Part shown: piece by piece, positions 1 to 64,000 of the stretch
How the letters are laid out: every line of letters starts with the position of its first letter
Numbering within the stretch: the first letter of the stretch is position 1
Source: an uncultured Clostridia bacterium
GTDB lineage: Bacteria > Bacillota > Clostridia > Peptostreptococcales > Anaerovoracaceae
Length of the DNA stretch: 64,000 nucleotides
Direction of reading: 5' to 3'
NCBI GenBank assembly: GCA_934278925.1
Contig: CAKQWJ010000005.1
Span: 19,615-83,614 of the forward strand
Position numbers and translations under genes: made by a program
The notes under the pieces: model-generated
The model's database searches: none
Told to the model about the DNA's origin: nothing
Seen by the model: the letters and a program-made list of their open reading frames with translations, nothing else

Positions 1-605
1 CCGGCAACGCCCAGCTTCGGCGCACCCAGCAGTCCGAAGATCAGAATCGGGTCCATAATAATGTTGATAATCGCACCGCTTCCCTGGATGACCAGGATAT
101 ATGCGGTTTTGCCCGTGCTCTGCAGCAGACGCTCCACGCACAGCTGCAGGAATACCATGATGGACAACGTGCAGACGATGCTCAAATAGGTGGAGCCGTA
201 TTCTACAATCCGGGCGTTATCCGTCTGGAACGCGATGAACGGCCGCGCCGCCATGCCAATCAGCAGGAACAGCAGATACGTTGCAAAAGCCAGGAAAATC
301 CCGTTCTGCGCCACCTTGTTGGCTCTGTCGAAACGTTTTGCCCCCAAATACCGGGAAATCAAGGCACTCATGCCCACCGCCGTACCGATGGCGAACGCCA
401 GAATCAGCGACTGAATCGGGAAGCACATGGACACCGCCGTCAGCGCGTCTTCATTAATCCAGGACACGAACATGCTGTCCACAATGTTATACGCCGCCTG
501 AACGAACATGGAAATCATCAGCGGGAAAGACATCTTCAGCAGGAGCCCCTTCACCGGCGCATACCCCATCCGATTCTCTGCCTGCAAACTCTCTTCACTC
601 ATCAT
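1..605 (-). CDS. MATE family efflux transporter (5' part only; gene continues beyond the window start)
   Basis: Minus-strand translation from ATGATG at 605-600 gives MMSEESLQAENRMGYAPVKGLLLKMSFPLMISMFVQAAYNIVDSMFVS..., a typical MATE N-terminus. The frame stays open to position 1 (...DPILIFGLLGAPKLGVA). It is not in the ORF track because it runs off the window edge. Confidence 0.75.
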   Translation of the reverse strand, partial: MMSEESLQAENRMGYAPVKGLLLKMSFPLMISMFVQAAYNIVDSMFVSWINEDALTAVSMCFPIQSLILAFAIGTAVGMSALISRYLGAKRFDRANKVAQNGIFLAFATYLLFLLIGMAARPFIAFQTDNARIVEYGSTYLSIVCTLSIMVFLQLCVERLLQSTGKTAYILVIQGSGAIINIIMDPILIFGLLGAPKLGVA

Positions 606-933
606 TTCTTTACTCAAACTAAATCTCAACCTCTCTCTTTTTACATTCTTCTCGTATATGTTTACCTTTTATTGTAGCACATTTCCCCCTTCGTATGGGT
701 AAAATAAAATATTATCAGGCGGGGGCGGCCGGAAAAGTCCGGACGGGGCGAACTTTTTTTACCGAAAATCTCATGCAAAATCCGCATGGGCAATCCAAAA
801 AACACTCTAATTTAGTGTCGGAAATTGTACTCGAGATACAAATTTGTGTCCAAAATTGCACTGTTTTCCATACAATTCGAGGTTTTTTCTAACTTCTTTA
901 ATTTTTATAACAAAAATTTTTAAAATTTTTTGT

Positions 934-962
934 TGACAATCACAGAATCTTGTTTTAAACTA
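934..962 (+). promoter_or_regulatory. Putative sigma-A promoter for the AGCS transporter gene (TTGACA - 17 bp - TAAACT)
   Basis: TTGACA at 934-939 and TAAACT at 957-962 with 17-bp spacing sit in an AT-rich intergenic region. An ~80-nt leader containing a short stem-loop (tcagagag...atctctga) precedes the RBS ataggagg and the ATG at 1050. Confidence 0.45.
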
Positions 963-1049
963 ATTCCATCAGTCAGAGAGCTGGTTGGAATAAGGTTTTA
1001 TCTCTGACGGGAATTTGAAACTGAATCTATAAAATAGGAGGTTACATTC

Positions 1050-2504
1050 ATGAAACAATTCACAGCAATGCTGAGCACCATTGACGGTTATGTATGGGGC
1101 ATCCCCATGCTGGTACTCATTATCGGAACCGGCCTGCTTCTCACCGTGAGAACCGGAGCTCTGCAGTTCTGCAAATTGGGTAAAGCGCTGAAGTACATGG
1201 TTCACAACGAGGAAGGCGGCGAAGGAGAGGTCTCCAGTTTCGCAGCGCTGACCACCGCGCTGGCGGCTACCGTTGGAACCGGAAACATCGTCGGCGTTGC
1301 CACCGCAATCTGCACCGGCGGACCTGGCGCATTGTTCTGGATGGAAGTTGCCGCTTGCGTAGGTATGGCCACCAAGTATTCGGAGGGCCTCCTGGCGGTA
1401 AAATATCGTGTTCTGGACGAGAACGGCAGAGCACTGGGCGGACCGTTCTACTATATCGAAAGAGGTCTGGGCCCGAACTGGAAATGGCTGGCGAAGCTCT
1501 TCGCCTTCTTCGGCGCAGCAGCCGGCATTCTGGGAATCGGCACCATCACTCAGGTAAACTCCATCACCTCCGCAGTGGGCCGGGTATTCGATCCGGAAAG
1601 CAAGCACATTGCATTCTCCATCGGCGACCACTCCTACACTTGGACTACAACAATCGCTGCAATCGTGGTAACCGCACTGGTGGCACTGGTTGTCATCGGC
1701 GGCATCCAGAGAATCTCTTCCGTAGCATCTCTGGTTGTTCCGGCAATGATGGTACTGTACGTTTCCGCATCCGTTGCAATTTTGATTTATAACTACGCTG
1801 CAATCCCGGCAGCAATCACCACCATCGTTAAGAGCGCATTCGGTATGGATGCGGTTGCCGGCGGTGCACTGGGTGCCATGATTGCCGCAATGCAGAAGGG
1901 TGTTGCAAGAGGTATTTTCTCCAACGAATCCGGCCTGGGTTCCGCACCGATCGCGGCAGCGGCAGCACAGACGAAGGAACCGGTTCGTCAGGGTCTGGTA
2001 TCCATGACCGGTACTTTCCTGGACACCATCGTAATCTGCACCATGACCGGTCTGACCATCGTCATCACCGGTTCCCACAAAGTGGGTCTGGAAGGCGTAG
2101 ACGTAACCATTCGTGCTTTTGGCCAGGGACTTCCTTGGAGTGAAACCGTGGGCGCCATCCTGCTGATGGTCTGCCTGGCAGTATTCGCCTTCACCACCAC
2201 ACTGGGCTGGGACTACTACGGCGAACGCTGCTTGGAATACTTCACCAATAAAAACATGAAAGCCGTAAAGGCATACCGTTACCTGTACATTCTGGCGGTT
2301 CTCATCGGTCCGTTCCTCACACTGGAATTCGTATGGACCTTCGCCGACATCTTCAACGGCCTGATGGCGTTCCCGAACCTGGTTGGACTCCTGGGACTCA
2401 GCGGTGTCGTTGCGGCGGAAACCCGCAGCTACTTCAAGCGTCTGAACGCCGGCGAGATCGACGAGGGCGAGAAGTTCCGCAAGAAGCAGAAGAACGCAGC
2501 ATAA
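1050..2504 (+). CDS. Alanine/glycine:cation (sodium) symporter, AGCS family
   Basis: 484-aa ORF with RBS AGGAGG 7 nt upstream. Multi-pass membrane protein carrying AGCS signatures (…AALTTALAATVGTGNIVGVATAI…GGPGALFWME…). A terminator follows it. Confidence 0.9.
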   Translation: MKQFTAMLSTIDGYVWGIPMLVLIIGTGLLLTVRTGALQFCKLGKALKYMVHNEEGGEGEVSSFAALTTALAATVGTGNIVGVATAICTGGPGALFWMEVAACVGMATKYSEGLLAVKYRVLDENGRALGGPFYYIERGLGPNWKWLAKLFAFFGAAAGILGIGTITQVNSITSAVGRVFDPESKHIAFSIGDHSYTWTTTIAAIVVTALVALVVIGGIQRISSVASLVVPAMMVLYVSASVAILIYNYAAIPAAITTIVKSAFGMDAVAGGALGAMIAAMQKGVARGIFSNESGLGSAPIAAAAAQTKEPVRQGLVSMTGTFLDTIVICTMTGLTIVITGSHKVGLEGVDVTIRAFGQGLPWSETVGAILLMVCLAVFAFTTTLGWDYYGERCLEYFTNKNMKAVKAYRYLYILAVLIGPFLTLEFVWTFADIFNGLMAFPNLVGLLGLSGVVAAETRSYFKRLNAGEIDEGEKFRKKQKNAA

Positions 2505-2545
2505 CGCATTCATATCATTTCCTATATCATCACACAATTTGATGA

Positions 2546-2600
2546 AAGAATCCCCGGGGCGTCCTCCAGAATAGCCCCGGGGATTCTTTCGTTCTTTTTT
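2546..2600. terminator. Bidirectional rho-independent terminator between the AGCS gene (+) and ogt (-)
   Basis: Stem aagaatccccgggg (2546-2558) pairs with ccccggggattctt (2575-2588), followed by a T-run. An A-run on the 5' side would let it serve ogt on the minus strand. Confidence 0.75.
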
Positions 2601-3173
2601 CTATTCCTCCAACTGCTTCTGCATCGTCCGGTGGCTCTCGATGGTCAGCAGCTTCTCTTTAATGTCCAACCCGCCGTTATACCCCGTCAGCCGGCCCCGG
2701 GATCCGATGACTCGGTGGCAGGGGATCACCAGCGGCAGCCGATTGTGGTTCGCCGCGATGCCCACCGCCCGCCAGGCTTTGGGGCTGCCGGCGGCTTCAG
2801 CGATTTCCCGGTAGGTGCGGGTTTCGCCGTAGGGGATGTCCAGCATGGCACACCACACTTCTTCCTGGAAGCGGGTTCCTTCCATGCGAATGGGAAAGGT
2901 GAATTCCTCCCTCTCTTCTTCCAAATATTCCTGAATCTGCCGGCAGGCCTTCTTCAGGACGGGGGCGACTTCGGCGCGATTCAGGTTGTTCCGAGTGTAG
3001 GCCGGGCCTTCGCCGGCGGGGAGACCGCCTCCCTCGAAGCAGACAGAGGGGAAGGGGTCTTGGAGGAAAGCAATTTCCCGAATCTCCTTTTGGTTCCCTT
3101 TGATCTTCAGTTTTCCGATGATTCCCGTATCATAGATGATGGTTTCCATCCGCCCTTCCCGGTTTTCCTGCAT
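2601..3173 (-). CDS. ogt: Methylated-DNA--protein-cysteine methyltransferase (O6-alkylguanine-DNA alkyltransferase)
   Basis: The C-terminal half carries the PCHRV active-site motif (…NRLPLVIPCHRVIGSRGRLTGYNGG…). Start chosen at ATG 3173 (MQENREGRMETIIYD…), preceded by AAAGGAGG. The longer track ORF (to 3392) has no RBS. Confidence 0.85.
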   Translation of the reverse strand: MQENREGRMETIIYDTGIIGKLKIKGNQKEIREIAFLQDPFPSVCFEGGGLPAGEGPAYTRNNLNRAEVAPVLKKACRQIQEYLEEEREEFTFPIRMEGTRFQEEVWCAMLDIPYGETRTYREIAEAAGSPKAWRAVGIAANHNRLPLVIPCHRVIGSRGRLTGYNGGLDIKEKLLTIESHRTMQKQLEE

Positions 3174-3310
3174 TTCGACCTCCTTTATCATTCCATTTGT
3201 TGGAGCCATTGTATCACAAGAATTGCGCCGGTAAAGGGTCTCTGGACAAAAAGGACTTTTCCCCCGGGAAAAAGTACGAAAACGCCCGAAACGTAAACTT
3301 CCGAATATAA

Positions 3311-3350
3311 AAAAACCGGTCAATGCATTTGCATTGACCGGTTTTTCTCC
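3311..3350. terminator. Bidirectional terminator hairpin (aaaaaaccggtcaatgcatttgcattgaccggttttt)
   Basis: A 10-bp perfect stem is flanked by an A-run and a T-run. It lies immediately 3' of the minus-strand tRNA. Confidence 0.7.
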
Positions 3351-3353
3351 TCT

Positions 3354-3428
3354 TGGAGCTGCTGGCGAGAATCGAACTCGCAACCCCTTCATTACGAGTG
3401 AAGTGCTCTACCATTGAGCCACAGCAGC
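3354..3428 (-). tRNA. tRNA-Thr (anticodon CGT), CCA encoded
   Basis: Minus-strand sequence GCTGCTGTGGCTCAATGGTAGAGCACTTCACTCGTAATGAAGGGGTTGCGAGTTCGATTCTCGCCAGCAGCTCCA folds as a cloverleaf with a 7-bp acceptor stem, D-arm, anticodon stem CTTCA/TGAAG with loop CTCGTAA (anticodon CGT), a GTTCGATTC T-arm, and an encoded CCA. Confidence 0.85.
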
Positions 3429-3511
3429 ACGTTCGTAACCGAATTGCCCTATAATTATACACGAACGAAGAGGTAATTGCAAGGAAAAGCCCTTTTATTT
3501 TTCTTTCCGGT

Positions 3512-4609
3512 TTATCCAATATCCGTGATATTGCCAAAAGCCAGTCCAACATAGCCTTGGGCGTACGCGGCCGCCACCATCTCACCCGCACTGTTCATGT
3601 ACACCAGGGTGCCGGACGACTTCTCCACGAAGGTGAAATTTTTCTTTTTCAGCGCCGCGAGGTACTTCTGATAGGTTTTCTTCCCGGCTTTATATTGGAC
3701 GGATGTCACCCCGTCGACTTTCTGAAATTTGCCGCGCTTCCCGTACAGCGCCCCAAAATCCGGGATTTTATATCCTTTGTAGTGCTTCGGCACCGTGACC
3801 CTGCACTTCAGGGTAATGCCGTTTCGCACCGCCGTAACGGTGCAGGTTCCGCCCTTTAGCGCAGTCACCGTTCCCTTCTTGGACACCGTCGCCACCTTCT
3901 TGTTGCCGGACTTCCACCGGATGCGGCCCTTCCCGCCGGTCACCTTCAGCCGGAAGCTCCGGGAATTGTAGACGGTGATTTTCTTTTTATTCAGCCGCGG
4001 ATTCACTACGGTCACCTTGCAGATGTATTTTCTCCCGCCAAAACGAGCGATCACCTTGCAGGTCCCACTTTTCCGGCCCTTCACCACGCCTTTGCCGTTG
4101 ACCGTGGCCACTTTCTTGTTGGAGCTGCTCCATTTCACGCCGGACTTCGCCCCCACCAAAACATTGGTGAACCGGGCGTTCTTCCGAATGGTTTTCTTCT
4201 TATACTTCAGACCCTTCGGCTCCACCGTCACCTTGCACTCCGCCCGGCTGCCCGACGGAAAAACCGCGCTCACCGTGCACTTCCCGGCACTCTTGGCCGT
4301 GATCAGCCCATTTTTGTCCACGGCAGCGACTTCAGCCTTGTCGGACGCCCAGGTCACATTGACCGGCAAACCTTCCGGCTGAGTATTCGCTAAAACCAGT
4401 TTCTTTTTCGCCTTGTACTTCAGATTCAGCGCGGCCGGGAGCTCCCCGGACTGCGCCTCGGTCGGCGGATTTTCTTGACCTTCAGCAGTTGTTCCAAGCT
4501 GCCTGTTGCTACCTTTATCAGTTGCCGATCCCACCTCTGCAGCTGCAAAAGCCGGAATCACAGACACCGTCAAAATTCCTGCGAGGACCATTGCTAGAAT
4601 GCGTTTCAT
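3512..4609 (-). CDS. Secreted protein with repeated bacterial Ig-like (Big_2-type) domains
   Basis: N-terminal signal peptide (MKRILAMVLAGILTVSVIPAFAAA) followed by a repetitive K/T/V-rich beta-strand pattern (…KKVATVNGKGVVKGRKSGTCKV… recurs at least three times). No catalytic motif was seen. Confidence 0.55.
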   Translation of the reverse strand: MKRILAMVLAGILTVSVIPAFAAAEVGSATDKGSNRQLGTTAEGQENPPTEAQSGELPAALNLKYKAKKKLVLANTQPEGLPVNVTWASDKAEVAAVDKNGLITAKSAGKCTVSAVFPSGSRAECKVTVEPKGLKYKKKTIRKNARFTNVLVGAKSGVKWSSSNKKVATVNGKGVVKGRKSGTCKVIARFGGRKYICKVTVVNPRLNKKKITVYNSRSFRLKVTGGKGRIRWKSGNKKVATVSKKGTVTALKGGTCTVTAVRNGITLKCRVTVPKHYKGYKIPDFGALYGKRGKFQKVDGVTSVQYKAGKKTYQKYLAALKKKNFTFVEKSSGTLVYMNSAGEMVAAAYAQGYVGLAFGNITDIG

Positions 4610-4689
4610 ATTCTGTCCTCCACTTACAACTATTCAGGTTAACACGTCTTAATTGGAGTATATCAGAGCCGCCGCCCGCCCGCAAGGGC

Positions 4690-5445
4690 CGGCGCCAACA
4701 TGGGCGGCGGGGCGGCGCCAACATGGGCGGCAGGCAGGCGGGATTCGGGGCGCCCTGTTGGCGTGGCCAGGCGGTGGGATAAGGTTTTGTCGGGAGGGCG
4801 GCGCCAACATGGGCGGCCGCCGGGCAAGATTCGGGGCGCCCTGTTGGCGTGGCCAGGCGGTGGGATAAGGTTTTGCCGGGAGGGCGGCGCCAACATGGGC
4901 GGCAGGCTCGCGGGATTTCAGGTGCCCTGTTGGCGTGGCCAGGCGGTGGGATAAGGTTTTGCCGGCGGGCCGGCGCCAACATGGACGGCCGCCAGGCGGA
5001 ATTCGGGGCGACCTGTTGGCGTGGCCAGGCGGTAGGATATGGCTTTGACGGGAAGGAGGCGCCAACATGGGCGGACGGCAGGCGGGATTTCAGGCGACCT
5101 GTTGGCGTGGCCAGGCGGTGGGATAAGGTTTTGCCGGCGGGCCGGCGCCAACATGGACGGCCGCCAGGCGGTCTTCAGGCCGACCTGTTGGCGTGGCCAG
5201 GCGGTAGGATAAGGTTTTGCCGGGAGGGAGACGCCAACATGGACGGCCGGCAGGCAAGATTCGGGGCGACCTGTTGGCGTGGCCAGGCGGTGGGATAAGG
5301 CTTTGCCGGCGGGCCGGCGCCAACAGGCCAGCAGGCAGGATTCGGGGCGACCTGTTGGCGTGGCCAGGCGGTGGGATAAGGTTTTGCCGGCGGGGCGGCG
5401 CCAACATGGGCGGCCGGCAGGCGGAATTCGGGGCGGCCGCCGTCC
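4690..5445. repeat. Tandem array of ~8.5 copies of an 85-87 bp hairpin-forming unit (consensus ggcgccaacatgggcgg…gattcggggcgccctgttggcgtggccaggcggtgggataaggttttgccgg…)
   Basis: 'ggcgccaaca' recurs at 4799, 4886, 4972, 5058, 5144, 5230, 5317 and 5397, with two partial copies at 4691 and 4714. Each unit contains the inverted repeat cgccaaca/tgttggcg around a ~30-nt GC-rich loop. The array fills the 1-kb gap between two minus-strand genes. The many overlapping ORFs in the track here are artefacts of the repeat. Confidence 0.9.
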
Positions 5446-5647
5446 ATACAATAGAACAGGCTTGCAGAAGGAACTCGTTCCTCCTGCAAGCCTACATCTC
5501 TAGTCTTTCTAGTCTATTCTTTCCCTTTTTTACAAAACGTTGCCCGGCATATTTCGCGAGACCATAGAAAAAGCGTTCCCTCTTCGCTCTGCCGGTCGCC
5601 TACGGTCTCGTTGTTCGTATTTTTTTACAGAGCGTTCTTTTACAAAA

Positions 5648-6997
5648 TTACACGGTGCATCTTACGATGTACAGCCCATCCTGATAGGTGTCCACGTAAA
5701 TGTATCCGCGGTCGTCCACCAGAACGTCTTCGGCGATGCCGATGTGCGGTCCCGGGAACAGCGTGCCGTCCTCGATGTCGAACCAGGTGCCTTCCGGATC
5801 CGGCGGCATGAAGTAAGCGATTTCCTTCGGAACGAACGGATCCGATACGTCGTAGACGCGGAGGCCCGCCTGGAAGTGGCAGTTGTAGACTCTGTCGTCT
5901 CTCTGCTCCAAGCAATCCTGCGGTGCGGCATCGTACATGTTGTGCGGGCCGAATACCACGCGCTGGCCGTCGATGATGTTGAAGTTCTCGCCGTGGCACT
6001 TTTTGTATTCTTCCGGAACTTCCGGATACGGGAATACGGAAATCAGGGACGGGTTCTCCTTGTCGTCGGTCTCGATCATTCCAATCATGTTCATCGGCTG
6101 GCTGGTGATTTTGTGGAACATGCCATCCTCACGGTTCGGATCGAAGTACCAAGGACGCTCACCCTCGGTGGTTACGATGGCGAACGGTCTGTCGCCCAAA
6201 GGCATTGCGGTGTGCACCGCTGCGCCGGACTGGCCGTTGGAGAACGGCGGGTTCAGCGGAACGTTGCCCAGCAGTCTCGGACGGGTTTTGTCCTTCACGT
6301 CGATCATGCAGAATCCCACGTTCGGGAACGCCGCATAGACGATGTCGTTTCTCTCGGTGATGGCGTGGCCGTTCGGCAGCTTCATGAACGGCTCGGTTCC
6401 GAATTCCGGAATGTCCGACGCCTTCTTGTTGCCCAGATACTGGCCGTCTGCCCACCAGCTGCCCACCTCAACCGGATGAGTCGGATCCTCCAGGTCGATG
6501 ATGCGCAGAATGTATCCCATATAATTTCTTTTACTGCCCATGATGTACGCATATCTTCCGCCATCATAGTAGCTCCGGTGCACGCCCGGACCGTCCTCAC
6601 ATTCGAACTGGCCCAGGAACTTCGGATTCCATGGATCCTCCGCGATGTCGTAGATCTTGAAACCGCCCCAGAACGGCTGCTCGTGAGTTCCGTGGAGTAC
6701 CCGCAGGGTTCCGCCGTAGCAAGCGATCAGCTTTCCGCCGGCCACCTGAATCTTCGCCAGGGACTGACCGTCATGGATCTCGCTGACCCAGTCGCCCTCA
6801 ACCCACTTGGACACCGGATTCTTCGGATCCGTCACTTCAATAATATTAAAACCATTATCCCGGAAGCACGCCGAATAGATAAAATATCTTCCATCTTCCG
6901 TGCGATGCATCCCCATCTGGAACCCCGGCTTCTTGTTCAGATCGTTGTAGCCGACAAATTCCATGTTCTTCAGCAGCATTTCGGTTCTTCTGCTCAT
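5648..6997 (-). CDS. LVIVD-repeat beta-propeller protein (function unknown)
   Basis: Recurrent hydrophobic-x-(I/V)-x-D-(V/L)-x-D-P-x-x-P motifs (FKIYDIAEDPWNP, LRIIDLEDPTHPVEV, CMIDVKDKTRP, LRVYDVSDPFVP). Start at ATG 6997 (MSRRTEMLL…) with RBS AAGGAGG; the track's upstream extension lacks an RBS. Confidence 0.55.
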   Translation of the reverse strand: MSRRTEMLLKNMEFVGYNDLNKKPGFQMGMHRTEDGRYFIYSACFRDNGFNIIEVTDPKNPVSKWVEGDWVSEIHDGQSLAKIQVAGGKLIACYGGTLRVLHGTHEQPFWGGFKIYDIAEDPWNPKFLGQFECEDGPGVHRSYYDGGRYAYIMGSKRNYMGYILRIIDLEDPTHPVEVGSWWADGQYLGNKKASDIPEFGTEPFMKLPNGHAITERNDIVYAAFPNVGFCMIDVKDKTRPRLLGNVPLNPPFSNGQSGAAVHTAMPLGDRPFAIVTTEGERPWYFDPNREDGMFHKITSQPMNMIGMIETDDKENPSLISVFPYPEVPEEYKKCHGENFNIIDGQRVVFGPHNMYDAAPQDCLEQRDDRVYNCHFQAGLRVYDVSDPFVPKEIAYFMPPDPEGTWFDIEDGTLFPGPHIGIAEDVLVDDRGYIYVDTYQDGLYIVRCTV

Positions 6998-7040
6998 GAA
7001 TTTCCTCCTTATGATTGTTTTTTCTCCAATCCCTTCCACT

Positions 7041-7083
7041 AAAAAAAGGATATCTTCGATAGTTCGATGATATCCTTTTTGTC
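7041..7083. terminator. Bidirectional hairpin terminator (aaaaaaaggatatc…gatatccttttt)
   Basis: A stem-loop flanked by an A-run and a T-run sits ~135 bp downstream of the LysR gene stop (minus strand) and upstream of the propeller gene. Confidence 0.45.
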
Positions 7084-7219
7084 GTTCAATTGGAAATGCG
7101 ATTTTTGAGGGGGACGTTATGCAAAAAAAGCATTACCTCCCGTCAGACACGTCCGACTCCCCCGCAAGATTCGGTTTGGCGCAGTTCCTCGGTGTCGTCC
7201 GCTGCCTCCGGCAATGCGA

Positions 7220-8122
7220 CTAAGCCTCCGGCGCTTCTTGGGGAACCCGTGCCTCGATAAATTCCCGGAAACGCTCCAACGCCGGGTTCCCGCTGTCCTT
7301 CCGCTGAATCATCCGAACCGGCAGCTCCGGTTCCCCCTCCAGCGGAATGGCCACCGTCTCCGGGCCGGCGATGTCCTGCATAGAATTGTGGAGAATCATC
7401 ACCCCGTAATTCATGTCCACTTCCAGCAAAGCGGTGGTCACGGAAGAAACGCTTTTGGCAATGTGAGGGGCGAATCCGTATTGCAAGCACAGCCCCATGG
7501 TCCGGTTGAATCCAAAGCGAGACTGAGACGCATCCACCACGATGAAACCCTCGGATTTCAAATCCTTCACGGAAACTTTTTCCTTCGCTGCCAGCGGGTT
7601 GTTCCGGTTCATGAAAACGCAGTCATGATCCCAAGAAATGACGGTTCCGGACAGCTGTTCCTTGTACACCTCCGGGAAATGCACCAGAATCCCGCAATCC
7701 AGTTCCCCTTCCTGAATCTGATCGAAGGCGGCGGATTCACTGGTGTTTCTGAAATCGATTTCCACATCCGGGTTTTCCTCTGCAAACTGCCGGATCATTC
7801 GGCCGGTGCTCCCCGCCCGGATGCCGTCCTCCAGAATTCCGATGGTGAGCTTTTTCCTCTCCACGCTGAAGTGCTTGGCATCTTGCATCAGCTCGTTATA
7901 TTCGTTCAGTATCCGTTCGCAGTGCCGGAGCACGTTCTGTCCGGCAGGGGTCAGCTTCGGATTCACCTTGTCTCGCTGAATCAACTTGACGCCGATTTCT
8001 TTTTCCATGCTCTCAATCATCCGGCTGAAGGCGGGCTGAGACATGTACAGCTGCTTCGCCGTTTTCGAAAAATTCAGTGTTTTGGATAATTCCAGGAAAC
8101 CTTTCATCTGTTTGATGTTCAT
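7220..8122 (-). CDS. LysR-family transcriptional regulator
   Basis: N-terminal helix-turn-helix (MNIKQMKGFLELSKTLNFSKTAKQLYMSQPAFSRMIESMEKEIGVKLIQRD) followed by a LysR substrate-binding domain; 300 aa. Confidence 0.9.
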   Translation of the reverse strand: MNIKQMKGFLELSKTLNFSKTAKQLYMSQPAFSRMIESMEKEIGVKLIQRDKVNPKLTPAGQNVLRHCERILNEYNELMQDAKHFSVERKKLTIGILEDGIRAGSTGRMIRQFAEENPDVEIDFRNTSESAAFDQIQEGELDCGILVHFPEVYKEQLSGTVISWDHDCVFMNRNNPLAAKEKVSVKDLKSEGFIVVDASQSRFGFNRTMGLCLQYGFAPHIAKSVSSVTTALLEVDMNYGVMILHNSMQDIAGPETVAIPLEGEPELPVRMIQRKDSGNPALERFREFIEARVPQEAPEA

Positions 8123-8131
8123 ATTCGCACC

Positions 8132-8881
8132 TTATTTCTCTACCAGACCGTAGCCAAAAATATCCTTGCTCTTAATCGGGTACCCGTTTCGCTTGCATAT
8201 TCCTTTCCACTTCTTCTCATCCTTGCCCGTGAAGCCGGAATTTCCCTCAATGGTATAGACCTTCCCTCGGAACACCGAGGCCACCAGTCCCACGTGATCC
8301 ACGGAGCCGTCGTGTTCCCAGTCGAAGAAAATGATATCTCCGGCTTTCGGTGTGTAGCCGTCTCCCTGTTCGTGGTACCGATCCCGATCCCGGAACCAGT
8401 TCACCTGCTGGGGCACGTAGCAGGACATGGGCACTTTGCCGTCATCGATCAAACCGTTCTGATCGGCGCACCAGGAAATAAAGCAGGCGCACCAATCCAC
8501 ATGAGAATCAAATCCATACCACTGCCAGAATTTATCTCCGCCATAGTTTCCCAGCTGGGTGCGGGCGGTTTCCACCATGGGAACGTCCCCATCCAGCACC
8601 GTTCCGCCGGCTTTCAGCAGATTGGTTACGTACCGGCCGCCCAGAACAAAGTTCATTCCCATAAGGCACAGGATAATCACCGTCAGCGACCGCCTCCGAA
8701 TTCGTTGCTGTTTCTTCTTCCGCTGCGCCTTGCGGGCGGCCCGAATCCGCCGCTCCGCATAGCGGCGCATCACTTCGTCGTCGCCGCTTTCAAGGGCCCG
8801 CAGTTCTTCCGGCGTCAGCTGAACCTGCGGGGCTGCATTCTTCTTTTTCTTTTTCTTTCGTTTCTTCCCTATATTAAACAT
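8132..8881 (-). CDS. CHAP-domain cell-wall peptidase/amidase, membrane-anchored
   Basis: Lys-rich N-terminus, one transmembrane segment (LTVIILCLMGMNFVLGG), then a CHAP signature: catalytic Cys in DWCACFISW and His in FFDWEHDGSVDHVGLV. Confidence 0.8.
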   Translation of the reverse strand: MFNIGKKRKKKKKKNAAPQVQLTPEELRALESGDDEVMRRYAERRIRAARKAQRKKKQQRIRRRSLTVIILCLMGMNFVLGGRYVTNLLKAGGTVLDGDVPMVETARTQLGNYGGDKFWQWYGFDSHVDWCACFISWCADQNGLIDDGKVPMSCYVPQQVNWFRDRDRYHEQGDGYTPKAGDIIFFDWEHDGSVDHVGLVASVFRGKVYTIEGNSGFTGKDEKKWKGICKRNGYPIKSKDIFGYGLVEK

Positions 8882-9204
8882 CTGTGTACCTTTTCTAATT
8901 TATCTTTGCTGCTATGCGCTTGCCTTTCGGCTTTTCCGTCACTTATTTTCCGGATGCCGATTGCTCTCTGCCGGCCGAACCCGTCTTTCCGGAGTTGTTG
9001 TTCATCTTTTTGTTGACGCTGCAGCAGCTCATGGGCCGATCTCCGAATTCCTTGGAATTGGACTCCCCCAGTCGCTCAAGGTACTCATTCCATGATTTTT
9101 TAAGCTTTGCAAATAATTTCAACGTTAATCTCCTCCCCTACTTTAACAATTTATTGTACCACTTTGAACACAAATTAATTGATATAAATGTGAAAATTAA
9201 AATT

Positions 9205-9415
9205 GCCGCCGGCCGGGCCGCCTTCTTCCTTTTTTCAGGCCCGCGGTTCGCGCTCGAAAACCGAATTCATTGGCTTTGCGGGCAGGCGAGCGCGAACTTT
9301 GCCGCCGGCCGGGCCGCTTTCTTCCTTCTTTCAGGCCCGCGGTTCGCGCTCGAAAACCGAATTCATTGGCTTTGCGGGCAGGCGGGCGCGAACCGGGCCG
9401 CCGGCCGGGCCGGGC
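9205..9415. repeat. Tandem direct repeat, ~2.2 copies of a 95-96 bp unit (gccgccggccgggccgcyttcttcc…ggcccgcggttcgcgctcgaaaaccgaattcattggctttgcgggcaggcgrgcgcgaac)
   Basis: Copies start at 9205, 9301 and 9396 (partial). Each unit contains the perfect 11-bp inverted repeat gttcgcgctcg/cgagcgcgaac around a ~31-nt loop that includes 'ggctttgcggg', the same motif seen in the other two arrays. Confidence 0.85.
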
Positions 9416-9426
9416 ACAAATAAGAA

Positions 9427-9454
9427 GGGAGCTTGCGCCCGGCGCAAGCTCCCC
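9427..9454. terminator. GC-rich hairpin (gggagcttgcgcccggcgcaagctcccc) 3' of proC; weak terminator candidate
   Basis: A 12-bp stem sits ~35 bp downstream of the proC stop on the minus strand. The trailing U-tract is poor (cttcttatttg). Confidence 0.35.
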
Positions 9455-9488
9455 ACATCTTAAAAATCCAATTAAATCCCCTGCTTCA

Positions 9489-10280
9489 TTACATGCTTCT
9501 GGATTTCCGGGTGGCGGCGGACACGCACTTGATGGTCGCCGCACGGAAGCCGTTATCTTCCAGTACTTCACATCCTTCAATTGTGGTTCCGGCCGGGGAA
9601 GTCACCATGTCCTTCAGCTGACCCGGGTGCATGCCGGTATCCTTCAGGAGTTTCGCGGATCCCAGCACCGTCTGAATTGCCAGCTCGTAAGCCACATCAC
9701 GGGTCAAACCTTCTTTTACGCCGCCATCGGCCAGTGCCTCCACGAACATTGCCACGTATGCCGGGCCGCCGCCGGAAAGACCGCAGGCCGCATCCAGGTC
9801 GTAGGTTTTGACCCAGGTAATGGTGCCGATGGACTCGAAGAGCTTCGTGGCAAAATCCCGCTCCGCCTCCGTCAGATCGTTTTCCTTGCTGCAGGCGAAC
9901 GCCCCTTCAAAAACAAGCGCCGGGGTATTCGGAAGCAGCCGCAGAATGCGGAATTCTTTTACCGTGCAAGCATCCCGAAGACGCTCTACGGACACCCCCG
10001 GAAGGATGGACAGCATTGCCTTGCCCTGCAGCCCCTTTCCGGTCTGTGCCATGGCATCCGGCATCTGCTGTGGTTTTACCGCCAGAAGGGTCACGTCCGT
10101 GTTTGCGGTGACATCTTCATCGTCCTTCGCCACCGTCAGGCCGAACTCCTCCGCCGCTTTCCGCGCCGACTCCTTGATATCGTAGACCAGCACGTCTTCC
10201 TTTGCCAGAACGCCGCTAGCCACCGCACCTTTCACGATGGCACCGCCCATGTTTCCGAATCCAATTACGCCAAATTTCAT
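9489..10280 (-). CDS. proC: Pyrroline-5-carboxylate reductase
   Basis: MKFGVIGFGNMGGAIVKG… NAD(P)-binding N-terminus and a ProC C-terminal dimerisation domain (…GGGPAYVAMFVEALADGGV…SPAGTTIEG…). Confidence 0.9.
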   Translation of the reverse strand: MKFGVIGFGNMGGAIVKGAVASGVLAKEDVLVYDIKESARKAAEEFGLTVAKDDEDVTANTDVTLLAVKPQQMPDAMAQTGKGLQGKAMLSILPGVSVERLRDACTVKEFRILRLLPNTPALVFEGAFACSKENDLTEAERDFATKLFESIGTITWVKTYDLDAACGLSGGGPAYVAMFVEALADGGVKEGLTRDVAYELAIQTVLGSAKLLKDTGMHPGQLKDMVTSPAGTTIEGCEVLEDNGFRAATIKCVSAATRKSRSM

Positions 10281-10313
10281 CTCAAGTACCTTCTTTCTGT
10301 TTCGTTCAATTTC

Positions 10314-11000
10314 TTAGAACCGTTCTCCCTCAAATTCCAAAATCCGATCGTATTCCGCCTGACCGAAGAGTTTTACGTAATCCTGCACCGCCTTCCGGAT
10401 GATTTCATCGGCACTCTCCGGGAACGCTTTCTGAATTTCATCGGTGATGGTGTAGTAGATGTGCGCCGTGTGGTAGTCGAAATCCCGCATGGCCGAAGTG
10501 CCCAACTCCTGTTTCTTCCGGTTCATTTTCGCCAGGTCTTCCTCCGTCAGCGGCTGCCCCCAGTCGAACTCGCAGCGCTTGCCGCCCCAGCTCATGGTCG
10601 GCACGTTGGGCGTACAGACGAAATCCTCGCAGAATCCCTCGTACACCGCCTTGTCCACGTTCACGCAGTATTCCCGGCCGTACTCCAACAGGCCATACTT
10701 ATTCCAGGCGTCGCACCACGCGCATTTGCTGATGTAGCTCTTCAGGGTCGGTTCCGTCTCGTCGTATCCGAACTCCATCTGGCCCTCGTAATCCGGCTTC
10801 CACTCGCCGTAGGCCTGATTGGTCCACAGAGCAATCGGGTCCCCGTTGGCTTTCGCCCGAGCCGCCATCCGTGCGCCCCGCTCCCGGCCGTACCGAATCA
10901 TGCCTTTCTGAATGACATCCCGACCTTTCTCACCCTCGGTTTCCACCGTGTATTTGCAAAGTAGCGCGAACACGATTGCTTGATTTTCAATTCTCAGCAT
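10314..11000 (-). CDS. Conserved Cys/Trp-rich hypothetical protein, tentatively L-2-amino-thiazoline-4-carboxylate hydrolase-like family
   Basis: Start at ATG 11000 (MLRIENQAIVFALL…) with RBS AAGGAGG. Contains …CAWCDAWNKYGLLEYGREYC…. The family assignment is from memory of the motif and is not verified. Confidence 0.4.
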   Translation of the reverse strand: MLRIENQAIVFALLCKYTVETEGEKGRDVIQKGMIRYGRERGARMAARAKANGDPIALWTNQAYGEWKPDYEGQMEFGYDETEPTLKSYISKCAWCDAWNKYGLLEYGREYCVNVDKAVYEGFCEDFVCTPNVPTMSWGGKRCEFDWGQPLTEEDLAKMNRKKQELGTSAMRDFDYHTAHIYYTITDEIQKAFPESADEIIRKAVQDYVKLFGQAEYDRILEFEGERF

Positions 11001-11273
11001 TTGCCTACCTCCTTGGTTGCTTATTAGCACTCACTATACGCTTTTCTGTTTTAAAATTCAATATTTTACAGGAATGTTTATCCTATGTACCAAATTATAT
11101 GCTTTTTCGCCCGCTTCCTCAACCGTTAATCCATCGATAAAAAGAATTTCATCTCCCCATTTACGATAGATATAATCAATAGATTTTTTTGAAGATTTAA
11201 TATGAATTTAGCATTTTGAGGAGTATAATATAATAAAAGAAGAAAATGGTGCGAAGAAAACTACTAAAGTACA

Positions 11274-11654
11274 TTGAGTATTCCTTTCGACTTTTATAAC
11301 AAATCTGACACGGATGAAATAAGGCGGTACACGGAGGAAAGATATGGCATTTCAATTGATTACATAAACCTTTTAAATCAGCGATATCTGTATCAACAAT
11401 CAAATGATGCGGGAAAAAGAAAGTGGTTAACGGTGGAAGATGATTGTGTCGTTGATTTCTGCAACAATTTTGAGGGAGAATTATACCGAATATATCAAAA
11501 GGACAACGTCTGTATACTGATGAAAAGGATTGATGAACAACTTCGGGGGTACCATTCTCCTTTGACGAATTCGGTATCTGCAGATGAGAAACATTCATTA
11601 GCAACCTGGCAAGAAGACATTTCAGAATTGATAATTGCAGCGCAGTTGGATTAA
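11274..11654 (+). CDS. Hypothetical protein in an AT-rich islet (TTG start as given by the track; the true start is uncertain)
   Basis: 126-codon ORF in a visibly AT-rich stretch with no recognisable motifs. The coding call rests only on ORF length and codon look. Confidence 0.3.
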   Translation: MSIPFDFYNKSDTDEIRRYTEERYGISIDYINLLNQRYLYQQSNDAGKRKWLTVEDDCVVDFCNNFEGELYRIYQKDNVCILMKRIDEQLRGYHSPLTNSVSADEKHSLATWQEDISELIIAAQLD

Positions 11655-11713
11655 ATCCGGTTCATAATTTCCAGTATAACATTAAAACACTGATCGTAAA
11701 GGAGATGATTATC

Positions 11714-11782
11714 ATGTCAATTTATGGAAAGAGAATGTGCTCTTCACTGACCGGAGATACCCCTGCTGGTGATTTGAATTAA
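11714..11782 (+). CDS. Candidate small peptide (22 aa: MSIYGKRMCSSLTGDTPAGDLN)
   Basis: RBS AAGGAG sits 10 nt upstream of ATG 11714, in an AT-rich intergenic stretch and directly upstream of a second small ORF. Confidence 0.3.
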   Translation: MSIYGKRMCSSLTGDTPAGDLN

Positions 11783-11796
11783 TTGGTGGTATAGCT

Positions 11797-11913
11797 ATGG
11801 ATAGTATTATGAAAGCATTAGAGGCGAGAGGACAAGCGTTAACGCTTCCTCTGATTGCTGCGGGAATCATTTTAGCGGTTGTACTGATTTGGAATTTTCG
11901 TCCGAAAAAGTAG
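11797..11913 (+). CDS. Candidate small hydrophobic peptide (38 aa: MDSIMKALEARGQALTLPLIAAGIILAVVLIWNFRPKK)
   Basis: RBS-like GGTGG sits 7 nt upstream. The peptide has one predicted transmembrane helix and a C-terminal basic tail, the architecture of type I toxins or small membrane regulators. Confidence 0.35.
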   Translation: MDSIMKALEARGQALTLPLIAAGIILAVVLIWNFRPKK

Positions 11914-12031
11914 AATATTAATTAATCAATACTGGAAATATTGAGCTCCAGGGGTGAGGCCATGAAACATTTCGCCCCTGGAAATAAATGTAAAACGGGG
12001 CTTCGAAATATGAAAAGAAAGGAGAATCAAT

Positions 12032-12427
12032 GTGAATAGGAACAAAAATATTAGAAACTTCACAGTAATTGGAATCTGCTGCTACGGAATTCGACTTTTC
12101 TGGAAACCGGAAATACCAAATACAATTTCACTGGTGGGTGGAATTATTGTAGCAGTAATTGGATTAATTCTGATTAGAGTAGAACAGAAGACATCGAATA
12201 ATGAATATTACTACGGAAAAAACGGTGGTGGACTTGCACCGGTTGTGCAGGTTGTAAATGGCGCCTTCATACTGGGTATTTCCATTGCTTTATTCACAAT
12301 TAACGCACTGGCAGGCATTGTTTGGTATTTTGCTAATTCTTTTGCTGACCAAAACGGCTGTATAAGAGAGAGATGTGAAGCGCTGTGCGGAGGCAGGTTG
12401 AACTCCGCACAGCACTTTTCACTTTGA
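12032..12427 (+). CDS. Small integral membrane protein (hypothetical), GTG start
   Basis: RBS AAAGGAG sits 8 nt upstream of GTG 12032. The protein has 3-4 predicted transmembrane helices (…FTVIGICCYGIRLFW…LVGGIIVAVIGLILI…AFILGISIALFTINALAGIVWYF…). A hairpin (12382-12414) overlaps its 3' end. Confidence 0.5.
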   Translation: MNRNKNIRNFTVIGICCYGIRLFWKPEIPNTISLVGGIIVAVIGLILIRVEQKTSNNEYYYGKNGGGLAPVVQVVNGAFILGISIALFTINALAGIVWYFANSFADQNGCIRERCEALCGGRLNSAQHFSL

Positions 12428-12469
12428 AATTATAAAGTGCGGAATAATTCTTTTGTGTTTGGAGCTGTC

Positions 12470-13840
12470 TTATTTGTTGTTAATGCGACAGCCCCTTTTC
12501 TTCCATTCCTCTGCCGCTTCCAGCAGCGCCTCCCGGCGGTTCTCCAGGTCCCCTTCCAGCACCCGGTCCAGGATTTCATCCAACACCCGGCCCACTTCCA
12601 GTCCCCGGGGCACCCCCAGCTCCAGCACATCCCGGCCATCGATGGCCAGGTCCTTCCGCTTCAGCACCCCTTCTTTCTCCACCACAATCTGCACCAGCTC
12701 CCGGAACGCATCGATGGCCGCCGCCCGCTCTTCTCGCACGTGCTCCGCCTGGGACAGCACGTCCCCGCGCTCCAGCTCGATCAGCCGCATCAGCTGCTCT
12801 TCCCCCAGCTGGTTCAGCCGCCGGCGGACGTACTTTTCCGTGCGGTTAAAAACATATCCGTGGGATGCCACCAGTTCCGTCACGTCCTTTACCGTTTTCC
12901 GGTCGTAGCGAAGCCTCTTTAGAATCGCCTCCGCCATCTCTGCGGACACCTGCTCGTGACCGTAGAAGTGACCCCAATTTTCTTTTACCACAAAACACCT
13001 CGGCTTCCCGATATCGTGGAACAGCGCCGCCAAACGCAGCACCGGTTCCGGCGGCACATTGTCCACCACGTGGAGGATGTGCTCGTACACATCGTAACAA
13101 TGAAACGGATTTTGCTGATTGAAATCGAAGGTCTCCCGAAGCTCCGGAATCACCTCGGCGAAAACATCTCGGTATTCCCGAAGCACCGGAAGGGGATTCG
13201 GCGCGGTCAGCGTTTTCTCTATTTCCACCCGAATGCGCTCCGGTGAAATCTGCCGAAGCAGGTGTTTTTTCTCGTGAATGGCCCGGCCGGTGTTCGACTC
13301 AACCTCGTATCCCAGCTGAGCCGCAAAACGCACGCCCCGAAGAATCCGAAGGGCATCCTCTTCGAAACGCTGCACCGGATCGCCCACAGCGCAAATCTGC
13401 CGCCGGGCGAAATCCTCTTCGTACCCCGGCACGCCCCGCAGGTTTCCATCCAGATCCATGGCCACCGCATTGATTCGAAAATCCCGGCGCTCCAAATCCT
13501 GCTCCAGAGAGCGGGTGAAGGTGACCGCATCCGGCCGCCGATGATCCGTATATTCCCCATCCACCCGGTAGGTGGTGACCTCGTAGGCTTTGTGGTCCAC
13601 AATCACCCCGATGGTTCCGTGGGCCTTTCCGATTTCCAGCGTCCCAAAATCCCGAAACACCGCTTCCGTTTCCTCCGGCAGCGCATTGGTGGTAATGTCG
13701 TAATCCCCCGGCTGCCGTCCCAGAATCAGGTCCCGCACTGCGCCCCCCACCAGGTACGCCTCGTATCCCGCCGCCTGAAGCCGTTCCATAATGAACCGAG
13801 CCTCCGCCGGAATCCGTTCCTTATAAGTCATCAAATTCAT
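12470..13840 (-). CDS. cca: CCA-adding tRNA nucleotidyltransferase with C-terminal HD domain
   Basis: PolyA-polymerase head motif (GGAVRDLILGRQPGDYDITT) and HD motif (LAALFHDIGKP); 456 aa. Confidence 0.9.
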   Translation of the reverse strand: MNLMTYKERIPAEARFIMERLQAAGYEAYLVGGAVRDLILGRQPGDYDITTNALPEETEAVFRDFGTLEIGKAHGTIGVIVDHKAYEVTTYRVDGEYTDHRRPDAVTFTRSLEQDLERRDFRINAVAMDLDGNLRGVPGYEEDFARRQICAVGDPVQRFEEDALRILRGVRFAAQLGYEVESNTGRAIHEKKHLLRQISPERIRVEIEKTLTAPNPLPVLREYRDVFAEVIPELRETFDFNQQNPFHCYDVYEHILHVVDNVPPEPVLRLAALFHDIGKPRCFVVKENWGHFYGHEQVSAEMAEAILKRLRYDRKTVKDVTELVASHGYVFNRTEKYVRRRLNQLGEEQLMRLIELERGDVLSQAEHVREERAAAIDAFRELVQIVVEKEGVLKRKDLAIDGRDVLELGVPRGLEVGRVLDEILDRVLEGDLENRREALLEAAEEWKKRGCRINNK

Positions 13841-14058
13841 CGTCCTTTAAATCCTCACCGAAAAAATTCGTCCGAAAACATTCGTCATATCGCTGCGCGT
13901 GCATCGGATCGATTTTGCAATAATACTCGAAGGCATTGTACGGCTCCGGCTTCCGATTCCGTTCCTCCAGCTTCTTCACGTTGACCCATTTCCCGTCGAT
14001 ATACTCAATATTCGAGGCCCAGCAAGCGAAACAAAAAATCAATATTAAAAGTAGCATG
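13821..14058 (-). CDS. Small hypothetical protein (79 aa) with hydrophobic N-terminus and acidic C-terminus, apparently translationally coupled to cca
   Basis: RBS AAAGGAG sits 7 nt upstream of ATG 14058 (MLLLILIFCFACWASNIEYIDGKW…DDEFDDL). Its stop overlaps the cca start by 20 nt. Confidence 0.4.
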
Positions 14059-14211
14059 TTCTCACTCCTTTCACGACCCAAAACTTTCACGGTCCAAAAT
14101 CTCCGTCTTTACCGGTATTCTACCCCCTTTCCCCGTCGCTGGGAAGCACATCTTCTGTTTCACGACCGCAATGAGAGCTTTCTTTCCCAATTAAAGGGGC
14201 CATCTCGCCGT

Positions 14212-14510
14212 TAATGTGAAGTTGAGGTGAAACGTTATGCATTTCCGGCTTTTCCCGCCAAATTGCGACAACATCCCCTCAAAAATTCAACTCACGGTAA
14301 AAATAAATTCGCCCCGGCCCGCACGCCCGGCCTTCCCAATGTGATCATCTTATGAAAAGTTGTGCATTTCCCCGGTGCGGAAGCCATTTTGCGCAACATC
14401 GCCTCCCGGATTTTTCCCGAATCCCTTCCCCAAAGCCGGCGATGTTGTGCAAAATGGCTCTTTTACCCCGCATATGCATAACACTTCACACCAACTTCAC
14501 ATTCCGCATC
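14212..14510. mobile_element. MITE-like ~300 bp element, copy A, with ~15/17-bp terminal inverted repeats (AATGTGAAGTTGAGGTG … CACACCAACTTCACATT)
   Basis: About 97% identical to 15585-15883 in direct orientation. Internal structure includes a 19-bp inverted repeat (cattttgcgcaacatcgcc / ggcgatgttgtgcaaaatg) and an internal ~50-bp imperfect duplication. Confidence 0.7.
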
Positions 14511-14581
14511 GCCGACTCCTTCGCCACGCATACAAAAAGAGTGATTCGCCGCGCGAATCACTCTCCTGCTTTTACAAACAT

Positions 14582-15484
14582 TCAGGCAGCCATCTTCCAC
14601 AACTTCTTTTGAGAAAGAAGAAACTCCCTTGCATCGACACTGGCCCCCTCCGTCACACAATCAGCATAGAAATAGCACCGGCAAAGTTCCTGTATAATGC
14701 CCATATCAATTCCTCCATCCGGCTTCTCATAGGACGCAATTAAATTCGCACCGATTACAAATCCAATCTTTGCATATTCCTCGGTTTTCTCGCAGAAGCG
14801 TTCTCGATACCTCCGAGAATAATCCCGATGAAACCACATTCCCAAATGCTCCCAGACATACACCCGCATCGTCTTCGGATGCAGAATCAGGAAATCCGGT
14901 ACGAGAATCCGATTTCCTATCTTAATCGGGAACTCGTACACGACTACCAGCCCCATCGCCGTAAACAAATCATACAGCATTGCCTCTGCCCGGCTCCGCA
15001 CCTTCGTGCCGTCCCTGGTTTCCACCGTCAGCTCCTCAGGCCTATATGGAGAATGTGCCTTCTTTATTTTCTCCATTTGCTTCTTCCACCGAGCCGGAAA
15101 CGACCGATCCTGGAATTGCGCCTCCAAATCCTCCGGCACATAAGTACTCGGCATCGCCCGCCGCACGGTTTCCGCATTCAGCACATGAAACGTCGCCTTC
15201 AGATTATCCAACAAATTGATATTCTCATCAATCAGCTCCAGCATCTTCTCGCACAAATGCAGCTCCTGAATTTTCCGCACCAATGGGAAATCCCGCTTTC
15301 CCAGATATCGCTTCGGTTCCCCCTTCATCCAACAGGAAAAATACTTCCGCCCCCGACTATAGCTGATTTTCAATCGGTACTCCGACATATCCTTCACCCG
15401 TTCCCGCCGCCGGCTGTACACGGTTCGCAGCTGCTTCTGCCGCTCCAGTTCTCGCTCGATAAGCCACTTTGTAATAAATTCCAC
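14582..15484 (-). CDS. Hypothetical protein with a PD-(D/E)xK-nuclease-like core (TnsA/Hjc-like pattern), flanked by the two MITE-like repeats
   Basis: 300 aa. The C-terminal region …RSRAEAMLYDLFTAMGLVVVYEFPIKIGNRILVPDFLILHPKTMRVYVWEHLG… fits the E…(Y/P)…PDF…(E/Q)x(K) arrangement of restriction-endonuclease-fold proteins. Assignment is by motif only. Confidence 0.4.
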   Translation of the reverse strand: MEFITKWLIERELERQKQLRTVYSRRRERVKDMSEYRLKISYSRGRKYFSCWMKGEPKRYLGKRDFPLVRKIQELHLCEKMLELIDENINLLDNLKATFHVLNAETVRRAMPSTYVPEDLEAQFQDRSFPARWKKQMEKIKKAHSPYRPEELTVETRDGTKVRSRAEAMLYDLFTAMGLVVVYEFPIKIGNRILVPDFLILHPKTMRVYVWEHLGMWFHRDYSRRYRERFCEKTEEYAKIGFVIGANLIASYEKPDGGIDMGIIQELCRCYFYADCVTEGASVDAREFLLSQKKLWKMAA

Positions 15485-15584
15485 TCTCTCACCTCCTTTG
15501 CCCCCATTATCTCACAAAAAAAATTCCCCTTCAGTACACATTTTACGGCTATGGCAGTAAGCCCTCGCGTGCCTTCCGGAGCGC

Positions 15585-15883
15585 TAATGTGAAGTTGAGG
15601 TGAAACGTTATGCATTTCCGGCTTTTCTCGCCAAATTGCGACAACAATCTCCCAAAAATTCAACTCACGGTAAAAATAAATTCGCCCCGGCCCGCACGTC
15701 CGGCCTTCCCAATGTGATCATCTTATGAAAAGTTGTGCATTTTCCCGGTGCGGAAGCCATTTTGCGCAACATCGCCTCCCGGATTTTTCCCGAATCCCAT
15801 CCCCAAAGCCGGAGATGTTGTGCAAAATGGCCCTTTTACCCCGCATATGCATAACACTTCACACCAACTTCATATTCCGCATC
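15585..15883. mobile_element. MITE-like ~300 bp element, copy B (direct repeat of 14212-14510)
   Basis: Near-identical to copy A over ~300 bp with the same terminal inverted repeats. Its flanks differ from those of copy A. Confidence 0.7.
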
Positions 15884-15956
15884 TAATGCGAGGTTTTCCT
15901 TATACAAAAGGAGTGATTCGCCCCGCGAATCACTCCCCACTCTTCTCTTTTCTTTT

Positions 15957-17129
15957 TTAGAAACATTCCTTATAGATCTCATAGATCTCATCCTGCCGGA
16001 TTTCCCGGAAAGCGCCGCCGGCGGTGTAGCAGGAATCGGCGATTTCCCGAAGGTCTGTGCTTTCGTCCACGCCCAGTTCCCTCAGGGTTCCCGGAAGTCC
16101 GCACTCCCGGATGAAATCCTCCAGCGCCTGAATGCCTGCCAGCGCCAGGGCCTCTTCATCGGCATAGTCTGCCGGATTCAGGCCCCACACGTTCGTCGCA
16201 AAACGGGTGAATTTCCCCAGACCGTCCCGGAAAATATGACGGTAATAGGTCGGGTGCAGCACCGCGAGTCCCTCTCCGTGGTTGCAGTCCGTATAGGCAC
16301 TCAGCTGGTGCTCCATGTTGTGAACCTCGAAATCCTTGGTTTTGCCCATCTTGATAATCCGGTTTTCCGCCATGGAAGCCTCCCACATGATGTTGCTTCG
16401 CGCATCATAGTCCTCCGGATTCTGAAGGGCTTTGCGGAGATCCCGGATGACGCCCTTCATCAGGGCCTCGGAAATATCATCAGACACGTTGTCCTCAATC
16501 GGGAAACTGAAATAGGTTTCCATGATATGGGACAGGATATCGAAAGTGCCTGCCCGCAGCTGCCGCAGCGGCATGGAATAGGTGTAGGTCGGATCCATCA
16601 GGGCGAAATCCGCATTCATCCGCGGATAGTCCCGGTCGGTCTTTATGTGTTTCTCCGTATTGGTCAGCACTGCGGAACCGTTCACCTCACTGCCAGTGGC
16701 CGGCATGGTTACGATCATGCCCAGCGGCAGTGGATCGAAATTCAAATTGCCCGGCTTTTCCCAGAACTCTTCCCACACGTCGCCGTCGTAAGGAACGGCG
16801 ATGGAAATGGATTTGCAGCAGTCCATTACACTGCCGCCGCCCATAGCCAGAATCCAGGTAACCCCCTGTTCCTTTGCCAGACGGGCACCCTCCTGCATTT
16901 TCTCCAGGGTTGGGTTGGACATGATGCCGCTGAACTCCACGATCTCCACGCCGGCATCCTTCAGGATTCCGGTGACTTCATCGTATACGCCGTTCTTCTT
17001 AACGGAGCCGCCGCCGTATCCCAGCAACACCTTGCCGCCATAGCCAGCGGCCAGCACCGGCAGCTTTTCTGCCACCACACCTTTTCCGAAATATACCTTC
17101 GTCCGATTCTCAAACTCAAAATTATTCAT
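15957..17129 (-). CDS. Iron-containing (group III) alcohol dehydrogenase, butanol-dehydrogenase/YqhD-like
   Basis: Start at ATG 17129 (MNNFEFENRTKVYFGKG…). Fe-ADH signatures are present: GGGSVMD at the NAD site and metal-binding His residues (…HNMEHQLSAY…HGEGLAV…). Confidence 0.85.
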   Translation of the reverse strand: MNNFEFENRTKVYFGKGVVAEKLPVLAAGYGGKVLLGYGGGSVKKNGVYDEVTGILKDAGVEIVEFSGIMSNPTLEKMQEGARLAKEQGVTWILAMGGGSVMDCCKSISIAVPYDGDVWEEFWEKPGNLNFDPLPLGMIVTMPATGSEVNGSAVLTNTEKHIKTDRDYPRMNADFALMDPTYTYSMPLRQLRAGTFDILSHIMETYFSFPIEDNVSDDISEALMKGVIRDLRKALQNPEDYDARSNIMWEASMAENRIIKMGKTKDFEVHNMEHQLSAYTDCNHGEGLAVLHPTYYRHIFRDGLGKFTRFATNVWGLNPADYADEEALALAGIQALEDFIRECGLPGTLRELGVDESTDLREIADSCYTAGGAFREIRQDEIYEIYKECF

Positions 17130-17193
17130 CGTTCTTCCCTCTGTTAATTTTCTTCTTAAAGAATTGCATTTCATGCTTCTCCATCTTACAACA

Positions 17194-17238
17194 AAAAAGT
17201 CTTTTTCCGCAAGACTGTTGCGGAAAAAGACTTTTTTG
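17194..17238. terminator. Rho-independent terminator 3' of lon (aaaaagtctttttccgc…gcggaaaaagactttttt)
   Basis: A 12-13 bp stem with a T-run sits immediately downstream of the lon stop codon (17250) on the minus strand. Confidence 0.75.
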
Positions 17239-17249
17239 CATAATGACTT

Positions 17250-19532
17250 CTACTTCAGTCCGGTGAGTTCCAGCACTTCCTCCACCCGGCTTACCGGCAG
17301 GATGTCCAGCTTCTCCCGAACTTCCTCTGCCACATCCTTCAGATCTTCCTCGTTCTCCTTTGGAATGAGCACCTTGCGGATGCCGGCCCGCTGTGCCGCC
17401 ATGAGCTTCTCCGGCAGCCCGCCGATCGGCGTCACCGCGCCCCGCAGGGACACCTCGCCGGTCATGGCGATTTCCGGCGATACCGGTCGGTTCTCCACCA
17501 GGGAGGTCAGCGCCGTAGTCAGGGTAATTCCCGCGGAAGGACCGTCCTTCGGCACCGCCCCTTCCGGCACGTGGATGTGGATGTCGTTCTCCTCGAAAAG
17601 CGCCGCTTTGTCCGGGTGCATGGATTTCACCAGGCTCACCGCAATCTGAGCGGACTCCTTCATCACATCTCCCAGCTGTCCGGTGAGGATCAGCTTGCCG
17701 CTGCCCTTTGTGAACAGGGTTTCCACAAAAAGAATTTCGCCGCCGGCCCGGGTCCACGCCAGTCCGGTCACGATGCCCGGCTGTTTTTTCTCCAAAATCC
17801 GGTCGTGACTGATCGGACGCATATCCAGATATTCCCGGAGATCCTCTTTCCGGACCTCCACCTTCGCCGGTTCTTCCCCTGCTTCCTTCACCATTTTCAC
17901 CGCCGCCACTCGGCACAGGGTATCCAGTCGCTTCTTCAGGCCCCGAACGCCGGCCTCCGCCGTGTAATCCGAAATGATGGTCTCCAGCACCTCGTCCGAA
18001 ATCTCCAGATTCTCCTCCCGGATTCCCATGGATTCCATGGCTTTCGGCAAAAGGTGCCGCCGAGCAATCTGGAATTTCTCCGTGGCTGTGTAGCCGGAGA
18101 ACTGAATCACTTCCATCCGGTTCAGCAGCGGTTCCGGAATGGTATCCGTGGAATTGGCCGTGCAGATGAAGAACACGTCCGACAGGTCGTACGGCACGTT
18201 CATGTAGTGATCGGTAAACGTGCTGTTCTGCTCCGGATCCAGAACTTCCAGCAAAGCGCTGGCCGGGTCGCCGTTATAGGATGCGGACAGCTTGTCCACT
18301 TCGTCCAGCACCATCACCGGATTGGACACGCCGCTCTTGTGAATGCCGTTCATAATCCGTCCGGCCATGGCGCCGATATAGGTCCGTCGGTGGCCCCGAA
18401 TATCCGCCTCATCCCGAACGCCGCCCAGGCTGACCCGAACGTATTCCCGCTTCAGCGCCCGCGCAATGCTGCGGCCGATACTGGTTTTGCCCGTGCCCGG
18501 TGCGCCTACAAAAAGAAGGATGGAGCCGGTCTGCTTTTTCTGCAGCTCCATCACCGCAATCTGCTGAATGATCCGGTGTTTCACCTTATCCAGCCCGAAG
18601 TGGTCTTCCTCCAGCACGCTCTCCGCCTCGTCCAGGTCGATGTGCTCCGGCTCCGCCTTGTCCCATTTCAGGGTGGTGACAAAATCCAGATAGTCGTAAA
18701 GCATGCCGGATTCCGGGCTGTTCTGCCCCTCCTGTTTCAGCCGGTTCAGCACCTTCTTCGCTTCCTTCTCGGCCTCCGGGTTCATGCCCGCCTCTTCGAT
18801 TTTCTTCTCGAATTTGCGAACGTCGGAAACGCTTTCCGGATCCATTTCATCCAGTTCCCGCTGCAGAAATTCCATCTGCCGCTGGATGGCCTGTTTCCGG
18901 TACGCCTTCTCGTTCTCATTTTCCTGGGCACTTTCGGCTTCCCCGGTGAGCTTCGCCATCTCCAGGTATTCGTAAACCATGGACTCCATGATTTCCATTC
19001 TTTTTACCGGACTGCTCTCCAGCAGCACCCGATACTTCTCCTCCGGCGTATTGCTCATCCAGATGGACAGGGCGGAAGCGATTTCCCCTACGCTCTCCAT
19101 GTTCTTCAAGTAGCTTTTGGCCATGACGCCCCACGGCACAGTGCTCAGAAACTCGTAAAGCTTCTGCTTCATGCGGTTCACCCGAGGCTGCTCAATTTCG
19201 GGATCCGGCTCCTCCTCGTCCGGAATCCGGCTGATGCTGAGTTCCGCATGGAACGCACCCTTTCCGTTGATGGCATCCAGGCTCACCCGGTCCGTGGTCT
19301 CCACGATGCAGTAGCCGTTCTTGCTCACGTCGGTGACGGTGCCGCCCACGCCCACGGGATAGAAGCCCTCTTCCGTCAGCTCCTTCCAGCTGTCCTCCTC
19401 CCGGGAAAGCAGAAGAATTACCCGTTCTCCCACTTGCGGCAATTGGCCGGTCACCATCCGGTACCGGTCGCTGATAATATATACTTTTCCGTTTGGAATT
19501 ATGATTCGATTATATACAGGTACTAATGTCAT
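17250..19532 (-). CDS. lon: ATP-dependent protease La (Lon)
   Basis: 760 aa with a Lon N-terminal domain, AAA+ Walker A (GAPGTGKTS) and the proteolytic domain containing …DGPSAGITLTTAL… with catalytic Ser. Confidence 0.95.
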   Translation of the reverse strand: MTLVPVYNRIIIPNGKVYIISDRYRMVTGQLPQVGERVILLLSREEDSWKELTEEGFYPVGVGGTVTDVSKNGYCIVETTDRVSLDAINGKGAFHAELSISRIPDEEEPDPEIEQPRVNRMKQKLYEFLSTVPWGVMAKSYLKNMESVGEIASALSIWMSNTPEEKYRVLLESSPVKRMEIMESMVYEYLEMAKLTGEAESAQENENEKAYRKQAIQRQMEFLQRELDEMDPESVSDVRKFEKKIEEAGMNPEAEKEAKKVLNRLKQEGQNSPESGMLYDYLDFVTTLKWDKAEPEHIDLDEAESVLEEDHFGLDKVKHRIIQQIAVMELQKKQTGSILLFVGAPGTGKTSIGRSIARALKREYVRVSLGGVRDEADIRGHRRTYIGAMAGRIMNGIHKSGVSNPVMVLDEVDKLSASYNGDPASALLEVLDPEQNSTFTDHYMNVPYDLSDVFFICTANSTDTIPEPLLNRMEVIQFSGYTATEKFQIARRHLLPKAMESMGIREENLEISDEVLETIISDYTAEAGVRGLKKRLDTLCRVAAVKMVKEAGEEPAKVEVRKEDLREYLDMRPISHDRILEKKQPGIVTGLAWTRAGGEILFVETLFTKGSGKLILTGQLGDVMKESAQIAVSLVKSMHPDKAALFEENDIHIHVPEGAVPKDGPSAGITLTTALTSLVENRPVSPEIAMTGEVSLRGAVTPIGGLPEKLMAAQRAGIRKVLIPKENEEDLKDVAEEVREKLDILPVSRVEEVLELTGLK

Positions 19533-19571
19533 CTCTATTCACCCTTTCTGTGTATTGGTTTGCGGCATCGC

Positions 19572-20051
19572 CTACTTATGATAAGTCTCGTTATTGGCGA
19601 TCTTGAAGCTGCGGTAGATCTGCTCCAGCAGCAGCACCCGGGCCATCTGGTGAGGGAAGGTCATGCGGCTAAAGGAAAGTCCGAAGTCCGCCCGCTTTTT
19701 CACCGCCGGAGACAGCCCCAGGCTGCCGCCGATGATGAAATCCACGGTGGACCGGCCGCTGTCGAAGGTTTTCGTGAGGTGCCGGGACAGTTCCACGGAA
19801 TCCAACATCTTCCCCTCCACCTCCATGGCGATCACGTAATCCGACTCCCCGATTTTGGACAGGATGGTTTCCCCCTCCTTCTCCATCACCTGGCTCTCAT
19901 CCGCCGGCGACGCGTTCTTCGGGAGCTTCGATTCCTTCAGCTCCACAATCTGAATCCGGGCGTAGCCGCCGATTCGCTTGGTGTACTCCGCCACCGCCGC
20001 CTGCCAATATTTTTCCTTTAACTTTCCGATGCAAATAATATTGATGTTCAT
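19572..20051 (-). CDS. rlmH: 23S rRNA (pseudouridine1915-N3)-methyltransferase
   Basis: 159 aa SPOUT-family protein (MNINIICIGKLKEKYW…RMTFPHQMARVLLLEQIYR). Confidence 0.85.
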   Translation of the reverse strand: MNINIICIGKLKEKYWQAAVAEYTKRIGGYARIQIVELKESKLPKNASPADESQVMEKEGETILSKIGESDYVIAMEVEGKMLDSVELSRHLTKTFDSGRSTVDFIIGGSLGLSPAVKKRADFGLSFSRMTFPHQMARVLLLEQIYRSFKIANNETYHK

Positions 20052-20063
20052 TTTCTTCCTATC

Positions 20064-20906
20064 CTAGAATCCAATCAGCGGTCCGGCTGCGCTCTTGGCC
20101 GCCACTTCCATGCGGAAATTCACGTTCTTGTGGTAATCGTTCTGATCCAGCACATCCCGCACCGTCAGCGCCGCATTGAAAGGCGTGTTGTTGGTGGTAC
20201 TGAGATGGGCTAAAAGAATTTTCGGCAACGCCAGTTTCCCGTCCTCACAAGGGTGTCCGGTGAGGCTCAGAGACGGCCGGTCCTCCAGCATGCGGGTCAG
20301 GGCTTCGCCGCATGCTACGTTGGAGAGATGGCCTTGGTCGCTGAGAATTCTTCTTTTTACCGGATACGGGTAGGGACCCATTTCCAGCATGGACACCTCG
20401 TGGTTGGCTTCCATCACCAGCACGTCGGAGGTGCGAATCTCTTCGTAGATCTCATCGGTGACGGTGCCCGTATCCGTCACCACCGTGATTTTCGTGTTGT
20501 CCTTCCGGAAGGAGAAGCCCAGCGGCTCGCTGGCATCGTGGGAAAGGGCAAAGCCCTTGATCCGAATGTCTCCGATTCGGGTTTCATCCTGGGCGGAAAA
20601 ATACCGCAGCCGGTCCTCCGGCACGTACTGGAACTTGTCGCAGTTGTGAGCGGTGCCCCGGGAGGCGATGACTTCCGCATTCTCGCAGATGCGGGACATC
20701 ATGCGGATGCTCTTCACGTGGTCCACGTGCTCGTGGGTCACCAGAATTCCGGAGACGGCGTCCTCGGAAATGTTGGCGTCCGCCAAAGCCGCGCGGATGC
20801 TTTTGCCGCTGAGGCCCACGTCCAGCAGCAGGTGGGTGGTGCCGTCAGTGATTAAATAGGAATTGCCGGAGCTGCTGCTCCCGATTGATTGTATTGCTAA
20901 ATTCAT
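20064..20906 (-). CDS. MBL-fold metallo-hydrolase (YycJ/WalJ-like)
   Basis: Start at ATG 20906 (MNLAIQSIGSSSSGNSYLITDG…) and an HxHxDH motif (VTHEHVDHV). Confidence 0.8.
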   Translation of the reverse strand: MNLAIQSIGSSSSGNSYLITDGTTHLLLDVGLSGKSIRAALADANISEDAVSGILVTHEHVDHVKSIRMMSRICENAEVIASRGTAHNCDKFQYVPEDRLRYFSAQDETRIGDIRIKGFALSHDASEPLGFSFRKDNTKITVVTDTGTVTDEIYEEIRTSDVLVMEANHEVSMLEMGPYPYPVKRRILSDQGHLSNVACGEALTRMLEDRPSLSLTGHPCEDGKLALPKILLAHLSTTNNTPFNAALTVRDVLDQNDYHKNVNFRMEVAAKSAAGPLIGF

Positions 20907-20923
20907 GAATCTCTGCCTACGTT

Positions 20924-23900
20924 CTATATCTGTCTGTACTTGTTGTTTCTGTAAGTTAAGTCGAATTTGCAGATGGCACGGTACTGGCAGTACGTGCATT
21001 CTGCCCTTTTGTCCTTCTTCAGGCGAGTTGGGGAGATGTCGATTTTGCCCTGGACGATACCGTCGCTGAGCACCTCGATGGTTTTGTGCACATCCTCCCG
21101 CAGGGTGCGGAATTCTTCCGCGCTCAGCTTCTTCGGCTTCTTCTCCAGCATCTCCACCGGCATGCTGCTGAGCACCGCCGGGTCGTCCAGCACGGCGCCC
21201 CGAAGGCGGAACCGCTCGTCCTCTTCCTTGGCCAGCTGTTCCTGCTGCTTGACTTCATCCAGCTTGTTGGCGTTGAGCTCGCTGTCGCTGATGTTGAAGT
21301 AGAACATGCCCACCGGATTGTATTCGTCCCCGCTGGCCCCTTCCAGGTATACCATCAGCTGCATTTTGTAGCCCATGCGCATCTGCTCGATGTCCAGCTT
21401 GTCCTTTCCGGTCTTGTAATCGATGATTCTAATATTGCCACCCCTCATCAGATCCGCCCGGTCGATTTTTCCCTCGATGTAGACCTTCTGTCCGTGGAGG
21501 GTATATTCAATCGGCTGGAACCGGCAGCCCCGTCCGAACTGTTCTTCGAAGAAAGACATTTCCACATTTCCCAGGCGCAGCTGTTCCGCCAGCGCCCGCA
21601 CCGCATCCTCGCAGATCCGGCGGATTCGGCTCATGCGGTATTTCTCTCGGTCGCCGGAAACGAAGAGTCCGCCGCGGTAGGTCTCGGACAGTTTCAGAAG
21701 CTCCTCATCCACCATTTCCGACAGGTGCTCCATGGAGATGCCTTCCGCCGCTTCCGCCTTCGATTCCGGCGACTGCGGTTCCGACACCCCTTCGCCGATG
21801 CCGGCAGCTTCCGCCTCTTCCGTATTGTTTTTATCCTCCAGAATGCCCTCTTCCAGAAGGCGCTTGGAAACTCGCATGATGCACTCGTGGTACACGTCGC
21901 CGATTTCCCGGCCGCTGCTGCGGAACTCCCGAGGCTCTTCCGCCCGAAGTCCGTGCATCACAAAGAATTCGAAGGGACAGTGATTGTATTTCTCCAGCTT
22001 GGAGGCGCTGAAGACGAAGTCCTCCCCTCGGCGGTACAGCCGCCCGGCAGTGTCGATGTCCAGATCCCGGGCGCTGTTCTCATCCAGTCCCGCCCGGCTC
22101 AGCTCCTTCAGCTGCTCCGGCCGGTGCTTCTCGTACCAGCGGAGGATGCCCTCTGCCAGATATTTTTCTTCCTCTTCCGAAGATTCCGGTGCCGGTGTCG
22201 GTGCCGATGCCGCAACGCTTTCCGCCTCTTCCTCATCCGACGAAACCTCCTCCTGAAGAGCCCCAATCATCTGATCCATCGGCCGCTCCTTGAAGTGGTT
22301 CATCATGTGGCGCAGGGACTCCGGTCCGTTCTGGATCAGGTCTGCGTTAAAGCCCCGACTCACCACATCCTTTCGAATTTTCAGCAGGGGGAACAGATCC
22401 TTCAGGTAATCCACCAGAACGGAAGGCTTCATATCACTGCCGTCGCTTCCCGCCAGGGAATAGCTTACGTACAGCTTCTCCGATGCCTGGGACACGGTGC
22501 GGTACATGGCCCCGTTCTCTTCCATCATCTTCAGGTCGTCCAGGCTTCCCAGAACAAATTCGTGCCGCGCGAACTGCTGCTTTTCGTCCACGGAAAACAG
22601 TCCTTCCGGGGACGGGGTCTGAGGAAGGATTCCCTCATTGGCAGACAGCACCATCACCACCTTCGGCGGTGCCGGACGGGTTCGAATCATCACGCCCATG
22701 GTCAGCCCGTCCTGGGTGGGCGGAATCAGTCCCACTTCTGCGTTGAGAATTCCAACGGAATACAGGTCCACGAACTCCTTCAGGTCCATGGCCTCGTCCC
22801 CCATGATGTTTCCCACGCATCCCAGAATCCGAACCACCTCGTTGTAGCTCTGGGCGGTCCACTGGGCCTCTTCAAATCGCTCCCGGTTGTACTGGCCGTC
22901 TTCGATCTCCCGGATTTTATTCCGAAGATCCCACACCTCATTCAGATAGCGGTAGAATTTCTCGATAAAATCCGCCATCCGCTCCGACTCTTCCGCCAGC
23001 ACCTTCAGCTGTTCGATCCGCCCGGTGATCTCCACCCGGCTTTCCTCCAGCTTGGCGAATTCCTCCGGATCGTACTCGAAATCCCCGTATTTAAACGGCT
23101 TCGTCCACATGGAGCCCTTGATGCCGAAATCTCGGGCGTAGTTCTCCAGGTTCCAGATGGCCTCCCGCTCCAGCCCGGTAAGGCCGCTCTTCAGCAGCGC
23201 CATCACCGCCGGCGTCCGGTATCCGCCGCTGCAGATTTCCAGGAGGTTCATCACGAAACCCACCACCTGGGAATCCCGAATGCTCCGCCGGGCATCCCGG
23301 AACAGGGGCAGCCCGTACTCCCGGAAGGTGCGCTCCACAATGGGCTGCATCTTCTCCGTGTCGTTGCAGATGATGACGATATCCTTCATGCGGTATCCCC
23401 GATGCAGCAGGTTATACACCTGAATGGCCGCATTTTCCGCCTCGTTGTACAGGTTGGCGCATTCCACCACCTGAAGATCCGCCGGACGGAAATCCGCCGA
23501 GGCGATTTTGGTTTTATCCGATTGGGTAAAAAGACCCTGTTCGATGCGCTTTAGGGTTTCCGACTTCTCCAGCACGTCGCCGGTCAGAGTTTCCACGGAA
23601 ACCGTCAGGCCCTTCTCTTCGGCGGAACGGCGGATGCTTCGGATCAGCACATCCTCCAGGCCGAAATCCGTCCGGTTCACCATGACGTACACGTTGCGGG
23701 CCACCCCGGCGATCTCCGTCAGGGAGCGGACGAACTTCGCCGTCATGCTGTCGAAGCCGTAGACCCACACCGTTTTTCCCGCCAGCTCTCGGGATTTCCC
23801 GATGGCGTCCGTGTACAGGTCCACGTAGTCCTCCACGTCCTTGTACTTTCCCTGCACCAGAGATTCGTACTCCTCCAGTATGCCGGAAAGCTCCCGGATT

Positions 23901-24337
23901 TTCTTCCTCAAGAGTTCATCGGTTTCCGGGTCCGCCAGGATTTCCTCCAGCTCTTCTCGGGTGCATTCCTGCTGGCGGAAATCCGCGATGAAATCGTGGA
24001 CCATGTCCACGAAGTTCCGCTTTCCGGCAGCAGTGCGAAAAATATCCAGCTGTTTCTCCCGATTGCGAATGATCCGCGCCAGAAGCATGTACCGCTCGTA
24101 CCGGTCCAGCATCCGCACGTTATCCGTGCCTTGCTCCTGCAGCATGCGCAGACCCAGCCGGTTCATGCTGAGAATCTCCACGTTCAGCAGGCAGGAGGTG
24201 TTCAGGTATTTTAAAGCCTGTTCCTCCGCCACCAGGGTGTACTGATTGGGCACGATCACCAGGGTCTCCCCTTCGGTATGCTCGTAGATGAATTTTTCCT
24301 TGTCGACGTTCTCTCGGCCCTGATAGATCTTCAGCAT
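20924..24337 (-). CDS. addB: ATP-dependent helicase/deoxyribonuclease subunit B (AddB/RexB)
   Basis: 1137 aa with an inactivated-helicase N-terminus and a C-terminal PD-(D/E)xK nuclease carrying the Fe-S cysteine cluster (…CPFEFFVMHGL… and C-terminal CTYCQYRAICKFD). Confidence 0.85.
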   Translation of the reverse strand: MLKIYQGRENVDKEKFIYEHTEGETLVIVPNQYTLVAEEQALKYLNTSCLLNVEILSMNRLGLRMLQEQGTDNVRMLDRYERYMLLARIIRNREKQLDIFRTAAGKRNFVDMVHDFIADFRQQECTREELEEILADPETDELLRKKIRELSGILEEYESLVQGKYKDVEDYVDLYTDAIGKSRELAGKTVWVYGFDSMTAKFVRSLTEIAGVARNVYVMVNRTDFGLEDVLIRSIRRSAEEKGLTVSVETLTGDVLEKSETLKRIEQGLFTQSDKTKIASADFRPADLQVVECANLYNEAENAAIQVYNLLHRGYRMKDIVIICNDTEKMQPIVERTFREYGLPLFRDARRSIRDSQVVGFVMNLLEICSGGYRTPAVMALLKSGLTGLEREAIWNLENYARDFGIKGSMWTKPFKYGDFEYDPEEFAKLEESRVEITGRIEQLKVLAEESERMADFIEKFYRYLNEVWDLRNKIREIEDGQYNRERFEEAQWTAQSYNEVVRILGCVGNIMGDEAMDLKEFVDLYSVGILNAEVGLIPPTQDGLTMGVMIRTRPAPPKVVMVLSANEGILPQTPSPEGLFSVDEKQQFARHEFVLGSLDDLKMMEENGAMYRTVSQASEKLYVSYSLAGSDGSDMKPSVLVDYLKDLFPLLKIRKDVVSRGFNADLIQNGPESLRHMMNHFKERPMDQMIGALQEEVSSDEEEAESVAASAPTPAPESSEEEEKYLAEGILRWYEKHRPEQLKELSRAGLDENSARDLDIDTAGRLYRRGEDFVFSASKLEKYNHCPFEFFVMHGLRAEEPREFRSSGREIGDVYHECIMRVSKRLLEEGILEDKNNTEEAEAAGIGEGVSEPQSPESKAEAAEGISMEHLSEMVDEELLKLSETYRGGLFVSGDREKYRMSRIRRICEDAVRALAEQLRLGNVEMSFFEEQFGRGCRFQPIEYTLHGQKVYIEGKIDRADLMRGGNIRIIDYKTGKDKLDIEQMRMGYKMQLMVYLEGASGDEYNPVGMFYFNISDSELNANKLDEVKQQEQLAKEEDERFRLRGAVLDDPAVLSSMPVEMLEKKPKKLSAEEFRTLREDVHKTIEVLSDGIVQGKIDISPTRLKKDKRAECTYCQYRAICKFDLTYRNNKYRQI

Positions 24338-24375
24338 GTCCTTCTCCTATATCCGTTTCTGCGCGTGCGCGTTCT

Positions 24376-25020
24376 CTAGATCAGCTTCAGCACGTCCGCC
24401 GGTGTATCCACCCGGTACGTCGGCCGAAAGCCCAATTCTTTTAGCTCGTTCTCGTCGATATCGTGGCTCCAGCCCACCAGAATGCTGTCCACGCCGGCGT
24501 TGTTGCAGCAGCCGATATCGAACTTCGTGTCCCCCAGCATGATGGCCTCCTCCGGTTTCGCGGAAAGCTCCTCCAGGGCCATGCGCAACGGGGTGGGATC
24601 CGGCTTGTGCTTGTCCGTATCATCGCAGGTGATGAGGACGTCGAAGTAGTCGCGGATGCCCAGTTCCTTCATGTAGTCCAGCGTGGTAGCTTTGGTGCGG
24701 GAGGTCACCACCGATAATGTGTGTCCCCCTTCCACCATGCGGTCCATCATCTCCAGGGTTCCGTCGAAGAGTCCCACCATTCCGTCATAGTGGGCCTGCT
24801 GATAGTTCCGGTAGATCTGCACCGCTTCGTCCACGTTCGCCTGAGGGAAAAACTTCTTTACGGTGTACCGAATGGTCTCCCCAAAGGTGTGGTAAATATC
24901 TTCCACCCGGCCTTCTTTGCCGGTGTAATGGCGGAACACCTCCTGCCAGGAAGCCACGATGACCCGGTTGGAGTCAAAAATTGTTCCGTCGAAATCAAAA
25001 ATAATATGCTTTTTCTTCAC
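24376..25020 (-). CDS. HAD-superfamily hydrolase (phosphatase-like)
   Basis: Motif I is present (IIFDFDGTIFDS) and the C-terminal DTxxD-type motif III (MLGDTKFDIGCCNNAGV). Confidence 0.8.
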   Translation of the reverse strand: MKKKHIIFDFDGTIFDSNRVIVASWQEVFRHYTGKEGRVEDIYHTFGETIRYTVKKFFPQANVDEAVQIYRNYQQAHYDGMVGLFDGTLEMMDRMVEGGHTLSVVTSRTKATTLDYMKELGIRDYFDVLITCDDTDKHKPDPTPLRMALEELSAKPEEAIMLGDTKFDIGCCNNAGVDSILVGWSHDIDENELKELGFRPTYRVDTPADVLKLI

Positions 25021-26137
25021 CTACAGATTCCTCTCTTTCGCATCCTGAGACAGTTTCGCACGCACAAAAAGATCCAGATCCCCGTCCATCACCGCGCCGA
25101 TGTTTCCGGTTTCCGCGCCGGTACGGGTATCCTTCACCATGGTATAGGGCTGGAACACGTAGTTCCGAATCTGAGCGCCCCAGGAGGCCTGACTCATATC
25201 CCCTTTCAGTTCGTTCAGGTTCTCCTTGTGTTCCTCCTCCGCCAGCTTGGTGAGCTTGGAGGTGAGGATTTTCAGCGCCACTTCCTTGTTCCGCAGCTGA
25301 GACCGCTCGTTCTGACAGGTCACCACGATGTTCGTCGGCAAATGGGTGATTCGAATGGCGGAGTCCGTGGTGTTGACGTGCTGACCGCCGGCCCCGCTGG
25401 CCCGATAGGTATCGATCTTCAAATCCCCCGGATTGATGACCACATCCAGGTCGTCTCCCAGGTCCGGCACCACTTCCACGCCGGCAAAAGACGTCTGCCG
25501 CTTGCCCGCCGAGTTAAACGGCGAGATTCGAACCAGCCGGTGGACGCCGTTCTCGCTCTTCAGATATCCGTAGGCATTCTCCCCGGACACCATAATCGTG
25601 GCGCTCTTGATGCCCGCCACGGTATCGTTCTGAAGGTCCACCACTTCCGCCTTAAAGCCCTTCTTTTCGCAGTACCGAAGGTACATCCGCTCCAGCATTT
25701 CCGCCCAGTCCATGGCGTCCACGCCGCCGGTGCCCGCATAGACGGAAAGGATGGCGTCGTTGGAATCGTAGCGGCCGCCCAGCAGCATGCGGAGCTTCAG
25801 CTCTTCCATGTCTTCCTGCAGCGCACTGAAATTCCGGCGAATCTCCTTCGCTTCCTCCTCGTCGTTCAGCTCTTCCGCCAGGTCGATCAGATCCGCCGTA
25901 TCATCCAAGCCCTGCCGGATGCGTTCGTATCCCTCGATCTCATTTTCCAGGGATTTCTTTTTCTTCATAAGCTTCTGCGCCGCCGCCGGGTTGTCCCAGA
26001 AGCCCTCCTTGCTCATTTCTTTCTCATAGCCCTCCAGGGTGTTCTTCAGCGCCGGCAGGTCAAAGATACTCTCCGATTTCCAGCAGCTTTGCCTTCTCCT
26101 GAGGGATTGCGGATTTAATCTCTTCCAATAAAATCAT
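25021..26137 (-). CDS. prfB: Peptide chain release factor 2, expressed by programmed +1 ribosomal frameshift
   Basis: Frame 0 runs from ATG 26137 (MILLEEIKSAIPQEKAKLLEIGEYL) to an in-frame TGA at 26062-26060, in the context CTT TGA C. Frame +1 continues (DLPALKNTLEGYEKEMSKEGFWDN…) to the stop at 25021. The SPF motif (RISPFNSAGKRQTSF) and GGQ (RASGAGGQHVNTT) are both present. Confidence 0.9.
26060..26065 (-). promoter_or_regulatory. prfB: prfB autoregulatory +1 frameshift site (CTT TGA C) at codon 25-26
   Basis: On the minus strand the sequence tat ctt tga cct places the canonical CUU-UGA-C shifty stop exactly 25 codons after the start, as in E. coli prfB. Confidence 0.85.
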
Positions 26138-26210
26138 GTTTCGTTCCTCCTGATCTTTCGTCTATCCAAAAGCACCCGGATAAAGATTTTATCCGGGCAC
26201 CCTGTTATTC

Positions 26211-28949
26211 CTATGCGTTTCTTCCGCAGCAGTTCTTGTATTTCTTTCCGCTTCCGCAAGGGCAAGGATCGTTTCGTCCCACCTTCGGCGCTTTCCGATG
26301 TACCGTCTCCTGATGCTTCTCCTCTTCCGGAGCCGCATCCGGTCCGTTTGCGGGTTCCTCGTCCCGATATTCCGCCTTGGAAGATTCCTGGCTGAGAATT
26401 CGGCTGGTTCGCTCCGTGCGGGTGGTAACCGTTACGTTATAGCAATATTTTACCACTTCCTCCCGGATATCGGAAATCATTTCTTCAAACATGGAGAAAC
26501 CTTCCGAAGCGTATGCCATTGCAGGGTCCTGCTGACCCAAACCCCGAAGTCCGATACCGGTCTTCAGCTGATCCATGGCGTCGATGTGATCCATCCAGCG
26601 GTTATCTACCACTCGCAGCATGATCATCCGCTCCACTTCGCGCATCTGCTCGCTGCCGATCTCCGCTTCCTTCGCCTCGTATACCTTCTCAAAGGCCTGC
26701 TTCAGATCTTCCTTGAAGCTGTCCCCATCCAGGTTCAGCTTCTCTTCCTCCGTATATCCGGCAAACTCATCCCGGTATCTCGGAGTGATGTTGTCCAGCG
26801 CGTCGTAGATTCGGTCGAAGTCCCATTCCTCCGGATACTTGGATTCCATGGTCACCGGATCCACAATTCCGTCCACCAGTTCGCCCATCATGCCCAGGAT
26901 GTACTCCTTCAGGTCTACGCCGTCCAGAACCATCCGGCGCTGGCCGTAAATGATCTCTCTCTGCTTGTTCATTACGTTGTCGTACTGGAGCACGTATTTA
27001 CGGATGCCGAAGTTCTTGCCTTCCACCTTCTTCTGCGCGTTCTCGATGGACTTGGACAGCATGCCGGCTTCAATGGCCTCATCGTCCTCCAGCCCCACGC
27101 GCTCTACCAGGCGCTGCATCTTCTCGCCGCCGAAGAGTCTCATCAGGTCGTCTTCCAAGGAAATAAAGAACTGGGATTCACCCGGGTCTCCCTGACGTCC
27201 CGCACGGCCTCGCAGCTGGTTATCGATACGACGGGATTCGTGACGTTCCGTACCGATGATGCACAGTCCGCCCAATTCTTTTACCTGCTCCTGCTCCGGC
27301 TTTCTCTCCGCCTCGTACTCCTTGCACAGCTTCTTGTAGGTGTCTCTGGCTTCGTTCAGCTCCGGATCCTCCGACTTGGTGATTCCGGTCATAAAAGCAA
27401 GCTGCTCCGGCGTATACTCCCGGCGCTTCATCTCTTTCCGCGCTTCGAACTCCGGATTTCCGCCCAGGATGATATCCGTACCACGGCCCGCCATGTTGGT
27501 GGCGATGGTTACCGCGCCCAGGCGTCCCGCCTCAGCAACGATTTCCGCTTCTCGCTCGTGGTGCTTCGCGTTCAGCACGTTGTGCTTGATGCCTCTCTTC
27601 TTCAGCTGCTGGCTGATGAGCTCGGAAATCTCCACGGAAATGGTACCCACCAGTACCGGTTGTCCCTTTTCGTGAACTTCAGCTACTCGGTTCACGATGG
27701 CCGCATACTTTCCGGATTCGTGAGCGTATACCGCATCCTGCTTGTCCACACGGGCAATCGGCAGGTTGGTCGGAATGACCACTACGTCCATGTTGTAGAT
27801 ATCCCGGAACTCGTCTTCCTCGGTCTTCGCCGTACCGGTCATTCCGGACAGCTTCTGATACATACGGAAGTAGTTCTGCAGGGTGATGGTGGCCAGGGTC
27901 TTGGACTCCGCCCGGATGTTCACCCCTTCTTTGGCTTCGATGGCCTGATGCAGGCCGTTGCTGAAGCGGCGGCCGTACATGAGACGACCGGTAAATTCGT
28001 CGACAATCAGAATCTCGCCGTCCTGCACGATGTAGTCCACATCCCGCTTCATCAGGTAGTTGGCGCGGAGCGCCTGATTCACATAGTGGTTCAGCTCCAT
28101 GTTGTCCGGATCCGAGAAGTTCTGAATGTCAAAGTACTGCTCGCACTGCGCCACACCTTCATCCGTCAGGGAAATCTGGTTGTCCTTCTCGTCAATCTTG
28201 TAATCCGTATCCTTCAGCAGCGTCTTCACAAAACTGTTGGCGGATACGTACATACCGCTGGAATCCACGCCCTGTCCGGAAATAATCAGCGGCGTTCTGG
28301 CTTCATCGATGAGGATGGAGTCCACCTCGTCCACGATGGCGAAGTTCAGCTCTCTCTGAATCAGCTCTTCCTCATAGGTCACCATGTTGTCCCGCAGGTA
28401 GTCGAAACCGAACTCGTTGTTGGTTCCGTATGTGATGTCGCAGCGATATGCCGCCTTCCGGTCCTCGCCTTCAATGGCGTGAGTCACGCATCCCACGGTG
28501 AGTCCCAGGAAGTTGTAGATCTTTCCCATCCATTCCGCGTCACGGCTTGCCAGGTAATCGTTGACGGTAACCACGTGCACGCCCTTGCCGGTCAGCGCAT
28601 TCAGGTATGCCGCCAGAGTTGCCACCAGGGTCTTACCTTCACCGGTCTTCATCTCGGCAATTCGTCCCTGATGAAGAACCACACCGCCGATGAGCTGTAC
28701 CCGGAAGTGCTTCATGCCCACCGCACGCCATGCACCTTCCCGGCATACCGCAAAAGCTTCCGGCAGAAGGTCGTCCAATGTCTCCCCCTCGACCAAACGG
28801 TCTTTGAATTCTTGGGTTTTCCCCTTCAGCTCGTCATCCGTCAGCTTCTGCATATCCTCGTCGAAAGCCTCGATGCGGTCGACAATCTTCTCCACCTTCC
28901 GGACTTCCTTCGCATTAAGATCTCCGAATATTTTTTCCAAAAATCCCAT
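26211..28949 (-). CDS. secA: Preprotein translocase ATPase SecA
   Basis: 912 aa with a DEAD-like motor and the C-terminal zinc finger [14 protein letters not shown]. Gene order is secA then prfB, as in many Firmicutes. Confidence 0.95.
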
Positions 28950-28971
28950 TCAACTTCTCCTTTAATTAAAA

Positions 28972-30231
28972 CTATTCATCTTCCTCCGGAATGTCCTCAA
29001 TCCGGATCTGAACCATTAACGCCCTTCTTTCATCCGCCCGGGTTACCCGCACGTGAAAAATCTTATGTCTCGACCGATAAGTGAAGGTGTCGCCCACCTT
29101 TGCCAGCCGGTCCAGCTCAATCATCACCCAGCCGTTGATGGTGGTGGCGTTGATATCGATGTCCTCGCCCACCATCTCAAAGAACTTCTCCACGTTGGCG
29201 CCGCCGGCAACGGAGTAGGATCCGTCGTACAGCCGGGTCACCTCCCGCATCTCGATGGCATCGTGTTCGTCGTAAATCTTTCCCACCAGCTCCTCGATGA
29301 TGTCTTCCATGGTAACCAGCCCGGTGGTTCCGCCGTACTCATCCACGATGATGGCAATGTGAGTCTTCTTGGTCTGCATCTTCTTCAGCAGCACCGCCGC
29401 TTTAATGGATTCCGCCACATAGGCCACCGGCTTGATGTACTGCTCCAGCTCCCGGTTCTCGCCCACCACGTAGTTGTGGAAGTCCTTCTGATTGATGATT
29501 CCGATAATGTTATCCAGGTCGTCCTCGTACACCGGAAGTCGGGAAAGCCCGCTCTCCTTAAAGGTCCGGCCGATTTCCTCCACGGAGGTTCCCAGCTCCA
29601 CCGCCACGATGTCCACTCGCGGGGTAATCACATCGATGGCCTCCAGGTCGTCGAACTCGATGGCGTTGGTAATCAGCTCCTGCTGCTCCTTGCCGATGCT
29701 TCCGCCAATCTGGGCCTCCTCCACGATGGTGATCAGCTCATCCTCGGTGTAGGATCCGTTCTCCTGAGTTCCGAAAATCTTCCCCAGCAGCTTCTTCCAC
29801 AAGGAAAAGAACACGTTCAGCGGCGTGAACAGCCACATCAGTCCCCGCATAATCGGTGCCGCAAAAAGCGCGAACCCTTCCGGGTGTTCTTTTGCAATAT
29901 TCTTCGGAGAGATTTCCCCAAAAATAAGCACCGCCACGGTCATCACCACCGTCGACACGGTCGGTCCCAAAGAGCCGCCCAGCAGCGCAACGAACATCAC
30001 CGTCGCAATGGCGGTCATGCCGATATTGGCAATATTGTTTCCAATGAGAATCGTGGAAAGCAGCTTGTCGTACCGGTCCTCCAGCTTCAACACCAGCTTC
30101 GCGTTCTTCACGTCATCATTGGCCATGTTCTTCATCTTAATGCGATTGAGGGATGTAAACGCCGTCTCCGTTGCAGAAAAGAAAGCGGATAACAATAACA
30201 GACATAAAATACTGAAAATATAGGCTGTCAA
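28972..30231 (-). CDS. CNNM/HlyC/CorC-family transporter (DUF21 membrane domain + CBS pair + CorC_HlyC)
   Basis: N-terminal DUF21 region (MTAYIFSILCLLLLSAFFSATETAFTSLNRIK), tandem CBS domains and a C-terminal transporter-associated domain. Confidence 0.85.
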   Translation of the reverse strand: MTAYIFSILCLLLLSAFFSATETAFTSLNRIKMKNMANDDVKNAKLVLKLEDRYDKLLSTILIGNNIANIGMTAIATVMFVALLGGSLGPTVSTVVMTVAVLIFGEISPKNIAKEHPEGFALFAAPIMRGLMWLFTPLNVFFSLWKKLLGKIFGTQENGSYTEDELITIVEEAQIGGSIGKEQQELITNAIEFDDLEAIDVITPRVDIVAVELGTSVEEIGRTFKESGLSRLPVYEDDLDNIIGIINQKDFHNYVVGENRELEQYIKPVAYVAESIKAAVLLKKMQTKKTHIAIIVDEYGGTTGLVTMEDIIEELVGKIYDEHDAIEMREVTRLYDGSYSVAGGANVEKFFEMVGEDIDINATTINGWVMIELDRLAKVGDTFTYRSRHKIFHVRVTRADERRALMVQIRIEDIPEEDE

Positions 30232-30395
30232 ATATTTCCTCCTGTCCCTAATTACAAATATGCCTACGCATCCTTGGATTATACTATATTATTGTGGTGA
30301 ATAAAAGAATTTCAACTATCGGGACTGAGTTTTTGGAAGGTTTTTTCAATAGATGGGGTGGGAAGTATAGATTGGATTGATAGGAATGAATCATT

Positions 30396-31079
30396 TCACG
30401 TTAATCCTATTCGCAAAATGTAGCCAACGCCTCTTTTGGTCAATATTTCAAGGTTAGAATCAATACGATTTAACTTTTTTCTGAGTGCGGAAACGTGAAC
30501 GTCAACGGTGCGATTGGAATTGCAAAATCCATAGGTATCGATCTGTGCATACAAAACTTCTCTGCGAACAACGGCGCCTATGTGCTCTATCAAGTTTTGA
30601 AGAATTACTGCTTCATTTTGGGTAAGCTCAACGGAACCGACTGCCGTTTGCAGCTGATATTTTCTTCTGTTAAATGTCATATTTCCAACAGAAATAACGT
30701 TTCCATTTGGAGCCGCACAAAAACACGCTCCCACAGCTTCCAGCAAATCATTGGGCATAAACGGAATCGTAAGATATTTGACAACATTCATGTTGAGTTG
30801 ATTGCACACATTCACGTCCTCGTTATTTTTCAATATCAAAACTACGCTGCGAAGCATATCAGCATCGCTGATATGCTTCGCAATTTTCAATTTCACATTT
30901 TCCAAACTATCTAAATCACACAAAATCAAATCAATGCCCTTAATCTGCAGCAATCTTATCGCAGATGCAGCATCGCTTGCAACCGTTACTTCATATCCGT
31001 AATTAATAAGAAAACTCTTTATGGCTGTTGCGATGACCGCATCAAATTCAATCAAAAGAACCGAATTGCTTGATTTCAT
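30396..31079 (-). CDS. OmpR/PhoB-family response regulator with an atypical receiver domain (orphan)
   Basis: A winged-helix C-terminus is present (…RTVDVHVSALRKKLNRIDSNLEILTKRGVGYIL). The receiver retains the phospho-acceptor region (IDLILCDLD), but the conserved Lys of the KPF motif is Ile (YLTIPF). No histidine kinase is adjacent, and the gene lies in an AT-rich islet. Confidence 0.6.
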   Translation of the reverse strand: MKSSNSVLLIEFDAVIATAIKSFLINYGYEVTVASDAASAIRLLQIKGIDLILCDLDSLENVKLKIAKHISDADMLRSVVLILKNNEDVNVCNQLNMNVVKYLTIPFMPNDLLEAVGACFCAAPNGNVISVGNMTFNRRKYQLQTAVGSVELTQNEAVILQNLIEHIGAVVRREVLYAQIDTYGFCNSNRTVDVHVSALRKKLNRIDSNLEILTKRGVGYILRIGLT

Positions 31080-31088
31080 ATCTCGAAC

Positions 31089-31466
31089 TTAATTCTCCCT
31101 TTTTCTTGCCATTTGAACAATTGAAAATGCACACGCTGCCACTGCTATTGCGATGACCGCACCACCCCATAGAGTTAATCCGGTTGCGATATCCGTCACC
31201 GAATATGCATTTCCATCAAATTCTTTTCCTTGAGTATACACATATAAGAACACTGCTGGAATGAATAATAAATTCCCAACCAGAAATACCAGTCTGTTTC
31301 GCAATAAAATGCATCCCGCAATTACTACGACCAATGCTAAAAATACAAACGGGTTAAGCAAAAAGTGGGTCCCGCGGATTCCGTCAACCCCGGATTGATT
31401 CGTGTACCACACGAAAGGAGAGAGTACTACTACAAGCAACGGAAACACAAACGTCTTATCTTTCAT
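31089..31466 (-). CDS. Small membrane protein (hypothetical, 125 aa)
   Basis: Four predicted transmembrane helices, inside the AT-rich islet and between the regulator and amidase genes. Confidence 0.45.
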   Translation of the reverse strand: MKDKTFVFPLLVVVLSPFVWYTNQSGVDGIRGTHFLLNPFVFLALVVVIAGCILLRNRLVFLVGNLLFIPAVFLYVYTQGKEFDGNAYSVTDIATGLTLWGGAVIAIAVAACAFSIVQMARKREN

Positions 31467-31475
31467 AGAAACCTC

Positions 31476-32438
31476 CTATTTGATTCTTATGATTCGGAAT
31501 GTATTAGTAGCTGCAATCTTTGATATAGACGCATCCACCGCGCTATTTGATCTAGCAGAATATTTCCAATCACCTTTCTTTCCACCTGTTATTATTATAG
31601 TATGATAGTATGCTATTTTTCCACTAGAATTCTTTTTTGCTAATTGAACAACATCACCTAATTTTGCTTTATCTTGCAATGTTGCCCGGTTTTTGCATGA
31701 TATTATGTTCGCGCCCTTACTCTTCCAGTATGTATAAAAATCACTTACTCTCATAAATGCCGTGCTTTGCTTATAACGATGATACGGGTTTGATGACGTG
31801 TAATGGTAGGAATACCAATATTTTGTAGTCCCATATTTGTCTGGTTTTGTCTTATATGATGGAGCATATGTGAATGATTTCCCTCCAGCCTTAATGCACT
31901 GAGAGACAAAATTAGTGCAGTCTGAGCCATATGCAGGATATGCAGGCGTATTTGGATTACGCGCATGTTTCTTTGCATACGAAATTGCTTTTGAGGACGA
32001 AAAACTCTGGTTTGTTGCAAGAGTATCTGATAGGTTATCTGATTCCGCTTTCTCCCGATCATCAATCAAGGCATATGTCGACCAGATTTCTTTTCCTTCA
32101 ATCTTGTTTCGTGCTTTTTTATTAGCATAAGAATCCGGATTGATTACATATAGTGATGCATACGCCATCATTTCCTGATAATTGTCTTGATTAAATAAGT
32201 CTATATCTTTATCAAAGACCAACTGATCTGATAAGAAATCAATATATTCCTTACTATCGATTTTAATTTCAGGGTAATTGTTCTGAATGTATGAGTTCAA
32301 ACAATTTCTTGCTTCTAAAACACTAGTTTTCTCACCAGAATCATCTTCCGCAAAAACCCCCACTGTTAACATACATAGAGTAACAACTAGTAAACATAGA
32401 ACATTACAAATAGATACTTTTTTAACGGTTGAATTCAT
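31476..32438 (-). CDS. Secreted putative amidase-domain protein (Amidase_6-like: …YGSDCTNFVSQCIKAGG…)
   Basis: Start at ATG 32438 (MNSTVKKVSICNVLCLLVVTLCMLTVGVFA, a signal peptide) with RBS AGAGGAGG. The conserved Cys-containing CTNFVSQC motif is present. The gene is AT-rich. Confidence 0.6.
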   Translation of the reverse strand: MNSTVKKVSICNVLCLLVVTLCMLTVGVFAEDDSGEKTSVLEARNCLNSYIQNNYPEIKIDSKEYIDFLSDQLVFDKDIDLFNQDNYQEMMAYASLYVINPDSYANKKARNKIEGKEIWSTYALIDDREKAESDNLSDTLATNQSFSSSKAISYAKKHARNPNTPAYPAYGSDCTNFVSQCIKAGGKSFTYAPSYKTKPDKYGTTKYWYSYHYTSSNPYHRYKQSTAFMRVSDFYTYWKSKGANIISCKNRATLQDKAKLGDVVQLAKKNSSGKIAYYHTIIITGGKKGDWKYSARSNSAVDASISKIAATNTFRIIRIK

Positions 32439-32667
32439 ACGAACCTCCTCTTTTAACACTGCAAATAACCCCCGTTGTTTTTATTTTAAACAGCTTATGT
32501 TAAATTAGTGTTAAGATGTGTTGAAAATATTTAAACACATCTTAAAATTAGTTTATTAAATTTATACACGTCTGCAATTCCAAGTACATGGGACCGTCCA
32601 TGCATCTGTAGGATCCACAAGAGGAAAACATTTTTCTCAGATTCAGCCAGAGGGAAGGTAATCGTGT

Positions 32668-33100
32668 GGGCGCCTCGGAACGGTAGCTCAAGGCTTTGCC
32701 GGGGGTGAGGCGCCAACTCGGGCGGCCCACCGGCGGGCTCCGAGGCAAAATGTTGGCGCCTCGGGACGGTAGTTCAAGGCTTTGCCGGGGATGAGGCGCC
32801 AACTCGGATGGCCCACCGGCCGACGCCGGGGCGAAAAGTTGGCGCCTCGGAACGGTGGCACAAGGCTTTGCCGGGGATAAGGCGCCAACTCGGACGCCCG
32901 GTCGGCGGGCTCCGGGGCGAAAAGTTGGCGCCTCGGAACGGTGGCTCAAGGCTTTGCCGGGGGTGAGGCGCCAACTCGGGCACCCGGCCGGCGGGCTCCG
33001 GGGCATAATGTTGGCGCCTCGAGACGGTAGCTTAAGGCTTTGCCAGGGGTGAGGCGCCAACTCGGACGCCGGCTACTCGGGCGCCGGCCGGCAGGCGCCT
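32668..33100. repeat. Tandem array of ~5 copies of an 86-87 bp hairpin-forming unit (ggcgcctcggaacggtagctcaaggctttgccgggggtga ggcgccaac tcgggcggcccaccggcgggctccgaggcaaaat gttggcgcc)
   Basis: Units start at 32668, 32755, 32841, 32927 and 33013. A perfect 9-bp inverted repeat ggcgccaac/gttggcgcc encloses a ~34-nt loop. The array shares 'ggcgccaac' and 'aaggctttgccgg' with the 4690-5445 array. Confidence 0.9.
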
Positions 33101-33148
33101 TTTAACGCCAGGAAATGAAAAAAACGGCAGAGCCGGAGGCGCTTCTCG

Positions 33149-33751
33149 TTACGCCTCGTGCTCTGCCGCGATTTCAAGATGTTCTGTGGCCGTGCCGTTT
33201 TGGATGTGGATTTCGTATCCGCAGCCGGGGCTCGGCGTCCAGTCGAAGATGTTTTTCTTCTCGCCGGAGAACAGGATTTCCATGATTGCGGAAATCACCG
33301 CTCCGTGAAGGACCGCAATGACTCGCGGATTGTCCTCTTGTAGAAGGGTTTCCAGGCCCCGGTTGACCCGGCGAAAAAAGCCTTCGTAGGAGTCTCCGCC
33401 CGGAAAATCGAATTCCGGCACCTCCCCCTTAAGCCAGCGGCTTCCCAAAGGAGTGGCCAGCACCTCGTCGAAGGTCTTCATTTCGAAAATTCCGATTTCA
33501 ATCTCTCGAAGGTCCGGAATCCGGCCGTGAGGCCTTTCCCCATAGATGGCCTCAAAGGTCTGCTCCGTGCGGAGCATCCCCGAGGTGTACAGCGCAGCGG
33601 CCTCGCCCTCCGGATACAACCCGCGCTGCCGCTTCGCCTCCACCTCCTGCCGGCCGGATGAGGTAATGGGGAGGTCCGTGCTTCCGTAGAACAGCTTCCG
33701 TTCCGTCCCCTCCGTGTTTCCGTGCCGGATTAGATACAATTTTCTTTCCAT
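33149..33751 (-). CDS. Histidine phosphatase family protein (phosphoglycerate-mutase-like)
   Basis: LYLIRHGNTEG catalytic RHG motif; 200 aa. Confidence 0.85.
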   Translation of the reverse strand: MERKLYLIRHGNTEGTERKLFYGSTDLPITSSGRQEVEAKRQRGLYPEGEAAALYTSGMLRTEQTFEAIYGERPHGRIPDLREIEIGIFEMKTFDEVLATPLGSRWLKGEVPEFDFPGGDSYEGFFRRVNRGLETLLQEDNPRVIAVLHGAVISAIMEILFSGEKKNIFDWTPSPGCGYEIHIQNGTATEHLEIAAEHEA

Positions 33752-33753
33752 GT

Positions 33754-36318
33754 CTATTTACCGCTTTTTTTCAGATTGAAGAAGCTGTCCACCGTGTGGC
33801 CGGTATCCGCCAGCAGGTTGTACTGCAGCTTCTTGTACTCGTTGATTTTCTTGGAATACTTGGATTCCTCCGTCAGGCGGTGCAGCTTGTTGTCGTCGCC
33901 CATGTAGAATTCTCCGGCGACGAACTTCACCGTCTTATGCATGTCCACCAGATACTTCTGGTAGCCCGTCATCTGAACCCCCATTTTGTCCAGGGTGTAG
34001 GCGCCCAGCATATTGGCACTGATGTCCACATTGTCCTCCGAGCCGATATCGTAGTTCGCCCAGATGATGAACGGAGTGACATACCGGTTGGCCTGCTGTT
34101 CCTTGGAAATGTTGTCCACGGACTTTCCGTTGTACAGGGCATCCCAGAAGGAATCCTCCAGGGCCGGCTGGTGGTCGCCGAACATGACGATGACCGTCGG
34201 CTCGTCCACGTTCTCGAAGTATTCCGTCAGACCCTTGAAGGCATCGTCGGATTTCTTCATCAGGTTCAGGAACAGCTCCGCCTGATCGTCCTTCAGCTTG
34301 GAATCGGTGATTTTGATTGGACGATCGATATCCCCCTGCTTCGCCGCATCGAACCCGCCGTGGTTCTGCATGGTGACGTTGAAGAGGTAGAACGGATTGC
34401 TCTGATTCTTTGTCCGGTATTCTTCATAGTATTCTTTCAGCAGCTTGAAGTCGCCTTCATCGGACATGTATTTCGCCCGGATGAAGTCCAGCTTGCTTTC
34501 CGGAATATCCTCCATGGAGATGAAGTCTTCAAATCCCAGCAGCGGATAGACCACTTCCCGGTTCCAACCCTTTCCGTAGTACGGATGCACCGCCTTGTTG
34601 TATCCGTAGTTCTGCTGCTTCAGCGTGGTGGTAAAGTTGGCCAATTCCGTGTGAACCAGGGAATTGTAGGCCACGCTTCGCGGCGGCAGGAAGGCCATGG
34701 AGGTTCCCGTCAGGAACTCGAATTCCGAGTTGGCCGTGTTGGCACCGAAGATGGACATGTGGCAATGTCCCTTGATGGTGTTTTTCTTCAGGCTGTGGAT
34801 ATACGGCATGTAATCCGAAGAGGTTTTGATCTTGCCGTCCACGTTCAGGTCCGCCAGGGACTCGTTCATTACCACCAGCACGTTCGGAGACTTCTTCCCC
34901 ACGGTGTTCTTTTTCTCCGGATCCGACGGATACTTGGCCGCGATCTTTTCCACCGCACTCACGGAATACCCTTGCGGTTTCTCGATGGTGTTGTAGGTCC
35001 AGGTAATGATAAAGGACAGGGCGGTACCTCTCCGCTTATAATATCCCTGCGGGTGCCAGGTCTTTACCTGGATGTCGTGGTTCTTCAGGAAGTCGGTGTT
35101 GAACAGGGTGTGATAGAACCCGCCCAGTGCCACGGCGCAGGCCAGCAGACCTACCAGCCGCTTCTTCCAAGGGAATCCCTTCTCCATGCGCAGGCTCAGC
35201 GCTGCGGTCACGAAGACGATGGTGAAGATCAGGGAATAGATAATCCGCAGATCCAGTTCAAAGGAGTAGTTCCCCGCAACCTCCGTCGCCGTGCTCAGGG
35301 AATAGATATCCTGGAACATGATCGGGGTTCCCCGGAACTTGAACACGTAGTAATTTCCCAGCGCGCAGACCGATGCCACCAACACGGTCAGAGACGCTGC
35401 CACGGTGGTCCGGTTGGTAATCACGTAGAAAATCCACGCCACCAGGATGTAAATCAGCAGGTTCAGCAGAACTACCAGCGGCACCCGAGTCGCCTGATGG
35501 ATGATGGCACCCAGTCCCATGTCGTAGTACCGCATCATGATGATGTGGCAGAAGAACGGCGTCGCCGCCATGAACAGCCACCCGAAGATTCGGTTCAGGC
35601 TGGCCTGCGGGAAGAATTTCTTCCGCTTCCAACGCCCATCAATCCAGTCCATCGGCAGCCAGGTGAAAACCAGGGACATCAGGAGCATGATGATCATAAA
35701 GGCCACGCTCACCACCGGCAGGAACTGATAGACCCACCGGACACGGAAATCCTGACCGGATGTTTTTTTGCCGTACACGGTGCTGCCCTTCAGATAGTCC
35801 TTCTGCTCATCGGCCATCTTGCCCATGTAGACGCCTAGGTTGTCCGTTTTCGGGCTGCCCTCGGTGCGCACCGCCAGCACGTATTCCTGTCCTTTTTCCA
35901 GGTCCGTGTTGAATTCGAATTCCGTAAAATCATCGTACTTGGTCAGGTGAATTTCGTTGCACGGCACCTCAACGGCTGACAGCACCTTGCCGCCCTTGTC
36001 CCGAATTTCAGCCCTCACCTTTCCCTTCAGAACGGTTTTGTCCAGGGTGTACAGCCGCACCCCGGCTTTCCACAGGTGGGTCTTCTGGGCCACGAAGGTC
36101 TGCGTGACCTCCCGGTCGCCGGCAATCTCCACCGGCTCGTAAGAATGGGTCTCCAGCCGCTCCAGCACGTAGTTGCGGTTAAAGGTGCCGGCATTCATGA
36201 GCACCATTCCCATTCCGCAAATAATAATCAGTGTCAAAATAATCTTCCGGACGAGAAGGACCTTTCCCTTCCCTTCAAAGCCGGAAATCTCAAAAAATCT
36301 CTGTAACTTTGCTCTCAT
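33754..36318 (-). CDS. LTA-synthase (LtaS)-family sulfatase-fold membrane protein
   Basis: Start at ATG 36318 (MRAKLQRFF…) with RBS GGGGAG. The N-terminus is polytopic; the extracellular sulfatase-like domain is C-terminal (…NVLVVMNESLADLN…FGDHQP…). Confidence 0.8.
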   Translation of the reverse strand: MRAKLQRFFEISGFEGKGKVLLVRKIILTLIIICGMGMVLMNAGTFNRNYVLERLETHSYEPVEIAGDREVTQTFVAQKTHLWKAGVRLYTLDKTVLKGKVRAEIRDKGGKVLSAVEVPCNEIHLTKYDDFTEFEFNTDLEKGQEYVLAVRTEGSPKTDNLGVYMGKMADEQKDYLKGSTVYGKKTSGQDFRVRWVYQFLPVVSVAFMIIMLLMSLVFTWLPMDWIDGRWKRKKFFPQASLNRIFGWLFMAATPFFCHIIMMRYYDMGLGAIIHQATRVPLVVLLNLLIYILVAWIFYVITNRTTVAASLTVLVASVCALGNYYVFKFRGTPIMFQDIYSLSTATEVAGNYSFELDLRIIYSLIFTIVFVTAALSLRMEKGFPWKKRLVGLLACAVALGGFYHTLFNTDFLKNHDIQVKTWHPQGYYKRRGTALSFIITWTYNTIEKPQGYSVSAVEKIAAKYPSDPEKKNTVGKKSPNVLVVMNESLADLNVDGKIKTSSDYMPYIHSLKKNTIKGHCHMSIFGANTANSEFEFLTGTSMAFLPPRSVAYNSLVHTELANFTTTLKQQNYGYNKAVHPYYGKGWNREVVYPLLGFEDFISMEDIPESKLDFIRAKYMSDEGDFKLLKEYYEEYRTKNQSNPFYLFNVTMQNHGGFDAAKQGDIDRPIKITDSKLKDDQAELFLNLMKKSDDAFKGLTEYFENVDEPTVIVMFGDHQPALEDSFWDALYNGKSVDNISKEQQANRYVTPFIIWANYDIGSEDNVDISANMLGAYTLDKMGVQMTGYQKYLVDMHKTVKFVAGEFYMGDDNKLHRLTEESKYSKKINEYKKLQYNLLADTGHTVDSFFNLKKSGK

Positions 36319-36525
36319 TTTTTCTCCCCAAAAAATATTAACCAAATAATTTTACACTCATACCCTTTCATTTTCAAGGGTTGTACGGTATAAAACTCCC
36401 GCTCCGGTGTGGAATTCCGTATAATTTTTTGCTATAATGCGTATACGGTAAAAAGAAAACTCGCACCCCCCGGAGACGTCCGGCGCGGCGCAAACTGTTT
36501 TTATGGAGAAGGAGATTACGAAGCA

Positions 36526-37116
36526 ATGGTTGAGACTGAGCACCTAATTGTACGAAACGCATCTTTTGCGGATTTGGATACTTTCGCCGAGTGGGAATCC
36601 CGGGACGATGTCATTGAGCATTTCTGCCTGGACCGCAAGCGGAATCTGGATACCCTGACGGACGACTTCCACGACGTGACGCACGACCCTTCTCGGAAAT
36701 GGCTCACCATCATGCTGAAGGGAAATCGCAAACCCATCGGTCGAATCGGCATCAACGATATCGACCCGATTAACAACTCCATGAACCTGAAAATCATCTA
36801 CATCGGAGACGCTTGCTACCGGGGCAAGGGCTACGGAAGCGAATCCATCCGTGCGGTGCTGGAGTACGCTTTTTCCGAGATGAATCTGCACCGAGTGGCC
36901 ATCGATCACTTCCTGGACGACGTGGTGAGCGAGCACCTTTACGACAGCATCGGCTTCCGGAAGGAGGGCATTATGAAGAATGCGGGCCGCCAGGGAAATG
37001 ACTACTTCGACCTGCAGATGCGGGCGATTCTTCAGGAGGAGTGGGAAGAGCAAAAAGAAATTCTGAAGAACAAGGAACCGGAGAAGGTGCCGCAGGTAAT
37101 TGCGGATTATCTGTAG
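36526..37116 (+). CDS. GNAT-family N-acetyltransferase
   Basis: Start at ATG 36526 (MVETEHLIVRNASFADLDTFAEWESRDDV…) and an acetyl-CoA-binding motif (…YRGKGYGSESIRAVLEYAF…). Confidence 0.75.
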   Translation: MVETEHLIVRNASFADLDTFAEWESRDDVIEHFCLDRKRNLDTLTDDFHDVTHDPSRKWLTIMLKGNRKPIGRIGINDIDPINNSMNLKIIYIGDACYRGKGYGSESIRAVLEYAFSEMNLHRVAIDHFLDDVVSEHLYDSIGFRKEGIMKNAGRQGNDYFDLQMRAILQEEWEEQKEILKNKEPEKVPQVIADYL

Positions 37117-37317
37117 GAAAAAAACAAAATATCGCGAAGCATCGGATTGCATCCTGCCGGGGTGCAATCTTTTTTTATATTTTTCTTGACATTGCGATTG
37201 CCGTCTTGTATTATTTCATTGTGGTTAGACTTCTTTAACTTCTGTAATAGTTATCTAACCGCCAATCCCATTTACGGATGTTCATACTACACATTAACTT
37301 GGTGCAAGGAGGTCTTC

Positions 37318-37869
37318 ATGCTGGAACGCTGCCTGATTGAATTCTGTTCCTCTACGCTGGCATCCATCAAGGCGGCCAGTCTCTTCAACATCACCTTTCG
37401 AAGCATAGATGATGCGGAAGCCCAGATTCATTTCTGGAATACTCAACTTGATATCAAAGGCGTCCGGCTGTTCCTCCTGCGCTTTCAGGGAAATCGTGCG
37501 TTGATTTACGTATACCGAGAAAAACAGCTGGCGACCCGGCTGAACAGTCCGGAAGTGGCGGATTTTCTCCATTCCTACGGGTATGACGATATTCACCTTT
37601 CCGCCGCTCTGGAGCGACTTCGGAACCGCATTTCAGCGAGCCGAGATTTCCCCCACGAAATCGGGATTTTCCTGGACTACCCGCTGGGGGATGTGGTGGG
37701 CTTCATCGACAACGGCGGGCGCAACTTCAAGTGCGTCGGCTGCTGGAAGGTGTACTGCGACGAGTGCGCCTGCCGGAAGAAATTTGCCCAGTTCCGGAAA
37801 TGCCGAGACGTGTATCTCCGCCTCTGGGAGCAAGGCCGAAGTGTTTTGCAGCTCACGGTAGCTGCTTAG
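37318..37869 (+). CDS. DUF3793-family protein (Cys-rich C-terminus: KCVGCWKVYCDECACRKK)
   Basis: Start at ATG 37318 with RBS AAGGAGG; the track's upstream extension lacks an RBS. The gene is immediately followed by a flavodoxin, a pairing I recall as conserved. Confidence 0.55.
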   Translation: MLERCLIEFCSSTLASIKAASLFNITFRSIDDAEAQIHFWNTQLDIKGVRLFLLRFQGNRALIYVYREKQLATRLNSPEVADFLHSYGYDDIHLSAALERLRNRISASRDFPHEIGIFLDYPLGDVVGFIDNGGRNFKCVGCWKVYCDECACRKKFAQFRKCRDVYLRLWEQGRSVLQLTVAA

Positions 37870-37911
37870 CATATATGTAATCTATTTTTACAAAGAAAAG
37901 AGGTAGAAAAA

Positions 37912-38334
37912 ATGAGCAAAATTGCAGTAGTATACTGGAGCGGAACCGGTAATACAGAAATCATGGCACAGGAAGTCGCTGCCGGTGCAAAGGCTGCCGG
38001 TGCGGAAGCGGACGTGCTGACACCGTCGGATTTCGATTCTTCCAAAATCAGTGCCTATGACGCCATCGCCTTCGGCTGCCCGGCAATGGGTGCGGAAGTG
38101 TTGGAAGAAGCGGAATTCGAGCCGATGTGGAACGAGTGCGAAGGAAGTCTCAGCGGCGTGAAGATTGCGCTGTTCGGCTCCTACGGATGGGGCGACGGCG
38201 AATGGATGCGCACCTGGGAAGAGAGCGCAAACAATGCCGGTGCGGTTCTGGCTTGCGACAGCGTGATGGCCAACGAGGAACCGGACGACGAGGCGAAGAC
38301 CGCTTGCCGGAACCTGGGACAGGCGCTGGCATAG
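37912..38334 (+). CDS. Flavodoxin (short-chain)
   Basis: FMN-binding motif at the N-terminus (MSKIAVVYWSGTGNTEIMA); 140 aa. Confidence 0.9.
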   Translation: MSKIAVVYWSGTGNTEIMAQEVAAGAKAAGAEADVLTPSDFDSSKISAYDAIAFGCPAMGAEVLEEAEFEPMWNECEGSLSGVKIALFGSYGWGDGEWMRTWEESANNAGAVLACDSVMANEEPDDEAKTACRNLGQALA

Positions 38335-38390
38335 AATAATATAGGCCCATTTACATCACTTTACACATAATAACTCCCTTTACATTACAC

Positions 38391-38431
38391 CGAAAGCGGG
38401 GGCTGCCGTCGGCAGCCCCCGCTTTCTTCTT
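38391..38431. terminator. Strong bidirectional terminator (gaaagcgggggctgccgtcggcagcccccgctttc)
   Basis: A 14-bp GC-rich stem with a T-run lies between the flavodoxin gene (+) and the CotH-family gene (-). Confidence 0.8.
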
Positions 38432-38469
38432 TAGGATAACAGATGTTCACATTTCCGGTTCATCCATTC

Positions 38470-41400
38470 CTACCGCTTGGTCTTCAGCACCTTTGCCTTG
38501 GACCAAGATGAATAGATTTTATTCCCCTTTACGGTTTTGTACGTCCGAACCCTCACGTAATATTTCTTCTTCGCCTTTTTCACTTTGAAGGTCTTTTTAA
38601 CCGCACTCTTTTTGCCGACTTTCACAATTCTTCCGGACTTGAAATTCTTGCGGACGGAGTACGCAATCTGGTAACCGCTCACTTGATTCTTCTTCGTTTT
38701 CCAACGAACGTAAATCTTCTTGCCCCGCAGCGCTTTTACTTTTGCTACCGATGGGGTTTTCGGAACAATCCGATATGTCACCGTTCTTTTTTCGCTAAAA
38801 TTACCCTTTCCGGTAATCTCAACGGTTCCGGTTCCCACATTCTTTGCGGTTGCTTTCGATACGGTATAATCCGTTCCCGCCTTCAAAGGAATTCCTTTAT
38901 AGGAAAGCTTTAGGGACGGCTTCTGCGCCTTGCCGGAATATACCAAGTGAGAGGATTTCATCTTTACGCTTACGTATTTCATCTTTCTCGGGATAATCCG
39001 GTAGCTGAGTTCCGCTTTTCCGTTAAATCCGGCATCCTCAATTCCGGTCACCGTATAGGTTGCGTATCCAACATTTACGTTATTCTTAAACGTAATGTTG
39101 TAATCTTTTCCGGCCGTCAGGATATTTCCGTTGTACTTTACCGTAATCTTCGGAGCCACCGGAGATCCGGTATAGCGGGTGTTGTAACGAGAGCTCTGCG
39201 CATATTCACAATCCGCAACATCAACATAGGTGTTGTCATCCGCCTTCTTGGCATGGCAACGGCTGCATTCGTACTCATCGCCGACTTTCTTCCAGTCATG
39301 ATATACATCCCCATCGATGCAGCTGCGATATACGGCGCGCAAGGTTGTGTCCGAAGTCACCGTAATCCGGCTTCCCGGCGTAACCATTTCCCCATCGCAA
39401 TCCCAGCCGTCAAAGAGCATATTTTTATCCCCTTCGGTCGGTGCCGGAACGCGAAGCGTTTTGCCGGATGTGATTTTCCGCACGGTGGACTTCCCTCGGT
39501 CAGCCAGTTCCACATTGCAGTACGAAACCTTTCCGTCGGTCAAAGAGAGGGTGCAGTACTGCTGCTCGTTGTACTCATCTTCCGAGTTCTGGAGCCATAC
39601 CGTCACCACATTCTTGTCGCCAACGCTCTCGGTAAAAAGTTCCGAATCCAACAGGACATCAACATTGTTCTTTCCTTCGATGTTCATCCTTCCCACATAG
39701 TGACCGTTCACGTAATAGCTCAAATACTTGTAAGAGCCATTTCCGAGATCCACATTCAGGTGATATTCTCCGGACTTCTTATTTACCGCTTCGTAATTCT
39801 GCGCGCTGAGGTGGGTGACGTCGTCTCCCTCAAACTTGAGGCTGAACTTATCGCTCAGGTTTACATGCATGGATTTCATGGTGGATTCATCCGATGCAAA
39901 CTGATTGTCCATCCAGTTGAACCTCTTATTCAGCCAGCTCTTGAGCGCTTTGTTGTCCTCTTCAAAACCTCTGGAGTAGTGCCAGCGCTGCTGATTTTTA
40001 ATCCCGGATTCCTCGATGTAATCGTGCCACCGATCCAGGGTGCCGTTTTCTTTCACCGCTTCTTTCAGCGTATCCTCTTTGTCCAGATACAGTTCCCGTG
40101 CTTTTATCGCAAAATACGGATCCTTCATGATTTCGGAGAACCACCACCTGCCGTTCGAAGCCCAAGACACTGCTGAAGATGCGCCGAACGGTGCCACCGA
40201 ATCGGAGCCGTAATCAAAATCCCATACCGGACCGAAATGAATCGGCGCGTCGATGTCTTTGTACATGTACGTACTTCCGGAACCAATCTCGTTGCGCATC
40301 ACTTCCGAGGTCAGCCAGAAGCGCGTCAGGCTGTCCACATCACATAAGTCCACATAGGATAACCGCTTTCCGGCAATATCTTTCGTGCATTTATCCGGGC
40401 TGTAAATTGCATCTTCCAAATTCTGTACGTAATTTCGAATTCCGGAAAATGCCCGGTTGCTGCTATTCAGATATTCCGGATTTTTAAACTGAATCGGTAC
40501 ATTTCGGTCCGTCTTGAACTTGGATATTTCATCATAATATCTATCCATTTCCATAAGGTATCCGCCGTTAACCGACTTCGGTTTCTTGTAGTAATCCGTC
40601 GTGGTGTATTCCTTCCCGTTAAATTTAACGGTATCGGAAGTCATCCAATCCAGATCGGATTTCAGCTGATCTTCCAACTTCTCGGCATCTTCATCGGAAA
40701 GACCGTCCTTTGCCGCAATTCCTTCCGCAATGTCGCCGGCAGCGTTTTCCCAATCGAAAGCATTTACCCGATTCTTGTCCAGCTTCACCGTTTCTGTCAG
40801 CTGATAATTTCCCGCATACTTTCCGTTCAGCACCACGTCGACCCAAACCGAATCCATTGCGGTGGTGCCAATCTGCTTTCCGTAATAGGATGCCAGCATA
40901 TTCCGCATGCAGCTTTCATCGATGTAATTAGCGAGCAATGCCCAGTGCTTGTTTTTGCCCATACCAAACAGATTGGTTTTCTTATCCAGCTTTATTTTGT
41001 ACGGTTTCTTTTCGAAACGCTTCCAAGAAGAATTTCCCCGGCCGCGAATCTGGGTTTTTCCATCGTACAGTGTGGTGTTTTCGCTGTTGTACTTATCACA
41101 GCCTTGGATCTTAAAATCTGCGGTGACGTATGTGTCCTTCGATGTAATGTCCGCGCCGTCCTCCGTGTTGATATATACCACCGGCAATTTGCTGCACAGC
41201 AGTATACACTGGGCGACCTTCTTTTGATCCTTCCATGCTTCCACCCGAATCAATTTCTCCAAATCATCGGATGTCACACAATACTTGCTTCCTTTGCAGT
41301 TAATCTGCTTGTCATCCATGTACCACCGGTAACTGATCCCTTCTGCATCCCCATCGTAGGTTACCGTCAGATTCTCTCCCGGTGAAGCATAGGCTTCGTT

Positions 41401-41526
41401 AAAGTGCACACTCCCCGTTTCCTCTGCATACACAGTTCGAGTGCAGAGGATGCCCGCTGCCCAAAGGGCAGCAAGCATCAGTACCAGTACAGGGATCCAT
41501 GTTCTTTTTTTCAAATTACTATACAT
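38470..41526 (-). CDS. Secreted CotH-kinase-family protein with C-terminal Ig/FN3-like repeats (1018 aa)
   Basis: Signal peptide present. CotH-type region: …RGRGNSSWKRFEKKPYKIKLDKKTNLFGMGKNKHWALLANYIDESCMRNMLASYYGKQIG…. The C-terminal repeated beta-sandwich modules end in a Lys-rich tail. Confidence 0.65.
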   Translation of the reverse strand: MYSNLKKRTWIPVLVLMLAALWAAGILCTRTVYAEETGSVHFNEAYASPGENLTVTYDGDAEGISYRWYMDDKQINCKGSKYCVTSDDLEKLIRVEAWKDQKKVAQCILLCSKLPVVYINTEDGADITSKDTYVTADFKIQGCDKYNSENTTLYDGKTQIRGRGNSSWKRFEKKPYKIKLDKKTNLFGMGKNKHWALLANYIDESCMRNMLASYYGKQIGTTAMDSVWVDVVLNGKYAGNYQLTETVKLDKNRVNAFDWENAAGDIAEGIAAKDGLSDEDAEKLEDQLKSDLDWMTSDTVKFNGKEYTTTDYYKKPKSVNGGYLMEMDRYYDEISKFKTDRNVPIQFKNPEYLNSSNRAFSGIRNYVQNLEDAIYSPDKCTKDIAGKRLSYVDLCDVDSLTRFWLTSEVMRNEIGSGSTYMYKDIDAPIHFGPVWDFDYGSDSVAPFGASSAVSWASNGRWWFSEIMKDPYFAIKARELYLDKEDTLKEAVKENGTLDRWHDYIEESGIKNQQRWHYSRGFEEDNKALKSWLNKRFNWMDNQFASDESTMKSMHVNLSDKFSLKFEGDDVTHLSAQNYEAVNKKSGEYHLNVDLGNGSYKYLSYYVNGHYVGRMNIEGKNNVDVLLDSELFTESVGDKNVVTVWLQNSEDEYNEQQYCTLSLTDGKVSYCNVELADRGKSTVRKITSGKTLRVPAPTEGDKNMLFDGWDCDGEMVTPGSRITVTSDTTLRAVYRSCIDGDVYHDWKKVGDEYECSRCHAKKADDNTYVDVADCEYAQSSRYNTRYTGSPVAPKITVKYNGNILTAGKDYNITFKNNVNVGYATYTVTGIEDAGFNGKAELSYRIIPRKMKYVSVKMKSSHLVYSGKAQKPSLKLSYKGIPLKAGTDYTVSKATAKNVGTGTVEITGKGNFSEKRTVTYRIVPKTPSVAKVKALRGKKIYVRWKTKKNQVSGYQIAYSVRKNFKSGRIVKVGKKSAVKKTFKVKKAKKKYYVRVRTYKTVKGNKIYSSWSKAKVLKTKR

Positions 41527-41548
41527 TTTTCACCTATACCTTTACACA

Positions 41549-44500
41549 TTACTTCTTAATCTTAATTTTCTTTACGCTGGAGTAGCTGCCGTAAATCGTC
41601 TTGCCGGAAACCTTTCTGTACGCCCGAACCTTGTAGTAATAGGTCTTGCCCTTTTTCAGCTTCGTATTGGTCCAGCCCCGTGTTTTGGAACCGGCAGTCT
41701 TCATACAGTGATACTTTCCTTTGCTTGAGGTCGCTCTGTATACTTTATATCCGCCGGCATTTGCAGCCTTTTTCCAAGTTATTTTTACCTTACAGCCCTT
41801 CAGATTCTTCACCGAAGCAACTTTTACCTTGGAAGGTTTTGCCACCTTCTTTGCTTCTTTGATCTTGAAGCTTACCTTCACCGTTCCGGTGTATCCACGC
41901 TTGGATATTCCGGTAACCGTTGCCGTCGCAGTACCCAGCTTCACGTTGTTGGAGTAGGTTACCTTGTAATGGACCTTTTCGGTCAATGCCTGATCTCCGT
42001 CTTTTACCACAACCGGCGTCAATGCCTTGCCGGTGTATGTCTGGTCCGGAGCAGATACCGTGCATTTCGAGAGGGACTTCTTCTTCATGTATCCGGTATT
42101 CGGGTCGAAATCGTAACGAACGCCTTCAATCACGGTCGGTTCCGTTACGTAATCATTGCCCCAGTAGTACCGTGTTCCCACAACCTTATTGTTGGAGTCG
42201 GTTTCGTTCTCGAACGCTCCGCGGAGCAGAACGCCGTTGGTGTCGAATTTGAAGTATCTTGAAGTGACCTTCTTGTTGCCCGGTGTGGCAATCTTCGTAT
42301 CCTTTCCATCTTTGCCGACGTACATCTCTCCATCGTCCGGAGATACGGTGTTATTGTATCTTCTCCTGAAGTAGTACATGTTTCCGTCGATTTCTCTCCA
42401 CCGGATGGCATAAGAGCCGCCGCCTTCATAGTATCTCGTAATCGTCTTCTCTGTTCCGTCCTTCAATGTAACGGTTTCCGTTACGAAACTTCCCTTGACG
42501 AACACGCCTTTCTTGTTAAAAGTAAACTTCTTTCCGTCGATGGTAACCGTACCGGTTGATGCGTAGCCATCCTTGTCCATGTAGTACCAATCATCACCGA
42601 TTGATTCCCAATGGTTCTTGACAAATTCTCCATCTTTCAGATAACGAGGAAGACCGGTTTCCTTATCGGTAACCATGCCGGTCTTATCCGAAGGAATTTT
42701 CTTGGAAATCCCGCAGTTCTTGCAGACCAGCCGGTCATTTACGACTACAAACTCGTGCTGATCATTGGCACAGGTTTCCTTTACCTTCTCCTTACTGTAA
42801 CAGTAATCATTCATCTTCGTTCCATCGGCATCGTAGACATCCACAGAGAATTTCGTATCTGTGGCACTCATCTTGAAGTAAACACCGGTGAAATCATCAA
42901 TCGGCTTTACCGCAAAGTTATACTCTTTGGCATTCGATGGTGGATATGCCTTTCCGCCGGTAGTGCCGCATACGTAGTACACAACACCGTTCTTTTTGTC
43001 CGTCTCTCCCTTTGTGGTCGGATGGGTTCGAACCAGGGAATGATCGTGTCCGGAGAACATAAAATCGATTCCGGCCCGTTCGCAAGCATCCGGAATGTAC
43101 TTCGTGAAGGAAGCGCAGTCGTCTGTCGTCGCATTGGTGCCGTATGGCGGCTGATGGGAAACCACAATCTTCCATTTTGCATTGCTCTTCGCTGCGTCCG
43201 AAACCAGCCACTCGGCATCCTCTTTTGCCGCCTGATCCTTGGAATTATATCCAAGAACCGCAACGTATACATTGCCGTAGGTAACCGAGTAGTGCTGCTG
43301 ATTGCTGATATCAAACAGTTTCTTCTGATTGATTCCTTCCGTGTCTCCGTAGAATTCATGGTTGCCGCTTACGTGAATCATATCGGTTCTGTTAAACGGT
43401 GCCGCGCTGAACATATCCAGAATAGCAGTCCATTCGTTATACAGATTGGAAGTCTCCACGAAATCTCCCGTCTGCACGCCGAAGGAATACTTGTCCTTCG
43501 CCAGATCCTTCATAATATCCTGAAGGATGCTCTTATCCTCTACCTGCGTATCGCCCAGTAGGAAGAATTTCGTATCCTCACCGTTATTGTAAGTGCTGAA
43601 TTCTCGTACATCGGACCAGTGTTCTCCGTCACCTACCTTATAAACGTAATCGCTTCCGCTCTTCAGGTCCGTAACGTTCACGGTGTTGATGTAAATCGTC
43701 TTATTGTTCGTCGCAATCGAAGAACCGTCGAAGTTCAATCTTTCGCAGGTTCCTTCCTGCTCCTTAAAGGCCTTCTCCTTATTTTCTTCATAGTCGCTCT
43801 TCAGCGCCACTTTTGCCACGGCCTTCTTTTCCGCATTCACCGGATTGGACATCCACGTAATGCTCTTGGTATTCTCCGAATTCTTCACCGCATTCAGCTG
43901 GATGTAGGCCGGTGTTCCATCTTCATTTGCACCGGAATTAAGAATCTGGGCGGTTTCGATGAACGAAGGTTTTCCCTGAGCATCCTTTGCATAAATCGAG
44001 ATTTTCTGTGCATCCCGGAATCTCGATGTGGTCAGCGTTCCACGGATATCGGTTTCCCCGATTTTCTCGCCGTCCGCCATATAGATGCCGATTCCTTTTA
44101 CCGTCTTACCATTTTTGTCGGTAACGATAATCTTCGTATCCTCTCCGGCAACCGTATTCTCGACACTAATGTTGTATGCCGACTTCACTTCCATGCGCTG
44201 CGTCTTGCGGGTAAAAGAAAGTTCGTGGTTTTCGCCTTGCTCGTCCGTGTACTCAAAATTACCGGCCGTCACTGCATAGGTGAATTTCTTATCCTTCGTC
44301 AAATCGGTTGGCACACCTACCTTGACCGTCGCAAGATTTCCTTCCCCTGAAACATCCGCATCCGCCTTTTTCTTTACAAAAATCTGAACGCTGTTATCGG
44401 TCTTGTTGTACACCGGCGCCTTCGCTTCTTCGAATCCGTCCGCGTATTCCACCGTATAATCCGAGATGCCCTTGCCCAGTTCGATTTCCGTCGATGCGCT

Positions 44501-47218
44501 GTTCACACATTTCCGATTATCTGCCTTCAGATTCAGGCTAACATGTTCTCCCAAGTACGCTCCGTCTTCCGCCGGATACACGTTTACCTTCGGCTTATTC
44601 TGATCGGTTCCGTCCACATCAAAGGAGAACTTCTTTGTCGTTTCGTTTCCTTCCTTGTCCCGAATCAACACCTTAATGGAATGAGTTCCATTCGGCAAAT
44701 ACCAGTTGTTCAGATAAATCGTATCCTTACTCTTATCCTCCAGCAGGGAATTGTTTTCCAGTGCTTTGTCGGTAATGTTCTTTCCATCGATCCAGATATT
44801 TTTAGTGTTGTAGTCCACGCCGGATGTGTATTTGTTTTCCACATCGGAAACATTCACCTCAAAGTTTGCGGTATTGGACTTAATGGCTTCTTCTTTATTG
44901 TTGAGACCGATTCCGTTTACCGAAATGCTGTTAATCAGCGGGTTGTCCGTATCCGTCGTATTCGCACCGTATACGAACTGTACGTTATCGACGTAAATGG
45001 CGCCCTTGATGTCCGATTTCGGAACCCGAACAATCTTTCCATCTTCCTTGATGAAGTTTCCTCCCGACGGCGGCAAATACATCAGACGAATGGTCTCTCC
45101 GCCAATCAGCTTAAACGGTCCCTTCAGCGGTTCTTTGCTTTGCGGATTAACTAGTTTTGCTTCCACGTACTTCCAGCCGGTCCAGTCAATGCCTCCCAGT
45201 TCCTCTGCATTTTCATTGCTACAGCCGTTCGGCGTAAAGTTCAGTGTCTGTACCCCGCCGGTTCCGTCCTTCACGCGGATTCGAAGCCAGAAATTCGGCG
45301 TTCCCTTCGGTGCGTATACGTACATGCCAATCGCCGATGGATTTCCGGGAATTTCCTGGGTCTCATTGGAGAATCCAACACACGCACCCTCGGTGCTTCC
45401 TCCGACACCGGAGAAATCGTAGTTCAGCTTGAGGGAATTATTTCCCTTCCGAACCGGTTCTCCACTGGAGATTCCAACAATTTCTGCGGACTCCTTTCCA
45501 CCTCTGGAATCCTCGGCACCGGTTGTTGGATCCACACTGTTCGGATAATGTCCGTATAGCAGCTTCGACGAAGAAGAGGTTCCCAGCCATTTGCCGTCCT
45601 TATCCCATACGCCGCGAATCTGCCCACCGCCGGCATCAAAGCCTGCACGATTAAAGGTCCAATAATCTTTCGCCGCAACGGTTTTTCCGTCGACCACCTG
45701 ATCTTCAAAATCCATGGCAACAGTAGGCTGCAGGCCGACGACAACGTCTACCTTTCCATTCACTTCTTTGTTGTGCTTATACGCACAGTGAACGGTTCCG
45801 TACAGTGTTTTTCCATCGGAAGACACGAATTTGTTGCCGTGGAATTCTCCCAGCTTAACATTCGGGTCGGTCACTTCTTTTTTGTCCGCATCTTTCAGAT
45901 CTGTTACGCTCCAGTCAAAATCATCATCGGAATAATGAATCTGACGATTCTTGTATTTTACAGTGAGACCGAGATCTGATTCCTTTTCAAATCCAAGCGC
46001 CACTTCTTCATTCTCAAAAGAGATGGAATCCGGCTGCTGAACTTCGATGGTCGTTGTTCCGACTACTTCGTTTCCAACCTTCAGTTGTACTTCTGCCGTT
46101 CCGGTTTTCTCACCGGCGGTAAATGCGCCGTCTTCCGTGATGGTACCCATCTGGCTGTCCTTCAGTGCAAACTTTGCGCCGGACGGAATATTTGCCTTTC
46201 CTCCCGCACTGTCTACGCCTGTTGCCTTGAACTGCACCTTCGATCCCGGTGTGTACACTTCATTATCCGGAGTAATCGTCGCATGGTCGAATTCCCCGCT
46301 TCCCTTCGCATCGGAATACACCATCAGTGCAGAAGATACTTTTCTTTCCACGCCGTCGGACGGGCTGTTCTTCACCGTCAGCTCATCCGTTCCTTCGGAC
46401 TTGCTGGCATAGGTATACGAACCGCCGCCATCAATATAGATTGCTTCCTTACAGCCCAATTTCACCATGGTCTGTGCAGTTTCTTCATAAGTCATTCCTA
46501 CGGATTTCGGTGCCTGTCGTCCGTCTGCACCAAAGAGAACTACTTCCCCGTTTTCCTTTATACCAACCGCATTTCTAGGAATTCTGGCTTGATCTGCACG
46601 GACCCAATCTTCCAGGTCCACTTTACCATCGGTGACCAACTTAATCGGTCCGCCAATTGCTTCTTTGACGTCGCTCAGGTCTACCGGTTCGTGCATATCA
46701 CGAATTACCGCCTTGCCCGGTTTTCCATCTTCTCCTTTCAGTATAGCGAAATAATAGTAACCTTCGCCCCAGCCGCTGGTGCTCTTTACTACTTTTCCGT
46801 TCATGACAAGGACTCCGGTCGGTTCTCCGGTAGTCATGTTAAAGTAGTCGCCATTCGTCGCCGCTACGATATTCTTGCCGGTCTTCTTGGTCACTGCGGC
46901 CGCCTGATCTCGAACGGTCTGCAGTCCCCACTTTCCACTGGTATCGTAATCCTTGTAGCTGGCTAGGATTCCGGCTTTTTTTGTTAAATCCACAGTCGCT
47001 GCATACCCTTGTACCTGATTATCTCCTTGGGAGTCTACCAGTGTGATATGCTGTTCTTTCACTCCCGGTGCAATATTGTACTGCTTCAGCGAAGTCAGCT
47101 GTTTTCCTTCCGGAGCGGTAAAATCCGCAGCGAAAACGCTTTCCAAATTGCAGAGAGTCAGAAGAAATACACAGCTCAACGCTATGCTGAACATTTTCTT
47201 CAGTTTTCCCATTTCCAT
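41549..47218 (-). CDS. Giant secreted multidomain protein (1889 aa): N-terminal phosphodiester-glycosidase (NAGPA/DUF2233-like) domain, central calcineurin-like metallophosphoesterase, cell-wall-binding (WYY/D-DG) repeats and C-terminal FN3/Ig-like domains
   Basis: Signal peptide MEMGKLKKMFSIALSCVFLLTLCNLESVFA. Metallophosphoesterase motifs are present (…GDTQVEDKS…GDFVE…GNHEF…VSHQPPYG…GHDHS…), as are choline-binding-like repeats (GDDWYYMDKDGYASTG). Confidence 0.6.
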   Translation of the reverse strand: MEMGKLKKMFSIALSCVFLLTLCNLESVFAADFTAPEGKQLTSLKQYNIAPGVKEQHITLVDSQGDNQVQGYAATVDLTKKAGILASYKDYDTSGKWGLQTVRDQAAAVTKKTGKNIVAATNGDYFNMTTGEPTGVLVMNGKVVKSTSGWGEGYYYFAILKGEDGKPGKAVIRDMHEPVDLSDVKEAIGGPIKLVTDGKVDLEDWVRADQARIPRNAVGIKENGEVVLFGADGRQAPKSVGMTYEETAQTMVKLGCKEAIYIDGGGSYTYASKSEGTDELTVKNSPSDGVERKVSSALMVYSDAKGSGEFDHATITPDNEVYTPGSKVQFKATGVDSAGGKANIPSGAKFALKDSQMGTITEDGAFTAGEKTGTAEVQLKVGNEVVGTTTIEVQQPDSISFENEEVALGFEKESDLGLTVKYKNRQIHYSDDDFDWSVTDLKDADKKEVTDPNVKLGEFHGNKFVSSDGKTLYGTVHCAYKHNKEVNGKVDVVVGLQPTVAMDFEDQVVDGKTVAAKDYWTFNRAGFDAGGGQIRGVWDKDGKWLGTSSSSKLLYGHYPNSVDPTTGAEDSRGGKESAEIVGISSGEPVRKGNNSLKLNYDFSGVGGSTEGACVGFSNETQEIPGNPSAIGMYVYAPKGTPNFWLRIRVKDGTGGVQTLNFTPNGCSNENAEELGGIDWTGWKYVEAKLVNPQSKEPLKGPFKLIGGETIRLMYLPPSGGNFIKEDGKIVRVPKSDIKGAIYVDNVQFVYGANTTDTDNPLINSISVNGIGLNNKEEAIKSNTANFEVNVSDVENKYTSGVDYNTKNIWIDGKNITDKALENNSLLEDKSKDTIYLNNWYLPNGTHSIKVLIRDKEGNETTKKFSFDVDGTDQNKPKVNVYPAEDGAYLGEHVSLNLKADNRKCVNSASTEIELGKGISDYTVEYADGFEEAKAPVYNKTDNSVQIFVKKKADADVSGEGNLATVKVGVPTDLTKDKKFTYAVTAGNFEYTDEQGENHELSFTRKTQRMEVKSAYNISVENTVAGEDTKIIVTDKNGKTVKGIGIYMADGEKIGETDIRGTLTTSRFRDAQKISIYAKDAQGKPSFIETAQILNSGANEDGTPAYIQLNAVKNSENTKSITWMSNPVNAEKKAVAKVALKSDYEENKEKAFKEQEGTCERLNFDGSSIATNNKTIYINTVNVTDLKSGSDYVYKVGDGEHWSDVREFSTYNNGEDTKFFLLGDTQVEDKSILQDIMKDLAKDKYSFGVQTGDFVETSNLYNEWTAILDMFSAAPFNRTDMIHVSGNHEFYGDTEGINQKKLFDISNQQHYSVTYGNVYVAVLGYNSKDQAAKEDAEWLVSDAAKSNAKWKIVVSHQPPYGTNATTDDCASFTKYIPDACERAGIDFMFSGHDHSLVRTHPTTKGETDKKNGVVYYVCGTTGGKAYPPSNAKEYNFAVKPIDDFTGVYFKMSATDTKFSVDVYDADGTKMNDYCYSKEKVKETCANDQHEFVVVNDRLVCKNCGISKKIPSDKTGMVTDKETGLPRYLKDGEFVKNHWESIGDDWYYMDKDGYASTGTVTIDGKKFTFNKKGVFVKGSFVTETVTLKDGTEKTITRYYEGGGSYAIRWREIDGNMYYFRRRYNNTVSPDDGEMYVGKDGKDTKIATPGNKKVTSRYFKFDTNGVLLRGAFENETDSNNKVVGTRYYWGNDYVTEPTVIEGVRYDFDPNTGYMKKKSLSKCTVSAPDQTYTGKALTPVVVKDGDQALTEKVHYKVTYSNNVKLGTATATVTGISKRGYTGTVKVSFKIKEAKKVAKPSKVKVASVKNLKGCKVKITWKKAANAGGYKVYRATSSKGKYHCMKTAGSKTRGWTNTKLKKGKTYYYKVRAYRKVSGKTIYGSYSSVKKIKIKK

Positions 47219-47472
47219 TTTCCATTCCTTTCTTCAAACTTTATTCGATGGACGATCATCGGTGGTATAAAAATACAATTTAAGTCTACCCCTTCGTTAT
47301 ATATCTGTCACTGCATTTATAGTTTAAATAAACCTTAAATATACCATAAATTTTCTCAATTCATTATTGTTTACATTTATATTCACCGGAGCATCTATTC
47401 AGGATGCATATATACATCGAAAAAAGCTGTGGTATAATCATAGGAAATCAAACCATCAAGGGAGGATTAGAG

Positions 47473-48057
47473 ATGAACACAATTACAAGAGAGACCGCAT
47501 GGGGACTTCTGACGAAGTACAACAAGGAGCCCTTTCATCAGCACCACGCAGTGACCGTGGAAGGCGTCATGAGATATTATGCGGAAAAAATCGGCGAGGA
47601 CCCGGATTTCTGGGGAATCTGCGGACTGCTTCACGACGTGGATTTTGAGCAGTGGCCGGAAGAGCACTGCACCAAAGCCCCGGAACTTCTGGCGGAAATC
47701 CAGGCCCCGGAGGAAATGGTTCACGCCATCTGCAGCCACGGTTACGGCATCTGCTGCGACGTCCGGCCGGAGTGTGAAATGGAGAAATTTCTTTTTGCCG
47801 CCGACGAACTCACCGGACTGATCGGCGCCGCCATCATTCTTCGCCCGTCCCACAGCTGCAAGGACATGGACGTGAAGTCGGTGAAAAAGAAATTCAAAGA
47901 CAAGAGATTTGCCGCCGGCTGCGACCGGGAAGTCATCCGCAAGGGCGCGGAGCTGCTGGGCTGGGAACTGACCGACCTTTTCCAGACCGTGCTGGAAGCC
48001 ATGCAGTCCCTGCCGGACCCGGACGAACTGGATGCCCGGAACGGAATCGAAGGGTAA
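47473..48057 (+). CDS. HD-domain phosphohydrolase
   Basis: Start at ATG 47473 with RBS GGAGG. HD motif H…HD is present (…HHAVTVEG…GLLHDVDFEQW…). Confidence 0.75.
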   Translation: MNTITRETAWGLLTKYNKEPFHQHHAVTVEGVMRYYAEKIGEDPDFWGICGLLHDVDFEQWPEEHCTKAPELLAEIQAPEEMVHAICSHGYGICCDVRPECEMEKFLFAADELTGLIGAAIILRPSHSCKDMDVKSVKKKFKDKRFAAGCDREVIRKGAELLGWELTDLFQTVLEAMQSLPDPDELDARNGIEG

Positions 48058-48070
48058 TAAATTATGGGGC

Positions 48071-48110
48071 AAAAAACCTCGGCAAGCCGAACGCCTGCCG
48101 AGGTTTTTTC
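48071..48110. terminator. Bidirectional terminator (aaaaaacctcggcaagccgaacgcctgccgaggtttttt) between the HD gene (+) and tyrS (-)
   Basis: A 9-bp stem is flanked by an A-run and a T-run. Confidence 0.8.
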
Positions 48111-48132
48111 ATTACACACAATTATCTTTCAA

Positions 48133-49470
48133 TTACTTCAGCACCACTGCGATGAATTTCTTCTTTCCCTTCTGGATGATAATCTTGTCATCCTTGAAGT
48201 CCTCCAGCGTTACCTGGTGTTTTCTGTCCACGACCTTCTCGTCGTTGATTCGGAATCCGCCCTGCTCAATCATGCGGAACGCTTCGCTGTTGCTTCCCAC
48301 CAGCTTCAGTTCCTTTGCCAGAGCGGCCAGACCGATGCCTTCGCCTTCAAATACAGAACGCTCCATCTCCACGCTCGGAATGTTGTCTGCCGCCGCAGCG
48401 TTTCCGCCGGCAAATACCTTGCGGGATGCTTCCAGCGCTTCCTGTGCCGCCTTCTCGCCGTGAACCAGCTTGGTCACCTCGTAGCCCAGGATTTCCTTCG
48501 CCTTGTTGATTTCGGAACCTTCCAGTGCGGACAGTCTGTTCACCTCTTCCATCGGCAGGAATGTCAGCATTCTCAGGCACTTGTTCACGTCAGCATCGTT
48601 CACGTTTCTCCAGTACTGGAAGAACTCGTATGGAGACACTCTGTTCTCATCCAGCCAGAGGGCACCCTTTGCGGTCTTGCCCATCTTCTTGCCTTCACTG
48701 TTGGTCAGAAGTCCGAAGGTCATGCCGTATACTTCCTTGTCACACGCCTTACGGGTCAGGTTCACGCCGGCGATGATGTTGGACCACTGGTCGTTTCCGC
48801 CGAACTGTGCCTTCAGGTCAAAGTCTCTTGCCATAACCATGAAGTCGTATGCTTGCAATGTCATGTAGCAGAACTCGAAGAAGGACAGACCCTCGTTCCG
48901 ATCCATTCTGCTCTTGAAGCACTCCGCTCTCAGCATGGTGTTTACGTTGAACTGCGTACCGATTTCTCTGGCGAACTCAGTGTACTTCGCTTTCCGAATC
49001 CACTCCGCGTTATTCACGCTGACAGCCTTTCCTTCCAGTGGCTCTCTGTTCTGGTGTCCCGGAACGTATACGCCGCCGTTGCCCTCGTATTTCCACTCAT
49101 CGTCAAACTCGAAAAATCTCTCGAACAGCTTCTTGAACGCTCTGCAGTTATCGTCGATGGTATCGATGGTCATCACCTGACGCATATCGCTTCGGCCGGA
49201 AGGGTCTCCCACCTCACCGGTACCACCGCCCAGCAGAATAACCGGCGTATGGCCGTACTTCTGCATGTACAACATGATAATAACCTGAATGAAGTGTCCC
49301 ACATGCAAGCAATCCGCAGTCGGATCGAAACCGATGTAGAACTTAATTTTCTCCCGGCCCAGCAGGTCTCTCAGCGCCTCCGGGTTGGTGCACTGTTCAA
49401 TCAGTCCTCTTTCCTGAAGTACGTCGAACACGTTATCGTACTTGCTCACATTGTCTGGAATCTGAAACAT
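48133..49470 (-). CDS. tyrS: Tyrosine--tRNA ligase
   Basis: Start at ATG 49470 (MFQIPDNVSK…) with RBS AAGGAGAG. The HIGH motif appears as HVGH, KMSKS as KMGKT, and there is a C-terminal S4-like domain. Confidence 0.9.
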   Translation of the reverse strand: MFQIPDNVSKYDNVFDVLQERGLIEQCTNPEALRDLLGREKIKFYIGFDPTADCLHVGHFIQVIIMLYMQKYGHTPVILLGGGTGEVGDPSGRSDMRQVMTIDTIDDNCRAFKKLFERFFEFDDEWKYEGNGGVYVPGHQNREPLEGKAVSVNNAEWIRKAKYTEFAREIGTQFNVNTMLRAECFKSRMDRNEGLSFFEFCYMTLQAYDFMVMARDFDLKAQFGGNDQWSNIIAGVNLTRKACDKEVYGMTFGLLTNSEGKKMGKTAKGALWLDENRVSPYEFFQYWRNVNDADVNKCLRMLTFLPMEEVNRLSALEGSEINKAKEILGYEVTKLVHGEKAAQEALEASRKVFAGGNAAAADNIPSVEMERSVFEGEGIGLAALAKELKLVGSNSEAFRMIEQGGFRINDEKVVDRKHQVTLEDFKDDKIIIQKGKKKFIAVVLK

Positions 49471-49731
49471 TTTCTCTCTCCTTCTCAATCTATCATAATA
49501 AAATTATCCTTCGAAACGATGACATTATTCTATCACATTCCCGGGGCAAAATAAAAGGCTCCGCAGCATTTTGCCGCGAAGCCTGAATACTTCATTTCCG
49601 GATTTCTGAACCCACATCGCAACAAAATCACCTCTTCAGTTAGGAGAAGAGGTAATAGTAGGCCTGCTTGTGAGATCTGTTTCTAAGAAATGTAGTCATT
49701 GTTCCATCCTCTTTGTGTTGTAATTTATTAC

Positions 49732-49760
49732 AATATATCACCGTGTTTGTATGATGTCAA
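49732..49760 (-). promoter_or_regulatory. Near-consensus sigma-A promoter for tyrS (TTGACA - 17 bp - TATATT), giving a ~255-nt leader
   Basis: On the minus strand, TTGACA sits at 49760-49755 and TATATT at 49737-49732. The leader (49725-49471) contains several hairpins. Confidence 0.5.
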
Positions 49761-49771
49761 CATATTTCACG

Positions 49772-49808
49772 GAAGTTTTCGGGTAAAAACACAATTGTTT
49801 TTACCCGA
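49772..49808. terminator. Perfect palindromic hairpin (cgggtaaaaaca attg tgtttttacccg) 3' of the hydrogenase gene
   Basis: A 12-bp stem lies 10 bp downstream of the hydrogenase stop on the minus strand. The U-tract is inside the stem arm rather than trailing it. Confidence 0.45.
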
Positions 49809-49818
49809 AGGTTTCCGA

Positions 49819-51381
49819 CTAGTCGTCTCCCTGCGTCCGAACTTCTTCTTCGATTCGAGCCACCTCTTCGTCCAGGTGCTCCAATCCCGGAAGCATATCC
49901 GCATATCGGCTTTCGGAACAGCGGAGAACGCCGGCTTCCTTCTCTGCCACGCCCAGCTGGTAGTCCGCACGGTTCAGCGCCAGCAATGTTCCGGCCCCGC
50001 CGATGCAGCCTCCCGGGCAGGCCATTCCTTCCAGCAGATATCCGTTCAGCTTTCCGGCTTTTGCACGCATCAGCATTTTGCGGCAGTTGTCCAGACCCTC
50101 GGCGCGCTCGATCAGAACTTCCCGATCCGGATCCACCTCTTCCAGGCGCTTCTTCACCGCTTCCGCTACGCCGCCGCTGCGGGCGAAACCGTAGCCGTCG
50201 CTGCTGGCGCGGCGAAGCTCATCTCCTTCCGGAATTGCACCGAAGTCCACCCCTTTCGCAGCGAACATGCCGGCAACTTCTTCATAGGTCAGCACGAAAT
50301 CCACATAGCTCTTCACGCTCCGGCGGCTGGCTTCCTGCTTCTTCGACAGGCACGGCCCGATGAATGCCACCTTGCACTCCGGATGCAGCTTCTTCGCCAG
50401 GCGGGCGCTCAGTACCATCGGCGTCAGCGCCATGGAAATGTTTCCGGCAAATTCCGGGAACTGCTTCTTTGCCATGATGGACCACGCCGGGCAGCAGCTG
50501 GTGCCCATGAACGGCAGATTTTCCGGTACGTCGTGCATGAAGTGCTCCGCTTCCTGGATGGTGCACAGATCCGCACCTACCGCAACTTCCACCACGTCTG
50601 CGAATCCCAGCTTGCCGAACGCTTCTTTCATCTTGGTATCCGTCAGCTCCTTGCCGAACTGGCCGGCGATGGACGGTGCCACCATAGCGATAACCGGCGT
50701 ATCGCCTTGCATTGCTTTGATGGTCTGATAGATCTGCCCCTTATCCACGATAGCGGCGAACGGACAGGAATTCAGACACATACCGCAGGAAACGCACTTC
50801 TCCTGGTCGATTTCCGCATGACCGTATTCATCCTTGTGGATAGCGTTGATTCCACAGGCTTTCTCGCAAGGCCGCTCCTGCTTTACGATAGCGTTGAACG
50901 GGCACACCTGAACGCAGCGGCCGCACTTGATACACTTGTCCGGATCGATGACGGAACGTCCGTCCTTCTGAATGGTGATGGCATCCTTCGGGCAGACCTC
51001 CTTGCACGGATGCTCCAAGCAGCCCTGGCATCCGTTGGTCACCGTCACGCCGTCCGGGCAGCAGTTGCAGGCGAACCGGATGATATCGATGAGCGGCGGT
51101 TCATAGTATTTCTCGGCAATCATGCTCTCATCCACGCCCTTGGATGTGTTGGCATGTTCGTTGATCTTCCGGAGCGACATCCCCATCGCCACCCGAAGGC
51201 GCTCACCGATGATGGCTCTCTCCAGGAAAATGCTGTCTCGGAAAGGCTCGTTCTCTCCGGAAATAATCTTGTACGGCAGGTCGTCCAGCTGCTCCGGACC
51301 GCCTCCTTCGTAGGCCAGCCTTGCCACCTCTTCGAATACCCTTCTGCGAAGTTTTGTCTTGTCTGTGATGTACCCTTTCAT
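49819..51381 (-). CDS. [FeFe] hydrogenase family protein (2x[4Fe-4S] ferredoxin domains + H-cluster domain) with an extra N-terminal Cys-rich region
   Basis: Start at ATG 51381 with RBS GGAGG. H-cluster motifs are L1 TSCCPAW, L2 PCLSKKQE and L3 EGMACPGGCIGGAGT. Ferredoxin motifs CIKCGRCVQVCP and CVSCGMCLNSCP are present, plus an N-terminal CNCCPDG…CQGCLEHPCKEVCP region. Confidence 0.8.
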   Translation of the reverse strand: MKGYITDKTKLRRRVFEEVARLAYEGGGPEQLDDLPYKIISGENEPFRDSIFLERAIIGERLRVAMGMSLRKINEHANTSKGVDESMIAEKYYEPPLIDIIRFACNCCPDGVTVTNGCQGCLEHPCKEVCPKDAITIQKDGRSVIDPDKCIKCGRCVQVCPFNAIVKQERPCEKACGINAIHKDEYGHAEIDQEKCVSCGMCLNSCPFAAIVDKGQIYQTIKAMQGDTPVIAMVAPSIAGQFGKELTDTKMKEAFGKLGFADVVEVAVGADLCTIQEAEHFMHDVPENLPFMGTSCCPAWSIMAKKQFPEFAGNISMALTPMVLSARLAKKLHPECKVAFIGPCLSKKQEASRRSVKSYVDFVLTYEEVAGMFAAKGVDFGAIPEGDELRRASSDGYGFARSGGVAEAVKKRLEEVDPDREVLIERAEGLDNCRKMLMRAKAGKLNGYLLEGMACPGGCIGGAGTLLALNRADYQLGVAEKEAGVLRCSESRYADMLPGLEHLDEEVARIEEEVRTQGDD

Positions 51382-51593
51382 GTTCTCCTCCAATTCATGA
51401 AATCGTGCAACAGAAAGCCCGGGGCATCCGCCGACGCTCTGGGTTCCCTATTATTAGTTAAAAGTAAAATGCGTGCTTCCCCCTACATTTCAAATAACCA
51501 ATCATCACATATTGAATTTTATTTTAATTTTCCCGCACCGCCCCCGTCCGACAGTCCCGAAAAAATCATCGTCCTCTATATTGTTTTTATTCC

Positions 51594-52232
51594 CTACTTC
51601 GTTCCGTACAGGCGGTCTCCCGCATCTCCCAGGCCCGGGAGAATGTACGCGTTTTCGTTCAGGCACTCGTCCTTTGCCGCAATGTAGATATCCACATCCG
51701 GATGCGCGGTGTGCAGCGCCTCAATTCCCTCCGGTGCCGCAATCAGGCACATGAACTTGATATTGGTAGCTCCTCTCTTCTTGATGAAATCGATCGCCGC
51801 AATCGCACTTCCGCCGGTTGCCAGCATCGGATCCACCACGAAGCATTCTCTCTTCTCGATATCTACCGGCAGCTTACAGTAATATTCCACCGGCTTGTGG
51901 GTTTCCGGATCCCGGTACAGACCCACGTGGCCCACCTTCGCGTTCGGTACCAGTGCCAGCATTCCGTCCACGAAGCCCAGTCCGGCCCGCAGAATCGGAA
52001 CGATGGCGATATCTTCTCCCTTCAGCATCTTCACCTGCGTGGTGCACATCGGGGTTTCGATTTCCACATCCTCCAGCGCCAGATCCCGAGTTGCCTCAAA
52101 ACCCATCAGCATTGCCACTTCGGTTGCCAGCTCCCGGAATTCCTTCACGGTCGTGGATGTTTTTCTCATCAGCGAAACCTTGTGCTGAATCAGCGGGTGA
52201 TCGAATACATAAACCTTTCCTTCTCTTGCCAT
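51594..52232 (-). CDS. upp: Uracil phosphoribosyltransferase
   Basis: PRPP-binding motif (…[15 protein letters not shown]…); 212 aa. Confidence 0.95.
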
Positions 52233-52245
52233 TGCTTTCCTCCGA

Positions 52246-52686
52246 TTAAATCTCTTCCAGCATATTGATTCGGCGCAGGTGCTTTCCGCCCTCGAATTCT
52301 GTCTTCATCCATGTATCGATCATTTCAAAAGCCAGCTCCTGAGAGATCATCCGAGCACCCATGGCGATTACGTTGGCATTGTTGTGTCTCCGGCACATCT
52401 CCGCCATCTCCACGGAAGTGCACAGCGCACAGCGAATGCCCTTCACCTTATTGCAGGCGATGGAAATTCCGATACCGGATCCGCAGATCGCAATTCCCCG
52501 CTCCGCTTTGCCGGAAGCCACCGCTTCTCCAACGGCTTTTCCGTAAATCGGGTAGTCCACCGACTCCGTAGAATTCGTGCCCACATCCAGCACTTCGTGA
52601 CCTTCCGCAATCAACTTCTCCTTGACCGCTTCCTTCAGGGGATAACCCGCGTGGTCGCATCCAATCGCAATAATCATTTTCTCCAC
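52246..52686 (-). CDS. rpiB: Ribose-5-phosphate isomerase B
   Basis: [14 protein letters not shown]… with catalytic Cys in …[10 protein letters not shown]…; 146 aa. Confidence 0.9.
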
Positions 52687-52689
52687 CTC

Positions 52690-53697
52690 CTACACATGTA
52701 TCACGTCGTACCCTGCCGACTTGAGCATCCGGTTCATCACCGAGAACCCAAGCTCTTCTTCCGGAAGGGCCCGAACCAGAATCACATCTACATCTTCCCG
52801 ATCCAATTCTCTCAGACGGGCAAAAAAATCCTTCGCCGCGGCTTTACTGTCCCGGCCGTAATTCAAGGCAACCGCCTTCTGCCGAGCGTATTTGCACAGC
52901 CGCAGCTGCTCTTCAATTTCCCGCTCCACTGCGGCATCATCGTCGCCTTCGATAATCTTCACTTCCGCCTTCGGCGCATAGTGACGATACTTCATTCCCG
53001 GTGCCTTCGGGTGGAACTCTTCCCCCTCGCTGCGATGCATCGGATCCACGAACAGCGCCGGATCGTATTTCACTTCGCTCCCCAAAGTAAACTCCAGCAT
53101 CTCCTTCGTGATATATCCCGGCCGCAGAATCATCGGCACGTCCCCGGTAAGATCCAGCACTGTGGATTCAATGCCCACCGCGCAGTCTTCTCCCAGAAGA
53201 ACCGCATCGATTCGGCCGTCCATATCCTCCAGCACATCTTCGTATCGGGTCGGGCTGGGTCTTCCGGACCGATTGGCGCTGGGCGCCGCAATCGGTCTCT
53301 CCGACACCCGAATCAAATCTCTGGCCGCCTCACTGAGGGGCATGCGAATTCCCACGGTATCCAGTCCTCCGGTGGTCACCATCGGCACCCTCTCTGCCTT
53401 CTTCATGATGAAGGTAATCGGACCCGGCCAGTAGGCCTGAATCAGCGGAACCGCCACCGCCGGAATTTCCGATGCCACATCCGCCAGCTGTCCCATTTCC
53501 GCAATGTGAACGATCATGGGATTATCGCTGGGACGGCCTTTGGCTTCGTACACCGACCGAACCGCCTCTTCGTCCAGGGCATTGGCCCCCAGGCCGTACA
53601 CCGTCTCTGTGGGAAACGCCACCAGTCCGCCCCGCCGGATAATCTCGCCGGCATGAGCAATATTTTTTTCTGTAATCTCAAGTCTTTCGGTATCCAT
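52690..53697 (-). CDS. tsaC: L-threonylcarbamoyladenylate synthase (Sua5/YwlC type, with C-terminal Sua5 domain)
   Basis: YrdC-domain motif (VAFPTETVYGLGANALDEEAV) and a Sua5 C-terminal domain. Its start overlaps the prfA stop in TAATG, which suggests translational coupling. Confidence 0.9.
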   Translation of the reverse strand: MDTERLEITEKNIAHAGEIIRRGGLVAFPTETVYGLGANALDEEAVRSVYEAKGRPSDNPMIVHIAEMGQLADVASEIPAVAVPLIQAYWPGPITFIMKKAERVPMVTTGGLDTVGIRMPLSEAARDLIRVSERPIAAPSANRSGRPSPTRYEDVLEDMDGRIDAVLLGEDCAVGIESTVLDLTGDVPMILRPGYITKEMLEFTLGSEVKYDPALFVDPMHRSEGEEFHPKAPGMKYRHYAPKAEVKIIEGDDDAAVEREIEEQLRLCKYARQKAVALNYGRDSKAAAKDFFARLRELDREDVDVILVRALPEEELGFSVMNRMLKSAGYDVIHV

Positions 53698-54761
53698 TAG
53701 AAGCTCTTCATCTTCTCCGCCTGGTCATGGGTGATCAGAGCGTCGATAATCTCGTCCAGATCTCCATCCAGGAAGTTTTCCAATTTGTAGATTGTCACGT
53801 TAATTCTGTGGTCGGTTACACGACCCTGCGGGAAGTTGTACGTCCGGATTCGCTCGGAACGGTCTCCGCTTCCCACCTGGCTCCGGCGCTCTGCCGAAAT
53901 CTTGTCGTTCTGCTCCTGGAGCATCAGGTCGTACAGACGGGCCTTCAGTACCTTGAAGGCTTTGTCCTTATTCTTAATCTGGGATTTCTCATCCTGACAG
54001 GTTACCACCAGTCCGGTCGGGATATGGGTCAAACGAACCGCCGAGTCCGTGGTGTTGACGCACTGTCCGCCGTTACCGGAAGCGCGGTACACATCCACCC
54101 GGACGTCGTTCGGGTCGATTTTAACCTCTACGTCATCTACTTCCGGCAGCACCGCGATGGATGCGGCGGAGGTGTGAATCCGTCCGCTGGACTCCGTCTC
54201 CGGCACACGCTGTACCCGGTGCACGCCGCTCTCGAACTTCAGACGGGAGTACGCGCCCTTACCCTTAATCATGATCACCGCTTCCTTCACACCGCCGATT
54301 CCGGTATCGTTCACGTCGATGATCTCCGTCTTCCATCTTCTTCTCTCTGCATAGCGCAGGTACATTCTCATCAGGTCGCCGCCGAACAGCGCCGCCTCGT
54401 CTCCGCCGGTGCCGGCACGAACTTCCAGAATAACGTTCTTCTCATCGTTCGGGTCCTTCGGCAGCAGCAGAATCTTCAGCTCCTCCTGGGATTTCTCGAT
54501 GCCCGCTTCCAGCTCCTTGATTTCCTCCCGAGCCATCTCCCGGAGTTCCTCATCATCTTCCATCTCGAAGATTTCCTTGGAATCCTCCAGCTCCTGCTTC
54601 ATATCCTTGTAGTGCTTGTATTCCTTCACAATCGGCTCCATCTCGCCCATTTCCTTCATGTACTTCTGCCATGTCGGCTGGTCGGAAATGATATCCGGGT
54701 CGGAAACTTTTTTTGCCAGCTCCTCGTACTTGTCTACGGTAAAATCCAATTTGTCAAACAT
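53697..54761 (-). CDS. prfA: Peptide chain release factor 1
   Basis: GGQ motif ([13 protein letters not shown]), RF1-type PET tripeptide ([14 protein letters not shown]) and no frameshift; 354 aa. Confidence 0.9.
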
Positions 54762-54900
54762 AATCTCTTTCCTCTATATTATATGTAAAAAAACGATAAC
54801 ATTTCTTCCGGTCTTCCGGCGCGTCGTCTGCTGTCGTTACAAAAAAATCACGCTCTTTGCCATTATATCACATCCCACATCCGTGTAAAATACAGTCATG

Positions 54901-54940
54901 CGAAAAAGGGATGCTGCAGTCTCTCCCACAGCATCCCCCT
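54901..54940. terminator. Rho-independent terminator 3' of rpmE
   Basis: On the minus strand, gggggatgctgtgggagagactgcagcatccc is followed by tttttcg. Confidence 0.7.
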
Positions 54941-54954
54941 TACTCGTTCGTTCC

Positions 54955-55152
54955 CTAAAGGTTGTACTTGTTCTTGAACTTTTCGATACGTCCGCCACGG
55001 TTTGCAAACTTCTGCTGACCGGTGAAGAACGGATGACACTCAGAGCAAATGTCCACTCTCATCTCGGAGTTGTTGGACAGTGTCATAAATGTATTACCAC
55101 ATGCGCAAGTAACTTTACATTCCTTATAATCAGGATGGATTCCTTCCTTCAT
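54955..55152 (-). CDS. rpmE: 50S ribosomal protein L31 (type A, Zn-binding)
   Basis: Start at ATG 55152 ([22 protein letters not shown]…[10 protein letters not shown]) with RBS AGAGGAGAG. The CxxC…CxxC pattern is present. Confidence 0.9.
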
Positions 55153-55457
55153 GTTGTCTCTCCTCTTTCTGTGAATGTCTATCCGGGCACGGCTTAGTCC
55201 ATCACCCAAATAGCTTTATAATTATATCAGCATGGAACCCTGTACGCAAGGGATTTTTGCTTTATTTTTCGGGTTTTTTGCCCTTTTTTGTGAAGGAAGC
55301 GCTTTCACTCCGTCAATTTGTCTGTTCCCTATCAATCATTGCACCCCACTCCCCCGACGGTTATAATGTATTTGTAAAAAAAGGTTTATTTTTCAACATA
55401 TTCCGGCAGTTCGAAATGCATTCCTCTGCCGAATCGATTACGGAAAGGAAATTCACT

Positions 55458-56657
55458 ATGCTACAGGGAAAAACCGTGCTGCTGGGCATCACCGGCGGCA
55501 TCGCAGCATATAAAAGTGCCATGCTGGCCAGCGCTTTGAAGAAGCAGCACGCCGATGTGCACGTCGTCATGACCGAGAACGCCACCCGGTTCATCGCACC
55601 TCTCACCTTTGAGACCCTGACCAACAACCGGGTTTCGGTGGACACCTTTGACCGGAATTTCAAATACGATGTGGAGCACATCTCTTTGGCGAAAGCCGCG
55701 GATTTGATCTGCGTGGCACCGGCCACCGCCGACTTCATAGCAAAGGCGGCTCACGGTCTGGCCGACGATATGCTCACCACCGTTCTTCTGGCGGCGAAGT
55801 GCCCAAAGTTGGTGGCGCCGGCCATGAACACCGCCATGTATGAAAATCCGATTACTCAAGACAATATGGCGATTCTCCGGAAATACGGCTTCCACGTTAT
55901 GGATCCGGCCAACGGCCACCTGGCCTGCGGCGATTCCGGCCCGGGGAAAATGCCGGAACCGGAGGCGCTGCTGGAAGAAATCCTGTACCTCCTGGCCTGC
56001 AATAAGGATTTTACCGGGAAACGGGTTCTGGTTACCGCCGGTCCAACGCAGGAATCCATCGACCCGGTGCGGTATATCACCAACCACTCCACCGGCAAGA
56101 TGGGATACGCACTGGCACGGGCCGCTGCGTTCCGCGGTGCGGATGTCACCTTGATTTCCGGTCCCACCGCCCTTCAGCCGCCGGCACACGCGGAGTTCAT
56201 TCCGGTTACCAGTGCCGAAGAGATGCACGACGCGGTTCTGGAACAGGTGCCGAAAGCGGACTTCGTCTTCAAAGCCGCTGCAGTAGCGGATTACACACCG
56301 ATGGTGACATACGATCAGAAGGTCAAGAAAAAGGACGGGGACATGTCCATTCCTCTTACCCGAACCAAGGATATCCTGAAGGACGTTGCCGGAATTCGCC
56401 GAGCAGACCAAATCCTCTGCGGCTTCTCCATGGAAACGGAAAACCTGATTGAGAACTCCCGGGGGAAATTAGAACGAAAAGGTCTGGATATGATTGCGGC
56501 CAACAGCCTTCGAACGGAAGGGGCCGGCTTCGGCACCGACACCAACGTGATTACGGTAATCACCAAAAATCTGGTACGTGAACTGCCGATTCAATCCAAA
56601 TTCGATGCGGCGGGCGAGCTCCTTACCATGGCGCTGTCCATGGCGGCTCGGAAATAG
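55458..56657 (+). CDS. coaBC: Bifunctional phosphopantothenoylcysteine decarboxylase / phosphopantothenate--cysteine ligase
   Basis: Start at ATG 55458 ([21 protein letters not shown]…, the flavoprotein CoaC domain), followed by a CoaB domain (…[33 protein letters not shown]…). Confidence 0.9.
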
Positions 56658-56763
56658 TTTTACATACTTTACTTACTTATATGGTTATTTAGAAAAACGC
56701 GCCTTCTCCGCGGGGGGGAGAAGGCGGCACCGCTCGATGGTATCGAGCAGAGAGAGGGCTTAT

Positions 56764-59700
56764 ATGTTATTTAGTGAGAACAATGCAGATATTCTGTACA
56801 ACGAGATTACCGGCGCTTATCTGGATCGAGGGTACATGCATGGCGAGGGTCTGACCAAGGATCAGGTAAACCGGTCCCGGGATTTGTTCAAAGCCATGGC
56901 CTACGACCTGATTGACCGTGGCGATGAAACCGGACGGATTCACACGCCTGAAATTCTGGCTGTGTGGAAGAATCACCTTCATCCCGGCGGTCCGGAACCG
57001 GAGGACGGCTGGCTGCAGCATTGCTACACGTTCCTTCGGAATCAGCTGTTCCCCCATCTTCCGGGACCGGCGGATGCCGACGCCTTCCGCCAGCAGCGGA
57101 ACAACCTGCTCCAGCTGATGCGCGGCGTATTCATATACGAACAGAAAACCCTTCCCTTCAATCCGACGAAGGACCTTCGGCTGCTCAGCGATGTGCAGAT
57201 TGCAGCCGGCCGTTTTAATCCGGAATACACCAAGATGCACAAAATGATTCGCAACAAGTACATCTACGAATTCATGCGCATCGGTATCGATATTACGCCA
57301 TTTAACACCCTGGGACATATCAGCGGTGTTCATTACGTTGCCATGTATATGGCCTATCAGCTGCACCAGGTGGGAATGCCGGTGGATCTGGGTATCATCT
57401 CCGGCGCCGCCGCCATGCATGACATCGGTAAATACGGCTGCCGCCCATTTGAGGAACAACGTGTTCCGTATCTTCATTATTATTACACCAACTACTGCCT
57501 CAGCCGGAATGCCCTTCCTACCATTGCGCATATCGCAGCCAATCACTCCACCTGGGATCTGGAGCTGGAAAACCTTTCCGTGGAATCCCTGCTGCTCATC
57601 TATGCGGATTTCCGCGTAAAGAGCACCCGAGTGAAGGATAAAGAAGTCATTCACTTCTATTCCCTCAAAGAGGCTTTCGATGTCATCCTGAACAAGCTGG
57701 ACAACGTGGATGCCGCCAAGCGCCACCGCTATGTAAAGGTCTATGCGAAGCTGAAGGATTTCGAAGACCTGATGATTGAAAACGGCGTCTCCGTAGATCT
57801 TCCGAAAGAAGCCACGGCCCATTTCGACGAACAGTGCATTCAGAAACCGATTCCACTGCGCCTCCGCCCTGCCCTGCTCCGGAACGACGAGGTGGTGCAG
57901 GAGCTGAAATTCCGGGCTATCGGCCACAACATCCGAGTGATGAGCCGCTTCAGCAACCCGGAACAGTTCGCCAGCCTGATTGAATCCGCCCGCAGCTGCC
58001 AGCGTTGGAAGGATACCCGTACTTACATCACCATATTGGGGGAATATTCCACCTACATGTCGGAGGATCAGAAGAATCTGACCCTGAATTTCCTGTACGA
58101 AATGTTGGCCCATCAGGCCAGCGACATCCGGGAACAGGCGGCGGCGCTCATGGGCCGCATCGTGGCAAATTACCGAGAGGAGTACAAAAAAGAACTGCCG
58201 AAGGATGTTCCTTCCCCGAACATTACGTCCACCAACATCTATCAGTTTGAATCCTTTCTGATAAAAATACTGAACCCGGACTACAAGGTGACCGACCACC
58301 ACCGGAAATGGATTACTTCCTGTGCGGACTTCTACGTGGAATCCGCCCTGAACAATTGCAATCCGGCGCGCCGTCACTTCTACTTTGATGTGCTGGAAAA
58401 GTATTACGATTCGGAGGATGTGTCGGAAGCGCGCATCATCGTGCTGATGATTACCGCCCTTCGAATCAATCCGACCTGGTGTCCGGACTCCTTTATCCAG
58501 ACCATCCGCTTCTTTTCCAAGAACATGCTGGGGTCCTTTTCCCAGGATGTGGATTTGATCACCTTGGATGTGATGGATCATTACTTCGGGGATACCATGG
58601 AGAACTTCACGGACATCCGCCGAAAGGATATTCTGGGATTGACGGGGGACACTCTGACGGAGAAGGAGCTGTCCACCATGTTCCTGGACAACCTGAAGAC
58701 CCGCACTTCCTGGAACCGGAAAATGGCCAATATCCGCTATATGCTGGAATCGGTCCACACCGAAGTGGGGCAGGCCCGCATTCTCCAGATTGCAATCCAC
58801 CTGGCCAACCTGATTAAAAACAGTGAAACCATCACCGTTCGCCGTTATGCCGCTCAGGCCCTGTTCCGGATTCTGCCGGATCTCACATCGGATCAGGCCA
58901 ATGAGCTGATGATTGAGATTTTCAACGGCCTGGAAATTGAGGATTACCAGTTCAGCCGGTCCCTGCCGAAGGTGCTGGGCATCATCACTCTGTACCTACC
59001 GCCGAAGGAACTGGATGAAGTCATAGACGAACTGGAGAAGATGCTGAACAACGGCGTGGAACGTTCTGCCTGTGCGGCCCTTCAGACCATCGCCGTCATT
59101 CTGGAAGAATACGATATCTACAAATTCGAAGAAAAAGCCGGCGTCATGGAAGCTCGCACCTCCAGGCTGCTGGGACTCCTGCTGAAGGGTTTTGCCTACT
59201 ACCGTGCGCCGATTTCCCAGGAAGCCTTCCGCATGATTGGAGAACGCATTTTCCACAGCGAGAAGCTCTCACCGGAACAGAAGCACGATATCGCCGTTCG
59301 CTGCTTCAAGCGGCTGGTAACCATCATCCCGTTTTCCGCGAAGGAGCGTGAGGATTTGCAGTTCTACAATAACTCTGCGGGGTTGCTGAATATCTATCGC
59401 TTCATATCGGAATATCAGACGGAGGTGGGCGATTTCCGCTTCCCGGAAATGAAGAAGGTGGCGTTCTTCCCGGGAACCTTCGACCCGTTCAGCCTGGGGC
59501 ACAAGGCCATTGCCACCACCATTCGGAATATGGGCTACCAGGTATATCTGGCCATCGATGAATTCTCCTGGTCCAAGAAGACCCTGCCTCACATGCTGCG
59601 GGAGGAAATTCTTGCCATGTCCATCGCCGATGAAGAGAACCTTTATATTTTCCCGGACGATATTTCCGTCAACATTGCCAATCCGGAGGATCTGGCGGAA

Positions 59701-61566
59701 CTGCGCAGCCTGTTCCCGGAACAGGAAGTCTACATTGCAATGGGATCCGACGTGGTGAAGAACGCTTCCTGCTATCGGTTGGAGCCTTGCGAAAACTCCA
59801 TCCATTCTTTTAACCACATCATCTTCGCGAGAGATGCCAAGAATTTGGATGAAGAAACCGGTGAGGCCTACCCGATTACGGGAGAGGTCATCCACCTGAA
59901 GCTGAAAAAGTACTACGAGGATATCAGCTCCACAAAGATCCGGGACAACATCGATATGGGGCGGGATATTTCCAACCTGCTGGACCCAATCGTGCAGAAC
60001 TACATCTACGACCGCAGCCTCTATTCCAGGGAGCCGGCGTACAAACACGTACTGCAGGCCCAAGATTTGAAAATCAGCGACTACAAGCACGACAACTACG
60101 CGGCCATCGCCAATATGCGGGAGGAGCTGAGCGGCCGGGGCTACGCTTTCGACGCCCTGTGGAACTACCTCTCCCACGAGGATACTCAAACCCTCTACGT
60201 GGAGAGCGGGCACAAGAACCGGAAGGTTTCCGCTTTTGCGGCGGCACGAAGATTTGAAACTCACGATTTGCTGACGGAGTTTCAGGATCCGAAGATTACC
60301 GCCACCATTCGAAATCAGGCCCACGGGGGCATTGCGGTTATCGGTGCATTCTACGCCAATTCCAATCGTTCCGTCAGCAATCTGAACCAGATTCTTCTGA
60401 CGGAACTGCTCACCGGTCTGCTGGCCAAAGACTACGCGTATGCCGTCTACCATCCGATTGACCCAAGCGGCTACAGCGGTGCCACCATCGAGGCGCTGCG
60501 CCGACAGGGTTTCGTAAATATTTCGGATACCGCCGCTCATCCGGTGTATGCGGTAGACCTCACCGACCCGATTGTCATTTTCCGGGATGTGGAAACGGTT
60601 ATCAAGGCGCCGCTGAACAAGATTCCAAAGGTGCAGAAGGCCATCGACGATGCCCACAACCGGCTGCTGAACACCTTTACCCAGATGTTCCCGGGGAAAT
60701 TGGTGATTTCTTTTAACACCAGCGCGGTATACAGCAAAATCGTGGATTTGGTGGCACTGGATAACGGAGTGTCCACCATTCCGGATCCGGCCCGAAAACG
60801 CGGACCGTATCTGGCGGTACCGTTCGGAAAAGCACTGTCCGATGTGGCCGTTCCGAACACGGTAACGAAAGCGCTGTATACGGAGAAATATTTCCGAAAC
60901 GACTTGTCCGGCTTCACCGTGGGCGCATCGGAGAATTACCCGTCCTTGAAAAACCAGGCACGGATGCTGAAATCCTTCAACCGTCCGGTGATTCTCATCG
61001 ACGACCTGCTCCACAAGGGACAGCGCATGAACAACATCGACCCGATTCTCCGGACACAGAATATCGACGTGCACAAAATCATCGTGGGACTTCTTACGGG
61101 GAATGCCCGGGACACCATGAGCGTTCGGGGCCGGGAGGTGGAATCGGCCTACTTCATCCCGACCATCTCCATGTGGCTCAACGAGCGGGACTGCTACCCA
61201 TTCATCGGCGGAGACAGCATCGAACGGCCGGACGGTTCAGCGGCACGCTCCGTTAATTTTATCCTGCCGTACACCAGCTTCAACTTCGTGGGCGGCAAGA
61301 ATCTGGAACACATTTACAAATACTCCATGACCTGTCTGGAGAATGCCCGGGATATTCTTCAGGTGCTGGAGCAGGAATACCAGGCAACGTTCGGCAAGAA
61401 GCTGACCATCCGGCGGCTGGGGGCTATCATCAGCAACCCGAGAATGCCGGTGCTGGGGGCGGACCTGGACTACAACGAACACCTTTCCCCGTCCCAGTAT
61501 GTGGAAAGCGATATCCGGAAGGCGCAGCGCCTCAGCCTGTACCGAGAATGCGAAATGGAGGAATAG
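56764..61566 (+). CDS. Uncharacterised ~1600-aa multidomain protein: N-terminal HD phosphohydrolase domain, long helical (HEAT-like) repeat region, HxGH/ISSTxxR cytidylyltransferase-like (NadD/PPAT-type) nucleotidyltransferase domain, C-terminal PRTase-like segment
   Basis: Start at ATG 56764 (MLFSENNADILYNEITGAYL…). The track ORF starts earlier, but that start overlaps coaBC and lacks an RBS. HD motifs: HISGVHYVAMY…AAMHDIGKYG (nt ~57418-57432)…IAHIAANH…IYADFRV. NTase motifs: FFPGTFDPFSLGHKAIA (59473-59502) and ISSTKIRDNI (59922-59942). PRTase-like motif: RPVILIDDLLHKGQRM (60988-61020). The stop is 4 nt before the next gene. Confidence 0.7.
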   Translation: MLFSENNADILYNEITGAYLDRGYMHGEGLTKDQVNRSRDLFKAMAYDLIDRGDETGRIHTPEILAVWKNHLHPGGPEPEDGWLQHCYTFLRNQLFPHLPGPADADAFRQQRNNLLQLMRGVFIYEQKTLPFNPTKDLRLLSDVQIAAGRFNPEYTKMHKMIRNKYIYEFMRIGIDITPFNTLGHISGVHYVAMYMAYQLHQVGMPVDLGIISGAAAMHDIGKYGCRPFEEQRVPYLHYYYTNYCLSRNALPTIAHIAANHSTWDLELENLSVESLLLIYADFRVKSTRVKDKEVIHFYSLKEAFDVILNKLDNVDAAKRHRYVKVYAKLKDFEDLMIENGVSVDLPKEATAHFDEQCIQKPIPLRLRPALLRNDEVVQELKFRAIGHNIRVMSRFSNPEQFASLIESARSCQRWKDTRTYITILGEYSTYMSEDQKNLTLNFLYEMLAHQASDIREQAAALMGRIVANYREEYKKELPKDVPSPNITSTNIYQFESFLIKILNPDYKVTDHHRKWITSCADFYVESALNNCNPARRHFYFDVLEKYYDSEDVSEARIIVLMITALRINPTWCPDSFIQTIRFFSKNMLGSFSQDVDLITLDVMDHYFGDTMENFTDIRRKDILGLTGDTLTEKELSTMFLDNLKTRTSWNRKMANIRYMLESVHTEVGQARILQIAIHLANLIKNSETITVRRYAAQALFRILPDLTSDQANELMIEIFNGLEIEDYQFSRSLPKVLGIITLYLPPKELDEVIDELEKMLNNGVERSACAALQTIAVILEEYDIYKFEEKAGVMEARTSRLLGLLLKGFAYYRAPISQEAFRMIGERIFHSEKLSPEQKHDIAVRCFKRLVTIIPFSAKEREDLQFYNNSAGLLNIYRFISEYQTEVGDFRFPEMKKVAFFPGTFDPFSLGHKAIATTIRNMGYQVYLAIDEFSWSKKTLPHMLREEILAMSIADEENLYIFPDDISVNIANPEDLAELRSLFPEQEVYIAMGSDVVKNASCYRLEPCENSIHSFNHIIFARDAKNLDEETGEAYPITGEVIHLKLKKYYEDISSTKIRDNIDMGRDISNLLDPIVQNYIYDRSLYSREPAYKHVLQAQDLKISDYKHDNYAAIANMREELSGRGYAFDALWNYLSHEDTQTLYVESGHKNRKVSAFAAARRFETHDLLTEFQDPKITATIRNQAHGGIAVIGAFYANSNRSVSNLNQILLTELLTGLLAKDYAYAVYHPIDPSGYSGATIEALRRQGFVNISDTAAHPVYAVDLTDPIVIFRDVETVIKAPLNKIPKVQKAIDDAHNRLLNTFTQMFPGKLVISFNTSAVYSKIVDLVALDNGVSTIPDPARKRGPYLAVPFGKALSDVAVPNTVTKALYTEKYFRNDLSGFTVGASENYPSLKNQARMLKSFNRPVILIDDLLHKGQRMNNIDPILRTQNIDVHKIIVGLLTGNARDTMSVRGREVESAYFIPTISMWLNERDCYPFIGGDSIERPDGSAARSVNFILPYTSFNFVGGKNLEHIYKYSMTCLENARDILQVLEQEYQATFGKKLTIRRLGAIISNPRMPVLGADLDYNEHLSPSQYVESDIRKAQRLSLYRECEMEE

Positions 61567-61569
61567 ACA

Positions 61570-62529
61570 ATGCATATTCATGATCTGGTAAAAGAACCCC
61601 TCTCCTTGCGAAAGTGTCCGGTGACCCCGGGTACCAAAGCGCGGGTGAATATCGTGGCGCTGGGGGATGTGGGAACCACCATGCTCATCGGCCTCAAGCT
61701 TCTGGGGGGCGATGTGATCGAGTCCATCGGCATCTGCGATATTCGGAAGGAAAACACCCAGCGGCTGGAAATGGAAATGAATCAGATCGGGTGCCCCTTC
61801 GGCGGACCGGTCCTTCCCTCCGTGGATGTGGTGCCGGAGGAAGAACTCTTTGCCGGAGACGTGCTGATATTCTGTGCCAGCCGGGGAATTCCGCCGGTGG
61901 AGCCCGGCTCCAATGTAGATGTACGGATGGCGCAGCTGGAGGCCAACCGGGATATCATCCGGCATTACGCCGAACTGGCACGAGATGCCCGGTATCAAGG
62001 GCTGGTGTGCGTGGTCAGCGATCCGGTAGACAACCTGTGTGCGGCGTTCCTGGATGAATCCGGGCTGGAGCCATGGCAGATTCAGGGATACGGCCTTGGA
62101 GTCATGCACAAAAGAGCGGAATATTATGCCTCCAAGGATTCCCGTTTCGCCTCCTACCTCACGGAGGGACGGGCCTTCGGTCCTCACGGGAAGGACCTGG
62201 TAATTGCCAACAGCATTGACCGGTATGACGATGCCCTTTCCCGGGAATTGACGGACCGGGCGGTCCTGGCCAACATCGCCGTCCGGGACCTGGGCTTCAA
62301 GCCTTACATCGCACCGGCCCTTTCCTCTGCCGCACTGTCCATCCTCCTCACCCTCCGGGGGGAATGGCACTACGGCTCCCTGTACCTGGGCACTCGGGAA
62401 CGGGGCGCATTTCTGGGAATGAAAAACCGCCTTACGGAAGGCGGCTGGGAATGGGAGGATTTGGACCTTCCGGCGGAGCTTTACGAAAGGATTCGGAACG
62501 CTTATGAAAACCTCTGCGAAATCCGATAA
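61570..62529 (+). CDS. LDH/MDH-superfamily 2-hydroxyacid dehydrogenase-like protein (divergent)
   Basis: Rossmann N-terminus (ARVNIVALGDVGTTMLIGL), LDH-like VVSDPVDNL segment, and a GPHGKD segment aligned by eye with the LDH catalytic GEHGDS. Confidence 0.6.
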   Translation: MHIHDLVKEPLSLRKCPVTPGTKARVNIVALGDVGTTMLIGLKLLGGDVIESIGICDIRKENTQRLEMEMNQIGCPFGGPVLPSVDVVPEEELFAGDVLIFCASRGIPPVEPGSNVDVRMAQLEANRDIIRHYAELARDARYQGLVCVVSDPVDNLCAAFLDESGLEPWQIQGYGLGVMHKRAEYYASKDSRFASYLTEGRAFGPHGKDLVIANSIDRYDDALSRELTDRAVLANIAVRDLGFKPYIAPALSSAALSILLTLRGEWHYGSLYLGTRERGAFLGMKNRLTEGGWEWEDLDLPAELYERIRNAYENLCEIR

Positions 62530-63649
62530 TGAGATTCATAATAACAAGCCAAAAGAACTTCTGGTGATTCGTCCCATCTGCGAGATGCTGGGACGAATCG
62601 GCCGGATGGAACAGGTACTGGGGGACTGCCTGACCCGATTGGAAGAGGAAGGCGTCCGGGTGACCTTGGTGGAAAAGGTATCCGAACTGGAAGATATTCC
62701 CATGCCCGGAAAAAAGGTGATTTTCGCCATCTGCCTCTCGGAGTCCGGCGTCAACCTGGAATACTACCGGCTGCTGGAAGCCTTCCGGCTCCATCCCCAC
62801 TGCTTGGACGGTTCCGTGGGTGGAATTATCGTGGACGGCGCCAGCGATCTGTACACCAAAGCATTGGCCCGCCGCATGGCCTTCTCCGCCAACAGTTCGG
62901 GCTGCACCTTTCCCGGAAAACCCCTGGTGGAAGCCACCGGCACCCTGGCGAACTTCCGGGTGCTGAGCCAAATTACGGGAAAATCGTTGGAAGAAGTCTA
63001 CGCCCTTCAGGTGGAAAATCTGATGCGAAAGGTCCTGGACTTCGATCTGACCGATGCCGGGTGGCGCCATCCGGATGACGCCTCGTCTGCGTCCCCGCTT
63101 CACATTGCCGCCATCCATTCCGGTTCCCGAAAAACCTCCAACACGCTTCTTCTATGGGATATGATTCGGCGAAACTTGCCGGAGGGCACCACCGTGGAAG
63201 AAGTCTCCCTCCGGAACGGCTCCATTCAGGATTGCCGCGGCTGCACCTTTGAGGCCTGCCGCCACTTCGGCGAGAAAGAAGATTGCTTTTACGGCGGAAT
63301 CATGACGGAGCAGGTTTTTCCGGCCATCCTTCGCAGCGATGCGGTCATGCTGATTTCACCGAACTACAACGATGCCCTGAGCGCCAACCTCACCGCTATG
63401 GTCAACCGGCTCACTGCACTGTTTCGGACCCATGATTTCAGTAAAAAAAGAATCTACAGTCTGGTGGTTTCCGGCTACAGCGGCGGCGATATCGTGTCGG
63501 AACAGATTCTGGGGGCCTTCTGCTTCAACAAGAACTTCATCCTGCCGGGGCGATTTGCCATCGTGGAAACCGCCAACGACCCCGGCGCCATTCTGGATGT
63601 GCCGGGGATTGAGGGCAAGGCGCGCACCTTTGCGCAGCATATGTGGTAA
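62504..63649 (+). CDS. Two-domain flavodoxin-fold protein; C-terminal half resembles iron-sulfur flavoproteins / NADPH-dependent FMN reductases (compact Cys motif CRGCTFEACRHFGEKEDC)
   Basis: Overlaps the upstream gene by 26 nt. …LHIAAIHSGSRKTSNTLLLWDMI… has an FMN-reductase-like N-terminus. A Cx2Cx3Cx7C cluster lies at nt 63232-63288. Confidence 0.55.
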   Translation: MKTSAKSDNEIHNNKPKELLVIRPICEMLGRIGRMEQVLGDCLTRLEEEGVRVTLVEKVSELEDIPMPGKKVIFAICLSESGVNLEYYRLLEAFRLHPHCLDGSVGGIIVDGASDLYTKALARRMAFSANSSGCTFPGKPLVEATGTLANFRVLSQITGKSLEEVYALQVENLMRKVLDFDLTDAGWRHPDDASSASPLHIAAIHSGSRKTSNTLLLWDMIRRNLPEGTTVEEVSLRNGSIQDCRGCTFEACRHFGEKEDCFYGGIMTEQVFPAILRSDAVMLISPNYNDALSANLTAMVNRLTALFRTHDFSKKRIYSLVVSGYSGGDIVSEQILGAFCFNKNFILPGRFAIVETANDPGAILDVPGIEGKARTFAQHMW

Positions 63650-63736
63650 AGGGGCTGCGGCTTACAGCAGGTGCTATTATACATTTAACCAAATGATGTG
63701 AATTGCGGTGTATCTCCGATTATGCGGAGCACACCT

Positions 63737-63778
63737 AAGAGAATCGGATGCGTCTGATTCTCTTTTTTTGTTTTTTAC
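63737..63778 (+). terminator. Rho-independent terminator closing the 56.7-63.6 kb operon (aagagaatcggatgcgtctgattctcttttttt)
   Basis: An 8-9 bp stem is followed by a long T-run. Confidence 0.8.
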
Positions 63779-64000
63779 TTTTCTTGCGATTTCCACCGGT
63801 GTGCTTCCTCTGGTTTAAAAACAGGGCAGTATAGTTTTTTTATCCGTGGTTTCAGTCCTTTTTGTTCTAAGCATATTGTGCTTAAAAGTATTTCTGCTAG
63901 GATAGACTCATGAAATTTCAGAAAGCCTAAGCGCGCGCACCGCTATAGTGAGTCTAATATAGTTTCAGCATTTACCATTAAGATTTGACAGGAGCTATAT

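Follow-up and report, generated by a model that had tools for sequence, protein, structure and literature searches.

Hairpin-structured tandem repeats behind intrinsic terminators: a dispersed repeat family in Mogibacterium kristiansenii and its close relatives

Three repeat arrays and their genomic setting

The 64-kb stretch of DNA analysed here, referred to below as the window, contains three intergenic arrays of tandem repeats, which lie behind an LVIVD-repeat gene, proC and a histidine-phosphatase gene and upstream of genes encoding Big_2, CHAP and Amidase_6 proteins. Array 1 (4690-5445, plus strand) comprises eight complete 86-bp units of subfamily A1 with the stem TGTTGGCG/CGCCAACA, as established by Tandem Repeats Finder (TRF), direct reading of the sequence, a covariance model and arm counts. 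TRF, applied to the entire 64 kb, delimits it to 4705-5435 with a period of 86, 8.6 copies, 84% matches and a score of 1028, which agrees with the first-pass annotation of this DNA, where about 8.5 tandem copies of an 86-87 bp unit had been claimed for 4690-5445. The covariance model places the eight hairpin modules of array 1, all on the plus strand, at 4747-4816, 4833-4902, 4919-4988, 5005-5074, 5091-5160, 5177-5246, 5263-5332 and 5344-5413, and two additional copies of the 3' arm are found at its left edge (4691-4699 and 4714-4722). Array 2 (9203-9412, plus strand) consists of two units of 96 bp belonging to subfamily B, with the stem GGTTCGCGCTC/GAGCGCGAAC(C/T) and hairpin modules at 9236-9305 and 9332-9401 (plus strand); TRF assigns it the same limits, a period of 96, 2.2 copies and 94% matches. 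Array 3 (32656-33100, plus strand) contains five units of 86 bp from subfamily A3, with the stem (A)GTTGGCGCC/GGCGCCAAC(T) and a degenerate first 5' arm; its modules on the plus strand are located at 32656-32725, 32742-32811, 32828-32897, 32914-32983 and 33000-33069, and TRF reports it at 32665-33070 (period 86, 4.7 copies, 87% matches). For arrays 2 and 3, as for array 1, TRF, the sequence itself and the covariance model all contributed to the delimitation.

All three arrays are members of a single structured family, as had been supposed when the arrays at 9205-9415 and 32668-33100 were described as clearly related to array 1. Their common motif, GGYTTTGCSGG, occurs 12 times in the window (0.26 expected), always on the plus strand and always within the three arrays, while GGCGCCAAC is present 19 times (0.85 expected) and in array 3 switches between the plus and the minus strand every 43 bp. 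Across the 64 kb, the covariance model of the hairpin unit recognises precisely 15 units (8, 2 and 5 in arrays 1, 2 and 3), all of them on the plus strand with E values from 2e-16 to 3e-12, and no solo units outside the arrays. The units of arrays 1 and 3 can be aligned without gaps across all 86 positions, and array 2 is a remoter relative with a different stem. The arrays are rich in GC (60-76% vs about 53% for the genome). A self-trained codon model makes no coding call over them, and a coding repeat was rejected, given that neither 86 nor 107 bp is divisible by three and that the period differs among subfamilies. The isolated 11-mer GCAAGATTCGG, which also occurs in the array-1 linker, had been pointed out at 7164-7174; it is indeed present there on the plus strand, downstream of the LysR gene stop, but the covariance model recognises no unit at this position, and the 11-mer may be the relic of a lost unit.

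In all three cases within the window, an intrinsic terminator of the preceding gene adjoins the array. The terminator of the LVIVD-repeat gene (5648-7039, minus strand) lies at 5456-5495 on the minus strand, and array 1 starts a few bases past its T-rich tail; similarly, array 2 starts immediately past the T-rich tail of the terminator of proC (9489-10280, minus strand), which is found at 9426-9454 on the minus strand. Both terminators were detected by a terminator scan, and both genes were named from Pfam. The histidine-phosphatase gene (33149-33751, minus strand) has at its end a terminator-like hairpin, GGCAGAGC...GCTCTGCC, followed by T7 (33118-33167, minus strand), and array 3 starts about 20 nt past the T-run. 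This hairpin, identified by direct reading and by a purpose-written hairpin-plus-T-run scan, was missed by the consensus terminator tool because its loop is long. On the other side of array 1, a putative promoter of the Big_2 gene was read from the sequence at 4657-4685 on the minus strand (TTGCGG, 17 nt and the extended -10 element TGATATACT); it is not listed by the consensus promoter scan. Judged from this reading, array 1 would lie upstream of the -35 element of the Big_2 gene and outside its 5' UTR.

A conserved loop within a covarying stem

The repeat unit, whose period is 86, 87, 96 or 107 bp, consists of a single hairpin and a linker. The hairpin is about 54 nt long and has a stem of 8-13 bp and a loop of about 28 nt, the core of which follows the conserved pattern RAC..N10..GGYTTTGCSGG. 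Motif-anchored 70-nt fragments taken from all arrays give a nearly gap-free alignment, in which loop positions A25, C26, G37, G38, (C/T)39, T40, T41, T42, G43, C44, (C/G)45, G46 and G47 are close to invariant. The GC-rich linker of 30-50 nt is much less conserved (pairwise identity 42% vs 65-68%) and frequently holds a small second hairpin. At least seven stem types have been recognised, namely TGTTGGCG/CGCCAACA, GGTTCGCGCTC/GAGCGCGAACC, CTTGGTGCA/TGCACCAAG, CGTGGTGCYTC/GARGCACCACG, TTTGCTCCCC/GGGGAGCAAA, GTTTGCGCCTC/GAGGCGCAAAC and GGTTTGCGTACG/CGTACGCAAACC, and several subfamilies that share the loop and differ in their stems coexist in one genome.

The arms cgccaaca/tgttggcg, which the first-pass annotation had proposed as a stem, do pair, although the module that they form encloses the conserved motif and not, as had been claimed, the linker. 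The order of elements, TGTTGGCG, a loop containing GGTTTTGCCGG and then CGCCAACA, is common to all subfamilies, and the hairpin around the conserved motif is regarded as the complete module because a 5' arm opens arrays 2 and 3 and a 3' arm closes them. In the tandem context, pairing can take place either across the linker or around the motif.

The stems are maintained by compensatory changes across copies, as had been anticipated, and the loop core is conserved. In 66 units representing seven stem types, 85% of the cells of a 13-pair helix are paired, compared with 33-43% when the partner column is slid by 1-3 positions, and both-sided changes are seen in 11 of the 13 pairs; the covariation score is 0.427 as opposed to 0.170 in shuffles, none of 500 shuffles reaching the observed value. 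RNAalifold independently recovers the same 9-bp stem with compensatory changes at seven of the nine core pairs, as exemplified by alignment column 14/60 (GC 36, CG 21, UA 8). Since the first 66 units had been chosen for having stems, the pairing test was repeated on 172 distinct units collected with a loop-only HMM, and in a fixed register core positions 11-17 were Watson-Crick paired in 96-99% of them. The folding energies of single units are only modestly better than those of shuffled sequences (z from -1.0 to -3.4); it is therefore covariation, and not thermodynamics, that supports a structure. The conservation of the loop partly reflects how the units were found, as both collection scans demanded the loop motif; subfamilies C, D, E and F, however, lay outside the search pattern and were detected only as neighbours of A or B arrays, and the loop core is intact in C, D and E and degenerate in F (AAGGCCTAGCGGGG). 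Two further pairings were considered and rejected: a pseudoknot-like helix, GCCCGGCGGT/GCCGCCGGGC, in subfamily A1 is not kept in other subfamilies, and within the loop, where ACGG accompanies GCCGG and ACGA accompanies GCGGG, these segments are Watson-Crick complementary in no register.

Distribution, dispersal and copy number

An exact-pattern scan of genomes from 185,579 species (one genome per species) returned 13 loci, of which five are in M. kristiansenii WCA-MUC-591-APC-4B, six in one Clostridia MAG and one in Mogibacterium sp. 18NH. The remaining locus, from an alphaproteobacterium (L006), is a chance match that the covariance model does not recognise, and a viral pattern match (L014) is likewise not recognised. 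Outside the arrays, the Mogibacterium and MAG loci are 92-96% identical to the window, which therefore derives from a close relative of Mogibacterium kristiansenii. The retrieved loci include orthologues of all three window arrays, and further arrays are present elsewhere in those genomes (10 units at L004, 9 at L009 and 6.5 at L012). In metagenomes searched with a looser two-motif pattern, TRF detected numerous further arrays in the matches listed, their periods being 86, 87, 96 and 107 bp. Covariance model R1 recognises the 15 window units and then at least 255 and at least 48 units in the related-genome and metagenome loci listed, a total of at least 318 units over related loci of about 1 Mb. 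Similar DNA was found in neither plasmid nor phage collections.

Subfamily B occurs at more than 10 unrelated loci, and since the same subfamily is present at many unrelated loci, the units must have been dispersed. Arrays may also be mosaics in which different subfamilies abut, sometimes in opposite orientation. The first-pass annotation had suggested a genome-wide family of structured repeats, and this is substantiated by the further arrays in M. kristiansenii and related MAGs and by the many arrays in metagenomes. The arrays thus constitute a lineage-specific, dispersed and structured tandem repeat family in Mogibacterium kristiansenii and close relatives, and its host range appears narrow.

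The copy number of the arrays differs among strains and assemblies, in line with the earlier expectation. At the array-1 locus, one hairpin is found in M. kristiansenii (L011), eight in the window, about 11 in a MAG (L010) and 12.6 at L023; the array-2 locus contains 2.2, 3.1, 5.1 or 7.1 copies and the array-3 locus from 2.4 to 5.0, all of these values being derived from short-read assemblies, which can collapse repeats. Units within an array are on average 86% identical, in comparison with 52-72% between arrays, and this higher likeness indicates local amplification. It was also observed that MAG contigs break at arrays and that short-read assemblies of Mogibacterium-like gut bacteria are interrupted there.

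Position relative to genes and terminators

The genes around about 60 arrays were called using a purpose-written heuristic and a self-trained codon model, and the counts obtained are not independent, as many metagenome loci are mutually orthologous. The gene on the motif-3' side converges on the array, facing it with its 3' end from the opposite strand, in 41 of the 45 arrays listed (binomial p of about 1e-8 by our own arithmetic, for loci that are not independent) and in 21 of 25 distinct gene families (p of about 1e-3). The neighbours on the motif-5' side are mixed, 28 being on the opposite and 13 on the same strand. In 27 of the 32 cases that could be evaluated, our scan detected a hairpin followed by a T-run between the stop of this gene and the array, and the terminator usually ends 25-60 nt before the first model match. 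The arrays accordingly obey a position rule: they fill the presumably transcriptionally quiet gap right behind an intrinsic terminator, usually with the motif strand antisense to the gene that ends there. About 10 of 59 arrays are sense-oriented relative to local genes. Transcription and replication are inseparable as causes of the orientation bias because GC skew follows the gene strand.

The genes that flank about 60 arrays listed belong to 43 unrelated families, most of which have housekeeping functions; they include proC, histidine phosphatase, CobW, a MATE pump, pyruvate kinase, RadA, three aminoacyl-tRNA synthetases and aminopeptidase P. The arrays are not specifically tied to any class of downstream genes. 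The association with exported cell-wall proteins that had been noticed in the window is contradicted by this diversity of housekeeping neighbours and is attributed to a coincidence of three loci. Seven arrays are situated between convergent genes and have no downstream gene at all; in such settings the array is placed between two terminators. Promoter-like (sigma-70-like) sites were not found within the units of the window arrays scanned, and together with the location of arrays between two terminators this argues against independent transcription units.

Possible roles of the arrays

A number of roles have to be weighed against these observations. RNA-level functions have been proposed for REP elements in 3' UTRs, and by analogy the units could act in read-through transcripts of the preceding gene as a backup terminator, an insulator or a barrier to 3'-to-5' exonucleases. 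Such a function would suit repeats that always follow a gene 3' end with an orientation biased to that gene, both strands of which fold, and in which, in subfamilies A3 and E, the hairpin is followed by TTTT(T) on the gene-sense strand. The T-run, however, is lacking in subfamilies A1, A', C and D and located on the opposite strand in B, and a loop of 28 nt is poorly suited to intrinsic termination. Moreover, a canonical terminator stands ahead of the array in 27 of 32 cases, so that most transcripts should stop earlier, and the conservation of the loop sequence would be left unexplained; a read-through role is thus considered unlikely. The mRNA stabilisation put forward in the first-pass annotation is disfavoured as well, because the arrays come after the terminator. 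Another possible role, proposed for BIME-2 elements, is supercoil buffering or chromosome organisation at gene ends, for which the units would serve as host DNA sites for gyrase, a nucleoid protein or a cruciform-binding protein. The complementary arms alternate every ~43 bp, that is, about four helical turns, and GC-rich arrays (60-76% vs about 53% in the genome) at gene 3' ends would be appropriately placed, as positive supercoils accumulate there. Nevertheless, recognition of double-stranded DNA needs no base-pair covariation, only three of about 25 terminator-containing gaps in the window hold an array, the single unit kept by M. kristiansenii at the array-1 locus implies that a large array is dispensable there, and no binding protein was found, which makes a role as host DNA sites distinctly unlikely.

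A conserved loop on a covarying stem is also the classic signature of functional RNA, and the arrays might be tandem structured non-coding RNA genes read from the motif strand, producing either a sponge for an RNA-binding protein or unit-length small RNAs. On that strand, G.T pairs outnumber A.C pairs (148 vs 83), a promoter-like sequence, TTGAAA-16-TAAAAT, at 32521-32548 is directed into array 3, and in the linkers of subfamily B a T-rich tract follows a small GC hairpin. The excess of G.T nonetheless arises at the stem edges and disappears within the core stem (7 vs 5), the strand of the T-tract differs among subfamilies, and Rfam gives no match even at E values up to 5. Given, in addition, that the units lack promoter-like sites and that in convergent settings the terminator of another gene lies 5' of the array, leaving no dedicated promoter, RNA genes of this kind are quite improbable. 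The idea that the arrays regulate downstream genes for exported cell-wall enzymes in cis, with phase variation through copy number, derives from the Big_2, CHAP and Amidase_6 genes next to the window arrays and is compatible with the variation in copy number; it is highly improbable in view of the 43 mostly housekeeping families among the flanking genes and of the seven arrays without a downstream gene. Phase-variable expression is unlikely on positional grounds too: the arrays either precede the promoter region or are flanked by convergent terminators, and as they are outside the promoter, a change in copy number by whole 86-bp additions alters neither the -35/-10 spacing nor the reading frame. 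Finally, a ~54-nt repeat alternating with a ~32-nt spacer is CRISPR-like in geometry and MAG contigs end at arrays, as would be expected of a degenerate or false CRISPR array or an assembly artefact. Either is scarcely credible, since the same arrays with unit-specific point variants are present in an isolate genome, two MAGs and at least dozens of metagenome assemblies made independently, the linkers, which are about 75% alike, are mutual variants and not unique spacers, and a Pfam scan of 30 of the 38 window genes revealed no cas genes.

The explanation favoured here, with modest confidence, is that the arrays represent a new BIME/STAR/BOX-like family of interspersed, hairpin-structured minisatellites in the Mogibacterium lineage, which are terminator-proximal and resized by slippage. 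The hairpin would be the functional module and would fold as a single strand, preferably as DNA exposed during replication or as a cruciform and less likely as RNA. By analogy with REP elements, which rely on RAYT-type single-strand enzymes, a trans-acting factor may read the hairpin through its loop and carry units to new sites near terminators; the orientation bias would be in keeping with action on one replication strand. Once resident, an array would presumably grow or shrink by replication slippage or by unequal recombination between units, and the complementary arms in adjacent units would aid such resizing. The Pfam scan, which took in 30 of the 38 window genes, brought up neither transposase nor HUH genes. 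A target-site duplication or a fixed insertion junction likewise did not emerge.

A more specific and rather doubtful reading is that the loop hairpin may be the recognition module of a trans-acting system in Anaerovoracaceae, for example a new non-autonomous mobile element or a new class of arrayed, protein-titrating RNA. If the former were true, a single-strand-specific enzyme would aim at the DNA just behind intrinsic terminators; in the latter case, a tandem structured RNA would bind and titrate a protein through its many loops. Either version would explain why the loop and the pairing have been retained over at least seven subfamilies while the linkers drift.

REP, BOX, STAR, MIRU and other bacterial interspersed repeats are common tools of strain typing and in some cases influence gene expression, although, to our knowledge, neither the function nor the mode of spread is understood for most of them. 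In the Mogibacterium family, the combination of a large conserved loop, compensatory stems and coexisting subfamilies points to a specific partner molecule, and the post-terminator position with its orientation bias provides a direct way to ask whether repeats are targeted to such sites or merely survive there. In practical terms, the arrays interrupt short-read assemblies, may be mistaken for CRISPRs and can serve as VNTR markers for strain tracking. Their value is limited by a host range that seems narrow and by the conjectural role of the arrays.

Comparison with known repeat families

The initial comparison of the arrays with REP/BIME and BOX elements is borne out in kind; they are dispersed, structured and intergenic. 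REP elements are imperfect palindromes of 20-40 bp with a short loop, whereas the hairpin described here is about 54 nt long and has a conserved loop of 28 nt. Recognition of single-stranded REP sequences by a dedicated enzyme is an established mechanism, the enzyme being RAYT, a Y1/HUH transposase whose gene is flanked by REPs; the Pfam scan, covering 30 of the 38 window genes, revealed no RAYT gene. REP/BIME elements are high-copy, GC-rich extragenic hairpins typically found at gene 3' ends, with coexisting classes and clusters of variable size (PMC2817692, PMC3733652). The Mogibacterium repeats are likewise extragenic and high-copy and, as in REP/BIME, form composite clusters with regular spacing, the complementary arms pointing alternately in opposite directions. 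The REP palindrome bears a GTAG or CGTC tetranucleotide tag at one end (PMC3733652), whereas among 172 Mogibacterium units GTAG is present in 9 and CGTC in 11, at no fixed position, and the stem flanks are variable. In addition, BIMEs alternate whole palindromes, while the Mogibacterium arrays repeat one hairpin and its linker head to tail, and the hosts of REP/BIME are Proteobacteria, as opposed to a Firmicute.

STAR elements of Staphylococcus aureus are GC-rich intergenic direct repeats with tandem units of ~50 nt or more that expand and contract locally; their sequences are locus-specific, their flanking genes diverse and their function and dispersal mechanism not established (PMC3532100), and they can be mistaken for CRISPRs (PMC5294841). 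The Mogibacterium arrays share with them a Firmicute host, GC-rich tandem intergenic units of locally changing copy number, locus-specific sequences, diverse flanks and the potential for confusion with CRISPRs. The STAR signature, T[GAT]TGTTG[GT]GGCCC[CA], is 14 bp long with spacers of at least 40 bp (PMC3532100), and it has no match in the arrays even when two mismatches are allowed; the single match in the window, at 57920, is below chance expectation. STAR elements are defined by a 14-bp motif and the Mogibacterium family by a covarying hairpin with a large loop. The arm TGTTGGCGTGGCCC of subfamily A1 resembles the STAR signature loosely, and the stems of the other subfamilies are unrelated to it.

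The BOX elements of Streptococcus pneumoniae consist of terminal boxA and boxC modules and tandemly reiterated boxB modules, vary in copy number and have predicted stem-loops. The Mogibacterium arrays are similar in being modular intergenic repeats with variable tandem copies and stem-loops at many loci, but terminal modules resembling boxA and boxC were not seen, sequence similarity is lacking, and we know of no rule that places BOX elements behind terminators. MIRU-VNTR loci of Mycobacterium tuberculosis are orientation-biased tandem units of 40-100 bp that are polymorphic in copy number at dozens of intergenic loci; MIRUs lie within operons and contain small ORFs overlapping the flanking genes, and their definition includes no covarying hairpin. 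Tandem units (86, 87, 96 and 107 bp) at many intergenic loci (at least 25) with copy differences among strains are also characteristic of the Mogibacterium arrays, which, however, follow intrinsic terminators and have periods, 86 and 107, that are not multiples of three. The NIME arrays of Neisseria, in which RS units are flanked by dRS3, a fixed 20-bp sequence and phage integration target, are likewise mosaic intergenic arrays joining unit types bounded by short inverted repeats; in contrast to the fixed dRS3, the inverted arms of the Mogibacterium units vary between subfamilies around a conserved loop.

CRISPR arrays combine identical repeats with unique spacers and usually have cas genes nearby. 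The first-pass annotation had rejected a CRISPR assignment, rightly so, as the linkers are variants of one sequence, the whole unit repeats and no cas domains are present in the window genes scanned. With Rfam 15 at gathering thresholds only a tRNA-Thr passes in the window, and in E-value mode no hit to the arrays falls below E = 0.2, those obtained being chance microRNA-like matches. Integron attC sites bound gene cassettes by R''(RYYYAAC)...R'(GTTRRRY) boxes. An attC array was rejected, as GTTGGCG/CGCCAAC fits the boxes only partly, no cassettes are located between the sites, and GTTCGCG, CTTGGTG, CGTGGTG and TTTGCTC from other subfamilies do not fit. None of parS, cre, CodY-box, Rex-box, dif and anti-Shine-Dalgarno sequences, compared by eye, fits the repeats. 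An earlier description of these arrays was not found in the literature on Mogibacterium repeats. As the arrays lack the REP palindrome and tag, the STAR signature, the CRISPR organisation and an Rfam match, they are filed as a distinct family, and they are best read as a previously undescribed member of the bacterial interspersed intergenic repeats.

An AT-rich island beside array 3 and other features of the window

The segment at 30300-32650, with a GC content of 0.39-0.40 against approximately 0.55 in its surroundings, forms an AT-rich island that contains two minus-strand genes, one encoding a response regulator (30396-31079) and the other an Amidase_6 protein (31476-32459). When the window was compared with the Clostridia MAG, a close relative with orthologous arrays, the match was found to end at window position 30389; in the MAG, array 3 (32656-33100 in the window) is located about 550 bp further on. 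Because similarity is lost at this point and array 3 follows at that distance, the island is an indel that distinguishes closely related genomes, with array 3 as its boundary on one side. Approximately 115 nt upstream of array 3, a promoter-like site (TTGAAA-16-TAAAAT, 32521-32548, plus strand; 10 of 12 matches) reads along the motif strand towards the array; the DNA there is AT-rich, and such matches are frequent in DNA of this kind. A second AT-rich patch, with a GC content of 0.36, is present at 11000-12000 in a region otherwise of 50-58 % GC.

A lone GCAAGATTCGG, identical to a portion of the linker of array 1 (4690-5445), is positioned at 7164-7174, just downstream of the stop codon of the LysR gene. 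Since both its place and its orientation are those usual for the hairpin arrays, this fragment may be the relic of a lost repeat unit.

Elsewhere in the window, a tRNA-Thr(CGT) gene (3354-3428, minus strand) is located between the Big_2 gene and the O6-methylguanine methyltransferase gene. It is overlapped by the long ORF at 2601-3392, and the true start of the gene in that ORF is therefore probably further downstream. Three very large ORFs (1018, 1889 and 1662 aa) occupy 38470-47218 (minus strand) and 56578-61566 (plus strand).

Other repeats and resemblance to known families

The pattern scan of metagenomes also captured a second tandem repeat family of 83-102 bp, unrelated to the hairpin-unit family, on other metagenome contigs (L017, L041, L044, L067, L069, L093, L105, L110, L112, L128 and L133). 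Its unit reads GCCCCCACG...CCCCCCGAGGGGG...GGCCCGGCAAAGCCGG, and R1, the covariance model of the hairpin unit, does not detect it. To all appearances this is a distinct family of hairpin repeats belonging to other bacteria.

In subfamily A1, the stem arm and the bases that follow it, TGTTGGCGTGGCC(C/A) (4757-4775 and equivalents), are similar to the Staphylococcus aureus STAR signature TGTTG(G/T)GGCCC but carry a 3-nt insert. As the signature proper is absent, this likeness may be a coincidence.

In Mogibacterium kristiansenii, a 40-bp repeat in 2.5 copies (CTCTTCCCCCGAAGGGCCCCTCTTCCCGGCGGGCCTGCAC, L009 1525-1625) adjoins the 86-bp array without a gap. The arrays at L068 (1371-2439), L060 (11077-11792), L028 (6300-6833), L122 (9883-10162), L081 (9224-9460) and L026 (4398-4989) are mosaics like those of BIME or NIME elements: in them, arrays of different subfamilies directly adjoin one another, in some cases with reversed orientation.

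Follow-up and report, generated by a model that had tools for sequence, protein, structure and literature searches.

Genetic Environment of the Array

The window, that is, the whole 64,000-nucleotide stretch of DNA from an uncultured Clostridia bacterium analyzed here, carries on its plus strand an array of 4.7 tandem 86-bp units (32665-33076), delimited by Tandem Repeats Finder, nhmmer and the sequence itself. On the right, the array faces a histidine phosphatase gene (33149-33751, minus strand; Pfam His_Phos_1, E = 1e-30), which constitutes a conserved flank of normal GC content and is common to 11 loci. On the left lies a low-GC islet (30390-32459, minus strand; defined by Pfam matches and GC content) whose three genes, all on the minus strand, code for an OmpR-type response regulator (30396-31079; Pfam), a 125-aa membrane protein (31089-31466) and an Amidase_6 protein (31476-32459; Pfam). 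GC content is 0.39-0.40 over the 30-32 kb region compared with ~0.55 on either side, and ranges from 0.35 to 0.42 in the three islet genes. The Pfam matches and the GC profile thus confirm the preliminary description of this DNA, which had placed the repeats between a histidine phosphatase gene and an amidase-domain gene, at the edge between normal-GC and AT-rich DNA.

A predicted intrinsic terminator of the histidine phosphatase gene (33117-33169, minus strand), consisting of a strong hairpin followed by a U7 run (fold of -33.8 kcal/mol, z-score of -4.86), separates this gene from the array, which begins just beyond it in the direction of transcription. On the other side, an AT-rich spacer (32460-32664), presumed from its sequence to be the promoter region, extends from the array to the start codon of the Amidase_6 gene. 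Since the phosphatase terminator stands between gene and array, the array lies in the spacer that separates this terminator from the promoter region of the following gene. Arrays consistently follow the terminator of the upstream gene and precede the next start codon by 77-600 bp. The elements occupy the untranscribed spacer that extends from the predicted terminator of the upstream gene to the predicted promoter of the next, and form GC-rich blocks (about 0.6-0.7) inside otherwise AT-rich spacers. A promoter-like site lies on the plus strand within the AT-rich spacer (TTGAAA-16-TAAAAT, 32521-32548); both of its hexamers are mutated in Mogibacterium kristiansenii, and we rejected it as a promoter of the array for this lack of conservation.

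According to the covariance model, all 15 hairpins of the window lie on the plus strand, in direct tandem and opposite to the flanking genes. When gene orientation was assigned with a gene model based on codon log-odds, the nearest gene was antisense to the array for 11 of the 16 flanks on the left and 14 of the 19 on the right. A strict orientation rule was nevertheless rejected: the antisense arrangement is the commonest, yet two sites are wholly reversed. At one locus (L016), adjoining arrays even have opposite orientations, although inverted neighbors of this kind are rare. Because GC skew tracks gene direction, the effects of replication and transcription on array orientation are confounded.

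Within 2.5 kb of arrays located at different sites, no protein family was found repeatedly. Many arrays sit amid conserved housekeeping genes, such as those coding for TrpRS, an aminopeptidase or PstS, and several of the genes found downstream of arrays code for secreted or cell-wall proteins (Big_2, CHAP, Amidase_6). Genes for LVIVD and P5CR proteins are also among the neighbors of arrays, and other array flanks include genes for a type I specificity subunit, an N6-methyltransferase, an IS4-like transposase and SHOCT-domain proteins, as well as an IS200 element. This sole nearby IS200 element has end hairpins of its own, unrelated to those of the arrays.

Organization of the Repeat Units

Tandem Repeats Finder delimits the array at 32665-33070, with a period of 86 bp, 4.7 copies, 87% matches and 0 indels, and the profile search (nhmmer) places five units at 32667-33076, in agreement with the tandem 86-87-bp organization first proposed. 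Each unit is composed of a conserved 52-nt hairpin half followed by a variable half of 34 nt, itself prone to form a second, weaker hairpin. The five hairpins, all on the plus strand, were scored with the covariance model: unit 1 at 32666-32717 (match at 32663-32720, 52 bits), unit 2 at 32752-32803 (62.6 bits), unit 3 at 32838-32889 (63 bits), unit 4 at 32924-32975 (65.4 bits) and unit 5, the last, at 33010-33061 (61.7 bits). The array ends in a truncated variable half (33062-33103, plus strand; sequence and fold) that finishes with a GC hairpin (GGCGCC-N8-GGCGCC) followed by TTTT. Although this end is kept in orthologous arrays, its hairpin is not significantly stabler than shuffled sequence (fold z-score of -1.06).

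The arm GGCGCCAAC is found on the plus strand at 32709, 32795, 32881, 32967 and 33053, and its reverse complement, GTTGGCGCC, at 32752, 32838, 32924 and 33010, so that the two alternate at exactly 43 bp throughout the array. The 9-mer count in the whole window reaches 19 against 0.85 expected, a value attained in 0 of 100 shuffles. The perfect 9-bp stem initially attributed to the units is present in four of the five; in unit 1 the 3' arm is GGCGCCAAC but the 5' arm is degenerate (GTGGGCGCC). Pairing of the arms extends up to 11 bp (GTTGGCGCCTC/GAGGCGCCAAC, as in unit 2, whose fold as a single unit has a 12-pair stem) and encloses ~30 nt bearing a shared motif, AAGGCTTTGCCGG. Every one of the five units has this motif, the last with a single mismatch (GCCAGG); in the window it has 21 matches, including those at 4705-5435 in a sibling array (4686-5445), compared with 3.7 expected.

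Several other explanations were discarded. Coding potential was rejected since the 86-bp period is not a multiple of three and the frame rotates from unit to unit, and the long minus-strand open reading frames that cover arrays (e.g., 32548-33060 in the window, and those at L010) are by-products of GC-richness devoid of a ribosome-binding site. The units are not tRNA-like, the sole ARAGORN match being the tRNA-Thr at 3354-3428. The frequency of GGCGCC outside the arrays (17 observed, 24.7 expected) is unremarkable and does not support avoidance of this sequence as a restriction site.

A Superfamily of Hairpins with Covarying Stems

Two other arrays are found on the plus strand of the window. 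The sibling array at 4686-5445 contains 8.6 copies of an 86-bp unit whose arms are GTTGGCG(T)/(G)CGCCAAC (Tandem Repeats Finder, profile search and covariance model) and lies upstream of a gene coding for a secreted Big_2 protein. The other, at 9203-9412 (2.2 units, covariance-model scores of 70 bits), represents a 96-bp subfamily that has the loop motif of the 86-bp units but different arms (GGTTCGCGC/GCGCGAACC), and lies upstream of a CHAP-domain gene. As anticipated, the 32665-33076 and 4686-5445 arrays have in common both the 86-bp period and AAGGCTTTGCCGG. The statement that their loops differ calls for a correction: AAGGCTTTGCCGG lies in the loop of each unit and is shared, and the differences are greatest in the second half of the unit (columns 53-86) and in the stem extension.

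In the superfamily as a whole, units have periods of 86, 96 and 107 bp. The 96-bp type occurs at about 10 sites and its units are often fused, in the same orientation, to the 5' end of 86-bp arrays; the 107-bp type, with arms TTTGCTCCCCG/CGGGGAGCAAA, was found at four loci (L016, L021, L085 and L029). The covariance model, built from 56 representative hairpins, revealed this 107-bp type and other subfamilies with arms GACGTGGTGCC…, CTTGGTGCA/TGCACCAAG, GTTTGCGCC/GGCGCAAAC and GTTGGCGTG/CACGCCAAC; in all of them the loop takes the form …ACG(G/A)…AAGG(C/G)TTTGC(C/G)GGG…. A single loop consensus of ~30 nt (…ACGG…AAGGCTTTGCSGGG…) is carried by at least seven stem variants (GTTGGCGCC, GTTGGCGTG/CACGCCAAC, GTTTGCGCC, GGTTCGCGC, TTTGCTCCCCG, GACGTGGTGCC and CTTGGTGCA). 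With about 15 sites and several subfamilies, the repeats constitute a diversifying multi-locus family rather than the product of local duplication, as the preliminary description had surmised.

Conservation along the unit is uneven. The columns of 170 full-length units have a mean conservation of 0.94 in the arms, 0.81 in the loop and 0.73 in the second half. In one alignment (A2), 81% of the cells are paired, compared with 30-52% when the partners are slid, and the covariation score is 0.238 versus 0.116 for shuffled alignments, a score of 0.238 being reached by 0 of 500 shuffles; its pair 7-52 appears as G-C 32 times, as C-G 18 times and as U-A once. In another (A3), which was fitted to the covariance model and leans toward the structure of that model, 10 of the 13 stem pairs exhibit changes on both sides. 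The stems differ among subfamilies yet stay complementary, which is clear covariation, although the independent events are few, roughly one per subfamily and defining it. An additional helix within the loop (16-18/34-36) was rejected since only 68-78% of its cells are paired, without consistent covariation.

The plus strand folds more stably than the minus strand (-44.6 vs. -36.8, and -43.9 vs. -30.9 kcal/mol per unit). An attempt to identify the strand of action from G·T versus A·C mismatches failed as both kinds are present, for instance T·G at stem position 8 and C·A in units of the 96-bp type at L010. Such wobble-type mismatches on both strands mean that the sequence favors neither strand.

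Distribution of the Superfamily

When one genome per species was scanned with a strict 22-base motif, only three genomes gave matches, namely M. kristiansenii WCA-MUC-591-APC-4B, an 'uncultured Clostridia' metagenome-assembled genome (MAG) from Hadza stool, and a Mogibacterium sp. MAG, whose DNA, arrays excepted, is in all three cases 93-96% identical to that of the window. The same scan also gave one single-copy alphaproteobacterial match, probably due to chance. A slightly looser motif retrieved 90 more stretches from metagenomes, mostly gut samples, and a profile made from the units of the window recognized about 92 arrays and 274 distinct units. Clustering of the flanks into 16 left and 21 right types indicates that these arrays correspond to roughly 15 genomic sites in the species complex. 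In the collections scanned, the superfamily is confined, as judged from these motif and profile matches, to M. kristiansenii and its close relatives. A phage or plasmid origin of the repeat was rejected, as neither the scan of viral contigs with the looser motif nor BLAST against plasmid and phage collections yielded any match.

Among the papers searched, none describes repeats of this type in Mogibacterium or Anaerovoracaceae. Of the families in Rfam, only a tRNA-Thr passes the gathering threshold over the whole window and the array matches no family; a permissive scan of 32450-33200 gave nothing better than E = 0.2. The superfamily is apparently undescribed, Mogibacterium-specific and non-coding.

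Variation Between Strains and Association with Accessory DNA

Strains have anywhere from 1 to 12 copies of the unit at a given site. The identity of orthologous arrays is 83-89%, that of their flanks 93-96% and that of units within arrays 81-89%. Many metagenomic and MAG contigs end with an array, the contig break being inside it.

Two haplotypes were distinguished to the left of the 32665-33076 array. The long haplotype, which contains the response regulator, 125-aa protein and Amidase_6 genes, is carried by the window and by L007, L019, L044 and L053. In the short haplotype (L008/L001, L013, L037, L043 and L088), this three-gene islet is replaced by one 122-aa gene whose product shares 57% identity with the 125-aa protein. 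Outside the islet, DNA identity is 93-96% in both haplotypes, and the array, present in both, is the right-hand edge of the divergent segment. Since the two haplotypes differ in the truncation of the first unit, the junction of the islet falls within the array. Comparison of strains, proposed at the outset as a means of finding the array at the junction of an islet present in some strains and absent from others, thus revealed two haplotypes with the array at their right junction, but no repeat was detected by covariance-model scan at the left boundary of the islet (about 30389).

A second case involves the 4.7-kb locus, that of the sibling array, where a 316-aa low-GC gene is flanked by two arrays in six loci and is missing from the window and from M. 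kristiansenii. This gene has no match in Pfam, NCBIfam, PDB or PHROGs, and its homologues were found only in the same species. Its product matches the C-terminal domain of the PADLOC candidate defense protein PDC-S68 (E = 3e-18); on the strength of this similarity, the gene lying between the arrays is a candidate defense gene.

More generally, alternative flanks begin right at the array in about 7 of the roughly 10 sites for which two or more strains were sampled, a proportion to be read with the knowledge that every locus was retrieved because it bears an array, which biases the sampling toward arrays. Moreover, structural breaks are generally frequent in these genomes, with about 17 per 100 kb of flank. 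The positions of the junctions within units are not fixed, and no repeats were found at the borders of the 9-kb indel at 38429-47443 or of the low-GC patch at 11-12 kb. The idea that the repeats mark boundaries of accessory DNA is supported in part by the right edge of the islet and by the variable sites, but not by the repeat-free left edge, and it is weakened by the many arrays set among conserved housekeeping genes. Likewise, the expectation that they flank low-GC DNA agrees with the flank types, 13 of 37 of which have a GC content below 0.45 compared with 7% of the 1-kb windows located at least 3 kb from an array, but not with the raw adjacent 1-kb windows, where low GC (11% vs. 7%) is not significantly enriched. 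The link of the arrays with strain-variable and often low-GC accessory DNA is thus partly supported, as an association and not as a cause.

Possible Origin and Role of the Arrays

We lean, with modest confidence, toward the view that the arrays belong to a lineage-restricted, recombination-prone family of intergenic hairpin repeats similar to REP/BIME or BOX elements. The logic of these systems is suggested by the position-specific conservation of the units, the compensatory stems found at multiple loci, the location in non-transcribed spacers, the unstable copy number, and the lack of an own promoter or associated gene. That subfamilies each occupy several loci is what would be expected of mobile repeats; since a repeat-free version of a site was never retrieved, such mobility may be deduced only from the distribution of the subfamilies. 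In this scenario, a trans-acting activity able to recognize, on single-stranded nucleic acid, the hairpin together with its loop would copy, or would recently have copied, units to new spacers. The sequence of the stem is free to change as long as it remains complementary; the loop motif is retained. Arrays would subsequently grow or shrink by slippage or unequal crossing-over, and the dispersed near-identical blocks could act as points of crossover or insertion, by analogy with REP/BIME, BOX and neisserial mosaics. Arrays acting in this way could account for an Amidase_6 islet that ends inside one. Mobility has evidence against it: no transposase or RAYT-type gene recurs within 2.5 kb of arrays, and neither target-site duplications nor fixed junction positions were found at array edges. 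Furthermore, a conserved loop of ~30 nt is unusual for REP-type elements, and a role in RNA or protein binding would fit it equally well. Any host benefit conferred by the arrays is hypothetical.

Other readings of the same features deserve consideration. A conserved loop on covarying stems is classically taken as the mark of a functional RNA hairpin, and arrays could be genes for structured non-coding RNAs that serve an RNA-binding protein as, for example, a multi-site sponge or a scaffold, or that regulate neighboring surface and cell-wall genes in cis. The greater stability of the plus-strand fold, the promoter-like site upstream and the GC hairpin and TTTT downstream of the 32665-33076 array, and the secreted or cell-wall nature of several downstream gene products all agree with such a role. 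Yet the mutated hexamers of the promoter-like site in M. kristiansenii, the start of arrays at other sites without a conserved promoter, and a downstream hairpin no stabler than shuffled sequence all weaken the case for transcription of the arrays. Their occurrence in both orientations relative to genes (11:5 and 14:5), with opposed neighbors at L016, wobble-type mismatches that favor no strand, tolerance of 1-12 copies, the lack of any Rfam match and the presence of cytoplasmic housekeeping enzymes among the products of downstream genes further argue against an RNA, which we consider unlikely. If the arrays acted instead as duplex or cruciform DNA, they might provide phased sites for a nucleoid protein or gyrase, or topological or transcriptional insulators, such a gyrase-site or insulator role having been proposed for BIME-2 in Escherichia coli. 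Variable copy number would be tolerated by a function of this type, which also accommodates the consistent location of arrays after one gene's terminator and before the promoter of the following gene, the GC-rich blocks in AT-rich spacers and the GGCGCC cores every 43 bp, i.e., about four helical turns. However, complementary arms are superfluous in a duplex binding site, whereas the arms of the units covary; in addition, no candidate binding protein was found, and turnover that is fast relative to the flanks speaks against strong host constraint. By analogy with known elements this role is conceivable, but we hold it to be improbable.

A purely neutral origin is the least probable of these readings in our estimation. 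Arrays would then be minisatellites whose adjacency to the islet and to other accessory DNA is coincidental or results from spacers that tolerate insertions, in line with their hypervariable copy number, their evolution at a faster rate than the flanks, the commonness of structural breaks throughout these genomes, the adjacent windows not significantly low in GC (11% vs. 7%) and the islet border without repeat on the left. Neutral decay or local duplication would not, however, yield conservation that depends on position (0.94 in the arms versus 0.73 in the second half) or compensatory stem changes shared by multi-locus subfamilies, and spread to about 15 sites requires some copying mechanism. 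We also envisage, as a quite unlikely extension, that the hairpin and loop are a recognition site for an enzyme acting on single-stranded DNA or RNA and that arrays serve as landing pads by which this lineage exchanges accessory genes located between conserved core genes, as in an integron without integrase, or alternatively that they code for a multi-hairpin RNA that titrates a protein. The accessory genes found at array junctions include restriction-modification subunits, the gene with the PDC-S68 domain and surface hydrolases.

The arrays also have practical implications. They break short-read assemblies, and could consequently be a source of error in binning and pangenome analysis of these organisms, while the 1-12 copies found per site constitute ready-made strain-typing markers. 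If arrays promote the exchange of neighboring genes, they would help to explain the turnover of defense and surface genes in a common gut commensal. The long conserved loop borne by a freely covarying stem points to a putative specific binding partner, and the association of arrays with accessory DNA is real enough to merit a proper genome-wide test.

Comparison with Known Repeat Systems

In Proteobacteria, pneumococci, mycobacteria and Neisseria, such repeats have been studied thoroughly, but in gut Clostridia, to our knowledge, they have hardly been described. REP/BIME elements of Enterobacteria and Pseudomonas, which are mobilized by RAYT transposases, are likewise extragenic and hairpin-forming, with compensatory stem changes in subfamilies; they compose intergenic clusters of variable length, often after terminators, and are known hot spots for insertion and recombination. 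Their unit is a tight imperfect palindrome of 20-40 bp, to which the elements described here correspond only in part, being extragenic and palindromic but 52 nt in length, with a 9-13-bp stem and a conserved loop of ~30 nt. They also differ by the alternating orientation of their clusters, as opposed to direct tandem hairpins. Moreover, the present units have no GTAG-type 5' motif and their host is a Gram-positive gut anaerobe. No cognate RAYT was found in the available flanks, where Y1_Tnp is represented only by the gene of an IS200 element (L002).

In Streptococcus pneumoniae, BOX elements (boxA-(boxB)n-boxC) resemble the arrays by their Gram-positive host, intergenic location, modular structure with a variable number of internal modules, stable predicted secondary structure and lack of transposase, and the composite arrays in which 96-bp units precede 86-bp units recall BOX modularity. 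Nevertheless, no sequence relationship was found between the two; the arrays have no fixed terminal A and C modules, their units are of greater size, and a single loop motif is common to several stem subfamilies. The periods of 86, 96 and 107 bp, the roughly 15 sites and the 1-12 copies also place the arrays among minisatellites (VNTRs). MIRU/VNTR loci of Mycobacterium tuberculosis, which are intergenic tandem repeats of 40-100 bp found at multiple loci with a strain-specific copy number, are comparable in this respect, but MIRUs are located inside operons, often with translational coupling, whereas the arrays lie in non-transcribed spacers, and MIRUs are not defined by a covarying hairpin. 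In Neisseria, intergenic mosaics of dRS3/RS repeats and Correia elements, which flank 'minimal mobile elements', likewise have arrays in which short inverted repeats alternate with repeat segments, lie between genes where strains hold alternative accessory genes, and exchange them by homologous recombination. Their sequence is unrelated to that of the arrays, and the neisserial system requires natural transformation and involves dRS3 as a target for phage integration.

Other assignments were rejected. The segments between hairpins are themselves repeated (conservation of 0.73 over 170 units), unlike the unique spacers of CRISPRs, and the adjacent genes code for phosphatase, amidase, response regulator, Big_2, LVIVD, CHAP and P5CR proteins instead of Cas proteins. 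The head-to-tail units have no open reading frames between them as integron attC sites would, a gene between arrays being found at only one locus, and no integrase was found in array flanks. As in MITEs, terminal inverted repeats (GTTGGCGCC…GGCGCCAAC) bound each 52-nt hairpin, but array edges vary by site without duplicated flanking bases, and the nearby IS200 and IS4-like elements, considered as possible parents, have different ends. Because defining features of REP-RAYT systems, CRISPRs, integrons and MITEs were looked for and not found, we file the arrays only as bacterial intergenic hairpin/tandem repeats. The design of their unit is unusual, but the class to which they belong, that of REP/BIME-, BOX- and MIRU-like intergenic hairpin/tandem repeats, is a familiar one.

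Hairpin arrays and truncated units at related loci

Low-GC DNA truncates individual hairpin units of the tandem arrays at two of the loci retrieved from related genomes and metagenomes, L082 (343-600 and its flank) and L031 (1-260). The position of the junction within the unit varies between them: the break in L082 lies within the conserved loop, following …GGCACAAG, whereas the unit in L031 is broken following GTTGGCGTATCCCG, at a point that adjoins an N6-methyltransferase gene.

In one metagenomic strain (L044, 1-553), an array with the arms GTTTGCGCC/GGCGCAAAC directly follows the terminator of a SPOUT methyltransferase gene and comprises at least seven units, and the contig stops inside the array; in the counterpart region of the window (19532-19572), lon comes directly next after the SPOUT methyltransferase gene. 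At another locus (L016, 4700-5400), a single plus-oriented unit comes after a tRNA gene with its terminator, and beyond this unit lies an inverted array of about five units with an 87-bp period, which belongs to a different stem subfamily, CTTGGTGCA/TGCACCAAG. Within the window itself, a tRNA-Thr (CGT) gene at 3354-3428 on the minus strand is the sole match returned by Rfam or ARAGORN.

An IS200-type element encoding a 127-aa Y1_Tnp protein (L002, 580-1260) lies approximately 0.3-0.5 kb from an array and has end hairpins of its own. Other strains are devoid of this element at the orthologous site.

Variable and low-GC segments of the window

The borders of a strain-variable segment of approximately 9 kb (38429-47443) are free of hairpin units. 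This segment, which codes for a CotH-domain protein of 1018 aa and for another protein, 1889 aa long, that combines NAGPA and metallophosphatase domains, is missing in Mogibacterium kristiansenii and Mogibacterium sp. 18NH. Its first part is present in two other loci, L001 and L083, up to the end of their sequence, which is reached at about 40.8 and 42.2 kb, respectively, in window coordinates. A low-GC patch (GC 0.36) at 11000-12000 contains only small ORFs, none of which has a Pfam match, and is located about 1.6 kb away from the 96-bp array (9203-9412) rather than adjoining it.

A gene flanked by two arrays

In the orthologous counterpart of the window's 4.7-kb array locus (4686-5445), a gene restricted to this species sits between two arrays (L010, 287-1237, minus strand; also in L014, L100, L052, L061 and L068). 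Searches of Pfam, NCBIfam, PDB and PHROGs with its 316-aa product returned nothing; in its C-terminal domain the protein matches PDC-S68, a candidate defence protein from PADLOC (E = 3e-18).

Follow-up and report, generated by a model that had tools for sequence, protein, structure and literature searches.

In the known NadD-YqeK fusions (e.g., JCVI-Syn3A_0380; NCBIfam PRK07152), a NadD-type adenylyltransferase and an HD domain are joined in one polypeptide; the pyrophosphate bond made by NadD is cleaved by the HD domain, and NaAD and its analogues are hydrolysed by it (PMC9426524). Both domain types were also found in one polypeptide of 1600 aa, here called BIG, which is encoded by the first gene of a three-gene cassette in the 64,000-nt stretch of DNA analysed (the window; all coordinates are positions within it). 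The fusions provide a precedent for functional coupling between HD and NadD domains. BIG differs from them in several respects: the domain order is reversed, with HD first; about 550 aa of HEAT repeats lie between the two domains; its HD domain is not matched by the YqeK model, and its NadD score is far under the curated cut-off; and it adds GNAT and PRT-like domains, together with two dedicated redox partner genes. No characterised family matched BIG from end to end, in line with the initial annotation, which knew of no characterised fusion of HD, nucleotidyltransferase (NTase) and PRTase-like modules with a long repeat scaffold. Literature searches found no paper on BIG or the cassette.

The operon spans positions 56764-63649 of the plus strand. 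Gene 1 (BIG, 56764..61566, +) is one open reading frame with full-length homologues, and its ATG is preceded by a AGAGAGGG ribosome-binding site. A longer GTG ORF from 56578 overlaps the upstream gene coaBC and is unlikely to mark the real start. Thirteen independent contigs carry the identical 1600-aa sequence, and its cluster at 90% has 1819 members, which rules out an assembly artefact as the source of the long ORF. Gene 2 (61570..62529, +) encodes a divergent NAD-dependent 2-hydroxyacid dehydrogenase of the LDH/MDH family with 319 aa, and gene 3 (62504..63649, +) encodes an Isf-like flavoprotein of 381 aa. The 26-nt overlap between genes 2 and 3 was as first described, whereas the gap between genes 1 and 2, given as 4 nt, is in fact 3 nt (TAG aca ATG), with GGAGGAA immediately 5′ of it; translation of genes 2 and 3 is coupled to that of gene 1. 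The operon ends at a strong intrinsic terminator (63737..63778, +) with a 12-bp stem at 63737-63764 followed by a T-run; its fold z was -4.7, and none of 200 shuffles folded equally well. A GC-rich hairpin in the interval between coaBC and gene 1 (56700..56726) has no U-run on the plus strand, so read-through from coaBC into gene 1 is possible. An Rfam scan 5′ of the cassette, in the window and five other loci, detected no riboswitch or leader.

More than 3600 protein clusters represent full-length BIG and at least 535 species genomes encode it; its carriers comprise hundreds of gut and sediment anaerobes. The cassette taxa include Anaerovoracaceae, Mogibacterium, Megasphaera, Acidaminococcaceae, Blautia, Anaerotignum, Sedimentibacter and Acetoanaerobium. 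Among 80 species loci, BIG was accompanied in the same order by the LDH-like gene in 76 and by the Isf-like gene in 70, and most of the missing partners were accounted for by contig ends. Intergenic distances were mostly -4 to +40 nt, and Acetoanaerobium, with 34% identity, kept the order as well; in two or three MAGs of Peptococcaceae the big gene had no adjoining partner genes. No other family was common to more than 15 of the 80 loci. The reading of the three genes as a self-contained operon was borne out.

The initial annotation had also considered a defence role. Large multidomain proteins with HD, NTase and PRT-like domains do occur in defence systems. However, PADLOC matched none of the three proteins to a defence model, no homologue was detected in 50,697 phage records, and the plasmid search returned no true plasmid, its sole match being a 2.6-Mb chromosome-like record. 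The base composition of the cassette is that of the surrounding genome, and the cassette is single-copy, vertically conserved and placed among housekeeping neighbours such as prfA, rpmE, GDH, MgtE and recG-rsmD-coaD; GDH and MgtE beside it in Anaerovoracaceae reflect lineage synteny. An anti-phage defence or nucleotide-signalling island is therefore extremely improbable, and the data demonstrate that the three genes form a chromosomal, vertically conserved operon.

BIG consists of six modules: an N-terminal helical region, an HD domain, a HEAT solenoid, a NadD/NMNAT-like NTase, a GNAT fold and a type-I PRT-like domain. The HD, helical-repeat, NadD-type and PRT-like modules had all been recognized earlier and proved real; the GNAT fold between the NTase and the PRT-like domain had been missed. 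Profile searches against PDB sequences gave nothing significant for the HD, middle or C-terminal regions, which were assigned via structure prediction. The N-terminal region (approximately residues 1-160; 56764..57243, +) is all-helical in the AF2 model and weakly conserved, yet R58, P79, G82 and W83 are invariant. The HD metal-dependent phosphohydrolase domain (approximately residues 165-330; 57256..57753, +) was borderline on the window sequence (Pfam E 0.0066, 17.2 bits vs a cut-off of 22), and PF01966 matched 18 of 20 homologues with a best E of 2.8e-6. The H...HD...D metal-ligand signature of the HD superfamily is present, with H185, H219-D220, H238, H261 and D282 invariant among homologues. 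The HD domain lies N-terminal to the NTase, separated from it by the HEAT-repeat alpha-solenoid (approximately residues 370-890; 57871..59433, +), which was identified by structure prediction.

The NTase of the HIGH superfamily (approximately residues 895-1090; 59446..60033, +) was matched by Pfam CTP_transf_like (PF01467, residues 901-1061, E 6e-10, above the Pfam cut-off), by TIGR00482 over profile positions 2-194 of 194 (E 3.7e-14) and, end to end, by NadD/NMNAT structures in a PDB profile search (E 1.8e-7). The end-to-end alignment identifies NadD/NMNAT, not PPAT or CitC. Compared with NadD/NMNAT proteins (TIGR00482; PDB 5llt, 8aih, 2h29), about 195 aa align along the whole length and the xGH and ISSTxxR ATP motifs are common to both, as is a G-x-D...aromatic motif at the NadD position. 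Both HIGH-type motifs are present as PGTFDPFSLGH and ISSTKIR, with H913, S1055, S1056 and R1060 invariant; catalytic residues of the HD and NTase domains were invariant across homologues of 48-78% identity. Unlike NadD, the first motif is an SxGH variant, an invariant DEFSWSK replaces the NaMN-phosphate motif, and the domain forms part of a protein of 1600 aa.

Databases name BIG a nicotinate-nucleotide adenylyltransferase or a phosphohydrolase. These names, and the NadD models being the best matches, would suit housekeeping NAD biosynthesis or salvage, in which a fused NaPRT-like, NadD and YqeK protein replaces the canonical genes. However, the NTase scored 53.2 bits, below the curated TIGR00482 equivalog cut-off of 112.45, and the YqeK model TIGR00488 found no match in BIG at E <= 0.1. 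The known nicotinate and nicotinamide PRTs do not have type-I PRT folds. In addition, the one genome of Acetoanaerobium noterae carries the cassette together with a canonical obgE-yhbY-nadD-yqeK-rsfS cluster, in which nadD scored 240 bits (cut-off 150) and yqeK 150 bits (cut-off 70). The presence of canonical nadD-yqeK alongside the cassette in this one genome argues against housekeeping NAD synthesis and for a distinct, accessory role. BIG is unlikely to act as the NadD/YqeK of the cell, replacement of the canonical genes is very hard to credit, and the database labels "NaMN adenylyltransferase" and "phosphohydrolase" are misleading.

The region of approximately residues 1102-1334 (60067..60765, +) has the alpha/beta fold of GNAT (acyl-CoA N-acyltransferase) proteins, and no Pfam GNAT model matched it. 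Motif A (Q/R-x-x-G-x-G/A), the acyl-CoA pyrophosphate loop, is degenerate: the sequence at this position is NSNRSVSNLNQ, without Gly, and the family consensus is KxRSISNLxQ. Judged by its sequence, the domain also lacks the general-acid Tyr.

The citrate lyase ligase CitC likewise combines an NTase with a GNAT fold in one protein. A CitC-like acid-thiol ligase would adenylate a carboxylate, e.g., that of the 2-hydroxy acid produced by the LDH-like enzyme, and the GNAT fold would present the thiol of CoA or phosphopantetheine to yield a thioester, thereby tying the cassette to CoA metabolism. Consistent with this, coaBC lies upstream in the window, coaD lies upstream of an HD-less cassette (L081), and activase-type genes (BcrAD_BadFG/DUF2229) lie downstream of one relative (L088). 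However, coaBC was found 5′ of the cassette in just two of 80 related loci, both in Mogibacterium, and coaD only in L081; CoA genes adjoin the cassette in 3 of 81 loci. A general link to CoA genes was rejected, and with it the coaBC connection raised in the initial annotation; the adjacency is lineage-specific and incidental. The CitC models PF08218 and TIGR00124 gave no match at E <= 0.1, whereas NadD models matched end to end. Moreover, the GNAT fold is C-terminal to the NTase, opposite to the CitC order, its CoA-pyrophosphate motif is degenerate, and the extra domains and partner genes of the BIG cassette are absent from CitC. The ligase model also leaves the PRT-like and HD domains unexplained. 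We consider such a ligase unlikely.

The type-I PRT-like domain with its C-terminal helices (approximately residues 1345-1600; 60796..61566, +) is the most conserved core. Foldseek aligned it with XPRT 1y0b, PurR 1o57/1p4a, 1vch and UPRT (E ~1e-4, probability 1.0), and PF00156 matched 15 of 23 homologues. Like type-I PRTs (XPRT 1y0b, PurR 1o57, PF00156), it has the same fold with a hydrophobic strand followed by the DD pair, here the invariant D1413 and D1414, and the conserved Gly of the PRPP loop; a GGD motif downstream is shared with 6-oxopurine PRTs. The PRPP-type loop is VILIDDLLHKGQR. Its pattern is DDLLHKGxR, in contrast to the DDxxTTGxT of type-I PRTs: the T/S-G-x-T 5-phosphate-binding motif is replaced by a basic H-K-G-x-R, in which H1417 and R1421 are invariant, and this loop was kept in all distant relatives. 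The strongly conserved VPFGK and PNTVTK..TEKYF segments and the C-terminal helical extension, all peculiar to it, also set the BIG family apart from type-I PRTs. Because the PRT-like loop and the GNAT motif A deviate from their catalytic consensus, either domain could be a ligand sensor instead of an enzyme. BIG is a HEAT-scaffolded polypeptide with four nucleotide- or cofactor-handling folds, namely HD, NTase, GNAT and PRT-like.

Relatives that lack the HD domain are accompanied by the same two redox genes or, alternatively, by a PPDK_N ATP-grasp protein, and two of them (P0306 and P0251) keep the cassette gene order. The N-terminal 400 aa of BIG showed no similarity to the PPDK_N partner of the sister branch. 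In the PPDK_N-linked branch, NTase motifs were eroded in several members and PRT-like motifs persisted, so the wider family does not have the NTase reaction as its universal core.

BIG may instead be mainly a HEAT platform, whose NadD-like, GNAT and PRT-like folds would bind NAD/NaAD, acyl-CoA, PRPP or (p)ppGpp-like nucleotides and control the attached enzymes, either allosterically or through nucleotidylylation reversed by the HD domain, as in GlnD/GlnE. This reading is in keeping with HEAT solenoids being protein-interaction scaffolds, with a GNAT that from its sequence lacks motif A and the general-acid Tyr, with the non-canonical phosphate loop of the PRT-like domain, and with PurR and XPRT, the PRT matches, binding PRPP or ppGpp as effectors. 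The exchange of partner sets among relatives (LDH-like and Isf-like vs PPDK_N ATP-grasp) also argues for it, as does the NTase fold being kept in several PPDK_N-linked members despite its eroded motif. However, the invariance of all HD and NTase catalytic residues in the LDH/Isf-linked branch exceeds the needs of ligand binding, no target residue or motif was identified, and HIGH-type NTases are not known as protein modifiers. Regulation of this kind is possible, though on balance doubtful.

As proposed earlier, one redox partner is an LDH-family dehydrogenase with its catalytic His retained, and the other is an Fe-S flavoprotein. Gene 2 matched Ldh_1_N (E 1.1e-6) and, in a profile search against the PDB, LDH/MDH structures (E 1.3e-10); in the alignment, R119, R182 and H206 occupy the positions of R109, R171 and H195 of LDH. 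It shares the Rossmann GxGxxG-type motif and the NAD-specificity Asp with L-LDH, MDH and HicDH. In contrast to these enzymes, its active-site loop is longer, and it scored far under the curated L-LDH/MDH cut-offs, with an invariant Met179 at the D168 position and an invariant Asp at the N140 position. All matches of an LDH-like profile search were close homologues of the cassette type, which carry the generic name "lactate dehydrogenase." The carboxylate-binding Arg points to ordinary 2-oxo acids as the probable substrates, with no direct link to nucleotide chemistry.

Gene 3 matched PF03358 (E 1.2e-15, 57.9 bits vs a cut-off of 24), and C244, C247, C252 and C261 (CxxCx4Cx8C) were invariant across 19 species. 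With Isf and the NADPH-dependent FMN reductase family (PF03358), it shares the flavodoxin-like FMN_red domain and the compact four-Cys motif, the spacing of which is presumably unlike that of Isf, and it differs in an additional conserved N-terminal domain (about 190 aa), in which Cys134 is invariant. The product is a predicted flavoprotein of the FMN/[4Fe-4S] type, cluster binding being likewise predicted. A profile search against the PDB found no solved relative of gene 3 by sequence.

Our best guess, and a tentative one, is a scaffolded enzyme complex that would both build and cleave a dinucleotide of the pyridine type, with coupling to the two redox partners. The three proteins may form one enzyme complex, for which the HEAT solenoid would be the docking scaffold. 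The PRT-like domain would make or bind a ribonucleotide from a base and PRPP, and the NadD-like domain would adenylylate its 5′-phosphate, giving a pyrophosphate-linked dinucleotide of the pyridine type. The HD domain could then hydrolyse the pyrophosphate bond for turnover or proofreading, like YqeK for NadD. The dinucleotide might be made for, or sensed with, the attached NAD-dependent 2-hydroxyacid dehydrogenase, which would hand electrons to the Fe-S flavoprotein. The module would be an accessory dinucleotide and redox system, distinct from the housekeeping NAD pathway.

A bolder version, which we regard as rather unlikely, is that the cassette supplies itself with a private non-canonical dinucleotide cofactor: the PRT-like domain with its basic loop and the NadD-like domain would build it, drawing on an unusual base or nucleotide donor; the HD domain would recycle it; and the divergent LDH-like enzyme (D168 to Met, N140 to Asp), together with the Fe-S flavoprotein, would be dedicated to its use. 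If true, the private cofactor would constitute an orthogonal redox-cofactor system in anaerobic Firmicutes, and a sister system would have a PPDK_N dikinase replacing the redox pair.

The cassette is among the larger conserved unknowns of gut and sediment anaerobes, with about 2300 codons under strong purifying selection, and multi-enzymes built on a HEAT scaffold are rare among bacteria. The finding corrects the annotation of thousands of sequences. The chemistry of the cassette, once worked out, could turn out to be a new branch of the metabolism of pyridine nucleotides or cofactors, or show a new coupling between nucleotide sensing and fermentation enzymes.

ORF calling placed a three-gene cassette on the plus strand at 56764–63649. 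Gene 1 (56764–61566, 1600 aa) started at an ATG preceded by a AGAGAGGG ribosome-binding site, gene 2 (61570–62529, 319 aa) carried GGAGGAA just 5' of its start, and gene 3 (62504–63649, 381 aa) overlapped gene 2 by 26 nt, as the initial annotation had stated; the gap between the gene 1 stop codon and the gene 2 start measured 3 nt, not the 4 nt given there. A 12-bp hairpin with a T-run at 63737–63778 on the same strand was a convincing terminator (fold z-score −4.7; none of 200 shuffles folded as well). The upstream coaBC gene ended at 56657 (TIGR00521, 460 bits), and the GC-rich hairpin between it and gene 1 (56700–56726) had no U-run on the plus strand, so that transcriptional read-through from coaBC would be possible, though not required. 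An A-run precedes this hairpin on the plus strand, giving a terminator score for the minus strand only, and no minus-strand gene reads into it. Riboswitch control was rejected, since no Rfam element was detected 5' of the cassette in the window or in five other loci.

The base composition of the cassette was continuous with its neighborhood, and the surrounding genes in the window are ordinary housekeeping genes, all on the minus strand: a tRNA gene (3357–3428), a CCA-adding enzyme that itself carries an HD domain (12470–13840), Lon protease (17250–19532), AddB (20924–24337) and, just 5' of coaBC and read from translations, a YrdC/Sua5-like protein, PrfA and L31 (52690–55209). Two adjoining very large proteins with signal-peptide-like N-termini were also seen on that strand at 38470–47218, the first (1889 aa) with NAGPA phosphodiester glycosidase and purple-acid-phosphatase/metallophosphoesterase domains and the second (1018 aa) with a CotH kinase domain.

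The concern that the long ORF of gene 1 might be an artefact was dispelled. The identical 1600-aa sequence was present on 13 independent contigs, its 90% cluster held 1819 members, and more than 3600 database proteins matched it. The best 120 matches were 1488–1765 aa long, shared 48–97% identity and, with one exception, covered 93–100% of the query; the nearest genome was Mogibacterium kristiansenii (96% identity). Conservation spanned the whole product: in homologues at 48–78% identity, column identity averaged about 62%. Each module of this protein belongs to a known fold superfamily, and the whole matches no characterized protein or system.

The HD domain (about residues 165–330) gave a borderline Pfam match in the window protein, and PF01966 matched 18 of 20 homologues (best E 2.8e-6). 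Its invariant residues, H185, H219-D220 (HDIGK), H238, H261 and D282, form a predicted ligand set consistent with a binuclear HD phosphohydrolase. The nucleotidyltransferase (NTase; about residues 895–1090) matched PF01467 (E 6e-10) and positions 2–194 of the 194 in the NadD profile TIGR00482 (E 3.7e-14). The NTase family profile aligned end to end with the NadD/NMNAT structures 5llt, 8aih and 2h29 (E 1.8e-7 to 2e-6), whereas matches to PPAT structures were restricted to about its first 65 residues. Both NTase motifs, PGTFDPF-S-L-G-H and ISSTKIR, were invariant; the first is of the SxGH type and not HxGH, as the initial annotation had labelled it. For the PRT-like domain (about residues 1345–1600), Foldseek searches with the AF2-predicted structure matched B. 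subtilis XPRT, PurR, a Thermus PRT-related protein and UPRT (E about 1e-4, probability 1.0), and PF00156 matched 15 of 23 homologues. Its PRPP-type loop kept the DD pair and central Gly, reading DDLLHKGxR against the canonical DDxxTTGxT.

Gene 2 belonged to the LDH/MDH family (Ldh_1_N match; E 1.3e-10 for its profile against PDB LDH/MDH). Across 20 species its Rossmann motif was retained, as were an Asp usual in NAD-specific enzymes and the counterparts of R109, R171 and H195; an invariant Met stood at the D168 position and an invariant Asp at the N140 position, and the active-site loop was longer than in LDH/MDH. The LDH-like partners in some loci were about 385–405 aa rather than the usual 320 or so (L016 14999–16018; P0365, P0378 and similar proteins); that of L016 had about 42 aa inserted close to the C-terminal domain, and those of Blautia and Anaerotignum an insertion after the SDPVD motif. 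Gene 3 encoded an FMN_red domain (E 1.2e-15) with four invariant cysteines (CxxCx4Cx8C), and an additional conserved domain (about 190 aa) at the N-terminus, in which Cys134 is invariant. Database names for cassette proteins were generic ('phosphohydrolase', 'nicotinate-nucleotide adenylyltransferase', 'hypothetical', 'lactate dehydrogenase' and 'flavodoxin family').

The cassette was scanned in one genome per species; at least 535 species had a relative, and the best 80 loci were examined. The three-gene neighborhood singled out by the initial annotation was conserved, with the LDH-like gene directly 3' of the big gene in 76 loci and the Isf-like gene adjoining it in 70. Nearly all misses were contig ends. 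The clear exceptions were two Peptococcaceae MAGs (L053 and L055), in which a full-length HD-containing gene had no adjacent LDH-like or Isf-like gene; in L053 (2048–12904) it was followed by GGDEF, signal peptidase, YceG, O-methyltransferase and U32 peptidase genes. The Isf-like gene was inverted in a Spirochaete MAG (L069). Spacing among the three genes was mostly −4 to +40 nt. No other gene family was common to more than 15 of the 80 loci; the commonest neighbors, GDH and MgtE, are due to lineage synteny within Anaerovoracaceae, and coaBC lay 5' of the cassette in only two loci, both Mogibacterium. Carriers included Anaerovoracaceae, Mogibacterium, Emergencia, Hornefia, Megasphaera, Acidaminococcaceae, Blautia, Anaerotignum, Sedimentibacter, Peptococcaceae and Oscillospiraceae, and the gene order was unchanged in Acetoanaerobium, whose relative had 34% identity. 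In nearly all loci examined, the big gene is genetically coupled to those of an NAD-type 2-hydroxyacid dehydrogenase and of an FMN/Fe-S protein.

The gene 1 protein can be regarded as a NadD/HD-type nucleotide enzyme whose closest known relative is the NadD-YqeK pair. The HD domain of NadD-YqeK fusions acts as a proofreading diphosphatase, hydrolysing NaAD and analogues (PMC9426524). The gene 1 protein differed from both partners: it scored 53 bits against the curated NadD cut-off of 112, and its HD domain was not matched by the YqeK model and falls outside that family. The Acetoanaerobium record bearing the cassette also carried a canonical obgE-yhbY-nadD-yqeK-(LCP)-rsfS cluster (NadD 240 bits, cut-off 150; YqeK 150 bits, cut-off 70), which argues against a housekeeping NadD/YqeK identity; housekeeping NAD synthesis is very unlikely to be its role. 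Such coexistence with canonical NAD genes would make the cassette an accessory system.

A defence role, which the initial annotation had entertained, was likewise not supported: the cassette had no PADLOC match, 50,697 phage records contained no homologue, and its sole 'plasmid' match was a 2.63-Mb record with chromosomal core genes. We regard anti-phage defence as extremely improbable. That record (NZ_CP154629.1, Acetoanaerobium noterae 'plasmid pTPELB2'; L082/L083) has obgE-yhbY-nadD-yqeK-rsfS and only four annotated features, and would seem to be a chromosome or chromid deposited under a plasmid label. The operon and its parts were confirmed as first described, with small corrections, and the accompanying interpretation held in part.

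A profile of the GNAT and PRT modules was searched against 1.84 billion representative proteins, where 503 clusters reached E ≤ 1e-3 and 192 passed E ≤ 1e-30. Among the 150 matches listed, most were about 1550–1650 aa and many much shorter ones were fragment-like; from these lengths, the module appears essentially confined to the 1600-aa-type architecture. HD-less relatives of 1050–1300 aa aligned to residues 365/415–1590 of the window protein, without the N-terminal region or HD domain, and were sorted by gene context. In type A (P0306 in L081; P0251 in L088), LDH-like and FMN_red genes followed immediately 3' and overlapping, and the NTase motifs were intact. P0306 (1075 aa; L081 7002–13124) was also GNAT-poor, and its cassette came right after recG-rsmD-coaD; this normal coaD ruled out CoaD replacement. 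The L081 coaD and the window coaBC represent two lineages with a CoA-biosynthesis gene directly 5'; such adjacency may be chance, since only 3 of 81 loci show it. In one locus, L088 (11884–15801), BcrAD_BadFG/DUF2229-type genes ('CoA-substrate-specific enzyme activase') lay 3' of the P0251 cassette and may hint at 2-hydroxyacyl-CoA dehydratase-type chemistry. The NTase and GNAT pair and the occasional CoA-gene neighbors could suggest a CitC-like acid-thiol ligase, but the CitC model did not match, placing the protein outside that family, and the PRT-like and HD domains would be left unexplained; we consider this reading unlikely.

Type B (P0315, P0327, P0330, P0289, P0321 and P0301) had no LDH-like or Isf-like gene. 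An overlapping or abutting upstream gene instead encoded a PPDK_N ATP-grasp protein (PF01326, E about 1e-40) of about 850–895 aa; the partners of this kind shared 53–70% mutual identity and only remote similarity to PEP synthase, PigC and RPH. The sister-system loci were L084 4317–10303, L085 4474–10615, L086/L087 4426–10198, L089 866–7275, L091 3449–9273 and L090 3–5377, and their HD-less big proteins (1065–1286 aa) had HEAT, NadD-like, GNAT-like and PRT-like modules. A homologue of the PPDK_N partner (about 31% identity) was also observed in two Anaerovoracaceae chromosomes, about 3 kb 5' of a full-length cassette on the opposite strand (L054 5437–6981 and L056 5382–7037, both minus). KD or RD stood in place of the NTase GH dipeptide in several type B proteins, where the ISST motif had also decayed. 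The PRT-like signatures VPFGK, TEK, VDDxxHKGxR and YPFxGGD were kept in every member examined. By this pattern of retention, no other element of the superfamily is as well conserved as the PRT-like domain; HD and GNAT are accessory domains of the 1600-aa form.

This motif erosion and the alternative partner sets, together with a degenerate GNAT and a non-canonical PRT loop, favor a sensor-scaffold regulator in which the GNAT, the PRT loop and the dead NTase of the sister branch would be ligand-binding modules controlling the partner enzymes. The gene 1 GNAT and PRT-like domains lacked the catalytic motifs found in canonical GNATs and type I PRTs. That the catalytic residues of both HD and NTase are strictly invariant in type A argues against this main rival, which we hold to be conceivable but doubtful. 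We tentatively propose instead that the three proteins may form one complex, assembled on the HEAT scaffold, that makes and cleaves a pyridine-type dinucleotide tied to the redox pair. The PRT-like domain would make or bind a ribonucleotide, the NadD-like domain would adenylylate it to the dinucleotide, the HD domain would cleave the dinucleotide bond, and this chemistry would serve or gauge the dehydrogenase and flavoprotein. The proposal draws on the intact HD metal ligands, the preserved ATP motifs of the NadD-like fold, the HEAT scaffold, the PRT-like fold with its acidic pair and basic loop, and the genetic coupling to the dehydrogenase and flavoprotein. The function of the gene 1 protein could prove new, and the cassette represents a large, widespread, strongly conserved and uncharacterized multi-enzyme system in anaerobes.
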